From: Pseudobutyrivibrio sp.
Lineage (GTDB): Bacteria; Bacillota; Clostridia; Lachnospirales; Lachnospiraceae
DNA length: 64,000 nt
Direction of reading: 5' to 3'
Assembly: GCA_024697025.1 (NCBI GenBank)
Contig: JAILGH010000082.1
Span: forward strand, 15,551-79,550
Shown here: positions 1 through 64,000 of the stretch, piece by piece
Layout of the letters: the number at the start of each line of letters is the position of its first letter
Numbering within the stretch: position 1 is the stretch's first letter
Made by a program: the position numbers and the translations under genes
The notes under the pieces: model-generated
What the model was told of the DNA's origin: nothing
Database searches by the model: none
What the model saw: only the letters and a program-made list of their open reading frames with translations

Positions 1-1343
1 GAAATTTTAATCTCATCCTCACTTAAGAGTTCTTGTACACATCGTAACTTCATATATCTACAGTGAGCATCCAAAGTAGCTACAATCGAAGAAGTAGTTT
101 CGGCTGCACCATTGTAAAACTTTTCGATTTCCACATAACCTGGAAAATGAGAGCCGTCCTCCTTGTGCTCTGGCGATTCGCGCCACCTCTTATCAGCATC
201 TGTCATCAGTCTAAGGATACCCGGCTCGCAGTCCTCACCACCCTGAAGTACTGGATTACCACTATGGTCTAATACAGGTCGGCCATCTGGACCAATCTGA
301 GGCATACCGTAGTTCTCGATTTTACCCATCTGATTCTGTCTAACGGCTGTAGCCGCTAAAAGCTTGGCAAACTCTTTCCAGTTCTGTTTTTCTGGTGGTC
401 TATCATAATGAATAAGATATAAAATCGCTGTCAAAAGTACTTCAGCTGAATCCTCGAAGAACTGATTTGCTCCAGCGTCTGCGTCTGGCTGTGATGTTGA
501 TTTCATCAAAATCTGTGCCAGCGACATGATACCTGACTCATTTCTAATATAATTAAACGGATTGAAATGAATAGATCTCTCCATCGACTCTTCTGACTCA
601 ACGTTTAATACCATTACCTCATAGCCATTATCCTCAAAGTATTGACCTGTCTGATGGAACAGCTCGGCCTTAGGGTCAGTAACCACATAGTTACCAGCTA
701 ACTGGGATAATACTGGTCTAGCAAGTCTAAATGATTTACCAGTACCAGGAGGTCCTACTACAAGAGCATTAAGGTTCGATGTCTTATCGTTTTCAATATT
801 TAGATAAACGCCCTCTGCAATCCAATAGTTTTTGGTATTAACTCTATATGGAAATTTGACGTGAGGGAATTTCTTTTTAACTTCTTCAAGTTTGTCACCA
901 AAGTTGACTTCAACAAGATTTGACTTGTCATGATTAGAGAAGTCTTCGCTAAACTCTTCAGCTGACATCCATGCAGCATCACCATATTCCTCGCCTCTGA
1001 AATCGTATTTGATTTTGGTCGACATATATACATATACTAACGACCAAGCAAATACCAATACTGCAATCATCTTTGGAGTAACTTCGGTAAATGACACTAT
1101 AAAATGATAAGGTGGGTGAAAGTAAAACCTTTCAAAATTACTGAACAAAGTGTCAAACCCTTCGCCTTCAACCCACACTGCTCCAAACAAAAGCCCAATA
1201 TAGGCTAGTACTAATGATACAAGCAGCCATGTCAAGAAAACTCGACCTGGGTTCTTTTTACTTGCTCTTGTTAAACCGCCTTTAGAATTTAGGGCTCTCC
1301 CTAAAACTTTAGGCAATTCGCTTAATGATCTTTTTCCTGCCAT
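1..1343 (-). CDS. Type IV coupling protein (VirD4/TraG/TcpA-like), C-terminal part outside window
   Basis: My own translation of the minus strand from the ATG at 1343 (MAGKRSLSELPKVLG...) stays open to position 1, about 447 codons. It is absent from the ORF track because no stop lies in the window. Two N-terminal hydrophobic helices (VFLTWLLVSLVLAYIGLLFGAVW; MIAVLVFAWSLVYVYM), Walker A VVGPPGTGKSF, then VVTDPKAEL and FNPFNY motifs typical of coupling proteins. Confidence 0.8.
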   Translation of the reverse strand, partial: MAGKRSLSELPKVLGRALNSKGGLTRASKKNPGRVFLTWLLVSLVLAYIGLLFGAVWVEGEGFDTLFSNFERFYFHPPYHFIVSFTEVTPKMIAVLVFAWSLVYVYMSTKIKYDFRGEEYGDAAWMSAEEFSEDFSNHDKSNLVEVNFGDKLEEVKKKFPHVKFPYRVNTKNYWIAEGVYLNIENDKTSNLNALVVGPPGTGKSFRLARPVLSQLAGNYVVTDPKAELFHQTGQYFEDNGYEVMVLNVESEESMERSIHFNPFNYIRNESGIMSLAQILMKSTSQPDADAGANQFFEDSAEVLLTAILYLIHYDRPPEKQNWKEFAKLLAATAVRQNQMGKIENYGMPQIGPDGRPVLDHSGNPVLQGGEDCEPGILRLMTDADKRWRESPEHKEDGSHFPGYVEIEKFYNGAAETTSSIVATLDAHCRYMKLRCVQELLSEDEIKI

Positions 1344-1379
1344 ATTTCTCCTCGTTTCTAATTATCGTATATGCGAACT

Positions 1380-1946
1380 TTATCGTCCTCCAATTGCTAC
1401 ACCTTGTTCATTGTTTGGCTGCATATAACCACCGTTCGCAAACATTATTGGTTCAAAAAATGACTCTTGTTCCTCAGTTGGGTAAGTTTTATTTTGACTA
1501 TTATCAAAACTAAGTTTCCCCTTATGATGTGGAATTTTATTCTGTTCCTGTTCCTCTGCTTTTGCTAATGCACCATTATAATTTTCTAATTTATCTAGAA
1601 AATTATTTAAAGATTCTTGCTTATCTTTAAGTTTATCTTTCCTTGGACCAGGTGCCTCATTTGCTATTTCTTTACTTAATCTTTTCAACTCTTCCTTTAA
1701 TTTTTCGATGGTCTTTTCAAGTACTTCTTTTCGCTCTTTAAGTGATTTATTCTCATTTTTAAGTGATTTGTTCTTTCCCTGATTTGTCTTTGCTTTTGGG
1801 CAGTTTATTTCCTCCATTAATAAATCCCATAAGAACGGTCCCACTATAGCAGCTAGCTCTTTAACCACTACAAGAGGTGTCTCTACAACAAATTTATTTA
1901 AAGTTCTCATTCCGTTTTGAACATCTTGATGTACATTATCTGACAT
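1380..1946 (-). CDS. Hypothetical island protein, coiled-coil K/E-rich centre
   Basis: 188-aa ORF with a good RBS (AAAGGAGATTATT-ATG), 36 nt upstream of the coupling-protein start. Its N-terminal motif is shared with the adjacent hydrolase (see findings). No recognisable catalytic motif. Confidence 0.6.
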   Translation of the reverse strand: MSDNVHQDVQNGMRTLNKFVVETPLVVVKELAAIVGPFLWDLLMEEINCPKAKTNQGKNKSLKNENKSLKERKEVLEKTIEKLKEELKRLSKEIANEAPGPRKDKLKDKQESLNNFLDKLENYNGALAKAEEQEQNKIPHHKGKLSFDNSQNKTYPTEEQESFFEPIMFANGGYMQPNNEQGVAIGGR

Positions 1947-1977
1947 AATAATCTCCTTTCTAATTACTGTCCCTTAC

Positions 1978-4182
1978 TTATAACTGCGGTCGGAAGATAT
2001 AGGTGTTCTTTTCATCGAATTTCTTCATGTTAGCAAGTATTACACCTTCATCTTCTCCATACGCTTCTACGACTCGTCCATTACCAATATATATGGCAAC
2101 GTGATGAATCCCCTTATATTTCTCATTCTTATCATCGCCACCGTAGTAGACCAAATCACCTATTTGCAAATCTATGTGATTATGATCTTCGGCTTTAGTC
2201 CAATGTACGTCATCACCTTCATCTGGTGAATATATACATTTACCTTCATTCATCAACTTTTCTGCCTGGTTAAATGAAGCACCTGTAGGCAATTCGTAGC
2301 CAAGCTCTTTCTCCAAAGCATAAACAAGAGAAGAGCAATCATACTTTTCACCAGACAATCGTTCATTTGGGTCTTGTGAATATTCAAGCCCAACTTTTGA
2401 AAGCGCAAATTTAAGAACTTTTTCTTCATAAGAATCTTTTTCTACTTTTCTCTCTTTAATAAGTTCATCTTGTCTCTCGGATGACAATGCTTCATTAACC
2501 ATATCTCTGTTGGCCAAATCATCTGAGCCACAACTTACAAAATACGACGCGACTCCTATAACAGACACTATTGCGCTTATTACATTGATTATCGTAAATA
2601 CAGTTCCTATACCTGGTATTAATGACGCCACCATTTTAAGAACCGTGGTTATTACTTTCTTAATTATGAATTTTATTATGGCCTTTATAACAGCAATTAT
2701 TGCTTGAATAATGGATTTAACTATATTGACAGTAATTGTTGCAGATTTCACGGCAGCCATTGTCACTACCTTTTTTGCAGTCTTATGCGCTTTATTATCA
2801 TGTTCCGGATTCTCTCCACCTCCAACATCAAGGGCTTCTTTAAACTGCGATGTAGCCATTGCTGCGCCTTTTTTACCCATTCTAAGCGCCCCTGTTCCAA
2901 GTTTTGCCATTCGCTTTTTTATTCCTTTTCGAACCGACTTAAAGTTATACTTGGAAGGCCTTGACTTATCAAATCTTTTATCTTCCTTTGACTCGCTATT
3001 AACACCTAATAAGGGTTCTTCTTCCTCGTTGATTATGAATTTTCCCTTTGAAGACTTTGATTCTTCCGATTTGCTACTATTTACAAATCCATCTCTTCTT
3101 GAATCTTCTTTATCCCCAAAAGAGTTCCTATTTCTAAACGAGGCCTGATGAACAACTATTCTGTTGAATTTTGCTTTAGAATCACTATCCTTTGAAATTC
3201 TATTTTTACTATTATCATTGCTAATAGTATAGGTATTTGGCCTTCGTTGTAGCCTCTGTGTCGTATTAGTTACTGATACCCTTGCAGATTGCTGTTTTCC
3301 AAAAGAACTGTTCTCACTTTTTTTATCATTTAGCGACAAACTGTCATTTGATTTTTTTGACATTGTTTGTCTATTAGTAGTGAGTTTTAAAGTCTGTACG
3401 TTGCTCTTGACACTTATTGTTTCATTAGCAGTATTAGTCGATAAACTATTACTTTTCGTCTCACTATTAGTGGGCCTTTTCGGCTGATTATTAACCTGAA
3501 GCGTTCTAACTTTAGGTTTAGGCTTATTTACGTGTTCATTTATAGCTTGCAGGTCCTTCTTATCCGTTACTGCCGGCTTCGTGGACTGCTGTTGTGTTGG
3601 CTGAAGCTTTTGTACTTTAGGCCTTGCCTGCTGTGGCTGCTGCGTTGACTGAGCCGTTGGCTTTTGCTCTTGTTTCTGTTGTTGCTGCTGCGCAGGTTGA
3701 TGCTGTGGATGTTGCTTAAGCGTTTGTTTCTGCTGTGGCTGCTGCGGCGACTGTGCCGTTGGCTTTTGTTCTTGTTTTTGTTGCTGCTGCGCAGGTTGAT
3801 GCTGTGGCTGTTGCTTTAGTGTCTGCCTTTGTTCTGGTGTATTAAGGCCTCCTGCAGAATTAACATTATTCTCTTGTGTGTTTTTTTCTTTGTTTATTGA
3901 TGAATGTTCATCTTGCTCGGCCTTTTTCCCATCGTTAGTATCTACTTTAACTGTTACTTTATGCTCGGGTGCCTCGTCACTGGTTTCAGCAGCTTTGTCA
4001 CCTTCGTCCGTCAACTTGTTCCAGCCAGATGCTATTGGCTTAAGAATTAATTTCTTTGCCGCCGTAGTTGCTGTTTTTTTGGCAACTGCTTCCGTTGGAT
4101 TAACGACAAATTTATCGACATCGTTTTTTGCGTCTTGTTCTGCTGCATGAATATTCTGGTCAATATCACTAATATCACTCAT
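1978..4182 (-). CDS. Membrane-anchored NlpC/P60-family cell-wall hydrolase of the T4SS island (VirB1/CwlT/TcpG functional analogue)
   Basis: The C-terminal ~130 aa carry the NlpC/P60 Cys context (KYDCSSLVYAL) and His context (IHHVAIYIGNGRVVEA). They are preceded by the hydrophobic helix LIPGIGTVFTIINVISAIVSVIGVASYFV. The N-terminal ~500 aa are Q/P/N/S/K-rich low complexity. Confidence 0.8.
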   Translation of the reverse strand: MSDISDIDQNIHAAEQDAKNDVDKFVVNPTEAVAKKTATTAAKKLILKPIASGWNKLTDEGDKAAETSDEAPEHKVTVKVDTNDGKKAEQDEHSSINKEKNTQENNVNSAGGLNTPEQRQTLKQQPQHQPAQQQQKQEQKPTAQSPQQPQQKQTLKQHPQHQPAQQQQQKQEQKPTAQSTQQPQQARPKVQKLQPTQQQSTKPAVTDKKDLQAINEHVNKPKPKVRTLQVNNQPKRPTNSETKSNSLSTNTANETISVKSNVQTLKLTTNRQTMSKKSNDSLSLNDKKSENSSFGKQQSARVSVTNTTQRLQRRPNTYTISNDNSKNRISKDSDSKAKFNRIVVHQASFRNRNSFGDKEDSRRDGFVNSSKSEESKSSKGKFIINEEEEPLLGVNSESKEDKRFDKSRPSKYNFKSVRKGIKKRMAKLGTGALRMGKKGAAMATSQFKEALDVGGGENPEHDNKAHKTAKKVVTMAAVKSATITVNIVKSIIQAIIAVIKAIIKFIIKKVITTVLKMVASLIPGIGTVFTIINVISAIVSVIGVASYFVSCGSDDLANRDMVNEALSSERQDELIKERKVEKDSYEEKVLKFALSKVGLEYSQDPNERLSGEKYDCSSLVYALEKELGYELPTGASFNQAEKLMNEGKCIYSPDEGDDVHWTKAEDHNHIDLQIGDLVYYGGDDKNEKYKGIHHVAIYIGNGRVVEAYGEDEGVILANMKKFDEKNTYIFRPQL
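3628..3835 (-). repeat. In-frame tandem duplication (102-nt and 99-nt units) encoding a Q/P-rich 33-34-aa repeat inside the hydrolase gene
   Basis: CTGCTGTGGCTGCTGCG starts at 3628 and again at 3730. The units are near-identical, with one extra codon in the first. The protein shows ...KQ(Q/H)PQHQPAQQQQ(Q)KQEQKPTAQS(P/T)QQPQQ... twice. Confidence 0.85.
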
Positions 4183-4251
4183 AGTAGGCCTTTCTATAAT
4201 CTGCTTTTTGGGTTCTTTAAACTATATTTCTTATTCATCAGCGGAAGTCAT

Positions 4252-6822
4252 TTAAGCATCTTTTTTTATCTCTTGATTGCTCTCGATATGTTTTTCTTTT
4301 TTGATGCCAGTATCATCTTTTTTTGATGCTGCCTTTTTTATTCCCGCATCAGTATTTACAAGCTTGTAAATCTCACTATCTCTGTCGATAACCATATCAA
4401 ACGGTACCGTTATAGGCCCCATTTTTAATATGCCGGTTCCACTAGGTGCATTATCCAAATATGAGAACAACGCTCGTGAAACACTAGGTAAATATTTCAT
4501 AAGTAACTCCATATCTTGAGTTGATTGAGATAACAAGAAAAAGCTCTCTGTGTTAGAAAAAATTTGTGCTAAGTTCACATCGTCTTTTGATTTCATCAAA
4601 TCACTCATATTCTGAGTGATACCAGTCATCAGACCACTCATCTTTCTAACCTCTTTCCAAAGCTTTAACACGAATTTCGCAACACACTCAATTCCTAAAA
4701 GCTCATGGAACTCATCGATATAGACATGCGTCCATTTTCCATTTCTACCATTGTTACGTATTCTGCTTCGAACCATTTCCATCATTACTACCATGGCACT
4801 GACACGGATATTTTCCTGTGTATGTGACAAATCAAATGAAATGAATCGACTATTTAGATTTACATTTGTACGATGGTTAAAGAGTGATAATGAACCATTT
4901 ACAAATGTATCCATCATTCTAGCTACGTGATTTGCGTGTGGGTCGTTCATATCTACCAAATACTGATAAATATCCTGCAACGTTGGTGAGTACTGACGTA
5001 CCTGCTCCTCAGGAGTAAGCTCTGTATATGTATCACCGCCCTCAAACATATCGCTTCGCATATGTTTTGGAACCTCAAATTCTAACGTATCCATTCCTGT
5101 TCCGTTAAGTCGTCTACGAACTGAATAATTATCCTTATAGACTCTTTCAATAGCTTTATTTAAAACAGGAAGTTCGTCTTCGTTAAGATCACGTTTGATA
5201 TATGAACTAATCAATGTCTGAATGAAATCTGACTTGTCATAAATAACACCTTCAAGGTCCGCATAATCAACTCCTGTAAAGTCTACATCCAGTGGATTTA
5301 CAAACAGTTGCTTTTGGGGGTCAAATGAAATTACTGTACCACCTACGATTCCTGCAATTTCATAATAATCCGCGTTTGGATCTATCATCAAAAACTGATC
5401 ATCCGGATATACGGTATATGAACATATTGTTTCAAGCTTAGCGGCAACTGACTTACCTGAACCAGATTGACCTAAAATCAAACTGTTTCTATTTTTCAAT
5501 TTCTTCTTGTCAGCAAAAATCGCATTGCTTGAAAGCTGATTAATTCCGTAATATACGCCTCCTATATCACATAACTCCTGTGTTTTAAAAGGCATAAACA
5601 TTGATACCGCCAGAGAAGAAAGATTGCACACATGCTTAAACTCCTGTATTCCAAGTCCAAGGGAAGTATTAATACCTTCCTTTTGTCTTGCGAAGCAAGG
5701 TTTAAACTGAATAGATTTAACACCACCGAGGGTCATAATCTTATTTTCGATTTTGGATAACTCTTCCTCATTTTCTGCTACAAATAAGAATGTAATAGTA
5801 GTATTAAAGAAATGCTGATCCTCTTCTGCAATCTCCTTTTGAAGGAACTCTATCTTCTCTTGCATACCAAGAAGCTTTGAAGAAGCATCTGACAAGAAAT
5901 CCAGCTTGTTTCGGTTACGAGTCTTTTCATTCTCGATTTTCATACCTACCTTCATATGCTTTCTTGCCAATTCTTTTTTCAAGGCATCCCTTGAAATCAA
6001 TTCATTATTTACAGAAATATATGATGTGCAGTTTAGCTGCGATAGCTTACTAACAATATCCGCCTCTAAAATCTTTGGGTATTCATTGATAAAAAGTACT
6101 TTACCAACCTTGCCATTCAATCTGAACTGCTCATTCTCAAACATAATAGAACCAGGAGCAATTGTATTTACCCAGTCGCGTCGGTTTTGTATTTCCTCTT
6201 CATAATCAAATCTAAAATTAGTATTAATACCAATATGGGTAAAGTTATATAAAAGCTGCATTCTCTCATTAACATCCAGTGGTGTTAAAGTAGAACCAGT
6301 GGTTCCATCAGCAGTCTGGTCAAGAAACGCCATTCTAATACCAGTCTCCATACTTGTGAAGTTTGACCTCGCCTCACGTATGTTTTCAGCTTTACATGTC
6401 AATGTAAAATATATCGTTTGGTATAGTCCTTGTTTAGCATCTGTTAACTTTTCAGCGATAATGCTGTTATAAGCCTTTCGAAGCTTATCTAATTTATCAT
6501 TTTCTAATGGATAAAGGATTTGCTTCTGAAACTCTTCCTCATCAACATATTCATTCGCTACGCAATATGAAAATCTACATGGGACTGTCTCTAAAACCTT
6601 GGCAAACCATCTAATGACATCTGTCTGCTCCTCTAAAGTCATACCCAAGAAATTTATATCTGATAACTTGTACTGTTTTGAAAAAAGTGAATTAGGTAAT
6701 TCAAAAATTCCACTTTCATCTATACTCACTATAGAGAAAACTTGCTGAACAGAATCAAAGTTTTCATATAAAGGTGTATCCGTGACCTTTGTCTTTGCAT
6801 ATTCTGTCAATAACCTTGGCAT
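4252..6822 (-). CDS. VirB4-family T4SS ATPase (TrsE/TcpF/Orf16-like)
   Basis: 856 aa. Walker A LGQSGSGKSV, Walker B-like HVYIDEFHELL, GITQNMSD motif. Large N-terminal domain followed by a C-terminal ATPase, as in VirB4 proteins. Strong RBS AGAGGAGG. Confidence 0.85.
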   Translation of the reverse strand: MPRLLTEYAKTKVTDTPLYENFDSVQQVFSIVSIDESGIFELPNSLFSKQYKLSDINFLGMTLEEQTDVIRWFAKVLETVPCRFSYCVANEYVDEEEFQKQILYPLENDKLDKLRKAYNSIIAEKLTDAKQGLYQTIYFTLTCKAENIREARSNFTSMETGIRMAFLDQTADGTTGSTLTPLDVNERMQLLYNFTHIGINTNFRFDYEEEIQNRRDWVNTIAPGSIMFENEQFRLNGKVGKVLFINEYPKILEADIVSKLSQLNCTSYISVNNELISRDALKKELARKHMKVGMKIENEKTRNRNKLDFLSDASSKLLGMQEKIEFLQKEIAEEDQHFFNTTITFLFVAENEEELSKIENKIMTLGGVKSIQFKPCFARQKEGINTSLGLGIQEFKHVCNLSSLAVSMFMPFKTQELCDIGGVYYGINQLSSNAIFADKKKLKNRNSLILGQSGSGKSVAAKLETICSYTVYPDDQFLMIDPNADYYEIAGIVGGTVISFDPQKQLFVNPLDVDFTGVDYADLEGVIYDKSDFIQTLISSYIKRDLNEDELPVLNKAIERVYKDNYSVRRRLNGTGMDTLEFEVPKHMRSDMFEGGDTYTELTPEEQVRQYSPTLQDIYQYLVDMNDPHANHVARMMDTFVNGSLSLFNHRTNVNLNSRFISFDLSHTQENIRVSAMVVMMEMVRSRIRNNGRNGKWTHVYIDEFHELLGIECVAKFVLKLWKEVRKMSGLMTGITQNMSDLMKSKDDVNLAQIFSNTESFFLLSQSTQDMELLMKYLPSVSRALFSYLDNAPSGTGILKMGPITVPFDMVIDRDSEIYKLVNTDAGIKKAASKKDDTGIKKEKHIESNQEIKKDA

Positions 6823-6838
6823 ATCTAAGTACCTCCTC

Positions 6839-7930
6839 TTATACGACTAGCTGTTTAACCTGACTGTTATGCATGTTTCTCATAGAATGATAATCCTTGA
6901 TACCATACGAAAAACTGCTTTCTAATACATCTGCTGTATTACCATATACAGGTGAAATTACCATATCTTCATTACTAAAGAACTTCTCGATAGAATCTAT
7001 CAATTCATCCTTTTTCTCTTCTGTCTCTGTTAGGATGACAATTGTCAAACCAACATTGATATAGTCTTTTTCAAATGACTTGAATGTTGTATTGAATTTC
7101 TTTTCAAGAACATTTTTACAATCCTCGTTCTCTTCATCTGTGTATGGCTGAATGTCTGTTACAAACATCATTGGCATATTGATTTCAAGAAGCTCCTGTA
7201 AGAAATTGGTTCCAACCTCTCCTGGATACTGTATAACCTGAAGGCACGCACCAACTCTTCCATCAATCTTGAAGCAGTCATCATTCAATGTGATTGCCTG
7301 GAATGCACTAGCTCTCCAATCGCTCTTGCGTCTAATCATTCGCTCAAAGTTTAATTCTTCTTCATCGTGAAGGAAGTTTCTCTTAACCTGATTCATATAA
7401 CTATCAAGGGATACTTCAACAATATTGATTTCGTTGCAGATTGCATTGATTTTTTCTACCTCTGCATCTAAAGTGAGCTTCACTGTCTCGTAAATCTCAG
7501 CATTTAAGAAAAACGTAATGTAATCTGTTCTGATTAGTCTGTTAGAATCTGCTAATTTAAAATTAGAAGTTATTCGTGAACGAATAGATATAACATCAAC
7601 CAATCCGTCGATAAAAAGGTTTCTGTTTTCTTCGTTCATACCCTCAATCTTATATGTTTTTACCCAATTGTTATCTGTCTTTCTGATAGTTGCCACCTTG
7701 GCATCAAATGAAATAATCCCCAACGACTCAAGAGTCTTTTTGCTTACCGGCTTGAGCATTCTGTTAAGACGCTCAATTTCCTTCTTATGCTCTTTTTCCT
7801 TTTTTCTTAAAGCTTTCTTTTCGGCTTTCTCTGCCTTTTTCTGCCTCTTAAGCTCCTTCTTATTTGCTTTGCTTTCAGCTTTCTCCTGTGCCTGCTTTAA
7901 TTTCATTTCTTTCTTTGCCATCTTATCCAT
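6839..7930 (-). CDS. Stand-alone paralogue of the VirB4 N-terminal domain (no ATPase domain), K/E-rich N-terminus
   Basis: By-eye alignment to residues ~25-430 of the downstream VirB4: IISFD/IVSID, WVKTYKI/FSKQYKL, KSDW/RRDW, FKIDGRVGACLQVIQYP/FRLNGKVGKVLFINEYP, YGIKDYHSMRNM/LGIQEFKHVCNL. The ORF ends where the VirB4 ATPase domain would begin. Confidence 0.65.
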   Translation of the reverse strand: MDKMAKKEMKLKQAQEKAESKANKKELKRQKKAEKAEKKALRKKEKEHKKEIERLNRMLKPVSKKTLESLGIISFDAKVATIRKTDNNWVKTYKIEGMNEENRNLFIDGLVDVISIRSRITSNFKLADSNRLIRTDYITFFLNAEIYETVKLTLDAEVEKINAICNEINIVEVSLDSYMNQVKRNFLHDEEELNFERMIRRKSDWRASAFQAITLNDDCFKIDGRVGACLQVIQYPGEVGTNFLQELLEINMPMMFVTDIQPYTDEENEDCKNVLEKKFNTTFKSFEKDYINVGLTIVILTETEEKKDELIDSIEKFFSNEDMVISPVYGNTADVLESSFSYGIKDYHSMRNMHNSQVKQLVV

Positions 7931-7953
7931 ATTCTTTAAATCCTCTCCATTCT

Positions 7954-9198
7954 TTAGTTTGATTTTTTATATACAATGTTAAAATTTAAACGTTTTAAAT
8001 CATAATCAAAATCTTTTATCTCTAATATTTCTTTTACACTGAAATGATCCATATGAATTAATACAAATGGTATGGATGAAATCATTTCCTCCAGCGTTTC
8101 CATTGGATAATCAGATTTATATCTAGCACACTGTGCAAGTCGTGTTACAGAACTTACCGCATCGTTACTATGTATTGTTCCTAGGAAGCGAGCACCTGTA
8201 TTTAACGCTGTAGTAAATACATACAAGGCCTCAGCACCCTTAATCTCACCAATTACAAAATTATCTATATCTTGTAACAATCCGAGCCGCAGCTCATCTT
8301 CCAATGAATACTCTGCTTTTTCTTCTCCATGGGACAATGTCATTGTGTGCTCGAACTGCATCTGCGGATGACCCTCTGAATAAAGCTCATCAGACTCCTG
8401 TGAAACTAGTACTGACTGATTGTATGGTATCCAATCCAATAACTTGTTTAATAACGAGGTCTTTCCTGAACCTCCCTGTCCTGAAACTAAAAACGCATAT
8501 CCGTTAACTATTCGATCACGGAAATACTCAATCATTTCATCGTTTACCATTCTGGCCTGTTTCAGATACTCCCAAGAATATTTGTCAGTTGGAATCTTTC
8601 GAATATGTATGTTGTATGCATCACTGGAAACAAGCTTTCTATCTTGCCAGTCAATTCGCATATAAAATGCATCTGTAGTTTTTCTATCTGTACAATATGT
8701 TGCTGCGTTGTGAATATCACCCTTTATTCGGTGTATTCGTCTAAGTCGGTTGTACCAGTCGTTATAATCTTGTTCTGATATAAATGAAAGATTTGTTTTA
8801 TATCGATTTCCGTTAGATTTGCAAACGATATGATTCCACGCAAGAACTTTTATATCTGATACATCCTCCGCATCAATTAGCGGAGTCAAAATATAATATC
8901 CAAACACTGCTGATTGAAACATATCTAAAAGTGTTTTCTTTACTTCCTCATCTAAATCTTGTAGATATTCATTTAGATATCTCTTGGCTCTTCCCATCAG
9001 CGCCAAGAAGTCCTGCTCCGTTCCCTGAACTGATTTAGCGATACTAGATTTGTTGATGTCTATAACATTTCCTTTTAGACGCTTGTATAAATTCATCAAC
9101 TCTTCATTTTGATAGTTAGACTTAACTTCATATATTTCCGAATGTAAAATGTGTTCTTTCGGGGCACTTGGAATATAATTCAACTCCGGCATGTACAT
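7954..9198 (-). CDS. VirB11/CpaF/PilB-superfamily secretion ATPase (T2SSE fold)
   Basis: LIDAEDVSDIKV, Walker A FLVSGQGGSGKTSLLNKL, Asp box VLVSQESDELY, Walker B NFVIGEIKGAEA, His box LGTIHSN. The true start may be the second ATG, at 9192. Confidence 0.8.
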   Translation of the reverse strand: MYMPELNYIPSAPKEHILHSEIYEVKSNYQNEELMNLYKRLKGNVIDINKSSIAKSVQGTEQDFLALMGRAKRYLNEYLQDLDEEVKKTLLDMFQSAVFGYYILTPLIDAEDVSDIKVLAWNHIVCKSNGNRYKTNLSFISEQDYNDWYNRLRRIHRIKGDIHNAATYCTDRKTTDAFYMRIDWQDRKLVSSDAYNIHIRKIPTDKYSWEYLKQARMVNDEMIEYFRDRIVNGYAFLVSGQGGSGKTSLLNKLLDWIPYNQSVLVSQESDELYSEGHPQMQFEHTMTLSHGEEKAEYSLEDELRLGLLQDIDNFVIGEIKGAEALYVFTTALNTGARFLGTIHSNDAVSSVTRLAQCARYKSDYPMETLEEMISSIPFVLIHMDHFSVKEILEIKDFDYDLKRLNFNIVYKKSN

Positions 9199-9283
9199 AT
9201 CCTCTTCTTTCTGTTTTGATAATTGGGGTTTTACTCTATGAGATCATCATCTATCTCCCTATCTCTACCCCTTCTATTATTAA

Positions 9284-9310
9284 TTCAAAAAAATTTTTCA
9301 TTTTTTTCCA
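9284..9310 (-). promoter_or_regulatory. Island 27-nt A7/T7 palindromic motif, copy 1 (candidate promoter/operator of the VirB11-VirB4-hydrolase-VirD4 unit)
   Basis: The minus strand reads TGGAAAAAAATGAAAAATTTTTTTGAA followed by TTAATAAT. It lies 85 nt upstream of the 7954..9198 start. Confidence 0.6.
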
Positions 9311-9442
9311 TTTTTGCAAAATTTATTACAAAAAAATTACACCCAAGACGTGCTATGCCCCATTTTTACTGGATAAATCCAATAAAATTTTTTTAATCAC
9401 TTCTTGGATGTAATTGCAAAAATTACTTTTCAAGCCTAATTT

Positions 9443-10066
9443 TTAATGTTTAAAAGTTCGACTTGACGTATTTTGTTGTACGGATTGTTGTTGCTTAATA
9501 TTTCTTCGAATAATGAAATTTGCCATTTTAATCATATTAATATATTTTAGATTCTTAACTACATTTTCTTTATTTTTTATTCGAAGATTTTCATTCAGTT
9601 GACTTATTCTAGCTCTTTCTTTCAGCCTCTGCTTTAGAAGCCTTTCCTTGTATCTCAAACGTTTTGCGATTTCATCTTTGCCAGAAACACGACGCTTAGC
9701 AGCTTGTTTGGTATTATTTTTTTGTTCATTGTAAAAAACAGGCCTACTACCAATCGATAATTCTTGTTTAATCGGTATTTTTTTGAGCTTCGACGGATTA
9801 ACAGCGTTATAAGGAATATTATCCCTTTTTGCTTCTTCACGTTCTTTTTCCTTTTTTACCCGCACTTCACTGTGCGTCATGTTATTAGGGTCCAAATCTA
9901 AGTTTGGCCGCATAGAGCCATTATTTGTCTCCGCTTGTATTACGTCATTCCTGTATATTCTTTGCTTACGTTCTAATACTTGATACTGCTGAGGATTGCT
10001 AATTGAATTATTATTTAATTCTGTGGGCTCGTCACTGCGTGTATAATCATATAAGTTATTAGCCAT
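9443..10066 (-). CDS. Hypothetical basic N/K/R-rich island protein
   Basis: 207-aa ORF with RBS ACGGAGGCTAATTT-ATG, 31 nt downstream of the preceding ORF. No TM segment, signal peptide or known motif recognised. Confidence 0.55.
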   Translation of the reverse strand: MANNLYDYTRSDEPTELNNNSISNPQQYQVLERKQRIYRNDVIQAETNNGSMRPNLDLDPNNMTHSEVRVKKEKEREEAKRDNIPYNAVNPSKLKKIPIKQELSIGSRPVFYNEQKNNTKQAAKRRVSGKDEIAKRLRYKERLLKQRLKERARISQLNENLRIKNKENVVKNLKYINMIKMANFIIRRNIKQQQSVQQNTSSRTFKH

Positions 10067-10097
10067 AAATTAGCCTCCGTATATAATGTTTGAATTG

Positions 10098-11504
10098 TTA
10101 GTGATAGCTTTGCGTTGTATTTTGACGATACAATTGAGCACTTTCGTGATTATCCTGGTTGTTGTCTATTGCAACATTATTAGTTAAATCGTTTCTTGCC
10201 GCTATTTCTGGATTTAGATTTATTGTCCTTTCTGCAATAATTCCTAATGCGATTCTATTTTCGTTTCCTTCGAGGCTATCTGGATTTAACGTTGTGTTTG
10301 GATATGGCGATTGAAAAGCACTAGCGGGACTCGAAAATGGTTGATTAAAAGTCCATCGAGGCCTATTTACAAATGTATTGTCAACATGAGGACCTACATA
10401 CTCCCCGCTTTTATTTATTGTGCCATTCATAATAGACTCACCAGCTCTATTTATTACATTATACTTTACTCCATCGCTTGTTATTTTCATTTTCATCTGT
10501 GAACCTGGTGGAATATTTAACGGCTTTCCATTAACTATAACGCAGCCACCATTTTCAAAGTTCATATTGATGTTTTTTATCTCACCGTTTCCATCCTTTG
10601 TTATTGTAGCAACTTCTTTACCCTGACTATCTTTAAGTACGTCAGAACCATCGGGATTTGATTCCATGCTCCAGTCCTCTGGATACTCAAATTCAACATT
10701 TCTATATGATTTCTTTTTCGTACGCACAGGAACATTGTTGTCGTTACTAAATATAATAGAATTATTATTTAGATTAAAGTTTTGGGCTGGATTTATGTTT
10801 CGGTCAACATATGGGTTTGTGCTTTGGTTTGGGCTTGATACAGTTTGGCTTTGATTATAATTTTCATCCTTAAACAAAATTTTCTTTAATAATCTATCTG
10901 CCTCTACCATATTAGTGTCATCACGTAATTTTCCTGCTTTACCACATGCTTCAAGAACACTCTTTTCTTCTTCAACCTCGTTTATAATTTTACTTATACT
11001 CTTAATTTTTTTATTTTCAATTTCAGATTTTTCTTTGGCCGCTGATAAACTTTTAATACTTCTATCAACTTTATTTAATCTTACTTTATACTTATCTACT
11101 GCTTCCTGTATTTTCTTTGCGTTTTCATTACCTAGATTTTTCAACGCCTCATTAATAGCTCCTACTCTTTTATCCATATCTTTGACTGCATTGGGCCCAT
11201 AGGTGATATCGGAAACATCTTGATTAACTATTTGCCTATAAATTTTATTTATTTTTTGGGATTTCTCATTCCACTCCTCTGAAAAATTTTTAATTAATGT
11301 ATCTTTCTTCTTATTGACTTTTTCTAGTTCATCATTTGAAGGAATGTTATTCTCCTTAAACTTTCTTAAAACATCCCAACTTATATTTCCTTTCTCAATT
11401 TCTGAAACTATTTTAGAGGCCAAAACCCCTTCCTCTACTCCTAAATAATTCTCGGAATCTTTTACTAAATTATCAAAATTTGTGTTTTCATTTTCTCCTG
11501 GCAT
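10098..11504 (-). CDS. Hypothetical island protein: coiled-coil N-terminal half, beta-rich C-terminal module
   Basis: The ORF track gives 10098..11570. The ATG at 11504 has a strong RBS (GGAAAGGAGATTGTGAA-ATG), and the 27-nt motif sits only 6 nt from 11570, so the shorter start is preferred. No signal peptide or TM segment. Confidence 0.6.
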   Translation of the reverse strand: MPGENENTNFDNLVKDSENYLGVEEGVLASKIVSEIEKGNISWDVLRKFKENNIPSNDELEKVNKKKDTLIKNFSEEWNEKSQKINKIYRQIVNQDVSDITYGPNAVKDMDKRVGAINEALKNLGNENAKKIQEAVDKYKVRLNKVDRSIKSLSAAKEKSEIENKKIKSISKIINEVEEEKSVLEACGKAGKLRDDTNMVEADRLLKKILFKDENYNQSQTVSSPNQSTNPYVDRNINPAQNFNLNNNSIIFSNDNNVPVRTKKKSYRNVEFEYPEDWSMESNPDGSDVLKDSQGKEVATITKDGNGEIKNINMNFENGGCVIVNGKPLNIPPGSQMKMKITSDGVKYNVINRAGESIMNGTINKSGEYVGPHVDNTFVNRPRWTFNQPFSSPASAFQSPYPNTTLNPDSLEGNENRIALGIIAERTINLNPEIAARNDLTNNVAIDNNQDNHESAQLYRQNTTQSYH

Positions 11505-11576
11505 TTCACAATCTCCTTTCCTATTACCAATATATCTTTCATTTTTATTGTGATTTTCTTTGCTATACATTTATAT

Positions 11577-11603
11577 TTCAAAAAAATTTTTCTTTTTTTT
11601 CCA
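11577..11603 (-). promoter_or_regulatory. Island 27-nt A7/T7 palindromic motif, copy 2
   Basis: The minus strand reads TGGAAAAAAAAGAAAAATTTTTTTGAA followed by ATATAAAT. It lies 72 nt upstream of the ATG at 11504. Confidence 0.6.
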
Positions 11604-11728
11604 AAATCATTAATTTTTTCTAAATTAATTGAAAAATTTTCCCATGGAAACATCAACTTTGCTTCCATGGGTAGGATTTGTTTCCTAATATTTAGTTCTT
11701 ACCAATACCTTATTAATTACAATAATTG

Positions 11729-13459
11729 TTATCGAGAGTATGCCTTAGCATTGCTTCTATATGCACTCTTTTGCTTTTCTATATATGAGTTGCACGCGTA
11801 CGAGCTTTCGCCATATGTGCCTGAATCATATCCCGATGTATCTAATGTCATATTTTCCTCCATTCTAGGCTTAATAATCTCATTATCGCTGAAATCCATC
11901 TTAAACGACTGTTCAGGAAAATCTTTATCAGTCGCCTCATAAGTCATCTTTTTTTCACCAAAATCATAATTTAACGTAAGCTCACTTTCAGATGATAAGG
12001 CGCGTGTTTTTCCACCAATATCCATATTTATTTTAACAGAATTAAAATGGGCACTAATTACTTGATTATCGATTGAAGCTACTGAACCTATTATTTGTTC
12101 ACCATTTTTTATAGTTCTTGTTTCAACTCCTGTTTCTCTGTCCAGACTATATTCGACTTCAAAATCACTTGGAATAACAAAATTATTATTCCCAATTCTA
12201 AAGTTTCGATTATCAACTGGCATCTCTTGTTCGTTTACGCTTTGAGGTTTATCAACCATCGGTTTTGCTTTCTGCTGATTATTATTTGTTTTTTCACCTA
12301 CAATAACTTGCGACTCATTTGATATTTGCTCCATTTCGGGCTTATCATTTAAATTCGTATCTATATTCGCTTGCACATCATTTGAAATATTTGTAGATGT
12401 TTCTATTTCATTTTGATTATTTTCACCCCCGTGATTATTAACCATACTGATCCATTCTACTGCTTCCACAAGGTTATTAATATCCTTAGCGGTCCATTCA
12501 TCATCTGTTATAACCGCTTTTTCCATCACATTTTCATTTATTTGAGTTTCACCAAGATTACTTGATCTTTCTGGAAGCTCAGGAGGTCCTAATTTCTCTT
12601 TTTTGTTTAATCTATCTGATTCAAACCCTTCAATCTCTTTATAATCTTTTGCTTTTAACGTGTATGAAAAATCATCATCTCCGCCCACATGCTCGCTTTC
12701 TATCCGTTCACTTGTTATTTTGTCGTTTTGAGCTTCTTCTGTTTCGGACATATTTGTATCAGGATTAGATAACAACCTGTTAGCCAATTCCAAAGTAATA
12801 TCCTTTTCCTTCTTAGTTTCTTTGTTGTTCTCCACAATTTCATGGTATTCCTCTTCTATCAGTGTTTCATCATCATCTATATTATAAATATTACCAATTT
12901 TTCTACTTAAAGCCTCTTCAAATGTCTTGCTTTCCTCTATACTACTTTTTGCTTGACCAAGATCTTTTTTTTGCTCTTCTATAAGCTGCTCATCGCTTAC
13001 TTCTCTTTTTTTACTGTTATTTGATCTGAATATTGCGCTTATTATTTTTTTGGACCTTAAAATCTTAAACAGACTTTTCCTGCGCGAATTATTTTGCGCA
13101 GACCTTATTTTACTTTTTTTATTATTAGTTGGTTTGCGCGCATAACTTGAGTTGACTTCATTCTCTATGTCTGTTAGTTTTTTTTCCCATTCTGCATCGT
13201 TTCTTATATTCTTTATTATTTCATTTCTTTCTTTATGCCGACTTATTTCTTTGTTGTAATTCTCTATTGCGTTTTTATTTTCAGCAATTAGTTTCTCACC
13301 TTTTTCTTTTTCTTTATTTGTACGTGCATAAGGCAAAATTCCTTCAATTGAACTGACATTAACTTTTAATTGGCTAATAGCCGCTCCTTTTTTAATTATT
13401 AATTCAAGATTATTTTTATATTCATCTAAATTTATTTTGTCTATTTCTTTTATACTCAT
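11729..13459 (-). CDS. Hypothetical island protein: K/E/N-rich with a C-terminal module related to that of 10098..11504
   Basis: 576-aa ORF with RBS AAAGGAGGTTAGCG-ATG. No signal peptide or TM segment. C-terminal FEVEY...IKNGE...INMDIGG resembles VEFEY...KDGNGE...INMNFENGG of the 490-aa neighbour. Confidence 0.6.
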   Translation of the reverse strand: MSIKEIDKINLDEYKNNLELIIKKGAAISQLKVNVSSIEGILPYARTNKEKEKGEKLIAENKNAIENYNKEISRHKERNEIIKNIRNDAEWEKKLTDIENEVNSSYARKPTNNKKSKIRSAQNNSRRKSLFKILRSKKIISAIFRSNNSKKREVSDEQLIEEQKKDLGQAKSSIEESKTFEEALSRKIGNIYNIDDDETLIEEEYHEIVENNKETKKEKDITLELANRLLSNPDTNMSETEEAQNDKITSERIESEHVGGDDDFSYTLKAKDYKEIEGFESDRLNKKEKLGPPELPERSSNLGETQINENVMEKAVITDDEWTAKDINNLVEAVEWISMVNNHGGENNQNEIETSTNISNDVQANIDTNLNDKPEMEQISNESQVIVGEKTNNNQQKAKPMVDKPQSVNEQEMPVDNRNFRIGNNNFVIPSDFEVEYSLDRETGVETRTIKNGEQIIGSVASIDNQVISAHFNSVKINMDIGGKTRALSSESELTLNYDFGEKKMTYEATDKDFPEQSFKMDFSDNEIIKPRMEENMTLDTSGYDSGTYGESSYACNSYIEKQKSAYRSNAKAYSR

Positions 13460-13577
13460 CGCTAACCTCCTTTATATTCCAATCCTTAATTTCTTCTTAT
13501 TACTATATATTCACTACTAAATACCAGTTATCCGACACTCGACTTTCTATAAATATCATTTAACTATTTAATTATAG

Positions 13578-13604
13578 TTCAAAAAAATTTCTCTCTTTTT
13601 TCCA
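13578..13604 (-). promoter_or_regulatory. Island 27-nt A7/T7 palindromic motif, copy 3
   Basis: The minus strand reads TGGAAAAAAGAGAGAAATTTTTTTGAA followed by CTATAATT. It lies 118 nt upstream of the 11729..13459 start. Confidence 0.6.
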
Positions 13605-13630
13605 AAATCCTTAATTTTTTTATTTAAAAA

Positions 13631-13686
13631 GTAATTCAACTCCACTTAATCTCTTATTTTTGATAGATTAAGTGGAGTTGAATTAC
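13631..13686 (-). terminator. Perfect 21-bp inverted repeat (14-nt loop); likely intrinsic terminator of 13723..14181
   Basis: GTAATTCAACTCCACTTAATC ... GATTAAGTGGAGTTGAATTAC. On the minus strand it is followed by TTTTTAAATAAAAAAA. It sits 36 nt after the stop at 13723 and just upstream of motif copy 3. Confidence 0.7.
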
Positions 13687-13722
13687 TTTATTCTCACAAA
13701 TATTCAATTATCAATTCCCAGC

Positions 13723-14181
13723 TTAAGCATTTTCTGCATTCTCTAGTCTATTAATCAGATTCTCGCATCTAGCATCGATATCGTCATAATAGTCCGGTAT
13801 GCTACTAGCCGGGGGTGAACCTATCACCTGCGCATTCAGCTCTATGTTTACATGCTGCTCATACTCTGGTGATGGATTATCGTTACGTAAGAATTTTTTA
13901 TTATCAACAATATTTTGCTCTGCTGCGTCGATGACATCCACCAGCACTTCCACCGCAGTTTGGAAGCTTCCAACAAGAGCATTTATCTGTGTTTCATTTG
14001 CATCGTTTCTACGTCGTAAAAGATTGTTTTGGGCAACTAAATAAGCGTGCACTCTTTTTCGAGCACGTAAGTTAATCTCATTCTGCAGACTATTTGCCGA
14101 ATCAACTCTTTCACGTATTCTTTCACGGCGTCTGACCATATCATCGTAAAACGCATTCGCTTTTCTGTTTTCGTATGACAT
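13723..14181 (-). CDS. Hypothetical helical R/N-rich island protein (152 aa)
   Basis: The ORF track gives 13723..14256. The ATG at 14181 (MSYENRK...) has the RBS GGGAGGATGAAAAT-ATG. Confidence 0.55.
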   Translation of the reverse strand: MSYENRKANAFYDDMVRRRERIRERVDSANSLQNEINLRARKRVHAYLVAQNNLLRRRNDANETQINALVGSFQTAVEVLVDVIDAAEQNIVDNKKFLRNDNPSPEYEQHVNIELNAQVIGSPPASSIPDYYDDIDARCENLINRLENAENA

Positions 14182-14272
14182 ATTTTCATCCTCCCGTCTT
14201 TTTGCTGTCATGTATGAATAGTAGAAGGGTGACACTAAAAATGTAGCTTTCCGCAATCACCACATTTTTGCT

Positions 14273-15166
14273 CTAGCCGAGCATCGCCTTTATATATGGG
14301 TTTTCAGTCATGTCTGTACCAAGTCGTAATATTTCATAAACATCTTCCTGTGTGAGAGCTTCCTGAAACTTATAAAGCATTCTCGAAGCTGTACTTGGAT
14401 TAATATATTTTTCTCCAGTTTCATGTTCCAAAACATACTTTGTACAGCTTTCATCTTTAATTGCTTCATCTAACACTCGTTCATCTGAAAGATATTTATA
14501 AAATGGTATAAAACCATTTTTACAGTCCAATGCCCATATTTTAAAGACAATCTTCAGCAACGGATGTGCATTTTCTAATTTATCGATCAATTTTTCATTA
14601 ACATATTCTTCCTCTGCATCGATTTTATCGATTATTGCTTCTTCAAATCCCACCGAATGCAAATCATCGTAACTATTCTCACTTAAATTTGTCTCTTCAT
14701 CATCTACTGATGTGAAGGTAACCATTTTACCGTTAGAACCGTAGTATGAAATGTCTCCTGATTTGTTTTTTACTGTAGATACAAGGTGATCATAGTCACT
14801 TTCCTTACTTCTAGCGTAAGATTGTCTTCCAGTGGATAATACAAATTTAGTTACATAAACTTCAAATGGCAGACTGCCATCATAAGGTCTTTTCTCTTTA
14901 AGCTTCTGATATTCGTCCATACAATAGAACAACAAAGCATCTAATTCGTCTCTGCTGAAAGTCTCGTATAAATGTCTTTTGTCTCTAATTCTTGCTGCTG
15001 CTACATTTGCACAGGTAAAAAATACAACTGCATCCTCCGCATCATACATGTTTCTTACCTGCTCGTTGGCCTCTGCAACATCGCTAATACCAATGGCGCT
15101 ATACGCTACATTGCTATTATTAAATCCCGCACCTTGCTTTGTTGCTGTAATAAGATGTTTTTCCAT
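14273..15166 (-). CDS. Hypothetical island protein; weak resemblance to sigma-70 regions 2 and 4 (possible transcription factor)
   Basis: 297 aa. PFEVYVTKFVLSTGRQSYARSK resembles sigma region 2.3/2.4. C-terminal INPSTASRMLYKFQEAL resembles the region 4.2 HTH (xxGTVKSRLxRARxxL). Similarity judged by eye only. Confidence 0.35.
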   Translation of the reverse strand: MEKHLITATKQGAGFNNSNVAYSAIGISDVAEANEQVRNMYDAEDAVVFFTCANVAAARIRDKRHLYETFSRDELDALLFYCMDEYQKLKEKRPYDGSLPFEVYVTKFVLSTGRQSYARSKESDYDHLVSTVKNKSGDISYYGSNGKMVTFTSVDDEETNLSENSYDDLHSVGFEEAIIDKIDAEEEYVNEKLIDKLENAHPLLKIVFKIWALDCKNGFIPFYKYLSDERVLDEAIKDESCTKYVLEHETGEKYINPSTASRMLYKFQEALTQEDVYEILRLGTDMTENPYIKAMLG

Positions 15167-15236
15167 AATTAAACCCTTTAGGATGTCGATACCTTATCCT
15201 CACTATTCTTCCTTTATTAATTCTATTATTTGTTCC

Positions 15237-16166
15237 TTATTCCTCCTTCTGGTCATATAGCCCTTCTAAATCACCTACACAGCCTACAAAACGACCGCTC
15301 TCAGTGTCTACAAAAGCATACTGACCTGACCCTATAATAGAACTCAATTCTTCCCTTTCTTCAACAATGCAATCCGTATAGTTGGATTCCATTATTCCCT
15401 TCCTATCCTTTGCAAATGCTTCAACCGCTGTTTTAGAAGCAAATAAAATAGGAATACCATCACACTGCAACACCTCACCGGTGTCTTCATTTTTCAAAAT
15501 ATGGAACTTGTTATCCTTTAACAAGTCTTTTAAATATGATGGTGTAACAATATATTCATTCCACACTGCGCTAACCGCCTCAGATACTTCCCATCCGTAA
15601 ACCAACTCACCGTCTACAGAAAATAAGATAGTATCAAGTGGAAGATTTGATATCCAGCGCTCAATGGTGTGATCACCACAACCATTTTCGGCCACCTCAT
15701 TAGCCCTCTCCTTATCAGAGAAAAATGAAATTGTAACAGGTACACCGTCTACTGGAGTTGCAATGGCTCTATTCTCCTCGTCCAATGGAACATGTAAGCA
15801 CCCGCCACCTTTATAGATATTAATTAACTTGCTTACAATGCTCTGACGCTTCTCGTAGAGCTCGTCTGTCTGTACATAAAATCCCATATTTACAATTTGA
15901 AATCCCTTGTAATTGCTATCATATAATGTATTAAATGCTGCAATGTTTGGAACATCATATTTGTAAATAGAGAAATCATAATCGTCTGGCTTATCCTTTG
16001 CGTATCTTTCGCAAAAGGCTGCCGCCTCGTCTTCATTGACCGCTGCAAAGAAAGCATTATCTTCATCTCTTAACAAGCTGCCATGAGAAACGATTAAAAA
16101 CATCGGCTTACCGACTAGAGTTTCTAACTCTTCTCTATTAATTGTTTCCATATATTCAGTTTTCAT
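15237..16166 (-). CDS. Hypothetical acidic island protein with three-fold internal module (SseB-like?)
   Basis: 309 aa. Repeated pattern DG(V/I)P(V/I)..F(F/A)S(D/K)...A.E.A (VDGVPVTISFFSDKERANEVA; CDGIPILFASKTAVEAFA; FFAAVNEDEAAAFCERYA). The family assignment is tentative. Confidence 0.35.
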   Translation of the reverse strand: MKTEYMETINREELETLVGKPMFLIVSHGSLLRDEDNAFFAAVNEDEAAAFCERYAKDKPDDYDFSIYKYDVPNIAAFNTLYDSNYKGFQIVNMGFYVQTDELYEKRQSIVSKLINIYKGGGCLHVPLDEENRAIATPVDGVPVTISFFSDKERANEVAENGCGDHTIERWISNLPLDTILFSVDGELVYGWEVSEAVSAVWNEYIVTPSYLKDLLKDNKFHILKNEDTGEVLQCDGIPILFASKTAVEAFAKDRKGIMESNYTDCIVEEREELSSIIGSGQYAFVDTESGRFVGCVGDLEGLYDQKEE

Positions 16167-16387
16167 CCTCTCTTAATATTTGCCCCTTACATAGGCATGT
16201 GCTGCTTTAACTAAACTAGTTAAACGCTACGCGCTAACGTTACTGTAGATTATACCGCTTTTTGTTCCAATAATGTACCCTTTTTTCATAATTTTGTAAC
16301 ATTTGTGACATAATTAAGAAAACATATGCAGATTTCACCCATTTTTTGTTAACATCTCTGAAAAATATTAATTTTTTATTAAAAAAA

Positions 16388-16417
16388 ATGGTCTAATCGT
16401 AAAATGATTAGACCCAT
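16388..16417 (-). terminator. Intrinsic terminator downstream of the GGDEF gene (bidirectional geometry)
   Basis: GGTCTAATC / GATTAGACC stem flanked by an A8 tract on one side and T5 on the other. On the minus strand the hairpin is followed by TTTTTTTT. Confidence 0.75.
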
Positions 16418-16502
16418 TTTTCTTTCACTTTTACTAAACTAGTTTCATGACTGTTTTCGTAAAAAACGTTTTTGTATTATTTTTGTAACATTTTGTAACT
16501 AA

Positions 16503-17792
16503 TTATTTACAGATTATTTGATTACGACCAGTCTCTTTTGCCTCATATAGGTTTTCATCGGCTCTTTTTAGACTCTCATCAGTTGATTCGCCGGGTATCA
16601 TAGCCGTCAAACCAAAGCTCATGGTAATCTGCCTGTCGGTATCTGGCACGTAAATTGTACGTATGTCATCCATAATAATAGAAAGTTCGCGCCTTGCTAT
16701 GTCAAGCTCACGGTTTTCAAATATAAGCAAGAACTCCTCTCCACCCCATCTGGCAGCAATGCCCTTGCCCATCATTCCAGCCTTTAGCTTGTCAGCTACA
16801 GCCTTTAACACAATATCACCCATTTCATGGCCATAGGTATCGTTGACCTTTTTGAAGAAATCTATGTCGGCTATGCAGATACAGTATTTAACTCCCATTT
16901 CTACAGCTCTGACACGTATATCCTCTAACTTCTTGTCGCCGTACCTTCTATTATTTAACTGGGTGAGGGCGTCGTATTCTACCAGGTTTTTGATGGCTCT
17001 TGCCATCTTTCTACCATCGGTGGCAAGGCGCTTTAGCTCGTCATCCTCCACCATAAGCTCTCTTGGAATCTCCGCATCAAACTCACCTGATGACAGGGTA
17101 TTCATGTATTTATCCATTCTGATAATTCTATTGCCTAGGCGGCGGTTGTATCCAACCATAATAACACCTATCAGTAGCGCTATAACTATGCAGGCCGTTA
17201 CAATAGGCCACATATTCTTGGCAATCTCTTTAAATACCTCGCCTTGAGTACGGCCTACGGCAATCATTCCGTATATCTGGCCATTCTCATCCCTGAGGGG
17301 CTCATAGTACGCAAAGCTCTTGTTGTCGTATACAAGCACATTATTATAGAAGTGACTCTGTCCTTCCTCTAATACGTCTTTACGAACTACAACCGCGGCA
17401 CTAGTACCTATGGCACGCTGGCCACTAGCATCCTTTAAGGTTGTTAGGAGTCTCTTGTCATCATAAAAAATTGATATATCAATATCTAGCATCTCTGCCA
17501 CATCATCAATCACAGTGTATTCGCCGTTTAGCTGCTGGTTGCCCTTGTACATCTCGTACTCGCCATCACCATCTGAATCCTCGGCCCAAAAGTCTCCTGC
17601 ATACTCATCGTCGAAAAATTTAACAGCCAGCTTGGCATCCCTGATTAACTCCTCGTGGGTGCTGTCCACAATAGTCTTGTGAATTACACTGGCACTGACT
17701 GCCACAATAACCACTGTCATAATAATCAGAGGAATCAAGGTCATCCTCATCATCTGGGTCTTTAAACTGTTTTTCAACTTGGTATATGCCAT
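16503..17792 (-). CDS. Sensor diguanylate cyclase (TM - extracytoplasmic Cache-like domain - TM - GGDEF)
   Basis: 429 aa. Hydrophobic helices LIPLIIMTVVIVAVSASVI and WPIVTACIVIALLIGVIMVGY flank ~170 aa. GGDEF domain with DALTQLNNRR and active site RWGGEEFLLIF. RBS GGGGAGGG. Noticeably higher GC than its neighbours. Confidence 0.85.
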   Translation of the reverse strand: MAYTKLKNSLKTQMMRMTLIPLIIMTVVIVAVSASVIHKTIVDSTHEELIRDAKLAVKFFDDEYAGDFWAEDSDGDGEYEMYKGNQQLNGEYTVIDDVAEMLDIDISIFYDDKRLLTTLKDASGQRAIGTSAAVVVRKDVLEEGQSHFYNNVLVYDNKSFAYYEPLRDENGQIYGMIAVGRTQGEVFKEIAKNMWPIVTACIVIALLIGVIMVGYNRRLGNRIIRMDKYMNTLSSGEFDAEIPRELMVEDDELKRLATDGRKMARAIKNLVEYDALTQLNNRRYGDKKLEDIRVRAVEMGVKYCICIADIDFFKKVNDTYGHEMGDIVLKAVADKLKAGMMGKGIAARWGGEEFLLIFENRELDIARRELSIIMDDIRTIYVPDTDRQITMSFGLTAMIPGESTDESLKRADENLYEAKETGRNQIICK

Positions 17793-17882
17793 TTATTGCC
17801 CTCCCCAATATTCTCCATAATCAAATTATTTCCTTCTAATCATAGCATACACCTAATATTATCTTTTGCAAATGCATGCTCT

Positions 17883-18647
17883 CTATATACTATTACTTCT
17901 GTGTAATCTCGCACCATTTACACCTGTTGCAGGATTGATTTCTCTCCTATTTCTATTATCTGCATAAGTATTAACACCCAATCGTACTACTGTTCCATTA
18001 AATCTATTATTTATTCGTAAAGGCATCATTGGTCTATAGCTATTAACAATATCTTGACAAAGATCCAATGGACTTCTACCATTGGAAGCTACAATTGTTT
18101 GATTGTACGTTTCCTCCATATTATTTATATATATCTCGGCATTATTTATAAAGTCGCTTGTTCTACTAATATTACGTCTATTTCGTTCGGCGAGATTCTG
18201 TAAGTTACGAACATTCCTCTCTGGAAAATTTTCAATTCTTCTTTTTCCAATTTCCCTTAAATCTTGTAATAATTCGCGTACAATGTTGGGCTGCAAATTT
18301 CGTATAGGTGTTCCTATATTGATTTGTCTTGCATTGAGAATCTGCTCTCTGTTTAAATTCTCTCTTCTAATAAATTCATTTATATCTCGTTCACATGCCT
18401 CTAATACTCTTCTATTATTGGGTCCATTAAATCCTGACTGTGTTATATTATCTATTGCATGTATATGCTGCCCTGTTGCAACCATGAACGATAACAGTTC
18501 TTCAGCTCTATTGTTATAATCTGCAATGTCATTTTCCAATTGATCCGCAAATCTCCTATACGCAGATAAATCCTCTAATGCTGAGTCTCTTAGATTTTCT
18601 AACAAATCTTTTGCTTCATCTGGACTATAATTTCTTAAATTAATCAT
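17883..18647 (-). CDS. Hypothetical R/N-rich helical island protein (254 aa)
   Basis: RBS TTAAGGAGGTATGAAAA-ATG. Preceded by motif copy 4. No known motif recognised. Confidence 0.55.
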   Translation of the reverse strand: MINLRNYSPDEAKDLLENLRDSALEDLSAYRRFADQLENDIADYNNRAEELLSFMVATGQHIHAIDNITQSGFNGPNNRRVLEACERDINEFIRRENLNREQILNARQINIGTPIRNLQPNIVRELLQDLREIGKRRIENFPERNVRNLQNLAERNRRNISRTSDFINNAEIYINNMEETYNQTIVASNGRSPLDLCQDIVNSYRPMMPLRINNRFNGTVVRLGVNTYADNRNRREINPATGVNGARLHRSNSI

Positions 18648-18699
18648 TTTTCATACCTCCTTAAATAAAACAATTTTTATTAACCGTTCCTATTACTAA

Positions 18700-18726
18700 T
18701 TCAAAAAAATTTCTTCTTTTTTTCCA
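18700..18726 (-). promoter_or_regulatory. Island 27-nt A7/T7 palindromic motif, copy 4
   Basis: The minus strand reads TGGAAAAAAAGAAGAAATTTTTTTGAA followed by TTAGTAAT. It lies 52 nt upstream of the 17883..18647 start. Confidence 0.6.
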
Positions 18727-18805
18727 CATTTTTAAATTTTTATTCCAAAATGGGGGCAAAAAAATTTTATAGAATGCACGACTTTACAATAAAAATTTTT
18801 TACGC

Positions 18806-18852
18806 AAAAAAGACTCCAGGCACCAAATTAATTGGTGCCCAGAGTCTTTTTT
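18806..18852 (-). terminator. Intrinsic (bidirectional) terminator ending the sugar ABC operon
   Basis: AAAAAAGACTCCAGGCACCAA-attaa-TTGGTGCCCAGAGTCTTTTTT, a ~15-bp stem with two mismatches. It sits 33 nt after the permease stop. Confidence 0.8.
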
Positions 18853-18884
18853 ATAAGGATTTGATTGAGAAAATGAAAGCTATT

Positions 18885-19916
18885 TTAGTTATTGCGTCTA
18901 GCCTTAACCAACGCAAATACCGATTGAAGAATGATAAATACACAGAGCAATGCTGCAGTTGCAATGTTTGCCCAGCTTGATAAAAGCTTTCCGTTTGTAT
19001 TTACCAAAACTGTAATTGTACCGTTTATTAATACACCAAACAGGGAGCCGATAACATTTCCGACGCCCCCTGTCAGGAGGGTTCCACCGATTACGGCTGA
19101 TGCGATAGCGTCCATCTCAAGTCCCTTTGCCTGGTTAACTGATCCAGACATTGTGTTCAAGCAGTAGAGGATTCCACCGATTGAGCAAAGGAATGAAGAA
19201 AGGATGTATGAAAGCATCTTAGTCTTTTTAACATTAAGACCCATCATTGTAGCTGAAGTCTGGTTGCCACCTACGGCGTACATGTTTCTACCAAACTTTG
19301 TATACTTAAGCATCAAGAAGATGAGTATAAGCACTAAAAGAGCTATAACAACTGTAGGTCTCATGTAAGGTGCGATTACTTTGCCATGGCGATTTACCTT
19401 GCCCATAAACTCTGGAAGTGTAATCTTTGAGTTTGCCCACTTGTAAAATATTGGGTTGTCAGCTTCTGTAATAGAAATCTGACCAGAGCAGATAACTGCT
19501 GTCATACCACGGGCAAAGAACATACCTGCCATAGTAACGATAAATGGCTGAATCTCTAAGTAGCCTACCAAGAATCCCTGTACAAGGCCAAAGACAAGGC
19601 CGATAACAAGTACCAAAATAACCATTGGCACTGCGCCCATCTTCCACTCAGTCATGCCGTATACCAAAAGCATACAGTCCATGGCGATTACTGAACCTAC
19701 CGAAATATCAATACCGCCAGTAAGCATTACGCAGGTCATACCGCAGGTAACACAAATCAATCCAGCGTTGTTGATAAGTACATTTAAAAATGTTTGGAAG
19801 TTTCCAAATCCCTTATCCTGATACATCACGCAGCCTACTGCATACATAAATACAAATAAGGCAATTGTAATGATGATAAGTACTGTATTTGAATCTAATT
19901 TCTTTCGTGTTTTCAT
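18885..19916 (-). CDS. Sugar ABC transporter permease (YjfF/RbsC-type)
   Basis: 343 aa, polytopic hydrophobic protein. Start overlaps the upstream stop. Last gene of a binder-ATPase-permease-permease operon. Confidence 0.8.
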   Translation of the reverse strand: MKTRKKLDSNTVLIIITIALFVFMYAVGCVMYQDKGFGNFQTFLNVLINNAGLICVTCGMTCVMLTGGIDISVGSVIAMDCMLLVYGMTEWKMGAVPMVILVLVIGLVFGLVQGFLVGYLEIQPFIVTMAGMFFARGMTAVICSGQISITEADNPIFYKWANSKITLPEFMGKVNRHGKVIAPYMRPTVVIALLVLILIFLMLKYTKFGRNMYAVGGNQTSATMMGLNVKKTKMLSYILSSFLCSIGGILYCLNTMSGSVNQAKGLEMDAIASAVIGGTLLTGGVGNVIGSLFGVLINGTITVLVNTNGKLLSSWANIATAALLCVFIILQSVFALVKARRNN

Positions 19917-20962
19917 TATGCTGCCTCCTTTACCTGTGCTCTCTGAGCCTTACGGGCTGCCATGTATGACTTAAAGGCAGGAGCCTGCACAACTACTATG
20001 ATAATAACGATGATAGCCTTAAACACTGGAGCTTTGTCTGTTGATACACCCATGGCAAGAAGTGTTGTTGTGATAGCTTGGATTGTGTAAGCACCGATGA
20101 TTGAACCGGCAAGATTAAACTTACCACCACCAAGTGAGTTACCACCAAGGGCTACTGCAAGGATTGCATCAAGCTCAAAGTTAAGACCAATGTTGTTTGA
20201 ATCTGCAGAGTAAATTCTTGATGAAGCAACGATACCTGCAATACCGGCACAGATGCCGCAAATCAAATAGCAGATAAAGCAAATTACATCTGAATTGATA
20301 CCTGAGATTCTTGCTGCTCTACCATTAATACCAACAGACTGGATATAAAGTCCAAGTGCTGTCTTTCTTAACAGTATGGCAATTATAATAATAACTATTA
20401 TGGCCACAAATACTGGTGTTGGGATTGGACATCCCGGTATGAAGTTACCCAAGTATTTGTATTTCTCATATCGTATATACGTAATCTGGTTGTTGCAAAG
20501 AAGAAGGCCGATAGCTCTTGCCGCTGTAAATAAAATCAAAGTAGCTACCATTGGCTGAATCTTTAGCTTTGCTACAAGTGCTCCGTTGAAAGCACCACAA
20601 ACACCACCCATCAATACACCAAAGAGCATTCCTACTGCCATTGGTACTACTAATGTTGAAACTGAGTTGTTGCCATAGCCTGCAAGCAACATACAGCAGC
20701 TACAAGCTGAAAGTGACATTACTGAACCAACTGAGATATCGGTTCCTGCTGAAACTGCTACTACAAGTGTCTGGCCAACTGCCAGGATAGCAATCTCAGA
20801 ACCACGATTTATAATATCGATTAATCTACCGTATAAAACACCGTTGTTGACACTGACTGAAAAGAATGTTGGGCTCTTAATCAGATTGATCAGCAACACC
20901 AATATCATACAGAATATTGGTAAGAACAGTGGCTTCTTTCTTAAATTCTTTAAATTATCCAT
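19916..20962 (-). CDS. Sugar ABC transporter permease (YtfT/RbsC-type)
   Basis: 348 aa, polytopic. Translationally coupled to both neighbours. Confidence 0.8.
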   Translation of the reverse strand: MDNLKNLRKKPLFLPIFCMILVLLINLIKSPTFFSVSVNNGVLYGRLIDIINRGSEIAILAVGQTLVVAVSAGTDISVGSVMSLSACSCCMLLAGYGNNSVSTLVVPMAVGMLFGVLMGGVCGAFNGALVAKLKIQPMVATLILFTAARAIGLLLCNNQITYIRYEKYKYLGNFIPGCPIPTPVFVAIIVIIIIAILLRKTALGLYIQSVGINGRAARISGINSDVICFICYLICGICAGIAGIVASSRIYSADSNNIGLNFELDAILAVALGGNSLGGGKFNLAGSIIGAYTIQAITTTLLAMGVSTDKAPVFKAIIVIIIVVVQAPAFKSYMAARKAQRAQVKEAA

Positions 20963-22476
20963 TATTCTCCACCTCCTGCAATGGCTGCCATAACTGATTC
21001 CTGAGTCATCTCGCCAGAAATTTCTCCTACCTGAGCACCATCACGCATTACATACATTCTTGTACAAGTACGAAGCATCTCCTCAATTTCTGAAGAAATA
21101 AATACGATACTCATACCATCTTCCTCAGCAAACTTTAACGCAAGCTTCTGGAACTCTGTCTTGGTACCAATATCAATACCTCTGGTAGGCTCATCCAAAA
21201 TCAAGAAATCAGGGTGTGTGCATAACCATCTTGCAAGGATAACCTTTTGTTGATTACCTCCAGATAATTGATTGATTGGAGTCTCACGTGATGCTGTCTT
21301 TATCTGAAGCATATCTATAAACTTATCTGCCAGCTCATTTTGCTTAGAAATAGGAATCTTTTTGAATATTCCATTTCTAGCCTGAAGAGCTAAAATGATA
21401 TTTTCTCTAACTGATAAATCTCCAATACATCCGTCAGCTTTTCTATCATCAGGCAGGTAACCCATACCTGCCTTGATAGCATCAAGTGGCTCTTTGATGT
21501 TAATGTCTTTGCCCTTCATCTTGAGGCCACCAGTCTGGGCTCTGTCTGCACCGTAGATGCAGCGAACCATCTCTGAACGACCAGATCCAAGCAAGCCTGT
21601 AACACCAACCACTTCGCCTTTACGAATTTCAAAATCGAAAGGCTTAATTTTTCCTTTGTGGCTAAGGCCTTTAGCATCAACCACAACTTCATCGGATTTC
21701 TCACCTGTTCCTTCCTTCTTGATAGAAGCAAGATCATCGAAATCCTTGCCAAGCATTGCCGCCACAAGCTTGACACGTGGCATTTCCTCAACAGAGTATT
21801 CACCTGTGAACTCACCGTTTCTAAGAACTGTGATAGTATCACAAACTGCATATACCTGCTCCAGGAAATGAGTTACAAATATTATTCCAACTCCCTTATT
21901 TTTAAGGTCCTTCATAACCTTGAAAAGCTTTTCTACTTCGTTGTCATCAAGTGATGATGTAGGCTCATCAAGAATGAGAACCTTGCAATCCATATCTACA
22001 GCTCTTGCAATAGCTATCATCTGCTGAATTGCAAGAGAATAATTTTCGAGTGCCATTGTTACATCAATGTTGATTTGAAGACCATCCATAATTTCCTTGG
22101 CACGCTTATTCATTTTGCGCCAATTGATGGTACCTATTTTTGTTTTTGGCTCACGGCCGATAAATAAATTTTCCGCTACGGAAAGATTAGGACAAAGGTT
22201 TACTTCCTGATAAACAGTTGCAATACCCTTCTCCTGGGCCTCTAATGTGGAATGATTTACAACAGGCCCGTCAAACCCTGCTACATGGATTTCTCCTGCA
22301 TCTAGAGAATAAACACCTGTCAACACCTTAATAAGTGTAGACTTACCAGCACCGTTCTCTCCCATTAGTGCATGTATCTCGCCCTTTCTAAGAGTAAACT
22401 GTGCATGACTTAATGCTTTTACACCTGGAAAGGATTTGGATATGTCTCGCATAGTGATTAACAAATTTTCATCCAT
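20962..22476 (-). CDS. Sugar ABC transporter ATP-binding protein with duplicated NBDs (YtfR/RbsA/MglA-type)
   Basis: 504 aa. Walker A GENGAGKST and a second P-loop GLLGSGRSE, signature LSGGNQQK, Walker B ILDEPT twice. Confidence 0.9.
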   Translation of the reverse strand: MDENLLITMRDISKSFPGVKALSHAQFTLRKGEIHALMGENGAGKSTLIKVLTGVYSLDAGEIHVAGFDGPVVNHSTLEAQEKGIATVYQEVNLCPNLSVAENLFIGREPKTKIGTINWRKMNKRAKEIMDGLQINIDVTMALENYSLAIQQMIAIARAVDMDCKVLILDEPTSSLDDNEVEKLFKVMKDLKNKGVGIIFVTHFLEQVYAVCDTITVLRNGEFTGEYSVEEMPRVKLVAAMLGKDFDDLASIKKEGTGEKSDEVVVDAKGLSHKGKIKPFDFEIRKGEVVGVTGLLGSGRSEMVRCIYGADRAQTGGLKMKGKDINIKEPLDAIKAGMGYLPDDRKADGCIGDLSVRENIILALQARNGIFKKIPISKQNELADKFIDMLQIKTASRETPINQLSGGNQQKVILARWLCTHPDFLILDEPTRGIDIGTKTEFQKLALKFAEEDGMSIVFISSEIEEMLRTCTRMYVMRDGAQVGEISGEMTQESVMAAIAGGGE

Positions 22477-22608
22477 TTCTTTTCTCCAATGTTTCTTTTT
22501 TAATAATAGGGGAAGGCTTTGGGCCCTCCCCCAGGAATAGTTCTAATTACTTACAATAAAGTTTCGTGATCATTGGTTCTGACCTTTGAATCGTTGTTTT
22601 TCAAAAAT

Positions 22609-23700
22609 TTAGTAAGAAGCCTGTGAAGCTGCATCTGTTACTACAACAAGATCTTCTGTAACTTCCTTACCAGAGTTGTTTGTGTATGTGATAGATGGAA
22701 GAATATCCTCTGCAACATACCATGGCTCTGTCATGAAAGTCTGCTTCTCTACATCTTCACCATTCTTAAGCTGCTGAATGATCTGTGCACAGTACTCACC
22801 CTGAAGTGGATAGCACATAAAGTCTGCATTGATGTCACCAGCCTGTACATACTCAAGACCTGCCTTGCAAGCATCGAATGAAATAAGGATAACGTCCTTG
22901 TCAACACCATACTCAACACCTGCTGCCTTCATGGCATCCATAGCACCAAATGCTTCGTTATCATTCTGGCAAACTACTACGTTGAACTTACCTGCATAAG
23001 ACTTGCAGTAAGACTCCATAACCTTCTGGCCACCATCCTGTGTGAAGTCACCATCCTGAGAATCAATAATCTTCCATCCTTCTTCGTCAGCATACTTCTT
23101 GAAGCCGTCTGTACGTCCGATCTGAGCTGAAGAACCATTTGAACCTTCAATAACAAGAACGTTGATATCAGAAATGCCCTTAGCCTCAGCATAAGCCTTT
23201 AACCAAGCACCAGCTGCAAGACCTTCGTTCATGAACTCTGAACCAACCCATGATACATACTTGTCTGAATCTTCGATTGTTCTATCGATTACGATTACAG
23301 GAATACCTGCATCCTCGCACTCTGTAAGAACTGTGTCCCAACCAGTAGATACGATAGGATCGATTACGATATAATCAACGTCATCCTGGATGAACTGTCT
23401 AACTGCCTCAATCTGCTTTGCAGAATCGTTATCGCAGTCTACAAACTCTAAATCATAACCATTTGCCTCTGAGAAAGCATCTTGAACTGACTTTGTTGAA
23501 GCTGTTCTCCAGTCAGACTCATGTCCAACCTGTGCAAAACCAACGATAATTTTTTCTCCATCGTCTCCTGCACCTGCTTCAGTTGTTGTGCCAGCATCAT
23601 CCCCACCTGCTGCTGGAGCTGAGTCTCCTGCTCCACCACAAGCTACTAATGAAGCAGCCATAAGTGCTGTCAAAATACCAGCAAAAATTCTTTTTTTCAT
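22609..23700 (-). CDS. Sugar-binding lipoprotein of the ABC transporter (YtfQ-like, PBP1 family)
   Basis: Signal peptide with lipobox LVAC-GG. VGFAQVGHESDWRTA ... DPIVSTGWDTVL ... IPVIVIDR closely follows my recollection of E. coli YtfQ (galactofuranose-binding protein). Confidence 0.8.
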   Translation of the reverse strand: MKKRIFAGILTALMAASLVACGGAGDSAPAAGGDDAGTTTEAGAGDDGEKIIVGFAQVGHESDWRTASTKSVQDAFSEANGYDLEFVDCDNDSAKQIEAVRQFIQDDVDYIVIDPIVSTGWDTVLTECEDAGIPVIVIDRTIEDSDKYVSWVGSEFMNEGLAAGAWLKAYAEAKGISDINVLVIEGSNGSSAQIGRTDGFKKYADEEGWKIIDSQDGDFTQDGGQKVMESYCKSYAGKFNVVVCQNDNEAFGAMDAMKAAGVEYGVDKDVILISFDACKAGLEYVQAGDINADFMCYPLQGEYCAQIIQQLKNGEDVEKQTFMTEPWYVAEDILPSITYTNNSGKEVTEDLVVVTDAASQASY

Positions 23701-23798
23701 AAGGTTTTTCTCCTTCCTTCTCCTGTCCGGACCTCCCTCAAATTTCGGTCCTGTTATTTTCTACATTTAATTTATCATTCCCAAAAAACTGCAACAAT

Positions 23799-23982
23799 TA
23801 AATTGGTAGAAAAAATAACGCTTCTAACTATCTGATAATACCAATTTTAAATTTTCACACTTTTTGCATACCAATTTTTATAAACCCTAAAGGATTTACT
23901 ATTTTGGGAGAAATTTTTTATAAAAAGGTGGATTATTTTTAAATTGGTATGGTTCATTAATCTACAAATTTCATACCAATCT
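23799..23982. promoter_or_regulatory. Array of five ATACCAATTT decamers (candidate operator region between the ABC operon and the divergent AraR-like regulator)
   Basis: AAATTGGTA at 23800-23808, ATACCAATTT at 23838 and 23868, AAATTGGTAT at 23941, ATACCAATCT at 23973. Confidence 0.5.
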
Positions 23983-24047
23983 TGTGAACAATGTGTTAAA
24001 ATTTATTTAGGATAATGTAAAGTCTTTGTAAATAGGGGGGATTATTT

Positions 24048-24989
24048 TTGATACCTAAGTACATAACATTAAAAGAAAAAATAAATGAAGAAATTTTACA
24101 GGGAAATTTTCCACTGGGTTCAAAATTACCTACTGAAAACCAACTGGCCAGTCAATACAAGGTAAGTCGTTCCACTATTCGACAGGCGTTGGAGCTTTTG
24201 GAGGCCGATGGTATTATCGCTAAAAAATGGGGTAGCGGAAATACGATAATTTCCAAAAGTGATAATTCTAAAAAGAAAACAGTGATGCTTATTGTTCCAG
24301 ATTTAAAACGTGAGCCAATCTGTCAATGTGTGGATGATATTACTACCATACTTCTAAAAAATGGTTTTCAAATAGAGTGTCACGAAACCAAGAATCAGCT
24401 TTCCAAAGAAAGGGCGGCTCTTTCTCTGATGCTAAATGAGGTGTACGGCGGCCTACTTATTATACCTGCCCAGTCATCTTTTCCTTCTATTAATAAGGAT
24501 ATTGTTGGGCAGCTTTTAAAGAGGCAGACTCCTATCATCTTTATCAACAGTCTGCTATACGGCATTACAGGTGCGCCTATGGTGGAGCTTAATAACTATT
24601 CCAAGGGCTACCAGATGGCCCGCAGCCTCATCAACTCAGGCCATAAAAAGCTAGGTGGCGTATTTATATATGATGACATGGCTTCCGTTAAGTCCTTCTC
24701 AGGCTTTACCGATGCCATCAGGGACGCCAATCTGGAAATTTTCGACGACTGCTTTTTATGGTGCAACAGCAAGGAAAGCACCGGCAGCATGAATCGATTT
24801 TTTAAGCATGCCATCTCAAAGGTATCCTGCATATATCTTGACGATGATCTCATTGCAACGGACGGCACCTTTCCTGTATACTATTGCACTCTTGCGCCAG
24901 GCAAGCCCCTTGGCAAAGAGATTACCCATGCTTTTCTTACATTAAAAAAGAATGGCAACTGCAAATCAATTACCATTCCTTATAAGTGA
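24048..24989 (+). CDS. AraR-like regulator: GntR-type winged HTH fused to a LacI/PBP1-type sugar-binding domain
   Basis: TTG start after GGGGGG. N-terminal LPTENQLASQYKVSRSTIRQALELLEADGII (GntR HTH). The C-terminal ~240 aa have a PBP1-like alternating pattern. Confidence 0.75.
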   Translation: MIPKYITLKEKINEEILQGNFPLGSKLPTENQLASQYKVSRSTIRQALELLEADGIIAKKWGSGNTIISKSDNSKKKTVMLIVPDLKREPICQCVDDITTILLKNGFQIECHETKNQLSKERAALSLMLNEVYGGLLIIPAQSSFPSINKDIVGQLLKRQTPIIFINSLLYGITGAPMVELNNYSKGYQMARSLINSGHKKLGGVFIYDDMASVKSFSGFTDAIRDANLEIFDDCFLWCNSKESTGSMNRFFKHAISKVSCIYLDDDLIATDGTFPVYYCTLAPGKPLGKEITHAFLTLKKNGNCKSITIPYK

Positions 24990-24991
24990 TT

Positions 24992-26017
24992 TTAATATTT
25001 TCTTTCGTCAATAAACTCTTCGGTTAAGTCATCTTTAGTGAACTGGCCTTCATCAACATATGTAAGCTTTGGTGCAGCCTCGCCCTCCTCCAAGAGACTT
25101 ATCATATTATATAGGTAGTTTCCCTGAAGAGGATTGCACTCTACTACCAGACTGATTTTGCCTTCCATGCAAAGCTTCAGTGCGCTTGTGGTGGCATCAA
25201 ATGAAATAATGGTAATTCCTGTGCCGTCACCGTGAGGAATGCCAGCTTCATCTAAGGCTGCAATTGCACCCAGTGCCTCCTCATCATTTTCGCAGTAAAT
25301 AACATCTATCTCTGAACTATGAACCTGCTGCAAGGCATTTTTCATAATCTCCTTTGCCTTCGCCTTGGTGAAATCTCCCGAGCCTTCGGCAACAACCTTC
25401 CAGTTTTCATGCTCCTCCAAGCCCTTTTCCAAAGCCTTGGAACGTCCTATCTGAGCCGATGAGCCCATCGTTCCCTGGATATGCACTATGTTGACTCGTG
25501 GCAAATTGCCTTCGGCATCCGGCTTGTATTTGTTTTCCATGTAGGTGATTGCCTTTTTGCCCTCGGCAGCAAAGTTGGAACCTACAAAGGCTGTGTACAA
25601 AGCTTCGTTGGAAACCATCACATCTCTATCGCAGATAATCACAGGAATGTCTGCCTCCTTGGCCTCCTCCAAAACAGTATCCCAACCCGTCTCAACAATT
25701 GGACTAAGGATAATGTAGTCTACGCCCTGCTGTATAAAGGTGCGAATATCTCGAATCTGATTATCCTGCTTTGACTGACCGTCCTTGTAAATGAGCTTGT
25801 AGCCCTTTTCCTCGGTGAAGGCCTCCTTTACAGAATCCGTAAGGGCCACTCGCCATGCGGACTCTGCTCCCGGTTGGGAAAATCCCACCACTATCAGGTT
25901 GTTGTCATCGTCATAGCTCTGGTCGTCAATCATTTCCGTTGTATTGTTGCAAGCCACGATAAGGATGGTAATAGATAGCATCAATATCAGGCTAAGTAGC
26001 TTCTTAACATTATACAT
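24992..26017 (-). CDS. YtfQ-like periplasmic sugar-binding protein, probable ligand sensor partner of the adjacent histidine kinase
   Basis: N-terminal anchor with Cys (LIVAC). VGFSQPGAESAWRVA ... SPIVETGWDTVL ... IPVIICDR is paralogous to 22609..23700. Overlaps the kinase gene by 8 nt. Confidence 0.75.
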   Translation of the reverse strand: MYNVKKLLSLILMLSITILIVACNNTTEMIDDQSYDDDNNLIVVGFSQPGAESAWRVALTDSVKEAFTEEKGYKLIYKDGQSKQDNQIRDIRTFIQQGVDYIILSPIVETGWDTVLEEAKEADIPVIICDRDVMVSNEALYTAFVGSNFAAEGKKAITYMENKYKPDAEGNLPRVNIVHIQGTMGSSAQIGRSKALEKGLEEHENWKVVAEGSGDFTKAKAKEIMKNALQQVHSSEIDVIYCENDEEALGAIAALDEAGIPHGDGTGITIISFDATTSALKLCMEGKISLVVECNPLQGNYLYNMISLLEEGEAAPKLTYVDEGQFTKDDLTEEFIDERKY

Positions 26018-27455
26018 TTAATAACCCCTTTTCATCCCCTTCTATCTTAGGGATAACTGCTGTTATGGTTGTTCCGACTCCCTCTGCACTAGAGATTGTC
26101 AATCCATATTCCTCTCCATACAATAACTGCATTCTCTGGTGAACTGTCCTTAGGCCGAAACCTATCTTTTCACCATTTTCAATGGCATTTCTCATTTCAA
26201 GCAATCTTTCGTGGGTCATTCCTGCACCATTGTCTTTGACTGTAAGCTCTATCTTGTCTCCTACCTCCACTGCATCTACTCTTATGGAGCCCTTCTCTCG
26301 CTGGAGCTTGATTCCATGGTAAATGCTGTTTTCCACCAAAGGCTGCAATGTCAGCTTGGGCACTGAATATTTATAGAGGCTTTCAGGTATGTTTACCTCG
26401 TAATCCATTCTATCCTGATACCTGACCTTTTGAATGGATAGATAACTGAGTACGTGCTTTTGCTCCTCCTCTAAGGTGATAACATCCTGACCTTTGCTAA
26501 GACCAAATCTAAAGAAATCAGAAAGGGCACTAACCATTTCTATGCTTTCCTGCTTTTTGTCTGCCTCCACAAGCCAGATAATTGTATCCAAAGTGTTGTA
26601 AAGAAAATGTGGATTTATCTGGGACTGAAGAAGCTCCAGCTCAGCGTGACGCTTTCTTCTCTCTGCTCTTTTGTTTTCCTGAATCAGGGAGTTAAGCTTG
26701 CCAACCATTTCCTCAAAGCCATCAGACAAGGTTTGAATCTCTATCTCCGAGGCTTTTACCGGGCTGTGAACTGTAAAGTCTCCCTCTTTGATGTCCTCCA
26801 CTCGCTTTGTAAGGCTTGTCAGTGGCTGGGTGATACCGTTTGCCATGTATGAGGCATAGCTTCCTATTATAAAAATCAGAATTATCATAGTTGCTATAGT
26901 GGCTATGATAAGAAGCTGGGCCTGATGCGTAATGTCATTTTGAAGCAAAGACAAATGCACCGACTCATAATATAGGTAGTCATACATGTATGTCTGAATC
27001 AAATCAGTAAGAATATATATGTTGTTTTCCAGCTGAGTCATTCTCTCGTCGTAGGACTTGGCGTTGTCAATTTCATCCATTCGACTTTCAAGAGTAATGC
27101 ACAGGTCTCTAACTGATTCGATGGCTTCGATACTCTTTTTTTCAGTGGTCTGACCCAGCAGCTTTTCTGCAAGCTTTCTAGCGTTTTCAACCTCATCCAT
27201 AGGCTTGCCGTCTGCATAGGCACTGTCACTAACGTAATAAAACATCTTTAAATCTACCTCGCCCTTGAAGTTCTGGTTGAAGGCAGATGCAGATGTAACG
27301 TTTTGTAAAATGGTGCGGTACTGTATAGAATACCAGCACAAAATACCTATGAGTATTGCAATAACAATAGCCATAGGTACCAGTATTCCCGCTATGAGCC
27401 TACGAAGCTTTGAACTCATAGGCAATTGCTTGTAGTTCGTTATTTTTCTTTTCAT
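26010..27455 (-). CDS. Sensor histidine kinase (YesM/LytS type: TM-sensor-TM-HAMP-His_kinase-HATPase)
   Basis: H-box SQINPHFLYNTL, N-box VENSIYHG, G-boxes DNGAGM and GFGLRTV. Two TM helices. Confidence 0.85.
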   Translation of the reverse strand: MKRKITNYKQLPMSSKLRRLIAGILVPMAIVIAILIGILCWYSIQYRTILQNVTSASAFNQNFKGEVDLKMFYYVSDSAYADGKPMDEVENARKLAEKLLGQTTEKKSIEAIESVRDLCITLESRMDEIDNAKSYDERMTQLENNIYILTDLIQTYMYDYLYYESVHLSLLQNDITHQAQLLIIATIATMIILIFIIGSYASYMANGITQPLTSLTKRVEDIKEGDFTVHSPVKASEIEIQTLSDGFEEMVGKLNSLIQENKRAERRKRHAELELLQSQINPHFLYNTLDTIIWLVEADKKQESIEMVSALSDFFRFGLSKGQDVITLEEEQKHVLSYLSIQKVRYQDRMDYEVNIPESLYKYSVPKLTLQPLVENSIYHGIKLQREKGSIRVDAVEVGDKIELTVKDNGAGMTHERLLEMRNAIENGEKIGFGLRTVHQRMQLLYGEEYGLTISSAEGVGTTITAVIPKIEGDEKGLLNV

Positions 27456-29059
27456 GTTCCCTGTCCTTTTGCCCTAAACTCCTTAGGACTTAAGCCGTAG
27501 GTCTTCTTGAAAATATAACTAAAGTAATGTGAATCCTTGTAGCCAACCTTGTCCGCAATATCCTGTGTCTTGTCGTTAGTATTGCGAAGCAACGCCTTGG
27601 CTGCCTCCATTCGCTTGGCTGTCATGTACTCTACAAAGGTGGTCTTGTTCTCTCGAGAAAACATTGCACTTAAATAGCTAGGTGAAATGTCAACTTCCTT
27701 TGCCACCTGATTCAAACTGAGATTAGAGTCTGAGTAGTGGTCGTCCACATATTTCATGGCTGCCGACAGCTGAGAACGGGACTGCTTGCCCACTTCGTTT
27801 TTACGTTTTGAAATGGCAGTTGCAAACATTTCTGAAACCATAGGAAGCACCGTGTTACAGTCGACGTTTTCTATTTGATTACGGATGTTTGCAGAAAGCA
27901 CTGTGTCCGGTTCAAAATTAATCTTCTTTAAAAAGTCGCAGACGCACATGTACATTGTCATGGCAAAATACTTGCAAAACAGCATGGACTTAAGGCCATT
28001 TTTAGTCTGGCTGTTGACAATGTTGTTTAAGAAGTTCTCTATCTCTGACTCCTCGGCATTTTCAAGGAATAGTGATACCAGCCTTTGATCTATAGTTGCA
28101 GAATTATTTTCGCCTGTGTTTTCTGCAATGGCTTTTAAGTCCTCATCTGTAAATATGTGCCCTGATGGATTCATGTATCTGCAGCTGAGACGCTTGTTGG
28201 CCTGCTGGCAAGCCTTTGGAAACTCTGAAAATCTGCTAATCTTGCCGCCACATGCCAGATACCAGTTTAGCTCGTCCTCGAAAACCATACATCTTCGCTC
28301 AATGTTTTCTATAAGAGTCCTGGTGTTGGTCTCGATGGTGGACTCGTCGCCCTTTACAATTATGGCGTAGGTGTCCACATTCCAGTGGAAGACTATATAC
28401 TCTGGGCAGCACTTTAAGTACTGCATCAACTGTTCAGATAATCTGGCTGTGAATTTGGAATATACAGGTGCAGAACTATTACCTGTAATCGGATTGAATG
28501 CCAACAGCACCAGGTCATAGAAGGTTGCATCAAGAGAAAGCCCCAGCTCTTCAGACCTTTCGTAAACGTCTGAAACAGACATGGTGCCCCCTACCAATTG
28601 ATTAAAGAACCTAACTCGTGCGAACTGTTCGTATTCCTGACTTTCCGCTTTGAATTGCTCTAGATAGTTATCCTTTTCGTTTTCCTTGTCCAGCTTGTCC
28701 TTGGCGTCCTTCATAACCTCCGCCAGCTTATCCTTAGTGATAGGCTTTAAGAGATAGTTGTCAACGCCAATGCTGATTGCCTCCTGGGCATAGGAAAAAT
28801 CATCAAAACCACTGATAATAATGATTCTGGTATTTGGAAGTTCTTTTTTAATTATCTTGGATAAATCGATACCATCCATAAATGGCATACGTATATCCGT
28901 TATTAAAACATCTGGCTTAGTCTGCCTGATAAGAGGCAAAGCCATTTCTCCATCTGCTGCGTCACCCACGTATGCGAAGCCATACTGCTCCCATGGGAAT
29001 GTTGCCTTTAACCCGTCGCGGATAACAATTTCATCCTCGACCAAAAAAACACTATACAT
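27452..29059 (-). CDS. Response regulator with AraC-type HTH output (YesN type)
   Basis: Receiver VFLVEDE...VLITDIRMPFMDG...LLKP. C-terminal AraC HTH (LSLNQVAKEVDISPSYLSAMF ... DSHYFSYIFKKTYGLSPKEFR). 4-nt overlap with the kinase. Confidence 0.85.
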   Translation of the reverse strand: MYSVFLVEDEIVIRDGLKATFPWEQYGFAYVGDAADGEMALPLIRQTKPDVLITDIRMPFMDGIDLSKIIKKELPNTRIIIISGFDDFSYAQEAISIGVDNYLLKPITKDKLAEVMKDAKDKLDKENEKDNYLEQFKAESQEYEQFARVRFFNQLVGGTMSVSDVYERSEELGLSLDATFYDLVLLAFNPITGNSSAPVYSKFTARLSEQLMQYLKCCPEYIVFHWNVDTYAIIVKGDESTIETNTRTLIENIERRCMVFEDELNWYLACGGKISRFSEFPKACQQANKRLSCRYMNPSGHIFTDEDLKAIAENTGENNSATIDQRLVSLFLENAEESEIENFLNNIVNSQTKNGLKSMLFCKYFAMTMYMCVCDFLKKINFEPDTVLSANIRNQIENVDCNTVLPMVSEMFATAISKRKNEVGKQSRSQLSAAMKYVDDHYSDSNLSLNQVAKEVDISPSYLSAMFSRENKTTFVEYMTAKRMEAAKALLRNTNDKTQDIADKVGYKDSHYFSYIFKKTYGLSPKEFRAKGQGT

Positions 29060-29124
29060 TATTTCCCCAACGTTCCTTCTAATTCTATTGCTCTGCGGAG
29101 ATTCCCTGTTGGTTCCGCAAAAAG

Positions 29125-29724
29125 TTATTGCTCTTTTGATTTCAAAAAATCTGAAATCAACTTGTATAAGGCTTCTGCTGTAGCTTCAACACCCATAAGT
29201 GAACTGTTGACACAGAAGTCATAGCCTCTGCTGTCGCCCCACTTCATCTTTGAGTAATAGTTGTGATAAGCCTTGCGCTTTTTGTCGTGGCGGAACATCT
29301 TTGCCTTGGCCTCTAATGGATTGAGCTTGTATAATCTGCTGATACGCTCTACCTTGGCATCCTCGTCGCCTCTAACAAAAACTGAAATAAGTGCAGGATT
29401 CTCTCTGAGAACATTTTCTGCACATCGTCCTACTACAACAAAGCTTTCCCCACTCTCAGCCTTTTCACGAATGAAATTAAACTGAAGCTCTGCTATAGTG
29501 TCCTGCACGCTTGAAGAGTGTCCCCTGACAGTACGAACAAGTCCCCTGTGCTTCATCTCTTCATGCTTGTGCAAATCTTCCGCATCAATGCCGTTTCTCT
29601 CAGCCATCTGGTCCAACATGTTGCGGTCATACATTGGTACATTGAACTTCTCTGCAAGGATTGTGGCAATCTCGTGACCACCACTGCCGTATTCTCTACC
29701 TACTGAAATAATAAACTGCCCCAT
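29125..29724 (-). CDS. Cytidylate kinase-like family protein
   Basis: 199 aa. N-terminal IISVGREYGSGGHEIA P-loop-like signature typical of this family. Paralogue at 57327..57950. Confidence 0.7.
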   Translation of the reverse strand: MGQFIISVGREYGSGGHEIATILAEKFNVPMYDRNMLDQMAERNGIDAEDLHKHEEMKHRGLVRTVRGHSSSVQDTIAELQFNFIREKAESGESFVVVGRCAENVLRENPALISVFVRGDEDAKVERISRLYKLNPLEAKAKMFRHDKKRKAYHNYYSKMKWGDSRGYDFCVNSSLMGVEATAEALYKLISDFLKSKEQ

Positions 29725-29786
29725 ACGTTAACCCCCCTTCCAGTATTCTTCTCACCTCATCTACTTTTATTGTAATGGATTAATAT

Positions 29787-29818
29787 AAAATAGTCGAGGG
29801 GTGAACCTCGACTATTTT
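29787..29818 (-). terminator. Intrinsic terminator after the ArsB/NhaD permease gene
   Basis: AAAATAGTCGAGG-ggtgaa-CCTCGACTATTTT. Confidence 0.75.
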
Positions 29819-29868
29819 CGTAACACTCTGTGTATTTTTCATGAAAAATAAGAATCTGTGGCAATCCT

Positions 29869-31218
29869 TTATAGATACCTTACGTAAATTGAAAGCATGG
29901 ATACCACAAGAACTATGATGGTGCCTGGCACAAGCTCCTTACAATAGGTAGCCCAGCTGATTGGGTAACCTTCCTTACCGGCCGTAGAGATACCTACTAC
30001 GTTGGCGCTGGCGCCGATTGGAGTCATGCTACCGCCGATGTCTGTACCAATTGCAAGTGTCCAAGCCATTGTAGAAAGGTCGATGCCTGTAGTGGCTGCA
30101 AGAGACTTGATAACCGGAATCATAGTAGCTGAGAATGGAATGTTATCGATGAATGCCGATGCAATTGCACTTACCCAAAGGATAATCGCAATCATAACGT
30201 GCACATTGCCACCTGAAACCTTGGCAATGAAGTTGGCGATAACAACCAAAACTCCTGTCTGCTCCAAGCCTCCAACGACTATAAACAAGCCGATGAAGAA
30301 TAATAATGTATAATAATCTACTCTCTTAAGAAGCTTTAATGCCTTGCTTCCTGATGTAAGCAAAGTAACTGCTGCAATAGTAACACCGATAAATGCTACT
30401 GTAAGGCCTGTCATGGCGTGAGTTACAAGAAGGATAACTGCAAGGAAGAAAATCGCTGTGCTTGTAAGGAAATCCTTCATGTTGTCAATCTTAACCTCTA
30501 CATCAATGCTGTCTGGATCAACCTTGTCAGCTGGATTTTGAAGCCTGTTGCGCATTGTAAAATAGAAGTAAATGATGATGATTACAAGTGAAAGGGCACC
30601 AATCAAACCTGTATTTACAACAAAGTCTGAGAATGAATATCCAAGTGATGTACCAATGATTATGTTTGGTGGGTCACCACACATTGTTGCACTACCACCT
30701 AAGTTGGCACAGAAAATCTCTGCCATGATTACAGGTATAGGATTGAACTTAAGTGTGCGGGCAAGCCTTATTGTAACTGCCGCAAGGAACAAAATAACTG
30801 TAATTGAATCAATGAACATTGAAAGTACTGCTGAAAGTACCATGAATGCCACAAAAATCCTAACTGGCTCGTAATGAGCAAGCTTTGCGATCTTTAAACA
30901 TAACCAATCAAAGAATCCGGCCTCGGCCATCCCCTCTACCATAACCATCATTCCCCAAAGGAAGATGATAGTAGCCCAGTTGACACCGGATGTCTGCTCG
31001 GCAGTCTCGCCTGCTGCATACCAAAAGTCAGGTTTAAAAATACCCTGTACTGCTATTGTCTCTAAAAATGCTTCTGAGCTTCGCATGCCTATTCCAAACA
31101 CAAAAATGCTAGCTAAAGCTCCGCATGAAAGTGTCACGATATGCTTTGGGAAACGGTCCCAAACAATCATAATAAACATAGCCACAAAAATAACTATAGC
31201 CATTATTTCGGCGAACAT
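29869..31218 (-). CDS. ArsB/NhaD (CitMHS-like) superfamily permease
   Basis: 449 aa, polytopic. GGSATMCGDPPNIIIG and a second half-repeat motif GGSMTPIGASANVV. Confidence 0.65.
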   Translation of the reverse strand: MFAEIMAIVIFVAMFIMIVWDRFPKHIVTLSCGALASIFVFGIGMRSSEAFLETIAVQGIFKPDFWYAAGETAEQTSGVNWATIIFLWGMMVMVEGMAEAGFFDWLCLKIAKLAHYEPVRIFVAFMVLSAVLSMFIDSITVILFLAAVTIRLARTLKFNPIPVIMAEIFCANLGGSATMCGDPPNIIIGTSLGYSFSDFVVNTGLIGALSLVIIIIYFYFTMRNRLQNPADKVDPDSIDVEVKIDNMKDFLTSTAIFFLAVILLVTHAMTGLTVAFIGVTIAAVTLLTSGSKALKLLKRVDYYTLLFFIGLFIVVGGLEQTGVLVVIANFIAKVSGGNVHVMIAIILWVSAIASAFIDNIPFSATMIPVIKSLAATTGIDLSTMAWTLAIGTDIGGSMTPIGASANVVGISTAGKEGYPISWATYCKELVPGTIIVLVVSMLSIYVRYL

Positions 31219-31227
31219 AAAAATAAT

Positions 31228-31271
31228 CCCTCCGTATACAATAAATTCGTCCTACTTATTGTATACGAGGG
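31228..31271 (-). terminator. 16-bp terminator hairpin after the GH3 gene whose 3-prime arm contains the permease Shine-Dalgarno
   Basis: Minus strand: CCCTCGTATACAATAA-loop-TTATTGTATACGGAGGG followed by ATTATTTTT-ATG (start at 31218). Confidence 0.65.
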
Positions 31272-31299
31272 ACAACAATTTTGAAAGAAGCATTTTTCA

Positions 31300-34029
31300 C
31301 TAAATGTTTGCCTGTTTCATTAATTTTTTCATCGCAGCTGAATCTTTTATCACTAATAGCAAGTGGATGACCGCTTGTTGAAGTTCACCAAGGGCAAAAT
31401 ATGCTCCTCGATTAATTCCCTGATAGGTGATGGTTTTGGTTCCATCCATTTCCACATCTATTTTACATAAGCCCTGCTTTTGCTTTTCAAGGACCTTGTC
31501 ACTTAATTCCACATCTGCCGGAACCTTCGTCAAAACAAAATCCTTTCCCTTTTTATCCAAAAGGAATGACCCCCAGTTTTCGTATCTAATCATTGGGATG
31601 CCGTATAGGTGAGCCTTTTCAACTACAGTGACATAGCCATCCTCACCGAAGGTTGGTGGCACATCCATCATGGCCTCCAAAATCTTGTCCGGGTCAAAGC
31701 CTGGCATAATCAGATCGCAGCCTGCATGTAAATCATATGCCTTCTCAGAGCGTGAACCCCAATCGGACATGACAAAGCCTGTAAATCCCCAGTCATCGCG
31801 AATAATCTCGGTGTTGAGCCCTCGCTGAGAGGTGGCGAAATCACCGTTGATTCTGTTGCCGGTGTTGATAACGCCTGCAGGATGAATGGTATATTGGCAT
31901 GCAGAGAAGGATCTGAGATAAAGCTCTCCAAAGGCCCTTCTAGACACATTGATATTGATGTCATGCCTGTCATTTTCCTGATTGAAAGTTGGGAGGTTTT
32001 TCATAATAACATCCCTGCCCTCATAGCGCTTTACACCCATGCAAAAGCCTGCCCCAAGGACGCCAGCGTGGGCGGGGTCTTCGGAATAGAACTCGTAGCC
32101 TCGACTCTTCATTGGGTTGCGGTTGATGTTAAGAGGTGGAGCAAGACAATAGTCTATATCGTAATATTCCATCTCGCGGCCATAGGCCCTGCCCATTCTA
32201 ACCATTGCACTCATATCCCAGGTCTGCCCCATGTTCATAGGTGAAGGGAAGCAGGTGCAGCAAGTGTTTCGAATGTGAAGTCCCGATGGGCCATCTGCGA
32301 TGGCTACTCCCGGAATACCAAGAGTTGTGGCAAACTGGGAGGTTGTACGGGCTGCCACAGGCAGCTTATTTTTATCAAAATTAAACTCAAAGTTGAATCT
32401 GTTTTCACTGTAGAGCTTGGATTCGTTTACCTCTCCTGCTACAAGGCGAGCCAGAATCTCCGGAGATAACGAAGAAACAAACTCCTCGATTGAAACGTTG
32501 CCCTTTATAACATCAAAAAATGTTGTGAACCCGCAAGGCTGAACATACTCCACATTCTCGTGAGCCCTGAAAGGTATCTCGTATCTATTGTTATTTACAT
32601 AGGAAGTGTAGTTGCTTCCCTCTGGAACGTAGGTGGTAAACTCGCTCTTTGGTATAACCTCTCTCTTGTCAGAGTTGTAATCATCACTAGAAAGAGAAGC
32701 CACCAGCACGTAGCCTACTTCTTCCTCTGCTCTAGGTGGAGGTGTTAAAAATTCCAGTTTCTTTTTAGGTGGCAGTACATAGGAAACCTTTTTAATGGTG
32801 GTAAGCTTGTCCAAAATCATCTTGGCGCAAACCTTGGTATCCCTTGAGTTGCTGCCGATTCTAAACAGGTAGTCACCCTTTTCCATTATCCATGAAGTGG
32901 TCTCCTCATCAAATGAGCAGAAGGAAATAATCGGAGTCTTGATGGTGATTTCCTCAGAATCTCCCGGCTTTAGCTTGCCTGTCTTGCCAAATCCGTTGAG
33001 AACCTGATATGGCTTTTCAAGCTTTCCATTTGGGTGAGTGCAATAAATCTGAACCACCTCACGGCCGGCACAGTTACCTGTGTTGGTAACCTTTACCCTA
33101 AAGTTGATACCCATCCAGCTTGCCTCGAAATACTCAAGCTTAATATCAAAGGTAGTGTAGCTTTGGCCATATCCAAATGGATAAAGTGGTGTCACATCAA
33201 AGGCATCAAAATAGCGGTATCCCACATAGATACCCTCTTTGTAATCTATCTCATTAACTTCTTTATGCTTGGACTGATTGATACAGGTAGAATAATCCTT
33301 GTATTTCTTGGCCCAAGTACAGCCAAGGCGTCCTGATGGGTTCACTGCCCCTGAAATAATATCCGCAAGGCAATTACCTGCCTCCATGCCTGGATATCCC
33401 ATAAGAATTATGGCCTTTACAGCCTTCATTCTGGCAACTGAAGCAAGCTCCATCATTCCACTGTTCAAAACAAGGATTACATTTTTAAAAGAACCGGAAA
33501 TCAGCTTGAGGTTTTCCTGCTCCTCCTCTATAAGCTGATACTCGCTAGGCCCAACAGGCTCGTTGGTAGGATGGCGACGGACAACATAGATACATGTATC
33601 CGTTCCCAAAATAGCCTCGGCCATATCTGCTACAGAAATAGGCACTTCTGCCACCTCAACGCGTTTTCCGGAAAAGAATCTCTCCTCACGGACGTTTTTG
33701 TTGGCCTTCTCCACCATCTTTACTTCCTTTTCCATTTTGGAAAGCCAACTAGACGTAGTAAGAGTAAAGCCGTTGCTTTCAAGGCCCTCTTTTACGTTAA
33801 TATTTTTGTCCGTATATACGTAATTATAAAAAATGCCGCAGCAAACCGTATCCACTGCGCCAGCACCGAATAATGCTACCTTCCCCCTTGTCATAGGAAG
33901 CACGTCACTGTTTTTAAGCAAAACCATGCTATCTGCACCGAGCTGCCTAACCAAATCTCTATGCTCAGGAAACTGCATCTTATTCGATTTAGAAAACACT
34001 CCCCTTATGTCCTGCAAATTCATAGTCAC
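31300..34029 (-). CDS. Glycoside hydrolase family 3 (beta-glucosidase-like) with permuted domain order
   Basis: 909 aa. LLKNSDVLPM (GH3 alpha/beta sandwich domain) near residue 40, VVQIYC (Fn3-like domain) near residue 325, catalytic-nucleophile motif GFVMSDWG near residue 745. This is the reverse of the usual barrel-first order. Confidence 0.8.
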   Translation of the reverse strand: MTMNLQDIRGVFSKSNKMQFPEHRDLVRQLGADSMVLLKNSDVLPMTRGKVALFGAGAVDTVCCGIFYNYVYTDKNINVKEGLESNGFTLTTSSWLSKMEKEVKMVEKANKNVREERFFSGKRVEVAEVPISVADMAEAILGTDTCIYVVRRHPTNEPVGPSEYQLIEEEQENLKLISGSFKNVILVLNSGMMELASVARMKAVKAIILMGYPGMEAGNCLADIISGAVNPSGRLGCTWAKKYKDYSTCINQSKHKEVNEIDYKEGIYVGYRYFDAFDVTPLYPFGYGQSYTTFDIKLEYFEASWMGINFRVKVTNTGNCAGREVVQIYCTHPNGKLEKPYQVLNGFGKTGKLKPGDSEEITIKTPIISFCSFDEETTSWIMEKGDYLFRIGSNSRDTKVCAKMILDKLTTIKKVSYVLPPKKKLEFLTPPPRAEEEVGYVLVASLSSDDYNSDKREVIPKSEFTTYVPEGSNYTSYVNNNRYEIPFRAHENVEYVQPCGFTTFFDVIKGNVSIEEFVSSLSPEILARLVAGEVNESKLYSENRFNFEFNFDKNKLPVAARTTSQFATTLGIPGVAIADGPSGLHIRNTCCTCFPSPMNMGQTWDMSAMVRMGRAYGREMEYYDIDYCLAPPLNINRNPMKSRGYEFYSEDPAHAGVLGAGFCMGVKRYEGRDVIMKNLPTFNQENDRHDININVSRRAFGELYLRSFSACQYTIHPAGVINTGNRINGDFATSQRGLNTEIIRDDWGFTGFVMSDWGSRSEKAYDLHAGCDLIMPGFDPDKILEAMMDVPPTFGEDGYVTVVEKAHLYGIPMIRYENWGSFLLDKKGKDFVLTKVPADVELSDKVLEKQKQGLCKIDVEMDGTKTITYQGINRGAYFALGELQQAVIHLLLVIKDSAAMKKLMKQANI

Positions 34030-34281
34030 TACTCCCTTTTAATTTATCTTCCCCCAAGTATGATTTATTAATTGTTGTTACTATTCACACTGCCTCCGCT
34101 ATATTCGCAATGGAACTTTCAGCGCTTTCGAATAGTAACTTTCTTAACTAGATTATACTCCTTTTTTTAGTTAGTGAATATGATACTATTTTTTTATTTA
34201 AAATATGTGATATAAATGTGAATATAAATAGCATATTCATAAGTTCATGTAATCTCAGCTATGCAGGACTAATCTACAAGT

Positions 34282-35940
34282 CTATAGATTTTTAATGTAC
34301 TTATCCATATAAGTAAGGCGCTTCAATACGTATTTCTTGAAGGTTTTTAAGCCTTTTGATTCGTCAAGATAATTGCCATCAGCCCAACGTTTTTTGTTTC
34401 TTGAAAATGCTCCTGAATCATAAATATCGGTCTCATATTCATCAATAGATTTTGCAATTGCCTTGTCAGACCAAAGCTTGCTTCTAAGCTCCTTATATCT
34501 ATCTTTCACTTGCTTCTTAATCTTAGAATCATCATTTTCCATCAGAAAATACACTGGACTCCAAGCCATAGGCAAATCATAGTCAGGTGTATTGTAATAA
34601 GAAGAAATACCATGCTTTCCCTGACCATCAACAAACCTGTTTCCAAAGGTCTGGTCCATATCCCATGGGGCAAAAAGCACCTTGTACTTTCCATCCTCAT
34701 CGGCAGATTTTACAGCAGTATACAAATTCTTGACGTTAGAATCATAGACGTTATCTACCGCTTGCGTGAGCTTGTAAAACAACCAAAGATCTATGGCATT
34801 ATCTATATCACATGTGTTTCGTATATGCGAATTCTTATCAGAAAAAGCCATTTGATAATATAGATTGTGAAGCTCTACATATCCTTCCTGGTCCCCGTCC
34901 TCTAAAGAGTAGCCTGGCAAATACTCGTAGCCACCAGAGCCATCTTCGTATTCAAAATATTCCAATTCCTGTGAAAATTCTGTCCCTGACCAATCTCTTT
35001 TTTTGAATAGGGCTTCATCATCTGCCAAATCAAACTGCTTGCCATCAATTGGATATGTCAAGGCATAAAGGCCATGATAGTGATTGTTAAAAAACAGTTC
35101 TATGTATTTATATTCGTTGGCAGCAGGGGCTTTCCACTCATTATTTCCCTCACTCATTTCATTCCAGAGATTCATACAAAACGGAGTGCGAATTTTCTCA
35201 TAATCTGAGTAAGCTGCAAACAAAATCCAGTCGTCATCTTTTCTAAGACCAAGTAGATTTTCTTTTCGCTTAGAATCCATATCCTTTTTATCTTCTGTCA
35301 AAGAAAGTCGATAACTTTTTTGTGGCAAACCTCTAGTTGTACCGCCACGAATATGTATCTTGGCAAAGCTTTGGGTCTGTCTTTCTTCATCTTCTAAATC
35401 ATTCCCATTGTCAAAAAGCTTGATTGCGCATGGCGTGTACTCTTCAACATCATAAGTATCATCCAATTTCTTGGACTTCATTATTGATTTAGAAAATTTG
35501 ATATTCATAATTGGAAGGGTTGTGCAGACCAATTTAGAGACGCTGTATTCATGGTCCTTTACCATTATCAGCTTAATTAGAATGTTGCCTGAAATAAGCT
35601 TATCTGATATTGGACGGCCATAGGCAAAAAGTCTGACCTTATCCCCAGCTTCAATGGTTGGGTTGTAGCTGGTTTCACTTGATTTTATCAATGAATAATA
35701 GAAAGTATTTGTGGAATCATCGTAGAATAACGGCTGATTTTCAAATGATAAATCTAAAGATAATGGTGTTTTGCTATAAGTATATGCGCTTTTAATCTCA
35801 GAATATTTTTCATCGGATAGATAAGAGAGTCTTTTGGGACCGCACATAATAGCTAACAAAGTAAGCGTCCCCATAAAGATTAGCAATGCAGTAATAGATA
35901 TAATTTTTTTTCGATAAAACATTAAATTGTTGCCTTTCAA
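34282..35940 (-). CDS. CotH-family (kinase-like) protein with N-terminal membrane anchor
   Basis: 552 aa. N-terminal helix IISITALLIFMGTLTLLAIM. HYHGLYALTYPID and APWDMDQTFGN resemble CotH signatures. Assignment by recollection only. Confidence 0.5.
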   Translation of the reverse strand: MKGNNLMFYRKKIISITALLIFMGTLTLLAIMCGPKRLSYLSDEKYSEIKSAYTYSKTPLSLDLSFENQPLFYDDSTNTFYYSLIKSSETSYNPTIEAGDKVRLFAYGRPISDKLISGNILIKLIMVKDHEYSVSKLVCTTLPIMNIKFSKSIMKSKKLDDTYDVEEYTPCAIKLFDNGNDLEDEERQTQSFAKIHIRGGTTRGLPQKSYRLSLTEDKKDMDSKRKENLLGLRKDDDWILFAAYSDYEKIRTPFCMNLWNEMSEGNNEWKAPAANEYKYIELFFNNHYHGLYALTYPIDGKQFDLADDEALFKKRDWSGTEFSQELEYFEYEDGSGGYEYLPGYSLEDGDQEGYVELHNLYYQMAFSDKNSHIRNTCDIDNAIDLWLFYKLTQAVDNVYDSNVKNLYTAVKSADEDGKYKVLFAPWDMDQTFGNRFVDGQGKHGISSYYNTPDYDLPMAWSPVYFLMENDDSKIKKQVKDRYKELRSKLWSDKAIAKSIDEYETDIYDSGAFSRNKKRWADGNYLDESKGLKTFKKYVLKRLTYMDKYIKNL

Positions 35941-36070
35941 TAACCTTCTGCAATTAATTCTTTATGGGCATTAATGACCACTTTGAATAAATTGCACACT
36001 TATTATAACAACAATGAATAATTATACAATAGATTTTTTAAAACAATCCTTTTATTTTAGCTATATAGTA

Positions 36071-36102
36071 AAAAGCGCCTTGGCAAAGGCCATGACGCTT
36101 TT
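36071..36102 (-). terminator. Intrinsic terminator after cysE
   Basis: AAAAGCGCCTTGGCAAAGGCCATGACGCTTTT. On the minus strand the hairpin is followed by TTTTT. Confidence 0.6.
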
Positions 36103-36117
36103 CATAATTATTCTTAA

Positions 36118-36999
36118 TTATTTAACATCGTAATAAATTCTAGAATCAGCTGGTACCGACTCGGTAATGAAGGTCGAGCCTCCGATGATTGAATCGTGTC
36201 CGATAACTGTATCTCCTCCAAGAACTGAAGCATTGGCGTAGATTGTTACATTGTCCTCGATGGTCGGATGACGGCGAACTCCGCGTAAGTTCTGTCCACC
36301 TCTTGTCGAAAGGGCACCTAAGGTAACACCCTGATAAATCTTAACATTGTTGCCAATGACCGTTGTCTCACCGATTACAATACCTGTGCCGTGATCGATG
36401 AAGAAGTATTCTCCGATTGTGGCACCTGGATGAATGTCGATACCTGTATTTGAATGAGCATACTCAGTCATAATACGAGGAATGATTGGCACTCTAAGTG
36501 AGTATAGCTCGTGAGCCAAACGATATATTGTAATTGCCAAAATCCCAGGGTAGGCAAAGATGATTTCGTCGATGCTTGTTGCCGCAGGGTCTCCATCATA
36601 GGCTGCTGCCAAATCTGTATCCAGCAATGCTCTAACCTTTGGAATACTCTTAAGAAACTTAAGTGATAACTCCTCTGCCTTGACTGTGCATGCCTCATCG
36701 TCGCAGCTGCAGTAGTCCTCGCTGTAGCACAGTATCAATGCAATCTGCTTGTTAAGGTTGTAAACCACATCCTCCATCAACGTATTAAGATTGGTCTCAA
36801 CGTTGTAGACCTTGTAAACATGGTCGCGATAATATCCCGGATACACAATCCTAAGGAGCTTCATTGTGATATCTATAATGCTGTCCTTGTTTGGCTGGTG
36901 AAATGTATCCATCTTGTCAATGGCCCTGTCGGACTTGTAATCCTTGATGAGCTCTTCTGTAATTTCTAATATTTCCTGTTCGATTTTCTTTCCGTCCAT
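36118..36999 (-). CDS. cysE: Serine O-acetyltransferase
   Basis: Hexapeptide-repeat core GIDIHPGATIGEYFFIDHGTGIVIGETTVIGNNVKIYQGVTLGA ... RHPTIEDNVTIYANASVLGG. The ATG at 36999 (MDGKK) is preferred over the track start at 37041 (RBS GGGAGAG). Confidence 0.85.
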   Translation of the reverse strand: MDGKKIEQEILEITEELIKDYKSDRAIDKMDTFHQPNKDSIIDITMKLLRIVYPGYYRDHVYKVYNVETNLNTLMEDVVYNLNKQIALILCYSEDYCSCDDEACTVKAEELSLKFLKSIPKVRALLDTDLAAAYDGDPAATSIDEIIFAYPGILAITIYRLAHELYSLRVPIIPRIMTEYAHSNTGIDIHPGATIGEYFFIDHGTGIVIGETTVIGNNVKIYQGVTLGALSTRGGQNLRGVRRHPTIEDNVTIYANASVLGGDTVIGHDSIIGGSTFITESVPADSRIYYDVK

Positions 37000-37098
37000 G
37001 ACGCTCTCCCGTCTAATAATATAATATGTATTGTACCACAATAAAGCATATCCTTCTAGAAAGCATACACGACAAAAAATATCAAAAATACCATTTAT

Positions 37099-39375
37099 CT
37101 ACATCCTAAGATATTCCATACCCTGTTTAACTTCCTCCGGTACCTCGCCACCATTTTTCTCAACCTTGTCTATAACAGACTTTAAATGATGTAGGGCCTG
37201 ACTGGTCTTTATCTCGTGACGAGACAGGGCCTGCTCAAACATAGGATGACTGGTAACTCTTGAGCGATATGGCTTTGAGAAGGTGCAGTACTTGTTTAGA
37301 ATATTTCGCTCTAGCTTGTTTAGGCGGATACTGCCCTGAGCCTCAAAGTTAATCCATATTGTATACTGCTTTGTAAAGGCCTCACGCATGCTGTTGCGGG
37401 AGGATTTAAGCAGATTCTTGACCTTCTCTTTGTTTTCTGCAGAAAGCTCTTTGTTCTTTCTGTAGAAAGTAAAGTAATCGTAAAAATCAGATGTAAGGCA
37501 CTCGCTGGCAATATCGTTCCATCGTGCGCCCTGTTCCTTACGACAGATTTCCCATCTAAATGCACCACAGCAATAAATCATCAGCTTGTCCACATCATCT
37601 AAAGTAAACATCGGAAATACGAATCTACCCGGACTGTCTACCTTGATACCACCGCATTCCTGCCACATCATGGCACGCATACCTACATTTGGAAGCAGGA
37701 TAATGTCAGGCTCAACTCTCTTGAGATAAGCCTCGCTTTTAACGTTGGCTTCCATGTTGGTATAGTATCCCTCACGAAGGAAGATGCCGTAGTCAACCTC
37801 CTCGATTTTGCCTATTGCCTCAATCAGCTTTGCCTGTGTAAGGAGCATGCGCATTGGCTCTGCGTTAAAATCCTCCTTGGTAAGCACCGGACAAAATGCT
37901 GTCATCTTTCCGGAGGTGGTTCTGTTAGATGACTTGAAGAAATTGTTTATCTCAAATATAACCTTTTGCTCCTGATCGTTCATCCAGGTCTGCATATCCG
38001 CTTCTAAAATATTACCGGATTTACGTTCTTCAAGGATAAAGCCTCTGTAATCCAAATCAAGCTCGTTTTTGCTAGGCTCTCTTTCGCCTGCATAGATTGC
38101 TCGAAGCCATTTGTAAATAGTAAAGAAATGGTCGCTTGAGCAAAGTGTATCAAGACGGTCCACCAAATCGGCAAGTTCGTTGGTAAGGTCATCACCAACT
38201 GCTTCATAATCAATATATCCAAAGTTCAAGAACATTTTAATGATGGTATCTAGCTCGCCACCCATAGCCTCGAACTCCAAAACTCTAAAGAAGGTCTTTT
38301 GATAGATTTCATAAAATAAATCAATGGCTTTCTTTCTAGCGCGGCGCTCATTATCCTCCTTACCCTCTCTATCAGAAAGTGCAAGATAGGCATCCAATTC
38401 CTGACGATATTGCTCCTGCTTTTCCTCGTCAATTTCTGCAAACTCACAGATATGTTCAAAGGTCTGAGTAAACTCAGCCTGCTTTTGCATCTTGGCCTCA
38501 TCAAAGGCCGCTGCTGTGGCTGCAAAATCATGACTATCATACTCTTCCCAGCGCTCCTTAATAAGAGCCTTGTCATAGAGGCCGCACTGAGAAAGATACT
38601 TGTAAAGCATCTTCATAAGCTTGATGATATTATCCTGATTGGCGCCACGCTCTGCTGAATATATTCTAAGGTTGAATATCAGCTCAAACATATCCCCTCT
38701 ATCAGCAGATAGAAGTATTGGAGAAAACTCCTCTAAATAAAATCCCATGGTCTCAGCACAGTCGATTGCACGCTTCATGTAGCCGCAGCTAATGCCGATA
38801 ACACCATTTACAATCTCGGTGCGTTTACCATATATATTTTCTATTTCCTTGTTGTCTACATCGTTAAGACTTGTGATATAGTCGTGCTCCCACTTGAGAA
38901 TCTCGCCCTTTAGCTCGATAGGCTCCATCTCTTCAAGCATAGGAATTTCCCCTGGAGTAGCACCTATGGCTCTACAAATCTTGCGATACTCTGAATTGAT
39001 ACCTCTGCAGTAATCTGAAAAATCATCCACCTGTTTCTTGTAGGCATCATATATTTTGAATACGTCGCGACATTGTCTAAATGAACCCTTCGCAAAGCCA
39101 AAAATATACACCGGCTGTGCATTAAAAATAGCATCAAGATCTGCCATTGTCTTGTATGGACACTTGATAACAGCTGCATCCTCGGCAACTGTATAGCTTG
39201 CTTCGTACTCTAAATTAAGTGCATCAGAAAGCCCTGCAACAGTTCCTGGTCCAAGGGAAATCCGCTGTCCCTTCCACTCCTGAAGTATTGTGCCCTTGAT
39301 AACAATGTACATACGATCAACAGGATCGCCTTCATTCATTAAATTTTTGCCCTTTTCGATAGTAATTGGCTCCAC
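37099..39375 (-). CDS. Large (758 aa) protein with N-terminal cyclic-nucleotide-binding-like domain and an uncharacterised C-terminal ~630 aa
   Basis: GTG start after AAGGAGA. IEKGKNLMNEGDPVDRMYIVIKGTI...LGPGTVAGL...TVAEDAAVIK fits a cNMP-binding beta-roll. The rest is unrecognised. Confidence 0.55.
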   Translation of the reverse strand: MEPITIEKGKNLMNEGDPVDRMYIVIKGTILQEWKGQRISLGPGTVAGLSDALNLEYEASYTVAEDAAVIKCPYKTMADLDAIFNAQPVYIFGFAKGSFRQCRDVFKIYDAYKKQVDDFSDYCRGINSEYRKICRAIGATPGEIPMLEEMEPIELKGEILKWEHDYITSLNDVDNKEIENIYGKRTEIVNGVIGISCGYMKRAIDCAETMGFYLEEFSPILLSADRGDMFELIFNLRIYSAERGANQDNIIKLMKMLYKYLSQCGLYDKALIKERWEEYDSHDFAATAAAFDEAKMQKQAEFTQTFEHICEFAEIDEEKQEQYRQELDAYLALSDREGKEDNERRARKKAIDLFYEIYQKTFFRVLEFEAMGGELDTIIKMFLNFGYIDYEAVGDDLTNELADLVDRLDTLCSSDHFFTIYKWLRAIYAGEREPSKNELDLDYRGFILEERKSGNILEADMQTWMNDQEQKVIFEINNFFKSSNRTTSGKMTAFCPVLTKEDFNAEPMRMLLTQAKLIEAIGKIEEVDYGIFLREGYYTNMEANVKSEAYLKRVEPDIILLPNVGMRAMMWQECGGIKVDSPGRFVFPMFTLDDVDKLMIYCCGAFRWEICRKEQGARWNDIASECLTSDFYDYFTFYRKNKELSAENKEKVKNLLKSSRNSMREAFTKQYTIWINFEAQGSIRLNKLERNILNKYCTFSKPYRSRVTSHPMFEQALSRHEIKTSQALHHLKSVIDKVEKNGGEVPEEVKQGMEYLRM

Positions 39376-39493
39376 GTAATTCTCCTTATGGCCACATTGC
39401 CCCTTATTTTATAACCTTACTTTGATTATAAAATTGCCTATATACAGTGTCAAATAATACACATTAATATTCACAGAAAATTTGCAAAAAAAT

Positions 39494-39597
39494 CCAGGGG
39501 GACGGGTTAATGGTCTAGGGGACGGGGTTAGTGGTCCATAATGAACTATTATGGACCACTAACCCCGTCCCCTAGACCATTAACCCCGTCCCCCCGG
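39494..39597. repeat. 104-nt near-perfect GC-rich palindrome built from ~21-nt GGGGACGGGGTTARTGGTC units (2 per arm)
   Basis: Base-by-base pairing of 39494-39542 with 39548-39597 gives ~49 bp with one bulge (39587), one mismatch (39496/39595) and a 5-nt loop GAACT. It starts 18 nt after the upp stop. Confidence 0.9.
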
Positions 39598-39615
39598 ACC
39601 ATTAGCTACCTCCTA

Positions 39616-40254
39616 CTATTTAGTACCAAAAATTCTGTCACCGGCATCGCCAAGACCAGGGCAAATGTAAGCATCATCATTGAGCTCGCGGTCAATGTGT
39701 CCGATATAAATCTGCACATCTGGATGTGCTTCGTGAAGAGCTCTTACACCTTCTGGAGCACCGATGATAGCCATGAACTTGATGCGCTTTCCGCCATGCT
39801 TTTTAATAAGGTCGATTGCATCAATTGCAGAACCACCTGTAGCAAGCATAGGGTCAGTAACTACAATAAGTCTCTCCTCGATTGGACTTGGGAGCTTGCA
39901 GTAGTACTCGTGTGGCTCGTGTGTCTCCTCGTCACGGTACATACCGATGTGACCAATCTTGGCAGTTGGAACTAGCTTTTGAATACCATTTACCATACCA
40001 AGACCTGCTCTAAGGATTGGCACAATTGCCATCTTGCGGCCTGCGATTACTGGTGCCATGCACTTTTCGATTGGAGTCTCGCACTCCACATCTACTGTCT
40101 GTAAATCGTTGAGGGCCTCAAAGGCCTCAAGCATAGCAATTTCCTCTACTAAAGCCCTAAACTCAGCAGTACCTGTATTCTTGTCTCTGAGCATTGTAAT
40201 TTTGTGTTGAAGTAGTGGGTGTGTCAACTCTACTACATTATCTAGTTTCTCCAT
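39616..40254 (-). CDS. upp: Uracil phosphoribosyltransferase
   Basis: 212 aa. Full-length match to the Upp pattern ([14 protein letters not shown] ... [12 protein letters not shown] ... [17 protein letters not shown]). Confidence 0.95.
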
Positions 40255-40277
40255 TAGATGCCTCCTTGAATTTCTTC

Positions 40278-41633
40278 CTAGATTCCGTCTTTGTCGAAAT
40301 GATAAGGTTCTGGATTGCCGTATTCGTAATCTCTACCTGGAATGATAGCATTTAACAAAATACCAGCGATTGCTGCGATTGCAAGGCTTGTGATTGTGAT
40401 ATCTGTGGAGCCAACAGTAAATGTGATACCATCAGCAAAGCCAAGACCACATACAAGGATTACAGCAGCTATGATAAGGTTTCTTGAATGTGTAAAATCA
40501 ACGTGATTTTCTACAACATTTCTGATACCTATTGCACTAATCATACCATAAAGCATAAAGCTAATTCCACCTACGATTGCCGCTGGCATAGTGCCAATGA
40601 TATCAGCTACCTTTGGTATAAATGAAAGAACTATAGCGTATAAAGCAGCGATTCTGATTACCTTTGGATCGTAAACCTTAGAAAGCTCCAACACACCTGT
40701 ATTCTCACCGTAGGTTGTGTTTGCAGGGCCACCGAAGAATGCTGAAAGAGATGTTGCAAGTCCATCACCGATAAGGGTGCGATGAAGACCTGGGTCAGTA
40801 ACCAAATCCTCTCCAACAGTTGCTGAGATAGCTGACATATCACCGATGTGCTCCATCATAGTTGCGATGGCAATTGGCGCCATAACAAGAATTGCTGAAA
40901 CATTAAACTTACAGATAAAGAAATCTGGAAGACCTACCCATGAAGCCTGCTTAACAGCTGCAAAATCAAGGATTGCACTTCCATCGGCATTGGTAAATCC
41001 TGCTGCATTAAAGATTACTGCACAAGCGTAAGAAATTATAACACCCATAAGGATTGGAAGGATTTTGAACATTCCCTTTCCCCAGATGTTAAAGATTATG
41101 ACAACTGCCAAGGCTATAAATGCAAGCAACCAGTTTTGCGAAGCATTTGAAATGGCAGATGGTGCAAGGGAAAGACCGATACAGATAATGATTGGTCCTG
41201 TAACCACTGGTGGTAAAAACTTCATAACCTTTCTGATACCTACAAATCTAATGATTAATGCAAGTACAAGATAAAGAAGTCCAGCCACAACAATACCACC
41301 ACAGGCATAAGGAAGCTTCTCGCCCATCGTCATGTTTTTGAAAATACCAGTATTCAAATTTGCCACCGTGTGGAATCCACCAAGGAATGCAAAGGAAGAT
41401 CCAAGAAATGCTGGGACCTTAAGCTTTGCGCAAAGATGAAAGAATAGCGTGCCAAGACCGGCGAAAAATAGTGTAACTTGAATTGAAAGGCCTTCGCCCT
41501 TGAAATAGTTGTTGACCAAAATTGGAACTAAGATTGTCGCTCCAAACATAGCAAATAAATGCTGAAGTCCCAAAATTAAGGTCTTTGGTGTGCCAAGCTT
41601 TGACACGTCTCTGATTGGTTCGTTAGTATTCAT
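40278..41633 (-). CDS. Uracil/xanthine permease (NCS2 family, UraA/PyrP-like)
   Basis: 451 aa, polytopic, with [16 protein letters not shown] and [10 protein letters not shown] motifs. Sits directly upstream of upp. Confidence 0.85.
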
Positions 41634-41643
41634 AAATACCTCC

Positions 41644-42432
41644 CTAATTTATTATGATTTGCGCCACTATATATAACACCGAAAGATGCACTGGATAGAA
41701 TAGATAGAAAAACCATCTCAAGGCTTTATTATCCCATCCTCGGTGTCCCTGATAATTACGTAGTGGAACAATATCTAACAAAGCTACAATTTCAAGTGTG
41801 CTTGATATTGCTGTCAAACAGATAACCCCATAGATAAACCCTCTAAGCTGTTTGACTTTGTCCGCTGAACAATGGGTCAAATAAATGACCACAATACAAG
41901 CTATTCCAGAATGACTATAGTCCAAATGTGTCACTTGTGAAATAACCATTCCCAAAGCTGTCACAACTGCCATTGCCAAAACCTTGGCTACCTGAGTAGC
42001 CCTAGTGGATTCTAAAAATGGCTCTTTGTATTTTTTGATTGAATCGATTCCAAATAATACTATCAGTCCAAGCAATAGCTCCCATAGCACATTGTTGGTT
42101 TCAAAAATAAACAATTGGCGTGTTGATACCAAGTTAAAAGGAATCTCTGAAATAATTGCCACTGCAAGAAGTCGCAATCCATATTTTAATAAATTCTTAC
42201 TATGGAAAAATCCCTCTACCAACAGATAGCAATAAATAGGAAATGCTAATCGTCCTATTCCGCGCATTATCCAATATATTGTCGCTTGGTTTATATATAA
42301 ATCTTCACATGTAGGGAACTTATATAAAAATCCAAATACATCTGCTGTGACCGCCAAGTGGTCTATAAACATTGTAATTACCGCCAACAATTTTAGCCCG
42401 GTGCCCGTTACTTCTCGTCTATTATTCTCCAT
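41644..42432 (-). CDS. TraX-family membrane protein
   Basis: 262 aa. N-terminal LKLLAVITMFIDHLA signature, polytopic. Confidence 0.65.
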   Translation of the reverse strand: MENNRREVTGTGLKLLAVITMFIDHLAVTADVFGFLYKFPTCEDLYINQATIYWIMRGIGRLAFPIYCYLLVEGFFHSKNLLKYGLRLLAVAIISEIPFNLVSTRQLFIFETNNVLWELLLGLIVLFGIDSIKKYKEPFLESTRATQVAKVLAMAVVTALGMVISQVTHLDYSHSGIACIVVIYLTHCSADKVKQLRGFIYGVICLTAISSTLEIVALLDIVPLRNYQGHRGWDNKALRWFFYLFYPVHLSVLYIVAQIIIN

Positions 42433-42909
42433 TTACCTCACCAAATATTCTATAAACTCTCGCACGCATCCTCGTCCGCCGTCCTTGGATGATACGAAAT
42501 CCGCTGTTTCAACTACCTCTGGTACTGCATCGGCGGGACATCCAACAAGCCCTCCTGCTTCCTTGATTGCATCCATAACCTGAAGGTCATTTAAGTCGTC
42601 GCCCATATAGGCGCACTGATTGAGGCTATCGCCTGCCTTGGCCAAAATCTCATTTAGCTTGCCAAGCTTGTCTGCGATACCTTGATAAATCTCTGTAATG
42701 CCAAGCTCCTTGCTTCTGTTTAAAACAATATTGCTTGTGCGGCCTGTAATAATCACTGGAATAATACCGGCTGGAATTGCCTGATGTGCTATGCCATAAC
42801 CATCCTTTATATTGAAAGCCTTGCAAAGTTCTCCCTGCTCTCCCATATAAACGCACCCATCTGTAAGGGTACCATCAACATCCAAAACTAAATATTTAAT
42901 ATTCTTCAT
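42433..42909 (-). CDS. HAD-IIIA phosphatase, KdsC/YrbI-like
   Basis: 158 aa. LVLDVDGTLTDG, FNIKDGYGI, ITGR, YMGDDLNDL motifs. Confidence 0.75.
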   Translation of the reverse strand: MKNIKYLVLDVDGTLTDGCVYMGEQGELCKAFNIKDGYGIAHQAIPAGIIPVIITGRTSNIVLNRSKELGITEIYQGIADKLGKLNEILAKAGDSLNQCAYMGDDLNDLQVMDAIKEAGGLVGCPADAVPEVVETADFVSSKDGGRGCVREFIEYLVR

Positions 42910-42940
42910 AAAAAAATCTCCTTAGAAACCTAAGGAGATT
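42910..42940 (-). terminator. 11-bp terminator hairpin after dapA whose 3-prime arm is the Shine-Dalgarno of the KdsC-like gene
   Basis: Minus strand: AATCTCCTTAG-GTTT-CTAAGGAGATT followed by TTTTTT and then ATG (42909). Confidence 0.7.
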
Positions 42941-42964
42941 ATACTACATTATGAAGCTGTTGTA

Positions 42965-43849
42965 TTAGCAAATTCCATATTCCTTCATATTTGCTTCTAA
43001 TACCTTTGCTTTTTCCTCGTCCATTTCTGTAAGAGGTCTTCTAAGTGGACCAGCGCCAAAGCCCATAATATTTAGTGCTTTCTTAACCGGGATAGGGTTA
43101 ACCTCTGCAAAAAGTGAATCAATTACAGGTAAAGCCTTAAGCTGCATAGCTGCTGCCTTCTTGAAATCACCGTCAAGGCAAGCCTGGCACATGTCGTGTG
43201 TCTGCTGTGGAGCAACGTTTGAAAGAACAGAGATAACGCCAATTCCACCAAGTGACATAATTGGTACTATCTGATCATCGTTACCTGAATATACGTCGAT
43301 GCATCCATCTGCAAGCTGTAAAAGCTTAGCAATCTGGCTGATGTTACCAGATGCTTCTTTGATAGCTACGATATTTTTAACATCCTTTGCAAGCTTAACT
43401 GCTGTCTCTGGTAAAATGTTGCAACCTGTACGCGAAGGTACGTTATAAAGGATACAAGGGATGTTTATCGCATCTGCTGTGTCCTTAAAGTGTACATACA
43501 AGCCCTTTTGTGTGGCCTTGTTGTAGTATGGAGTAACAAGAAGAACTGCGTCTGCTCCGGCAGCCTCTGCCTCCTTTGAAAGATAAATAGCTGTCTCTGT
43601 GCTGTTTGAACCTGTACCTGCGATAACTGGTACTCTATGGTTAACAGTCTCAATACAATGACGAACTACATCTAAATGCTCCTCATGAGAAAGTGTAGAT
43701 GCCTCACCTGTTGTACCACAAATAACGATTGCATCTGTGCTGTTTTTAATTTGATACTCGATTAAGTTATCAAGCTTTTCATAGTTTACTGAACCATCTG
43801 CATTGAATGGTGTGACGATTGCTACTGCTGCGCCAGTAAAAATACTCAT
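42965..43849 (-). CDS. dapA: 4-hydroxy-tetrahydrodipicolinate synthase
   Basis: MSIFTGAAVAIVTPF ... ICGTTGE ... YNVPSRTG ... KEASG. Start at 43849 (RBS GAAGGAGGAAAAGTA-ATG) is preferred over the track start at 43915. Confidence 0.9.
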   Translation of the reverse strand: MSIFTGAAVAIVTPFNADGSVNYEKLDNLIEYQIKNSTDAIVICGTTGEASTLSHEEHLDVVRHCIETVNHRVPVIAGTGSNSTETAIYLSKEAEAAGADAVLLVTPYYNKATQKGLYVHFKDTADAINIPCILYNVPSRTGCNILPETAVKLAKDVKNIVAIKEASGNISQIAKLLQLADGCIDVYSGNDDQIVPIMSLGGIGVISVLSNVAPQQTHDMCQACLDGDFKKAAAMQLKALPVIDSLFAEVNPIPVKKALNIMGFGAGPLRRPLTEMDEEKAKVLEANMKEYGIC

Positions 43850-43902
43850 TACTTTTCCTCCTTCTGAAAAATGATTAGGGAGTATGCTAATCCTAATTAA
43901 AT

Positions 43903-43931
43903 AAGAAAAAGCCAACCATAAATGGTTAGCT
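43903..43931 (-). terminator. Expression-platform terminator of the lysine riboswitch
   Basis: Minus strand: AGCTAACCA-tttа-TGGTTGGCT followed by TTTTTCTT, between the aptamer and the dapA RBS. Confidence 0.55.
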
Positions 43932-43944
43932 TATAAATTCACAT

Positions 43945-44117
43945 ACATGATAGCTCCCCATCTGTTAATTAGATGACAGTCATACAGCTATTGACCGTAT
44001 GCCCAAGACAAGCACCTACTGGTAATGCTCTCTTTCGGCAAAATCCCCTTTCATCTCGAATCAACTGGGCCAGCCCCATCATCGAAACTACTGATGTCTT
44101 TTGCAACCTCTACCTTT
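43945..44117 (-). promoter_or_regulatory. Lysine riboswitch (L-box) upstream of dapA
   Basis: The minus strand contains GGTAGAGGTTGCAAA ... CAGTAG ... AAAGGGGATTTTGCCGAAAG ... ACTGTCA ... TGGGGAGCTA. These match conserved L-box blocks as I recall them from B. subtilis lysC. Confidence 0.8.
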
Positions 44118-44307
44118 TATAAAGTTTGAACACATAGTACATCTTCATTCTTATTATGTCAACTATATTTGATAATAAAATTCCTAGATGTTAAAATATT
44201 TCTGTTATTACAATTTGTAATTTCTGCTTTTGAACTTTTTTATGATTTATCTTAAAACAGTTCGTTATTTACTAATATTTATTAACCTGCACAAGGAGAT
44301 TACTCAC

Positions 44308-45105
44308 ATGTATTTTAAATTTAAAAAGTTACTTTCTTTCGTTTTATGTTTGGTTACAGCTTTTTCTGTTTTCTTTTTCAACGCTTCTATCTCTGAAGCT
44401 AAAAAAGGCAAGGCTGCTGCCAAGCCAAATGTAGTGGTGGTTTTAGATCCAGGTCACGACTCAACTCACGAAGGCTGTCACTACGAAAACTTCGACGAAG
44501 CTACCGCCAATCTTTACATTGCTTACTATTGTAAGCAGGAGCTTGAAAAATATGCTGGCGTTACAGTGTACATGACTCGAACCACCTTTGAATGTCCTTT
44601 TGGGGCTGACCCTAATTCTAAAGCAGGCTGCCTTTCAGCTCGTGTAGACTATGCCAAGTCTGTAAAGGCTGATATTTTGGTGAGCCTTCACAATGATTAC
44701 GATCCTGATTTGGATACCACACAAAACGGTGCAAAGGTCATCATTCCAAACCCAAGCTACAAGCCAGCTTTGTGCGCTAAGGGACAGCAGCTTGGCAAGT
44801 CCATCTTAGACCAGCTTGTAGCTACAGGACTTAATATAAACAACTGGAAGCAGTGTCCTAACGGCACAGGTATTGTCACCAAGGACTCTTCAGGTGCCAC
44901 CTATCCTGATGGGTCGCCAAGGGATTTTTACGCACTTATCAATCAGTCCAAGTCAGCTAATATGACCTGCGTTATTGTTGAGCACGCTTTCTGTACTAAC
45001 TACTCAGACAGAGTCAACCACCTTAGCACTCCTGAGCAGTATCAGCAGTTAGGTGTTGCAGACGCTACGGGTATCGCAAATTTCTACGGTTTGAAGCTTA
45101 AATAA
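44308..45105 (+). CDS. Secreted N-acetylmuramoyl-L-alanine amidase (Amidase_3-like)
   Basis: Start at MYFKFKK (RBS AAGGAGA). Signal peptide. VVVLDPGHDSTHEG and LVSLHND motifs. Confidence 0.6.
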   Translation: MYFKFKKLLSFVLCLVTAFSVFFFNASISEAKKGKAAAKPNVVVVLDPGHDSTHEGCHYENFDEATANLYIAYYCKQELEKYAGVTVYMTRTTFECPFGADPNSKAGCLSARVDYAKSVKADILVSLHNDYDPDLDTTQNGAKVIIPNPSYKPALCAKGQQLGKSILDQLVATGLNINNWKQCPNGTGIVTKDSSGATYPDGSPRDFYALINQSKSANMTCVIVEHAFCTNYSDRVNHLSTPEQYQQLGVADATGIANFYGLKLK

Positions 45106-45125
45106 ACTTTTGGGGGCATTTAGTT

Positions 45126-46088
45126 TTGAAGAAAGAAAGAGTCTTTAACATAATTCAAATTGGAAACAAAGGGGATTTACCTAGTAGAATCTTTGATATT
45201 TTTATCACCATAACTATTCTTTCAAATATTCTGGTGATGATATTGCTGACCTACAAAAATCTCAGTCCATATTATCCTGTTTTCAATGCCATTACACTGA
45301 TAACCATCATAATCTTTGCCATTGAATACGCACTTAGAATATGGACAGCTGACCTTTTGTATCCTGATTTACCAAAGGGCAAGGCTGTTGCCAAATTTCT
45401 GGTTTCCTATGATGGTGTTGTAGATTTACTTACCATTTTGCCTTTCTTCTTTTTATCCGGCTTTGTGGCATTTAGAATTCTTCGCGTCATAAGAATCTTT
45501 CATCTGTTTAGAATTAACAACCAATACGATTCCTTCGCCGTTATCTTTTCTGTCATAAAAGAAAAGAGGAATCAGATTGTTTCATCTATGATTATCGTTA
45601 TGATTCTTATGCTGGCCAGCTCTATCGGCATTTACTATGCCGAGCATTCAGCGCAGCCAAATAAGTTTGAAAATGCTTTCTCTGGTGTTTGGTGGTCAGT
45701 TTCCACTTTGCTTACAGTAGGCTACGGAGACATTTATCCTGTCACATACGCAGGACGAGTGATGGCAATCGTTACAGCCTTTTTAGGTGTCGGCGTTGTT
45801 GCTATCCCAACTGGTATCATAAGTGCCGGCTTCGTTGAGCATTATGCAAGGGTTAATCTTTTAAACAAGTTTGCCAGAGACGAGCATGTGGATATGCTCA
45901 CAGTAAACGTCATAGAGGGGCACTGCTGGGACGGCCTTACCATCTCAGAGATTCACGGCCCAGATCACTTTGCTCCTGCAGTTGTAATGCGTGACGGTGA
46001 AGCTTTGGTGCCTATCGGCGAATTACAATTAAAAAAAGGCGACACAGTTATACTGGCCGCCGATGTATATTTCTTAAATACCTATTAA
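45126..46088 (+). CDS. Potassium channel (6TM-type ion transport domain, TVGYGD filter) with C-terminal TrkA-C-like domain
   Basis: S4-like FRILRVIRIFHLFR, selectivity filter TVGYGD. The C-terminal ~90 aa are soluble. Confidence 0.85.
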   Translation: MKKERVFNIIQIGNKGDLPSRIFDIFITITILSNILVMILLTYKNLSPYYPVFNAITLITIIIFAIEYALRIWTADLLYPDLPKGKAVAKFLVSYDGVVDLLTILPFFFLSGFVAFRILRVIRIFHLFRINNQYDSFAVIFSVIKEKRNQIVSSMIIVMILMLASSIGIYYAEHSAQPNKFENAFSGVWWSVSTLLTVGYGDIYPVTYAGRVMAIVTAFLGVGVVAIPTGIISAGFVEHYARVNLLNKFARDEHVDMLTVNVIEGHCWDGLTISEIHGPDHFAPAVVMRDGEALVPIGELQLKKGDTVILAADVYFLNTY

Positions 46089-47561
46089 TTTATTGATTGT
46101 CTTTTTGTAAATTGCTGGTGGGGTATCTTTCATAAGAACCTCGTCAGCGCCAAGTTTTTTGGCTTGTTTGCAGGATTCCTCATCCTTTGCAATAACAACA
46201 ATAGGAATCCTTGCAAAGCTTTCTCGATTCTTCATATATTTGACTACCAGCAATCCTCGACCATTTTCCTGGTCAACTTCCAAAAGAATCACTCTAATCA
46301 AGCTATGATATCTACTAATTTGGCACAATGCATCGTCATCATTTAAAGCAGTAATAATCTGGAACTTGTCATTGTCTTCACCATATATTTCCTTGAGACA
46401 ATTGTGACGCTCTATGCACACCGCCAAAATCAAAGGTTTGTTAAATTCCATTTCGTCGTAAACCCAGGTGGTGCAACAATTCTTGCCCTGTATCTTGGAC
46501 TTGTACAAGGCATCATCTGCCATAGCAAACATCTTGCCGCTGTCCTTTAGCCCTGTATTTACAACTGCACCTATACTTACAGTAAATGGCTTGTCGTTGT
46601 CAAAATTAATCGATGATATGTACATTTGAAGAGTCTTGCAACGCATCTGAAGGATTGTTATATCACCCATTCTCGGCATAACAACTACAAACTCATCGCC
46701 GCCATATCTTCCAACAATATCATAGGCTCTAAAATTTTCATTTAAAAGTTTGCCCACCTGCTCTAGCAGCAAGTCACCTATATTATGACCCAGGTTGTCA
46801 TTTACCTGCTTAAAATCGTCTAAGTCAATAATGCACATGGCACATGGCTCCTCTGGTGGCTTGTGCAAAAAGTAGCTGTCTATCCTTTGAAGCAAAGCAC
46901 CTTTGTTAAGGACCTTGGTAAGCTTGTCCATGGAGCTTAGCCTGGTAAGCTCTGTCATTGCCAGAGTCTCACGGCTTCGCATCACAAGTACAATGTGAGC
47001 TGACAGTATTGAGACGATATACACAGACACAGCTGTGTGGGCGTCCAAAATAAACATTTCGTAGGTCTTGTAGAAATAGGACATTACCAACATAATCGCC
47101 AGCACTACAAACTCCTCAAAGCAATACTTGTAGGTCCTGTCTATATAAATCATTGGAAATACAAGGACAGCAATTGGTAACCATATTGCCTGAGTATTTG
47201 GCGATGCCACAACATCCATAAGAGACAATACTACACCCAGCCAAAAGTAGAATGTGCAGCATATTGCCGCAGTTTTTGCTGTGCTGATTTCACCCTGATG
47301 TTTAATGACATATAGGTTGACATTGAAATAAATAATCAGAAGCGGTATCAAAGTCAAATACGAAAAAGATATTTTAAAATCAGGCAGCATCAGATATGCT
47401 ATTCCAAACATAACTAAGTAGACCATAGATATATACATACAGGTTTTCCTAAGCATGTATAGATTGTTCTCGTCTATGGTCTTTAAACAATCGCGAAAGT
47501 ACTCACGAATCATCTCGTTTTCCTCTCTATAAACTTTTATAAATCTGCTAAATATATTCAT
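46074..47561 (-). CDS. Membrane diguanylate cyclase (GGDEF) with C-terminal receiver-like domain
   Basis: N-terminal ~190 aa are polytopic. GGDEF domain with RYGGDEFVVVMP. The C-terminal ~115 aa have a REC-like pattern (VILLEVD..., IPIVVIAKD, GADEVLMKD) but lack the N-terminal acidic pair. Confidence 0.8.
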   Translation of the reverse strand: MNIFSRFIKVYREENEMIREYFRDCLKTIDENNLYMLRKTCMYISMVYLVMFGIAYLMLPDFKISFSYLTLIPLLIIYFNVNLYVIKHQGEISTAKTAAICCTFYFWLGVVLSLMDVVASPNTQAIWLPIAVLVFPMIYIDRTYKYCFEEFVVLAIMLVMSYFYKTYEMFILDAHTAVSVYIVSILSAHIVLVMRSRETLAMTELTRLSSMDKLTKVLNKGALLQRIDSYFLHKPPEEPCAMCIIDLDDFKQVNDNLGHNIGDLLLEQVGKLLNENFRAYDIVGRYGGDEFVVVMPRMGDITILQMRCKTLQMYISSINFDNDKPFTVSIGAVVNTGLKDSGKMFAMADDALYKSKIQGKNCCTTWVYDEMEFNKPLILAVCIERHNCLKEIYGEDNDKFQIITALNDDDALCQISRYHSLIRVILLEVDQENGRGLLVVKYMKNRESFARIPIVVIAKDEESCKQAKKLGADEVLMKDTPPAIYKKTINKLIGI

Positions 47562-47709
47562 CAGATTATTCCTTAAAGTTATATTTTATTGTTTAAACTA
47601 CCTTAATCCCTATATCTGCTAATTATTACTCACCATTGTTATTATATTTCAAAATTTAATTCTAATCTGTGTAATTTAGTACATATTTTGTGAAATGTTT
47701 GTGAAGCTT

Positions 47710-48177
47710 TTACTTGTCTAACGCTTTCATAAGATTAACCATCTCAATTGCCCCCTGAGCACACTCAAAGCCCTTGTTGCCTGCCTTAGTACCGGCACGC
47801 TCTACTGCCTGCTCGATTGTATCTGTTGTAAGTACTCCAAACATCACTGGTATTTTTGCTGCAAGGCTAACCTGGGCAATGCCCTTTGAAACCTCAGCAC
47901 ACACATAATCATAGTGTGAAGTAGCGCCTCTGATGACAGCTCCCAGACAGATTACTGCATCATATTTTCCTGATTGTGCCATCTTTTGCGCCACAAGAGG
48001 AATCTCAAATGCTCCCGGAACCCATGCCACATCAATGTCGTCCTCTTTAACATTTTCTCGCTTGAGGCCGTCCAATGCTCCGACCAAAAGCTTTGAGGTG
48101 ATAAACTCATTAAAACGGGCAGCCACCACACCTACCTTAATGTCCTTTGCTACTAACTTTCCTTCGTAAACTTTCAT
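47710..48177 (-). CDS. ribH: 6,7-dimethyl-8-ribityllumazine synthase
   Basis: 155 aa. [11 protein letters not shown] ... VPGAFEIP ... [18 protein letters not shown]. Confidence 0.95.
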
Positions 48178-48186
48178 ATTGTCCTC

Positions 48187-49380
48187 CTACACCTCAAGAA
48201 TGTGACCCATTCTTGCTTTTTTTGTTTTCAAATAAAATACGTCAAACTTGTTTGCTTCTATTTCGATTGGAACTCTTCTAGAAATCTCCATTCCATAATC
48301 TGACAGCTGATAAATCTTGTCTGGATTATTGGTCAAAAGATTAAGCGAATGTACTCCTAAGTCTCTGAGTATCTGGGCTCCAACGTAGTATTCTCTAAGG
48401 TCTCCTGGGAAACCAAGTGCTATATTTGCATCCAAAGTATCCATACCTTCATCCTGTAGCTTGTATGCCTTAAGCTTGTTTACAAGGCCAATTCCTCGGC
48501 CCTCTTGACGCATGTAAAGAAGGATTCCCCTACCTTCTTCAGCTATCATTTCCATTGCTCTTTGAAGCTGCTGACCGCAGTCACATCTCATGGAGCCAAA
48601 AACATCACCTGTAAGGCACTCTGAGTGAACTCGACAAAGCACATCACTTCCATCTGCGATGTCACCTTTAACCAAGGCTATGTGATGCTCGCCATTGATT
48701 TTGTTGATATAGCAGTGTGCCATGAAATCCCCATATTTCGTTGGCATCTTTGCTATAGAAACACACTCCACAATGGCATCATAAATTTTTCTATACTCAA
48801 GCAGCTGGGCAATTGTAATCAATGTCAAATCATGCTCCTCAGCAAACTCTCTAAGTTCCTGCCTTCGCATCATTGTTCCATCTTCTGCCATTATTTCACA
48901 GCACAAGCCGCACTCCCTTAAACCTGCCAGCTTCATCAAATCAACTGTCGCCTCTGTATGGCCCTGACGCACTATAACGCCACCATCCTTTGCAACCAGC
49001 GGAAACATATGGCCCGGTCTTCTAAAATCATTTGCACTGCTTCCTGCTGTAACTACCATTCTTGCGGTAAGCCCTCTTTCTTCAGCGGATATTCCAGTGG
49101 TTGTATCCACATGGTCAATTGATACCGTAAATGCGGTTTCGTGGTTGTCCGTATTTACCTGCACCATTGGGAAAAATCCCAAATCATCTGCTATCTTGCT
49201 GCTCATTGGCATGCATATTAGTCCTTTGGCTTTGCTCGCCATGAAGTTAACATTTTCTGTTGTGGCAAACTCCGCTGCACAAATCAAGTCTCCTTCGTTT
49301 TCTCTGTTTTCATCGTCGATTACAAGAATCATCTTACCGGCTTTTAAATCCTCCAAAGCCTTTTCAACTAATTCTTTCAT
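48187..49380 (-). CDS. ribBA: Bifunctional 3,4-dihydroxy-2-butanone-4-phosphate synthase / GTP cyclohydrolase II
   Basis: 397 aa. [11 protein letters not shown] (DHBP synthase) and [18 protein letters not shown] (GCH II zinc site). Confidence 0.95.
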
Positions 49381-49972
49381 TTATACCCTCCATTTCGTAT
49401 TTACGGATATATTTACCTATTATGTCGTTTTCAAGATTAACTAACGCTCCAGGTCTTTTATCCTTAAGTATGGTTTGTTCTAGTGTATGCGGAATTATGG
49501 AAACACTAAAGCTTGCTGATGTAAGTCTTGCCACCGTAAGGCTAATTCCATCTATTGCGATTGAACCCTTTTCAACTATTCCATTTAAAATTTCTTTTGA
49601 GGCCGTCACCTCATACCAGACTGCATTTCCTTCCCGCCTGGTAGATTTTATTCTGCCCACTCCATCAATATGGCCAGAAACAATATGGCCTCCAAATCTA
49701 CCGCCCACCGCCATGGCCCGCTCCAGATTTACAGGACTTGCAATCCTCAGATCCCCTAGGCTAGAGCGGCTGTATGTCTCGTTCATAACATCAACCATGA
49801 ACTGACTTTTTGTGGCCTCAACAACTGTTAGGCACACTCCGTTTACTGCTATGCTGTCGCCTAGATGTACATCTTCTAGAACCTTTGAAGCACCAATGAC
49901 TAATTGGCTTTTGCTGCTATTTCTAACAACTGATTTAATAGTTCCTATCTCTTCTATAATTCCAGTGAACAT
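49364..49972 (-). CDS. ribE: Riboflavin synthase alpha subunit
   Basis: 202 aa. [12 protein letters not shown] ... [13 protein letters not shown], with the duplicated half [12 protein letters not shown]. Confidence 0.95.
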
Positions 49973-51060
49973 CAGTATTTCACCTCGTTTTCTATAAGTA
50001 TGTCATCTCCTACCATTTGGATATTTGTTGGCACTAACTTTACTGCATCTCTAGGATGCTCTATTCCCAGTCCTTCCACAGGAGATTTCGCACTTCCTCC
50101 AAATATTTTTGGTGCCATATAAATCTGCACCTCGTCAACTATCTGTGCTGCAATGGCACTATAGTTTAATGTTCCGCCTCCCTCTAAAAGAACACTGTCA
50201 ATTTCCATTTCGCCAAGCAGCTTCATCAATGCCTTCAAATCTACCTTGTCATTCTTAGATGGCACCGTTAACACTTGGCAATTTTCTTCTTCGTATATAC
50301 GTATACGCTCCTGGTTCTCGCAAGTAGTTGCTATTATTGTTTTAGTGTAGCTTGCATCCCTAACCACCTGTGAATCTATAGGCGTTCTAAGGCAACTGTC
50401 ACAGATAATTCTAATCGGGTTAACGCATTCATCCTCTAGTCTGCAGGTTAAGAGCGGGTCGTCCACTATTATGGTTTCAACACCTACCATAATTGCCGCC
50501 AAGTTGTTACGTGTTTTATGAACAGCGTATCTTGCTTTTTCTCCAGTTATCCACTTTGACTTACCAGTCTTTGTGGCTATCTTGCCATCTGCGGTCATTG
50601 CATATTTCATTACTACAAAAGGCTCTTTAGTGGTGATGTATTTATAGAACACCCTGTTCATTTTTTTGCATTCATCTTCCAAGACTCCTGTGACTACCTC
50701 TATGCCATGCTCCTGCAAAATCTTTGCACCCTTTCCCGCCACTAATGGGTTTGCATCCATAGCGCCAATCACCACTTTTGCAAGCTTGTTTTCGATGATT
50801 GCCTCTGTGCACGGTGGCGTCTTACCATAATGACAGCAAGGCTCTAGTGTCACATAGATTGTTGCTCCCTCAGGATTTTCGCTGCAATTTTTTAGCGCAT
50901 TTCTCTCTGCATGAAAGTCGCCATAGCGCTGGTGGTAACCTTCACCTATTATCTTTCCATCCTTTACTATTACAGCACCAACCATTGGATTTGGATTGAC
51001 AAAGCCTGCCCCTTTCTTGGCCAACTCAATAGCTCGTTGCATGTAATATTCATCATTCAC
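49972..51060 (-). CDS. ribD: Bifunctional riboflavin biosynthesis deaminase/reductase
   Basis: HAERNAL ... TLEPCCHYGKTPPC deaminase zinc motif, then the reductase domain. GTG at 51060 after GGAGGTGA is preferred over the track start at 51093. Confidence 0.9.
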   Translation of the reverse strand: MNDEYYMQRAIELAKKGAGFVNPNPMVGAVIVKDGKIIGEGYHQRYGDFHAERNALKNCSENPEGATIYVTLEPCCHYGKTPPCTEAIIENKLAKVVIGAMDANPLVAGKGAKILQEHGIEVVTGVLEDECKKMNRVFYKYITTKEPFVVMKYAMTADGKIATKTGKSKWITGEKARYAVHKTRNNLAAIMVGVETIIVDDPLLTCRLEDECVNPIRIICDSCLRTPIDSQVVRDASYTKTIIATTCENQERIRIYEEENCQVLTVPSKNDKVDLKALMKLLGEMEIDSVLLEGGGTLNYSAIAAQIVDEVQIYMAPKIFGGSAKSPVEGLGIEHPRDAVKLVPTNIQMVGDDILIENEVKY

Positions 51061-51149
51061 ATTATCACCTCCATATTTGTCGCAAAGACACATCTTTTCA
51101 AATTCAGCGTGTCATGACATTACCGCAAATTGCTTTTCTTTTATAAACT

Positions 51150-51184
51150 AAAAAATGTCTTGAATAGAAACTATCCAAGACATT
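51150..51184 (-). terminator. Second strong terminator-like hairpin between the FMN riboswitch and ribD
   Basis: Minus strand: AATGTCTTGGATA-gtttc-TATTCAAGACATT (13 bp including one G-U pair) followed by TTTTTT. Confidence 0.6.
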
Positions 51185-51265
51185 TCATTACTTACAACTA
51201 ATTGTCACAAATGAACATTTTCCTTTTTCTTTATATGAGGTATCGAGGTTACTTACTCAATAAAG

Positions 51266-51298
51266 AAAAAAGCCCTGAGAACATAATATTCTCAGGGC
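51266..51298 (-). terminator. FMN riboswitch expression-platform terminator
   Basis: Minus strand: GCCCTGAGAA-tattatg-TTCTCAGGGC followed by TTTTTT. Confidence 0.75.
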
Positions 51299-51299
51299 A

Positions 51300-51425
51300 T
51301 AGCTGTCGTAATCATCTTCTTTCATCCAGACTATACTGTCGGCTTCGGAGTTACACCGAATCATGCCTTACGGCTCGCGGGCTTTACCGCCGGTAGGGAA
51401 TCGCACCCTGCCCTGAAGATAGCTA
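51300..51425 (-). promoter_or_regulatory. FMN riboswitch (RFN element) upstream of ribD
   Basis: Minus strand: TCTTCAGGGCAGGGTGCGATTCCCTACCGGCGGTAAAGCCCGCGAGCC ... GGTGTAACTCCGAAGCCGACAGTATAGTCTGGATGAAAGAAGA. This matches the conserved RFN core. Confidence 0.9.
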
Positions 51426-51468
51426 TTCAATTGATTTGATTGTAGTTAATGATGAAACCGTTGTCAAG

Positions 51469-52869
51469 CTATTCTGCATCTGTATTCGTGAGCAGACAGC
51501 AGGTTTCCGTATGCATGGTGTGGCCGAATTGATCTACCACAGTATACTTCTGCAAATTATAGCCGCGCTCTCTAAGGTACTTCAAATCCCTGGCAAGAGT
51601 TGCGCTGTCACAGCTGACATATACTATTCGCGATGGAGCCATGTCAACCATAGTATCTAGCGCCACTATATCACAGCCTTTTCTAGGTGGGTCTACCATG
51701 ATTACATCTGGCTTTGTCATTTCATTTTTTCCGCTATAAAACTCTGGAAGCACCTTTTCAACTTCTCCACAGAAAAATCTAGCGTTATCTAACCCATTAA
51801 TCTTAGCATTAGCCTTTGCATTTTCTATTGCTTGTGGTACTACTTCTATTCCATATACCATCCCCGCACGCTTTGCCATAGAAAGTGAAATCGTTCCGAT
51901 TCCGCAATACAAATCCCAAACCTCTTCCGTGCCATGTAAATCGGCATACTCCAGCGCCTTGCTATACAATCTTTCCATCTGATCATGATTCACCTGATAG
52001 AATGAATTTGCGCTTATATCGAACATAACTGTATCGCCATTTGTAAGGGTTATGCTATCACGGATTGCCTCTTTGCCATAGAGTACTTTAGTCTCAAAGC
52101 CCATGATTACATTGTCCCTGCGAGTGTTAATGTTGAGTACAAGTGAAGGCAATTCAGACTCTACTTTTCGTATATGCGATATTAGAGAATCAACATTTGG
52201 CAACTTGTCTCCATTAACCACCACGCAAACCATAGTCTCACCTGTGGCTTTGCCCTCTCTTATCAAGACATGACGGATTAATCCTTTGCCTGTGTACTCA
52301 TCATAAGGTGCCACTCTGCACTCCTTCATGTAATCAATTACCGCATATACGATATCCATACTCTTTTTTGAGCATAGTTTACAATCGTCATTAGGGACTA
52401 TTCTATGGCTACGGGCCCCATAAAAACCAGCAATAATATTACCCTCTTTGTCTACACCAATTGGCACCTGTGCTTTATTGCGGTATCTAAGAGGCTCCTC
52501 CATTCCTATGATAGGTTCATGGATAGATTCTACAAAAGCCCTATCATAACCACCGATTTTCACAAGGTTATTTGCAACTATATTTTCTTTTATCTCCAGC
52601 TGCTTGTTGTAATCAATCTGCATGATTTGGCAACCGCCACACTGTCTTGCCTTAGCACAAGCTGGCTCAACACGATAGACAGATGGCTCGATTACCTCTT
52701 TGAGCGCAGCAAAGCAATAAGTCTTTTTTACCTTAGTGATTATGACATCACACACATCACCAACAACTGCGTCTTTGACAAAAATGGTCACACCATCAGT
52801 GTGACCAATTCCAGCCCCTTCAAGGGACATATCTTCTATTGTTAATCGTACAATATCGTTTTTGTTCAT
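51469..52869 (-). CDS. 23S rRNA (uracil-C5)-methyltransferase, RlmD/RumA family (TRAM + Fe-S + SAM MTase)
   Basis: 466 aa. N-terminal TRAM-like domain, Cys cluster C..C..GC..., SAM motif DLYCGIGTI, C-terminal VYVSCD and catalytic HTE(T)C region. Confidence 0.85.
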   Translation of the reverse strand: MNKNDIVRLTIEDMSLEGAGIGHTDGVTIFVKDAVVGDVCDVIITKVKKTYCFAALKEVIEPSVYRVEPACAKARQCGGCQIMQIDYNKQLEIKENIVANNLVKIGGYDRAFVESIHEPIIGMEEPLRYRNKAQVPIGVDKEGNIIAGFYGARSHRIVPNDDCKLCSKKSMDIVYAVIDYMKECRVAPYDEYTGKGLIRHVLIREGKATGETMVCVVVNGDKLPNVDSLISHIRKVESELPSLVLNINTRRDNVIMGFETKVLYGKEAIRDSITLTNGDTVMFDISANSFYQVNHDQMERLYSKALEYADLHGTEEVWDLYCGIGTISLSMAKRAGMVYGIEVVPQAIENAKANAKINGLDNARFFCGEVEKVLPEFYSGKNEMTKPDVIMVDPPRKGCDIVALDTMVDMAPSRIVYVSCDSATLARDLKYLRERGYNLQKYTVVDQFGHTMHTETCCLLTNTDAE

Positions 52870-53819
52870 TAATTCTTTCCTGTTCTACGGATATTTGAAT
52901 CAAGAAGGCGGTTAAATCCCTGCCATGTTAAATTGTTTTCATCAACATTTTCAAGAGCCTCGTAGATAGTCTCAAGCTTAGCATCCAAGTTGTCTGCAAA
53001 TGAAAGGGCGATTGCCTCTGCAATAGCAGGCTTCTTAGGTGAACCAAACTCTAGCTCGCCGTGATGAGAAAGGATACAATGTAAGAGCTCTTTTCTCTTA
53101 ACCTCAGGGAATCCCTCAATGTCATCGATTGCTCTATCAATCATGTTGGCACCAACATAAATGTGACCTAGAAGCTGGCCCTCGTCAGTATAATCATTGC
53201 GTGGGAACTCTGAGAGTTCTCTCACCTTTCCTATATCATGGAAAATAGCAGCAGTAATAAGCAAATCTCTATCTAAAAATGGATACTGCTTGCTGTAAAA
53301 ATCGCAGTTTGTAGCAACTGAAAGTGTATGCTCTAGCAAACCACCAGTAAATCCGTGATGCACTGACTTGGCTGCTGAGTGTGACTTGAACTGCTCGATA
53401 AATTCCTTGTCTTCTACAAAATATTTGTTAAGTAAAGCCTTCATGTAAGGAGCCTTTACTGAGTTGATAAGCTTAGTCAAATCAGACCACATAACACCAA
53501 CATCTTTTTTGCTAGCTGGGATATAATCAGTAATTTCAAATTCCCCTGGGTTGGCCTGACGAAGACGCTTTATATTAAACTGTAACGCACCGTTCCAACT
53601 TGTAATATCACCTGTAACTGTGATGAAATCAAGCTCGTCGTAATCGCTGATGCCCTCGGAATCAACATCCCAAATCTTGGCATCAATAGTACCTGTTTTG
53701 TCACATAGCGTAAGGGATTCGAAAGCCTTTCCGGTCTTTGAAATGCCCTGTGTCTTCTTCTTGCAAAGATAAGTCTCTGTTCCTCTGTCTCCCTCTTTGA
53801 GGGTGTTAATGTATTTCAT
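52869..53819 (-). CDS. yhaM: 3-prime-5-prime exoribonuclease YhaM (OB-fold + HD domain)
   Basis: 316 aa. N-terminal OB-fold (FESLTLCDKTGTIDAKIWD), HD domain (HHGFTGGLLEHT ... FHDIGK ... SHHG). Confidence 0.8.
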   Translation of the reverse strand: MKYINTLKEGDRGTETYLCKKKTQGISKTGKAFESLTLCDKTGTIDAKIWDVDSEGISDYDELDFITVTGDITSWNGALQFNIKRLRQANPGEFEITDYIPASKKDVGVMWSDLTKLINSVKAPYMKALLNKYFVEDKEFIEQFKSHSAAKSVHHGFTGGLLEHTLSVATNCDFYSKQYPFLDRDLLITAAIFHDIGKVRELSEFPRNDYTDEGQLLGHIYVGANMIDRAIDDIEGFPEVKRKELLHCILSHHGELEFGSPKKPAIAEAIALSFADNLDAKLETIYEALENVDENNLTWQGFNRLLDSNIRRTGKN

Positions 53820-53914
53820 GTATTCTCCAATCTAAGTCTGCCTAACAGACGGGTGCAGCTGATGCTGCGAAAAACTGCTTTTTAATTATAAGGTATAAGT
53901 ATGTTATAAGCAAA

Positions 53915-56389
53915 TTATTTGAATGTTACTATAGTAACTCCTGCGTCGCCTTCGCCAAATTCTCCAAGGTGGAAATCTGCTATATTTTTATTCTTGCGAA
54001 GGTATTGATGCACTCCATTTCTAAGGGCACCTGTGCCCTTACCATGCACCACGCGTACAGAAGTAAGGTGGCTGATATATGCATCATCTAAGTATTTTTC
54101 AAGCTTTGCGATAGCTTCATCAACTGTGCATCCAAGGAGGTTAATCTCTGGTGAAATGGATGCTGCTTTGTTGAATCCACCGTAAGTCATATTTTTAGCT
54201 CTGGTGCCTTTCTTTGGTATAAACTTATCCTCTTCCTCAATGAGCACAAGGTCTTTTATGTTAACATTAGACTTCATGATACCCATCTGGACAGTTACAT
54301 CGCCTTTAGCATTAGGAGCAGTGCACACTTGACCTGTAAGGTTCATTGAAAGCACCTTTACCTTATCGCCTACTCGAAGATTGGTTGGCACATTGTGATT
54401 CTCCTCAATCTTCTTTTCTTCCTTGGCTTTGCTCTTGGATTTATTAATATTTTTGCCGAGAGCCTGGCGCTTTGCCTCCATGGCAGAAATGTTTCCGCCA
54501 CCCTTTCCAAACTTATTAAAGTCACGGATGGTTTCATCGGCAATATCCTTGGCTTCTTGAAGAATTGCTGCTGCATCCTCATGAGCCTGACGGATTAATT
54601 CCTCTCTTTGGGACTTAATTTTCTCTTCCTTGGCTGTAGCGCTTGCTAATTTCTTCTCAGCTTCTGCCAAATCTGATGCAGCTTTTGCTGCATTTTCCTC
54701 AACTTCATGACGCTTTTGCTCCAAATCTACCATCAAATCTTCAAAAGACTTATCATTTTCTGACAATCTACCCTTTGCATCCTCTATTAACTCACAAGGA
54801 ATGCCAAGCTTTGAAGAAATAGCAAAAGCGTTGGATTTTCCTGGAACACCTATTATCAATCGGTATGTTGGGCTAAGTGTTTCAAGAGAAAACTCGCAAG
54901 AAGCATTCTCAACCCCCTCTGTAGAAAGGGCATATACCTTCAACTCGCTATAGTGAGTGGTTGCCATAGTTCTCACATCAAGTGTATGCAACCTATCCAA
55001 AATAGACTGGGCAAGTGCAGCACCTTCCTTCGGATCAGTACCAGCACAAAGCTCATCAATTAAAATCAAAAACTGTGGAACCCTAACCTCACTCTTAGAG
55101 CCATAAATAACCTTGGAATGATGCAAGTCTATCTTGTTCTTCTCGATTAACTCCTCTGTTTCATGAGAGTAGCTTCCACTGTTTATTGCCTCCAAAATGT
55201 GGACAATATTTACCATATGAGACGAGAATGTTGATAGGGACTGCTCGATTGACTGCTCATCTCCAATATCAGCATACACATCATCAAAAATTGCAATCTG
55301 ACTTCTGTCCTTGGCAGGAATATGAAGTCCAGCCTGAGCCATTAGAGTAAGCAGGCCACAAGTCTTTAAGGATACGGTCTTACCACCGGTATTAGGACCA
55401 GTAACAAGCAATAAATTATAATCCTCTCCAAGCTTTATGTCTGTAGCAACTACCTTTTGAGGGTTCAAAAGTGGATGTCGAGCCCCGCGTAAGTTAATGA
55501 TTCCATCCTCATTAAACTCTGGGCTAGAAGCATTTAACTCCACAGCATAACGTCCCTTTGAAAGAATAAAATCAATCTCAGTTAAAAGCTGGAAATTGCG
55601 AATAATGCCTTCTGAAGACTCTGCAATTTTATTAGAAATAATTGCAAGAATCTTTTCGATTTCATCTTGCTCCCTGACCTGAAGTTCACGAAGTTCATTG
55701 TTCAAATCTACAGCTTGCATAGGCTCAATGAAGAAAGTAGAGCCTGTAGAAGACTGATCATGAACCATTCCAGGCACTCTAGATTTGTAATCTGAGCGAA
55801 CAGGCAAACAGTATCTGCCCTGTCGTACAGTAACCACTGGCTCCTGTAAGTATCCTCTTGTTGTCGTATTATTCAAAAGTGAATTCATGACACTTTTAAT
55901 CTTTTCGTTGGTGCGCTGCATGCCCTTTCTTATATCAAAAAGCGCCACGCTGGCATCATCAGCAATTGTCTCCTCGTCAATGATGCAACGACGTATTTCA
56001 TTTAAAATTACAACCTCTGGTGATAACCCATTAAAATAAAATGAAAGGGCATCCTCCTCTTCCATCTGCTTGCCGTAAGCTGCTACTCGCTTTGTTACCT
56101 CAAGGACAGATGCCACAGCAAGAATTTCTTCTATTGTTAAGGAAGAGCCAAGTTCAAGCCTTGCCAGTGAAGGTCGCAAATCTGTGGTGCCGCTTGCGCT
56201 AACATCACCAAACTTAACCAAACGATTAAATGCACAGGCTGTCTCCTGCTGCATAATCTTTATTTCCTCTATGTCATTAATTGGCAAAAGCTGCTGACAT
56301 CTAAGCTTGCCTGATTCACTTGTGGCAAGCTCGGAAAGCCTAGCAATTATTTTGTCATATTCTAATGTCTTTAAAACTTTTAGGTTCAT
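53915..56389 (-). CDS. mutS2: Endonuclease MutS2 (MutS domains + C-terminal Smr)
   Basis: 824 aa. Walker A TGPNTGGKT, DELCAGTDP, coiled-coil, and a C-terminal Smr domain (VRVVHGKGTGALR). Confidence 0.95.
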   Translation of the reverse strand: MNLKVLKTLEYDKIIARLSELATSESGKLRCQQLLPINDIEEIKIMQQETACAFNRLVKFGDVSASGTTDLRPSLARLELGSSLTIEEILAVASVLEVTKRVAAYGKQMEEEDALSFYFNGLSPEVVILNEIRRCIIDEETIADDASVALFDIRKGMQRTNEKIKSVMNSLLNNTTTRGYLQEPVVTVRQGRYCLPVRSDYKSRVPGMVHDQSSTGSTFFIEPMQAVDLNNELRELQVREQDEIEKILAIISNKIAESSEGIIRNFQLLTEIDFILSKGRYAVELNASSPEFNEDGIINLRGARHPLLNPQKVVATDIKLGEDYNLLLVTGPNTGGKTVSLKTCGLLTLMAQAGLHIPAKDRSQIAIFDDVYADIGDEQSIEQSLSTFSSHMVNIVHILEAINSGSYSHETEELIEKNKIDLHHSKVIYGSKSEVRVPQFLILIDELCAGTDPKEGAALAQSILDRLHTLDVRTMATTHYSELKVYALSTEGVENASCEFSLETLSPTYRLIIGVPGKSNAFAISSKLGIPCELIEDAKGRLSENDKSFEDLMVDLEQKRHEVEENAAKAASDLAEAEKKLASATAKEEKIKSQREELIRQAHEDAAAILQEAKDIADETIRDFNKFGKGGGNISAMEAKRQALGKNINKSKSKAKEEKKIEENHNVPTNLRVGDKVKVLSMNLTGQVCTAPNAKGDVTVQMGIMKSNVNIKDLVLIEEEDKFIPKKGTRAKNMTYGGFNKAASISPEINLLGCTVDEAIAKLEKYLDDAYISHLTSVRVVHGKGTGALRNGVHQYLRKNKNIADFHLGEFGEGDAGVTIVTFK

Positions 56390-56633
56390 TTTTAGCTTAA
56401 TTTCTCCTAATCTCTATTACTCTAATATCAGAAATCAACCTGATTTCGACCGCTCATACTAATCATACTCGAATATGCATTTAATATCATCTAAAATCTT
56501 ATCTTTATCAATATAAACTTATCATTCGTGTCAAACAATCAATTTTTTGACCCTTTTTAGCTAATTATCTATAAGAGCAAAAATCTCATACATTGTATAA
56601 TTCTTAATAGATATTGTTTAAGGAGGCTAATTT

Positions 56634-57278
56634 ATGAAAATTTATAATGTAACAGATTCAGAATTTACAAATTTCGGTAGAATCATTGAGGGGTACGAGG
56701 CAGAGAAAAAGGAAATATTGGAAGCTCTTAGAGATAAGACACCTATTCCAGATGGAACTGACTATGTAGCAGAAGAGGCAGCACTTCAGTCTTTGGCTGC
56801 AGCGGAAAAGATTTCAAATTCTCTCTTTGGAGGTTCTCCAATGCAGTTTGGTTGGTGCAACGGTCACAACACAAAGCTTAACTGCCTTGAGTATCATCGT
56901 TCAAGCGAAATCAACATGGGTACAACAGATTTCATACTTCTTCTTGCAAAGAGAGAGGATATCGTTGACCACAAGATTGATTCTAGCAAAGTTAAAGCTT
57001 TCTTATGTCCAAAGGGCGTTATGATAGAAGTTTATGCTACAGCTCTTCACTATGCTCCATGTCAGGCTAGCAAGGATTCTGGTTTCCAGGTACTTGTAGG
57101 ACTTCCAAAGGGTACAAATGTTGGAATGCCTAAGTTTACTGCTGATAATCAGGAGGATAAGCTTTTAACAGCTACCAACAAATGGCTTCTTGCTCACGCT
57201 GAGTCATCTGAAGCAAAGAACGGTGCTTGGGTTGGTATCACTGGCGAAAATATCGATATCGCTGCTGATTTACAATAA
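56634..57278 (+). CDS. DUF4867-like protein (cupin/ureidoglycolate-lyase-like fold)
   Basis: 214 aa. GWCNGHNTKLNCLEYHRSSEIN matches my recollection of DUF4867 proteins. RBS AAGGAGG. Confidence 0.5.
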   Translation: MKIYNVTDSEFTNFGRIIEGYEAEKKEILEALRDKTPIPDGTDYVAEEAALQSLAAAEKISNSLFGGSPMQFGWCNGHNTKLNCLEYHRSSEINMGTTDFILLLAKREDIVDHKIDSSKVKAFLCPKGVMIEVYATALHYAPCQASKDSGFQVLVGLPKGTNVGMPKFTADNQEDKLLTATNKWLLAHAESSEAKNGAWVGITGENIDIAADLQ

Positions 57279-57288
57279 TAAAATATTA

Positions 57289-57319
57289 AGGCGTCGTCTA
57301 AAGACGGCGCCTCTTTTTT
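57289..57319 (+). terminator. Intrinsic terminator between convergent genes
   Basis: AGGCGTCGTC-taaa-GACGGCGCCT followed by CTTTTTT. Confidence 0.8.
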
Positions 57320-57326
57320 GAAAAAG

Positions 57327-57950
57327 TTATCTGTTTTTAATTTCTATATAGGATTTAACAACCTCTACCAACTTATCGTAATCCATCACTCCAGTATCTA
57401 GACAGAAGTCATAATTTCTTGCATCGTTCCAATCTCTGCCTGTGTAGTAGCGATAATAGTCGGCGCGGTGCTTATCAATATCGTGCATGCGCTTTATCAA
57501 CTCGTCATCTGTTCCACTAACCTGCTTGCGAAGTCGTTCTAAGCAATCCTCCTCCGAAGCATAAAAGAAAAGCGATAGCACATAAGGTCTATCTCGCAAA
57601 ATATAGTCTGCACAGCGTCCTACAAAGATACAGCTTTGAGTATTGGCTATTCGCTTAATAACATCTGCCTGCAACTCAAACAGATTGTCATCAGAGGTAA
57701 ACGCTGCATACTCTGGTGTAAGAGGCAACCCCTTATACTTACCCTTGGCAGATAAGATAATCTTGCGAACATGCTCGTCAACCTGACCAAACAACTCTTC
57801 GTTGATACCACTTTGGTCAGAGGCCATTCGAAGAATCTCTCTGTCGTAGACTGGAAGCCCCAATTCCTTTCCAAGCTTCTTGGCTAAGGTAAGCCCTCCA
57901 GAGCCATAACTTCTAGCTATTGCAATAACTAATTTCTTGTCCTCTCCCAT
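57327..57950 (-). CDS. Cytidylate kinase-like family protein (second paralogue)
   Basis: 207 aa. IAIARSYGSGGLTLA, and the same overall pattern as 29125..29724 (C-terminal ...YDFCL(D/N)...). Confidence 0.7.
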   Translation of the reverse strand: MGEDKKLVIAIARSYGSGGLTLAKKLGKELGLPVYDREILRMASDQSGINEELFGQVDEHVRKIILSAKGKYKGLPLTPEYAAFTSDDNLFELQADVIKRIANTQSCIFVGRCADYILRDRPYVLSLFFYASEEDCLERLRKQVSGTDDELIKRMHDIDKHRADYYRYYTGRDWNDARNYDFCLDTGVMDYDKLVEVVKSYIEIKNR

Positions 57951-58003
57951 GATGAAAACCTCCCTATATTCCCCTCACCCATCAGGTAGCTGACACCTAA
58001 GTC

Positions 58004-58708
58004 TTATTCCCCTAGATAAGCCTTCTTGATAGCATCATCATTCATAAGAGTCTTGGCATCGCCAGAAAGAACTATGTTTCCTGTCTCAAGTACATAGGCT
58101 CTATCAGCTATCGCCAATGCCTTCTTGGCATTCTGCTCTACAAGAAGAACTGTAGTGCCTGCATCTGAAATAGACTGGATGATATTGAAAATCTCATCTA
58201 CATAGATAGGTGAAAGTCCCATAGATGGCTCGTCCATAAGCACTATGCTTGGCTTGCTCATAAGGGCACGGCCCATAGCAAGCATCTGCTGCTCACCACC
58301 TGAAAGTGTACCAGCAAGCTGATTCTGACGCTCCTTTAATCTAGGAAAACTCTCGTAAACCTTCTCTAATGTATCTGCGATTTCACTCTTGTTACTTCTA
58401 GTATAAGCCCCCATTTTTAAGTTTTCAAGCACTGTTAATCCAGGGAAAACTCGGCGTCCCTCAGGCACATGAGCCAGTCCCATAGACACAATTTTATGGC
58501 CTAGTACCTTGGAAATATCTGTGCCGTGAAGAAGGATTTTACCTGATGTAGGAGTAAGCATTCCTGATATAGTTTGAAGAGTAGTAGTCTTACCAGCACC
58601 ATTTGCACCAATAAGAGCTATAACCTCTCCTTCATTAACCTCAAAACTGATTCCTTTTAAGGCTTGAATCACTCCATAATTTACCTTTAAATCTTTTATT
58701 TCTAACAT
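58004..58708 (-). CDS. livF: Branched-chain amino acid ABC transporter ATP-binding protein
   Basis: 234 aa. GANGAGKTT, LSGGEQQML, LMDEPS. Last gene of a liv-type operon. Confidence 0.85.
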   Translation of the reverse strand: MLEIKDLKVNYGVIQALKGISFEVNEGEVIALIGANGAGKTTTLQTISGMLTPTSGKILLHGTDISKVLGHKIVSMGLAHVPEGRRVFPGLTVLENLKMGAYTRSNKSEIADTLEKVYESFPRLKERQNQLAGTLSGGEQQMLAMGRALMSKPSIVLMDEPSMGLSPIYVDEIFNIIQSISDAGTTVLLVEQNAKKALAIADRAYVLETGNIVLSGDAKTLMNDDAIKKAYLGE

Positions 58709-58782
58709 TTAGCACCTCATTCGTTTCGTCAATATAAGAGCACAACTGCATCCCATTTGACTCCGCTTTGTTTAATTGATAA

Positions 58783-59541
58783 TTACTCCCCAAGATATGC
58801 TTTGATAACCTCTGGGTCATTTAAAACTGTGCTTGTTTCGCCCTGAGATAATACTCGACCAAAATTGAGTACAGTAAGCTTTTCACAGATACCTGATACG
58901 AGCTTCATATCATGCTCAATAAGTAAGATTGTTACATCAAACTCTTTACGGATGAGTGCGATGGTATTCATCAAATCCTTGGTCTCATTTGGGTTCATAC
59001 CAGCCGCTGGCTCATCTAAAAGAAGGAGCTTTGGATTGGTTGCAAGGGCTCTTGCTATCTCAAGCTGACGCTGCTTTCCATAAGGAAGATTTGAGGCAAG
59101 AACGTCTGCGTCCTTATCAAGACCAAATACCGAAAGGATTTCTAATGCTCTTTCGTCCATCTTCTTTTCTGTAGCAAAATACTTAGGCAATCTGAAAATA
59201 CCTGTAGCAGTGCTATATTCAAAGGAATTATGTAAACCAATTTTAACGTTATCAAGTACCGATTGATCTCCAAAAAGTCTAATATTTTGGAAGGTTCTGG
59301 CTATACCTGCCTTGTTAATTTCGGCAGTTCTCTTTCCTGTGATATCAACTCCATCAAGGAAAATCTTGCCATCTGTAGGCTTGTAGATACCTGTGAGCAT
59401 ATTGAAAACTGTAGTCTTACCTGCTCCGTTAGGTCCAATCAAGCCATAAAGCTGCCCCTTATCAATTGAAATGTTAAATTCATCTACGGCTCTAAGTCCA
59501 CCGAAGGAAATGCCAAGATTAGTAACTTCTAGTAAGCTCAT
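58783..59541 (-). CDS. livG: Branched-chain amino acid ABC transporter ATP-binding protein
   Basis: 252 aa. GPNGAGKTT, LPYGKQRQLEIARAL, LLDEPAAG. Confidence 0.85.
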   Translation of the reverse strand: MSLLEVTNLGISFGGLRAVDEFNISIDKGQLYGLIGPNGAGKTTVFNMLTGIYKPTDGKIFLDGVDITGKRTAEINKAGIARTFQNIRLFGDQSVLDNVKIGLHNSFEYSTATGIFRLPKYFATEKKMDERALEILSVFGLDKDADVLASNLPYGKQRQLEIARALATNPKLLLLDEPAAGMNPNETKDLMNTIALIRKEFDVTILLIEHDMKLVSGICEKLTVLNFGRVLSQGETSTVLNDPEVIKAYLGE

Positions 59542-60644
59542 TACTGCACCTCCTTTGTGTTTTTAGATTTAAGTATAGACTTGAAGTTCTTTATGCCGTG
59601 AGCCTCTCTCCACTTAAGAATGCCTGGTGCCCAGTTAAACAACATAAGCATAATAAGAACTACTGAATAAATAAGCATTCTGTAGTTTGAAAGTCCTCTG
59701 AGCATCTCAGGGAGCAACGTAAGAATAGTTGCTGCAATAATAGAACCAGAGAAGCTTCCGATTCCACCTAATACTACATATACCAAAATCATGATAGACA
59801 TGTTGTAACCAAATGTATTGGTTGTAGCTGTAAGTGAGCTAATGTTGTGAGCATAAAGCACTCCACCTACACCAGCGATAGCTGCTGATAACGTAAATGC
59901 GATAAGCTTATACTTTGTGATAGGAAGTCCAACTGTCTCTGCGGCAATCTGATTGTCGCGGATAGCCTTAACTGCTCTACCAGTTCTTGAATTAACAAAA
60001 TTGTATGTGATAACAATTGCCAGCAACAACAATACAACCGAGATTGTAAATGTAGACTGACGTGGTGTACCAGTGACTCCCTGCGCACCGTTAATGATAA
60101 TCTTGCCGCCTGGCTCCATGCCAAGAGACATCATATCCTTCATTGAAAAATGCAGGCCCTGTGAATCTACACCCACATATAATACGTTGATTACGTTTTT
60201 GATAATCTCGCCAAAGGCCAGAGTAACAATTGCCAGATAGTCTCCACTAAGTCTAAGTACAGGAATTGCAATAAGGAATCCAAATAAAGCAGCAAGAGCT
60301 GTACCGATTAAAAGTGAAAGAATAAATCTAGGAACATCTGGAATAATTCCTACAAATGCCTTTGAGAAAAATGCTGATGAAAAGGCACCAACACACATGA
60401 ATCCTGCATGACCAAGAGAAAGCTCTCCTAAATATCCAACGCAGAGGTTGAGGCCTACTGCCACAAGTGAATAGGCACATACCGGTACAAGAAGTCCCTT
60501 CATAAGTGAGCTGAGATTGCCTGTACCATCAAGGATTGTCATAAGTACATATAAAACTAATATTACAAGAATAGTTGTAAATAATCTTTGGTTTGATTTG
60601 TTTGCAAAAAGTGCAAGCTTGTTTATCTTTTTCATATTTTCCAC
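59541..60644 (-). CDS. livM: Branched-chain amino acid ABC transporter permease
   Basis: 367 aa, polytopic. Position and size fit LivM. Confidence 0.8.
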   Translation of the reverse strand: MENMKKINKLALFANKSNQRLFTTILVILVLYVLMTILDGTGNLSSLMKGLLVPVCAYSLVAVGLNLCVGYLGELSLGHAGFMCVGAFSSAFFSKAFVGIIPDVPRFILSLLIGTALAALFGFLIAIPVLRLSGDYLAIVTLAFGEIIKNVINVLYVGVDSQGLHFSMKDMMSLGMEPGGKIIINGAQGVTGTPRQSTFTISVVLLLLAIVITYNFVNSRTGRAVKAIRDNQIAAETVGLPITKYKLIAFTLSAAIAGVGGVLYAHNISSLTATTNTFGYNMSIMILVYVVLGGIGSFSGSIIAATILTLLPEMLRGLSNYRMLIYSVVLIMLMLFNWAPGILKWREAHGIKNFKSILKSKNTKEVQ

Positions 60645-61526
60645 CTACACTTTCTCTTTAATCTGTTTGCCTAAAATACCTGTAGGCTTCACTAATAAAA
60701 CAATAATAAGTACTGCAAATACAATCGCATCTGCCAACTGGCTTGAAATATAAGCCTTAGCGAGAATCTCGATTATACCAAGTAAAAGTCCACCAATTAA
60801 AGCTCCTGGAATAGAGCCGATACCACCAAATACAGCCGCTGTAAATGCCTTGATACCTGGCATTGAGCCTGTGTATGGAGTAAGTGATGGATAAGAGCTG
60901 CAAAGTAAAGCTCCTGCTATCGCAGCAAGTCCTGAACCTATTGCAAATGTAAGGGAAATAGTCGCATTGACATTGATACCCATTAATACTGCTGCATCTC
61001 TGTCCTCTGATACCGCACGCATTGCCTGACCTGGCTTTGTATTCTTAACAAACCACATAAGTACAACCATGATTACAAGACAAACCACGATAGTGATTAA
61101 AGCATTTCCGGTAATCTTAAGTTGTCCGCCTGCAAATGAAAGTCCTTCCCATGGGATTACTGAAGTGAAAGATACTGGGTTTGACCCAAATATCAATAAT
61201 GCCATGTTCTGTAAGAAATAGCTGACGCCAATGGCTGTAATAAGAACTGCCAAATTAGTAGCCTTTCTAAGTGGTGCGTAGGCTATCTTTTCTATAATCA
61301 TTCCAAGAATTGTACAACATCCCATCGCAATAACAATAGAAACAATAGCCGGCATACCAGCATTGGAAGTGCACATAAACACAAGATATGCGCCAATCAT
61401 AATTACATCCCCGTGAGCAAAGTTAAGCATCTTTGCAATACCATAAACCATGGTGTAACCCAGAGCTATGATGGCATATACGCTTCCTAAACTCAATCCG
61501 TTAATCAGATAGGTTAAAAATCCCAT
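60645..61526 (-). CDS. livH: Branched-chain amino acid ABC transporter permease
   Basis: 293 aa, polytopic. N-terminal LINGLSLGSVYAIIALGYTMVYG is typical of LivH. Confidence 0.85.
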   Translation of the reverse strand: MGFLTYLINGLSLGSVYAIIALGYTMVYGIAKMLNFAHGDVIMIGAYLVFMCTSNAGMPAIVSIVIAMGCCTILGMIIEKIAYAPLRKATNLAVLITAIGVSYFLQNMALLIFGSNPVSFTSVIPWEGLSFAGGQLKITGNALITIVVCLVIMVVLMWFVKNTKPGQAMRAVSEDRDAAVLMGINVNATISLTFAIGSGLAAIAGALLCSSYPSLTPYTGSMPGIKAFTAAVFGGIGSIPGALIGGLLLGIIEILAKAYISSQLADAIVFAVLIIVLLVKPTGILGKQIKEKV

Positions 61527-61656
61527 AACTAAAAACTCTCTTTCAAAAAATAATATTGCGATGCACGCCGCCCCTTAACTGTTTCCAGCTAAAGGAATCT
61601 AGTGCATCGCCTTTGATACAGTTTATGTTTATATATTCTAGCTGTAGTGAGTATTT

Positions 61657-62838
61657 CTACTCAGCAGAAACGTATCCGCCGTCTTTAATGATGACAGCCT
61701 TTGGTGCTTTAGATACTTCACCTAAATCGTTCCATGTCATGTTGTCACCTGTAAGACCATTGTAATCAACATTCTGAATACCTGCAACTAAAGCGTCACA
61801 AATCTCTTCGTTAGAAGCCTCTGGAGTAAGGTTTGCTGCCTCAATAGCTTCCTTTAAGATGTAGATTCCATCGTAAGCATCAGCTGCGAACTGGTTTGGA
61901 GTATCACCAAACTGCTCCTTGTACTTAGAAACAAATGACTTTGTAGCCTCATCCTCTGCATCAGCTGCGAATGGTGTAAGCAGATATACACCCTCTGCAA
62001 GGCTAACATCAAAATTCTCAACACCAAGAAGTCCGTCGAAACCATCTACACCAAACATTGTAGGAGCATATCCCATCTTGTCTGCCTGTGTAAGAACGAT
62101 TGATCCCTCTGTGTAGTAGAATGGAAGGAATAATAAATCTGCATCCTTATCCTTGCACTTCTGAAGCTGTGTTGTAAAGTCTGTCTTTGAATCAGCTGTA
62201 AATGCCTCTGCTGCTACGATCTCGAGGCCTTTTGCCTGTGCCTCTGCTGCAAAGTTCTGATAAACACCTGATGAATATGGATCTGAGCTATCATAGATAA
62301 CACCAATCTTTGTTCCAAGCTTGTTGTCAGCAATGTAGTCTGCTGAAACAGTACCCTGGTTAGGATCTGAGAAACAAATCTGGAATGTGTTATCGTGTCC
62401 TTCTGTAACAGTTGTTGAAGAAGCAGATGGTGTAATCTGGAAGATTCTGTCTGCATATGTCTCGTTAGAAACAGCTGCACAAGCACCAGATGTTACTGTA
62501 CCTTCAAGAATCTGCATACCCCAGTCCTTAAGTGTGTTGTAAGCATTAACTGCCTTCTGTGGATCTGCCTCATCATCCTGGAAATTGAATGAAATGTTAT
62601 ATCCATTAATACCACCAGCCTCGTTTACCTCGTCAACTGCAAGCTGAATAGCATTCTTAACGCCCTGACCATACTGAGCTGCACCACCGGTGACTGGTCC
62701 TATACCACCAATTCTCCAAGTGAGTTCTCCTGATGTATCAACGTTTTCTGAGCCTTCCGCTCCCTTGTTTCCGCAACCTACAAATAATGAGGCTGCCATA
62801 GCAGCACAAAGTGCCAAGCTAAGAGCTTTCTTCTTCAT
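61657..62838 (-). CDS. Branched-chain amino acid ABC substrate-binding lipoprotein (LivJ/K-like)
   Basis: Lipobox LFVGC-GN. PBP1 amino-acid-binding pattern (IGGIGPVTGGAAQYG). Confidence 0.8.
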   Translation of the reverse strand: MKKKALSLALCAAMAASLFVGCGNKGAEGSENVDTSGELTWRIGGIGPVTGGAAQYGQGVKNAIQLAVDEVNEAGGINGYNISFNFQDDEADPQKAVNAYNTLKDWGMQILEGTVTSGACAAVSNETYADRIFQITPSASSTTVTEGHDNTFQICFSDPNQGTVSADYIADNKLGTKIGVIYDSSDPYSSGVYQNFAAEAQAKGLEIVAAEAFTADSKTDFTTQLQKCKDKDADLLFLPFYYTEGSIVLTQADKMGYAPTMFGVDGFDGLLGVENFDVSLAEGVYLLTPFAADAEDEATKSFVSKYKEQFGDTPNQFAADAYDGIYILKEAIEAANLTPEASNEEICDALVAGIQNVDYNGLTGDNMTWNDLGEVSKAPKAVIIKDGGYVSAE

Positions 62839-63014
62839 AGTCTTTTCCTCCTAGTAACCCTAAAAATCCGTCCCCCATTTAATTGGATTTTTACTTTCTC
62901 GCTTTATCGCTTTAAATTCCGAAACCCCTCGATGGAAATATAATAAAACTTGTTTGCCCAATCGTCAACTAAAACTTATCAGCAATTTTACGGCATCTAT
63001 AGTTACTGTTAAAT

Positions 63015-63710
63015 CTAGCTTATATTACTTCCCTCTATTTCTAGCACCGAGCCTAGGGGCAACTGGCTTTCATCTAAAGTAAGATTTCCAAAGGCTGTTC
63101 TCTTTAATTCCACCACCTGTCTGCCTACTGCAAAAAACATTCTTTTGACCTGATGGAACTTCCCCTCATGAATGGTAATATAGCAGGTATTGCCTCCATT
63201 ATATTCAACAGTAGCTGGAGCTGTAAGCTCTCCTTCGCCAATCCTTACGCCTGACTCTAAAGCCTGAATGTCCTCCCTGGTCAAATCACCATCAAGTGTA
63301 ACAAAATATATCTTATCCACATGCTTTTTAGGAGAGAGCATATCGTGGGCGAGCTGTCCATCGTTGGTAATAAGCAGTAGGCCTGTCGTATCCTTATCTA
63401 GACGCCCAACTGGCGCAAGACCTCTTGGCGCATCTTTAACCTGCCTGTAAAATACATTCATTACCGTCTGTTCCTTGGCATCCTCAGTAGCTGTAATAAC
63501 TCCCTTTGGTTTATTCATAATATAGTAGGAAAACTTTTTATATCTGTATTCCTTTCCCTGATAAGAAATCACCGCTGTATCTTCATCTACCTTAGTCTCT
63601 GGCTTATTTACCTTTGCCCCATCAACTAAAATAAGGCCCTTCTTTAGAAGAGCCTTTACTTCTGACCTGGTACCTATATTTAGTTCAACCAGTAATTTGT
63701 CCAATCTCAT
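63015..63710 (-). CDS. Pseudouridine synthase, RsuA/RluB family (S4 domain + catalytic GRLD motif)
   Basis: MRLDKLLVELNIGTRSEVKALLKKG (S4 domain). Catalytic VGRLDKDTTGLLLITNDG. Confidence 0.85.
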   Translation of the reverse strand: MRLDKLLVELNIGTRSEVKALLKKGLILVDGAKVNKPETKVDEDTAVISYQGKEYRYKKFSYYIMNKPKGVITATEDAKEQTVMNVFYRQVKDAPRGLAPVGRLDKDTTGLLLITNDGQLAHDMLSPKKHVDKIYFVTLDGDLTREDIQALESGVRIGEGELTAPATVEYNGGNTCYITIHEGKFHQVKRMFFAVGRQVVELKRTAFGNLTLDESQLPLGSVLEIEGSNIS

Positions 63711-64000
63711 TAGTATGAAATTACCTCATATCCATCCTCAGTAACAAGAACCTGATACTCCCATTGAGCAGATGGCTTGCCATCCAATGTAGAAACTTCC
63801 CATCCATTGTTTGGGTCTGTCTTTATCTTTTGTGTGCCCATGTTAATCATAGGCTCAATTGTAAACATAAAGCCTGGCACTAGTAAAAGCTCTGTGCCTG
63901 GAAGAGTGTTATAGCCCACCCATGGCTCCTCATGGAAATCAAGACCTACACCGTGACCACCAATCTCACGAACTACCTGATAGCCATTTGCGTGAGCATG
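63710..64000 (-). CDS. map: Type I methionine aminopeptidase, N-terminal part outside window
   Basis: My own in-frame extension upstream of the track ORF: HAHANGYQVVREIGGHGVGLDFHEEPWVGYN...PGFMFTIEPMIN...SAQWEYQVLVTEDGYEVIS. The frame is open to the window edge. Confidence 0.9.
   Translation of the reverse strand, partial: HAHANGYQVVREIGGHGVGLDFHEEPWVGYNTLPGTELLLVPGFMFTIEPMINMGTQKIKTDPNNGWEVSTLDGKPSAQWEYQVLVTEDGYEVISY

Follow-up and report, generated by a model that had tools for sequence, protein, structure and literature searches.

What is the role of a 27-nt sequence that recurs upstream of four transcription units in a single genomic island? In the 64-kb stretch of DNA analysed here, hereafter the window, the first-pass annotation had described four minus-strand copies of a palindromic motif with A7 and T7 arms, each followed by a -10-like box, and had interpreted them as factor-dependent promoters or operators forming one island regulon. 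The letters of the four copies and of the boxes after them were correct as given, and the gaps between copies and start codons agreed with those reported before (85, 72, 118 and 52 nt). Our analysis indicates that the four repeats are most likely a specialised promoter that jointly switches on a secretion/conjugation machinery and a set of uncharacterised genes.

Motif copies and the units that they head

The pattern TGGAAAAAA-N6-AATTTTTTTGAA occurs four times in the 64 kb, always on the gene strand. A scan of the window with TGGAAAAAANNNNNNAATTTTTTTGAA, allowing up to two mismatches, returned only these four copies, and the same scan found zero matches in 100 dinucleotide-preserving shuffles. 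With a weight matrix of 42 positions, trained on 32 related instances, the copies scored 43–61 bits, the rest of the window at most 18 bits and five shuffled windows at most 10 bits. Similarity among the copies ends about 17 nt upstream and about 15 nt downstream, without terminal repeats. The additional similarity reported for copies 2 and 3 is present, although it extends over about 16–17 nt (AAAAAATTAAKGATTT) and not over the claimed 25 nt or so. The copies, the units and the hairpins that precede them are as follows.

1..9198, minus strand: T4SS apparatus operon, in-window part, from the VirB11-like ATPase to the start of VirD4
9284..9310, minus strand: motif copy 1 (putative TGGAAA -35, 17-bp spacer and TGAA(T) -10; predicted start ~9275), heading the operon of T2SSE/VirB11-like 7954..9198, 6839..7930, VirB4-like 4252..6822 and NlpC/P60 1978..4182, on to VirD4
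9335..9415, minus strand: terminator-like hairpin plus U-run, with ~25 nt between its end and copy 1 (MFE -36.6 kcal/mol, z -4.9)
11577..11603, minus strand: motif copy 2, heading the orphan-protein genes 10098..11504 and 9443..10066; predicted start ~11568
11641..11671, minus strand: terminator-like hairpin upstream of copy 2
13578..13604, minus strand: motif copy 3, heading 11729..13459 (orphan, low-complexity protein); predicted start ~13569
13628..13689, minus strand: terminator-like hairpin of 25 bp with a U-run, upstream of copy 3 (z -8.0)
18700..18726, minus strand: motif copy 4, heading the orphan gene 17883..18647; predicted start ~18691
18805..18853, minus strand: terminator-like hairpin of 22 bp, belonging to the upstream ABC-transporter operon, before copy 4 (z -8.1)

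The presence of a strong terminator-like hairpin before each of the four copies supports the earlier view that they head separate transcription units. A hairpin with a T-run precedes the motif in all four window copies and in at least 17 of 32 non-redundant relatives, and homology with the sister strain L058 stops at the hairpin 13628..13689. The assignment of 17883..18647 to one island-tied regulon was also upheld, and the GGDEF gene 16503..17792 may be co-transcribed with it under copy 4. A riboswitch or c-di-GMP link to this embedded GGDEF gene was rejected: no Rfam family was matched in the island.

Pfam searches of the window and of locus L114 showed that the island is the T4SS cluster of a Pseudobutyrivibrio, with VirB11-like, VirB4, VirD4, two TrbL/VirB6-like, pilin and NlpC/P60 hydrolase genes. 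The set contains the apparatus parts of a conjugative-type T4SS, namely VirB4, the VirD4 coupling protein, VirB6/TrbL, a VirB2/TrbC pilin, a cell-wall hydrolase and a VirB11-like ATPase, the TrbC match being weak (25.3 bits vs a Pfam cut-off of 27.9). A fifth motif copy lies in the same island just past the window start (L114:15099), before the VirB2/TrbC-like pilin gene. No relaxase was found across the ~29 kb covered by the window and L114; in the relatives L131, L128 and L129 a relaxase adjoins the ATPase. The C-terminal tails of the motif-headed orphan proteins are significantly basic.

Conservation of the element in relatives

Related elements found through protein homology contributed 25 non-redundant copies, each pointing at a gene. 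A loose regular expression recovered these 25 real sites in 219 kb of homology-retrieved loci, and control DNA (117 kb) gave one evident chance match. The conserved parts are TGGAAAAA, TTTTnTTGAA and a T followed by a purine 8–9 nt after GAA. Among positions that the search did not force, A8 is present in 25 of 25 copies and the six unforced positions of TTTTnTTGAA in 15–25 of 25 (15 for the n position); downstream of GAA, the T at +8 is found in 22 and the purine at +9 in all 25. The central 6–7 nt (the purine core) vary freely and are sometimes GC-rich, and the element measures 27 or 28 nt (28 in 6 of the 25). An alignment of seven orthologous ATPase upstream regions kept only TGGAAAAA, TT.TTGAA.TA and TAG. 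In relatives the symmetry of the A7/T7 arms decays together with the purine core, whereas TGGAAAAA and TTGAA stay.

Exact-pattern scans returned 32 loci in genome contigs and 75 in metagenome contigs, and 0 and 4 matches in viral contigs. About half of the exact-pattern matches, including all viral ones, are coding coincidences (TGG AAA AAA ... AAT TTT TTT GAA, read as W-K-K..N-F-F-E). A stop-free-frame classifier for these matches was too noisy in AT-rich DNA, and choosing real instances by eye would be circular for the downstream box, so a split by source and the homology-retrieved loci were used instead. With this split, the T-then-purine pair was found in 21 of 23 motifs from rumen assemblies holding DNA of the window organism, vs 7 of 41 in other metagenomes.

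Every scored instance faces an ORF that starts 23–158 nt downstream. Regulon members include the ATPase operon, the TrbC-like pilin gene (L114, L127), the relaxase and ArdC operons of the conjugative element L131 and many orphan genes. The claim that no copy exists outside the island holds for the window and fails for relatives, which carry copies at other loci (L032/L109, L005/L054). Orthologous positions conserved between diverged flanks, enrichment of the element, and fixed orientation and gene distance together identify a shared cis-element under selection, as expected of a regulon promoter. A literature search on the motif, on Pseudobutyrivibrio promoters and on Butyrivibrio T4SS effectors found nothing relevant.

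Proposed promoter geometry and alternative readings

The 27-mer is probably the core of a dedicated non-sigma-A promoter common to the units of a Pseudobutyrivibrio T4SS/conjugation-type element and to its variable cargo genes, as judged from the sequence. The -35 element would be TGGAAA(AA), followed by an A-then-T-rich spacer of 17 bp (18 bp in some relatives), a -10 element (TT)TGAAT and an AT-only discriminator of 6 nt; sequence comparison suggests that initiation would occur at the conserved purine 9 nt after GAA, with the conserved T just before it. Under this geometry the constant 27 nt would be the sum of the -35 hexamer (6), the spacer (17) and the first 4 nt of the -10, and the "27-nt palindrome" is better read in this way than as a dimer site. 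RNA polymerase would be brought by a factor associated with the element, which could be a sigma-like protein of great divergence or else an activator that stands in for -35/-10 recognition; this factor would itself be expressed from a separate sigma-A-type promoter. Joint activation of the machinery (the ATPase/VirB4/VirD4 operon and the pilin operon) and of the cargo genes would follow, with every unit insulated as a terminator-promoter cassette. Some features count against this reading. To our knowledge, only -10 elements of the sigma-H/ComX type carry a G at the -11 equivalent, and their spacing differs. The strong conservation of an A-run and a T-run inside the proposed spacer is unusual for sigma promoters; a protein could read those tracts.

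The absence of a canonical sigma-A -35, noted before, was confirmed: the copies mismatch TTGACA-17-TATAAT at 4–5 of 12 positions, and a promoter scan was silent at copies 1, 3 and 4, its one call at copy 2 being an internal 9/12 site. Two riboswitch-anchored host promoters in the window (TTGACA-17-TACAAT and TTGACA-17-TACTAT) both obey the sigma-A rule, in which a TTGACA-like hexamer stands 16–18 bp before a TATAAT-like one with A second and T sixth. The motif matches neither the canonical sigma-A promoters of the host nor any known consensus compared.

A different reading, essentially that of the first-pass annotation, is a sigma-A promoter whose -10 is the TAnnAA(T) box, with a class-II activator bound to the 27-bp element (-40 to -14) in place of a -35. 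Activator-dependent promoters without a -35 are common, for example the PmrA-box promoters of Dot/Icm genes and ComR boxes, and here a TA-rich box follows every copy (consensus tTATAAAT; T29 78%, A30 81%, A33-34 81%) with no -35 found 17 bp upstream of it. The position of the Shine-Dalgarno (SD) sequence argues otherwise. In two copies of the relaxase-bearing relative (L131-509 and L131-5990) the SD GGAGG occupies +11..+16 after GAA, so that transcription must start at or before +10; this excludes the TAnnAA box as -10 there and fits a start at +9, whereas a start 6–8 nt past the box would land in the SD. The earlier description of a -10-like box directly following each copy does not survive in these two cases, as the SD begins 11 nt after GAA and overlaps the implied start. 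In addition, no box has A-11 and T-7 in register at once: A occupies position 34 in 81% of copies, and the partner of T35 is T31, not an A. The host sigma-A promoters of the window carry T-7. The box register also shifts by 1 nt in "tag" variants, whereas T35/R36 are fixed relative to GAA. We consider this activator reading rather unlikely. TTGAAN as the -35 of a promoter further downstream was rejected, as there is no consistent -10 after it and the nearby SD leaves too little room. Contig ends in public assemblies were uninformative on 5' ends; one Logan contig begins 16 nt after GAA.

The symmetry of the arms raises the question of an operator over weak promoters, with the A7/T7 arms as half-sites for a dimeric, element-encoded repressor acting globally as in plasmids. 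Conjugative plasmids as a rule have global repressors with multi-copy operators (IncP KorA/KorB, R388), the A-run and T-run are conserved even at positions that the search did not force, and in one relative (L131-1972) an inverted repeat of 9 bp is perfect, AAAAAAGCC-g-GGCTTTTTT. Self-complementarity, however, covers 14–18 of 27 positions, all in homopolymer runs, and does not extend to the invariant ends TGG and GAA. Several orthologues keep TGG and TTGAA but have an interrupted T-run (TTTTATTGAA, TTTTTGTTGAA). All instances have the same orientation relative to the gene, which a symmetric site would not need, and the missing sigma-A promoter is left unexplained. An operator of this kind is improbable, and the dimer-binding palindrome of the first-pass annotation found no support: the element has a strict direction, its inverted repeat is made up solely of the A-run and the T-run, and the informative bases G2, G3 and G25 are not symmetric.

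We regard as very improbable that no specific factor is involved, with bent UP-element-like A/T tracts boosting weak sigma-A promoters and recent cassette duplication accounting for the likeness of the copies. More A- and T-tracts do lie upstream of the motif (AAA at -17 to -15, TTT at -10 to -8), and in an unrelated MAG (L011) the same 27-mer takes the place of a UP element at a canonical recA promoter. Against this reading, TGG, TTGAA and TAG are invariant across orthologous promoters that have lost alignable flanks and belong to proteins of only 75–82% identity; the information sits in G positions, and no usable sigma-A hexamers were found.

Hardly credible at all is an RNA-level element (an attenuator or processing site formed by an A7/U7 hairpin) or a mobile-DNA repeat (MITE, att-like). 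The A-run can pair with the T-run, and the copies stand at cassette boundaries where strains differ. Nevertheless, the 27-mers fold at only -1.7 to -3.0 kcal/mol, a value equalled by 3–30 of 200 shuffles, the island has no Rfam match, and the similarity is short and lacks terminal repeats; an intrinsic terminator or structured RNA was rejected on the same folding energies and Rfam result. If transcription starts at +9, the element would be absent from the RNA, which also argues against an RNA-level role.

Candidate factor and comparison with known systems

A dedicated factor is the likeliest reader of the motif, in agreement with the earlier reading, which had suggested two binders, 14273..15166 and 13723..14181. 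The second is motif-driven in the relatives L087 and L089 and therefore looks like a target rather than a regulator. The first stays a candidate, and the best one, solely by co-occurrence with the motif.

14273..15166, minus strand: genus-restricted protein of 297 aa, not motif-driven; candidate cognate factor
15237..16166, minus strand: first gene of a conserved 5' module; its homologue is motif-driven in L130

Homologues of 14273..15166 were found only in Pseudobutyrivibrio (17 among 5.8 billion proteins; 10 among 1.84 billion representatives in an exhaustive HMMER profile search). The gene is present in every motif-bearing element examined in which the region is covered, and it lies beside the motif in L028, L033/34, L036, L058, L130, L131 and L132 without being motif-driven in any of them. 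A counter-case is L035, where genes like 14273..15166 and 15237..16166 are present and no motif occurs within 20 kb. Homologues of 15237..16166 other than that of L130 have a sigma-A-type TGTTACAAT extended -10 upstream.

The 297-aa protein has no recognisable sigma-2 or sigma-4 domains by sequence or fold and could not be assigned to the sigma-70 family. It gave no Pfam match, a PDB profile search was empty, and hhalign against ECF sigmas returned a non-significant probability of 0.8%. Its AlphaFold model is of low confidence (pLDDT 62), with best Foldseek E-values of 1.9 (PDB) and 0.23 (viral, BFVD). Sigma factors recur among its weak, non-significant Foldseek matches. The model of 15237..16166 (pLDDT 50) was too poor for a structure search. 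Pfam searches of the island proteins, the relatives' neighbours and the motif-headed proteins revealed nothing regulatory, and phmmer with sigma seeds found no sigma-70-family gene in or near any element in 0.93 Mb of loci and no sigma-H-like gene in the retrieved loci; its sole sigma match was an unrelated ECF sigma in the chance locus L014.

It is conceivable, and at present doubtful, that the motif marks the full regulon of a chromosomally fixed T4SS without a nearby relaxase in a rumen commensal of the Gram-positive type, with dozens of hypervariable, orphan, low-complexity proteins as its translocated effectors and with 14273..15166, a new RNA-polymerase specificity factor diverged beyond recognition and found only in this genus, as its reader. 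Should the motif-headed proteins prove to be secreted, Firmicutes would gain a rare example of a T4SS regulon of the effector type, and a factor that turned out to be a sigma-like protein of a new kind would widen the range of promoter recognition known so far. The motif provides a computational and experimental handle on an unstudied family of T4SS elements in a rumen genus of high abundance. From it, co-expression of particular orphan genes with the T4SS machine can be predicted, and it defines a 45-bp fragment for pull-down of the cognate factor.

Among known promoters, those of the host sigma-A share with the motif two blocks, a 17–18 bp spacer, a start (predicted for the motif) about 7 nt after the -10 and upstream A/T tracts, and differ in having TTGACA and TAnnAT where the motif has TGGAAA and TGAATT. 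The B. subtilis sigma-H consensus is RNAGGAWWW-N11-12-RNNGAAT and the streptococcal cin-box is TACGAATA. Promoters of the sigma-H/ComX type resemble the motif in a -35 with GGA followed by A/T and in a GAAT-based -10 whose G falls on the -11 equivalent, but GG and GAAT are 21 nt apart in the motif vs 18–19, and T replaces A before GG. A sigma-H-type promoter was rejected, with 3–4 mismatches at N11/N12 and 2–4 at N14 to the consensus, and a spacing 2–3 bp longer in the motif. Four other classes were rejected as well: the sigma-54 promoter (TGGCAC-N5-TTGCW, GG and GC 10 bp apart; 4–6 mismatches), the CodY box AATTTTCWGAAAATT (4–5 mismatches), the Spo0A box TGNCGAA (1–2 of 7 mismatched) and the ComK AT-box (AAAA-N5-TTTT pairs), whose half-site has 0–2 mismatches, trivially expected from the runs, and lacks a second box.

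Global regulons are well known from conjugative plasmids, such as the KorA/KorB operators of IncP-1 and the repressor network of R388. As in these, a multi-copy motif stands before most transfer and establishment operons (in L131, the relaxase operon, the ardC operon and one more); theirs are true palindromes over normal sigma-70 promoters and are bound by repressors, whereas the motif is asymmetric and has no sigma-A promoter. Regulon-specific promoters are exemplified by the HrpL "hrp box" GGAACC-N15/16-CCACNNA of the Pseudomonas syringae T3SS and by the PmrA box of the Legionella/Coxiella Dot/Icm T4SS genes and effectors. The present case differs from both in its Gram-positive-type host (Lachnospiraceae), in its consensus, in having no recognisable ECF sigma or response regulator nearby and in that secretion of the motif-headed proteins is putative. 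The -35 half of the motif contains GGAA, as ECF-type boxes do. Like the hrp and PmrA boxes, it is one short, directional motif at a fixed distance from the predicted start site, replacing the housekeeping -35; it stands before apparatus operons as well as before scattered genes that evolve fast and have no known function, and further members of the regulon can be found with it.

The motif in the window and in related loci

The four 27-mers described in the first-pass annotation were re-read in the window, and their coordinates, strand and sequence agreed exactly.

Motif copies and the genes they head
9284-9310, minus strand: copy 1, 85 nt before the start codon of 7954..9198
11577-11603, minus strand: copy 2, 72 nt before the start codon of 10098..11504
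13578-13604, minus strand: copy 3, 118 nt before the start codon of 11729..13459
18700-18726, minus strand: copy 4, 52 nt before the start codon of 17883..18647

At up to two mismatches the pattern matches only these four sites in 64 kb, and none of 100 dinucleotide-preserving shuffles of the window contained a match. With a 42-position weight matrix the copies score 43-61 bits and the rest of the window at most 18 bits. Copies 2 and 3 are indeed similar beyond the 27-mer, over about 16-17 nt instead of the 25 nt reported earlier. All four copies are intergenic and lie directly 3' of a strong hairpin with a U-run behind it (-26 to -46 kcal/mol, z-scores -4.9 to -8.1; one was also called by the terminator scan). 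The 27-mers themselves fold weakly, reaching only -1.7 to -3.0 kcal/mol, which indicates that they are DNA signals heading insulated transcription units and not RNA structures; RNA-level, bent-DNA-only and mobile-repeat readings of the motif all fit poorly.

Exact-pattern scans retrieved 32 loci from public genomes and 75 from metagenomes, roughly half of them coding coincidences (W-K-K...N-F-F-E). Conserved coding matches to W-K-K-x-x-N-F-F-E were seen in unrelated taxa and giant viral contigs (L002, L004, L008, L020, L025-L027, L019, L030 and L117-L120), and call for caution with pattern-only scans for A/T-run motifs. The same 27-mer (TGGAAAAAAATCAAAAATTTTTTTGAA) also turns up, probably by chance, at L011:1170-1196 in an Acutalibacteraceae MAG, where it lies at the place of an UP element in the canonical promoter (TTGATT-17-TATAAT) ahead of recA. 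Most of the non-coding matches are from rumen assemblies in which DNA of the window organism is also present, and the non-coding matches show the same architecture.

Since choosing real instances by eye is circular for the downstream box, conservation was re-tested in two independent ways, by splitting the matches by source and by using loci retrieved through protein homology. A T followed by a purine at motif positions 35/36 was found in 21/23 matches from those rumen assemblies vs 7/41 from other metagenomes. The homology-only set was collected through relatives of 14273..15166 and of the ATPase and searched with a loose expression (TGGA4+, 8-16 nt, TGAA), which gave 25 real non-redundant sites in 219 kb vs one evident chance match in 117 kb of control DNA. 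Among positions that the expression does not force, A8 is kept in all 25 sites and the six of TTTTnTTGAA in 15-25 of them (22-25 when the variable n is left out), while T at +8 after GAA is present in 22 and a purine at +9 in all 25. The motif is 27 nt long in 19 sites and 28 nt in the other 6. Its central 6-7 nt vary freely and can be GC-rich (GCCGGGC, GAGGGCTG). The GC-rich core of the copy at L131:1972-1998 forms an inverted repeat with perfect 9-bp arms (AAAAAAGCC g GGCTTTTTT), and this copy might also act as a weak terminator in both directions.

When the regions upstream of seven orthologous ATPase genes were aligned without forcing the motif, only TGGAAAAA, TT.TTGAA.TA and TAG proved conserved; the flanks are unalignable, and the encoded ATPases are 75-85% identical. 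Every instance points the same way as a downstream ORF. The motif is absent beside the ATPase relatives of about 60% identity in other Firmicutes, where a relaxase adjoins the ATPase.

Promoter geometry

Two riboswitch-anchored promoters in the window served as internal references for the host sigma-A rule.

Reference promoters
51310-51424 and 43943-44120, minus strand: FMN and lysine riboswitches, each after a textbook TTGACA-17-TAnnAT promoter

Their sequences are TTGACA-17-TACAAT and TTGACA-17-TACTAT, and the motif promoters do not follow this rule. The TAnnAA box that had been read as -10-like (consensus tTATAAAT) holds up as a conserved AT-only stretch but makes a poor -10: A-11 and T-7 are never both in register, and in the 'GAAtag...' variants the box is displaced by one base with T35/R36 unmoved.

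The decisive constraint comes from L131, a related element whose ATPase shares 73% identity with that of the window and which also carries a relaxase, ArdC, a zeta toxin and a ParM-like protein. Of its three motif copies, one lies ahead of a 364-aa gene, one ahead of the ardC operon and one ahead of the relaxase operon; in two of the three, GGAGG lies at +11 to +16 after GAA. If transcription began 6-8 nt downstream of the TAnnAA box, the start would lie inside this ribosome-binding site; initiation at the conserved +9 purine would leave it intact. With +1 at that purine, we infer a bipartite geometry in which TGGAAA would occupy -35 to -30 and TGAATT, the -10, would occupy -12 to -7, separated by a spacer of 17 bp (18 bp in 28-nt variants) and followed by a 6-nt AT-rich discriminator. 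The length of exactly 27 nt would then be explained as 6 + 17 + 4.

This -35/spacer/-10 arrangement should replace both the palindrome and the -10 assignment of the first-pass annotation, whose promoter and regulon interpretation is supported. Three features disfavour a symmetric repressor operator: the asymmetry of the specific bases, an orientation that is constant relative to the gene, and decay of the T-run in orthologues that retain TGG and TTGAA. Nevertheless, a sigma factor alone does not account for the conservation of the A- and T-runs within the spacer, so that a protein reading these tracts is still a candidate. Sigma-A assisted by a class-II activator bound at the motif seems unlikely, the main counter-arguments being the Shine-Dalgarno constraint in L131 and the -10 register. 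The sigma-A holoenzyme should make poor use of a bipartite promoter with TGGAAA at -35 and G at the -11 equivalent, which suggests a dedicated specificity factor, perhaps a divergent sigma-like protein or an activator.

The candidate factor and a putative cascade

A phmmer search with sigma seeds over 0.93 Mb of related loci turned up a single sigma factor, an ECF sigma from an unrelated locus matched by chance, and Pfam detected no regulator among the neighbouring genes. The best candidate for the cognate factor is 14273..15166. Its sequence matches an NCBI protein of a Pseudobutyrivibrio MAG at 100% identity, which places the window organism in Pseudobutyrivibrio, and its homologues are confined to this genus (17 and 10 matches in two exhaustive searches). 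They accompany the motif in L028, L033/34, L036, L058, L130, L131 (the relaxase-bearing relative) and L132, and are motif-driven in none of these; in L035 a 14273..15166-like gene is present and the motif is absent within 20 kb. Homologues of 15237..16166 and 13723..14181 are motif-driven in L130 and in L087/L089, respectively, so that both look like targets, including 13723..14181, which had been put forward as a binding protein.

A sigma-like nature of 14273..15166 is only a lead. Its predicted structure has a pLDDT of 62, and Foldseek searches with this model in two libraries gave a best E of about 0.2, with sigma factors recurring among the weak matches in both. Its PFEAY..F motif was aligned by hhalign with the 'F..WL..I' segment of ECF sigmas, but the probability of this match is just 0.8%. 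The last 60 residues (YINPSTASKLLYKFQ...NPYL) recur as a separable module ending P0022, an otherwise unrelated, low-complexity protein of 315 aa.

In several relatives the conserved 5' module, whose first gene is 15237..16166, carries sigma-A-type signals instead of the motif, TTGAC(A/T/G)-17-TAnnAT and a conserved TGTTACAAT extended -10. A conserved TTGTTACAATC, which reads as a sigma-A extended -10 (TGnTACAAT), lies about 90 nt before the gene homologous to 15237..16166 in five relatives (L033:8943, L035:6926, L036:8948, L127:1659, L132:5855). These signals fit a two-tier cascade, in which the 5' module would be expressed from sigma-A-type promoters and the motif promoters would form the second tier. 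GTTACAA repeats were also seen upstream of 15237..16166 (window 16290-16500).

In related strains, toxin- or immunity-like genes, including an Mbeg1-like/phospholipase-like gene, Tox-HNH-HHH and SMI1_KNR4, adjoin the homologues of 14273..15166 and 15237..16166; L035 also has a YukD gene, about 10 kb upstream.

Toxin- or immunity-like genes in related strains
L035:11602-14314
L033:11602-14244
L036:11600-13957
L127:4315-6828
L130:8388-9887

The secretion cluster and its regulon

The motif-linked genes lie on the minus strand and are part of a type IV secretion (T4SS) cluster, whose full gene set spans window 1-9198 and L114:10604-19552.

Components of the secretion cluster
Inside the window, minus strand: T2SSE/VirB11-like ATPase, VirB4-like ATPase and NlpC/P60 hydrolase (Pfam)
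Beyond the window start, on the identical metagenome contig L114: VirD4-like coupling protein, two TrbL/VirB6-like proteins and TrbC/VirB2-like pilin

A fifth motif copy, at L114:15099, heads the pilin gene. No relaxase was found in the approximately 29 kb formed by the window part and L114; one adjoins the ATPase in the close relative L131 and in the distant L128 and L129 (about 60% identical). The chromosomal site of the cluster, behind a GtrA-family gene, is shared by several Pseudobutyrivibrio loci.

The sister strain L058 shares 89-93% DNA identity with the window from 13747 to 19052, and the similarity stops at the terminator before copy 3 (13628-13692). The cargo genes downstream of this terminator differ between the two, which identifies the terminator-promoter junctions as cassette boundaries. 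Between the gene headed by copy 4 and the 5' module lies a GGDEF + sCache diguanylate cyclase (16503-17792) whose identity reaches 99.8% with L058 and 87% with L028, against only 58-89% for its neighbours, and which may be co-transcribed from copy 4.

Pfam assigned no family to the other motif-headed genes of the window, and motif-headed genes in general encode orphan proteins of low complexity and great diversity. Over the C-terminal 20 residues these proteins have a mean net charge of +2.4 vs -0.1 for host ORFs of the window (Mann-Whitney p = 3e-4), in a set that includes 17883..18647, 11729..13459 and 9443..10066 as well as products from L032, L038, L047, L055, L057, L058, L080 and others. 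Substrates of VirB/D4-type systems carry basic C-terminal signals, and the basic tails are compatible with such signals without being proof of secretion.

Literature searches returned no description of the motif or of this T4SS, and we regard the motif as a lineage-specific class of promoter that serves a regulon derived from a mobile element. The finding would be of greater interest should the factor turn out to be a novel type of sigma, or should translocation of the cargo proteins be shown. In its halves the motif resembles sigma-H/ComX and ECF-type elements, with GGA(A) at -35 and GAAT at -10, but its spacing and details depart from the consensus sequences of each of these classes. In function it is similar to the hrp box and the PmrA box, which likewise unite a secretion machine with its substrates, and to plasmid-wide transfer regulons.
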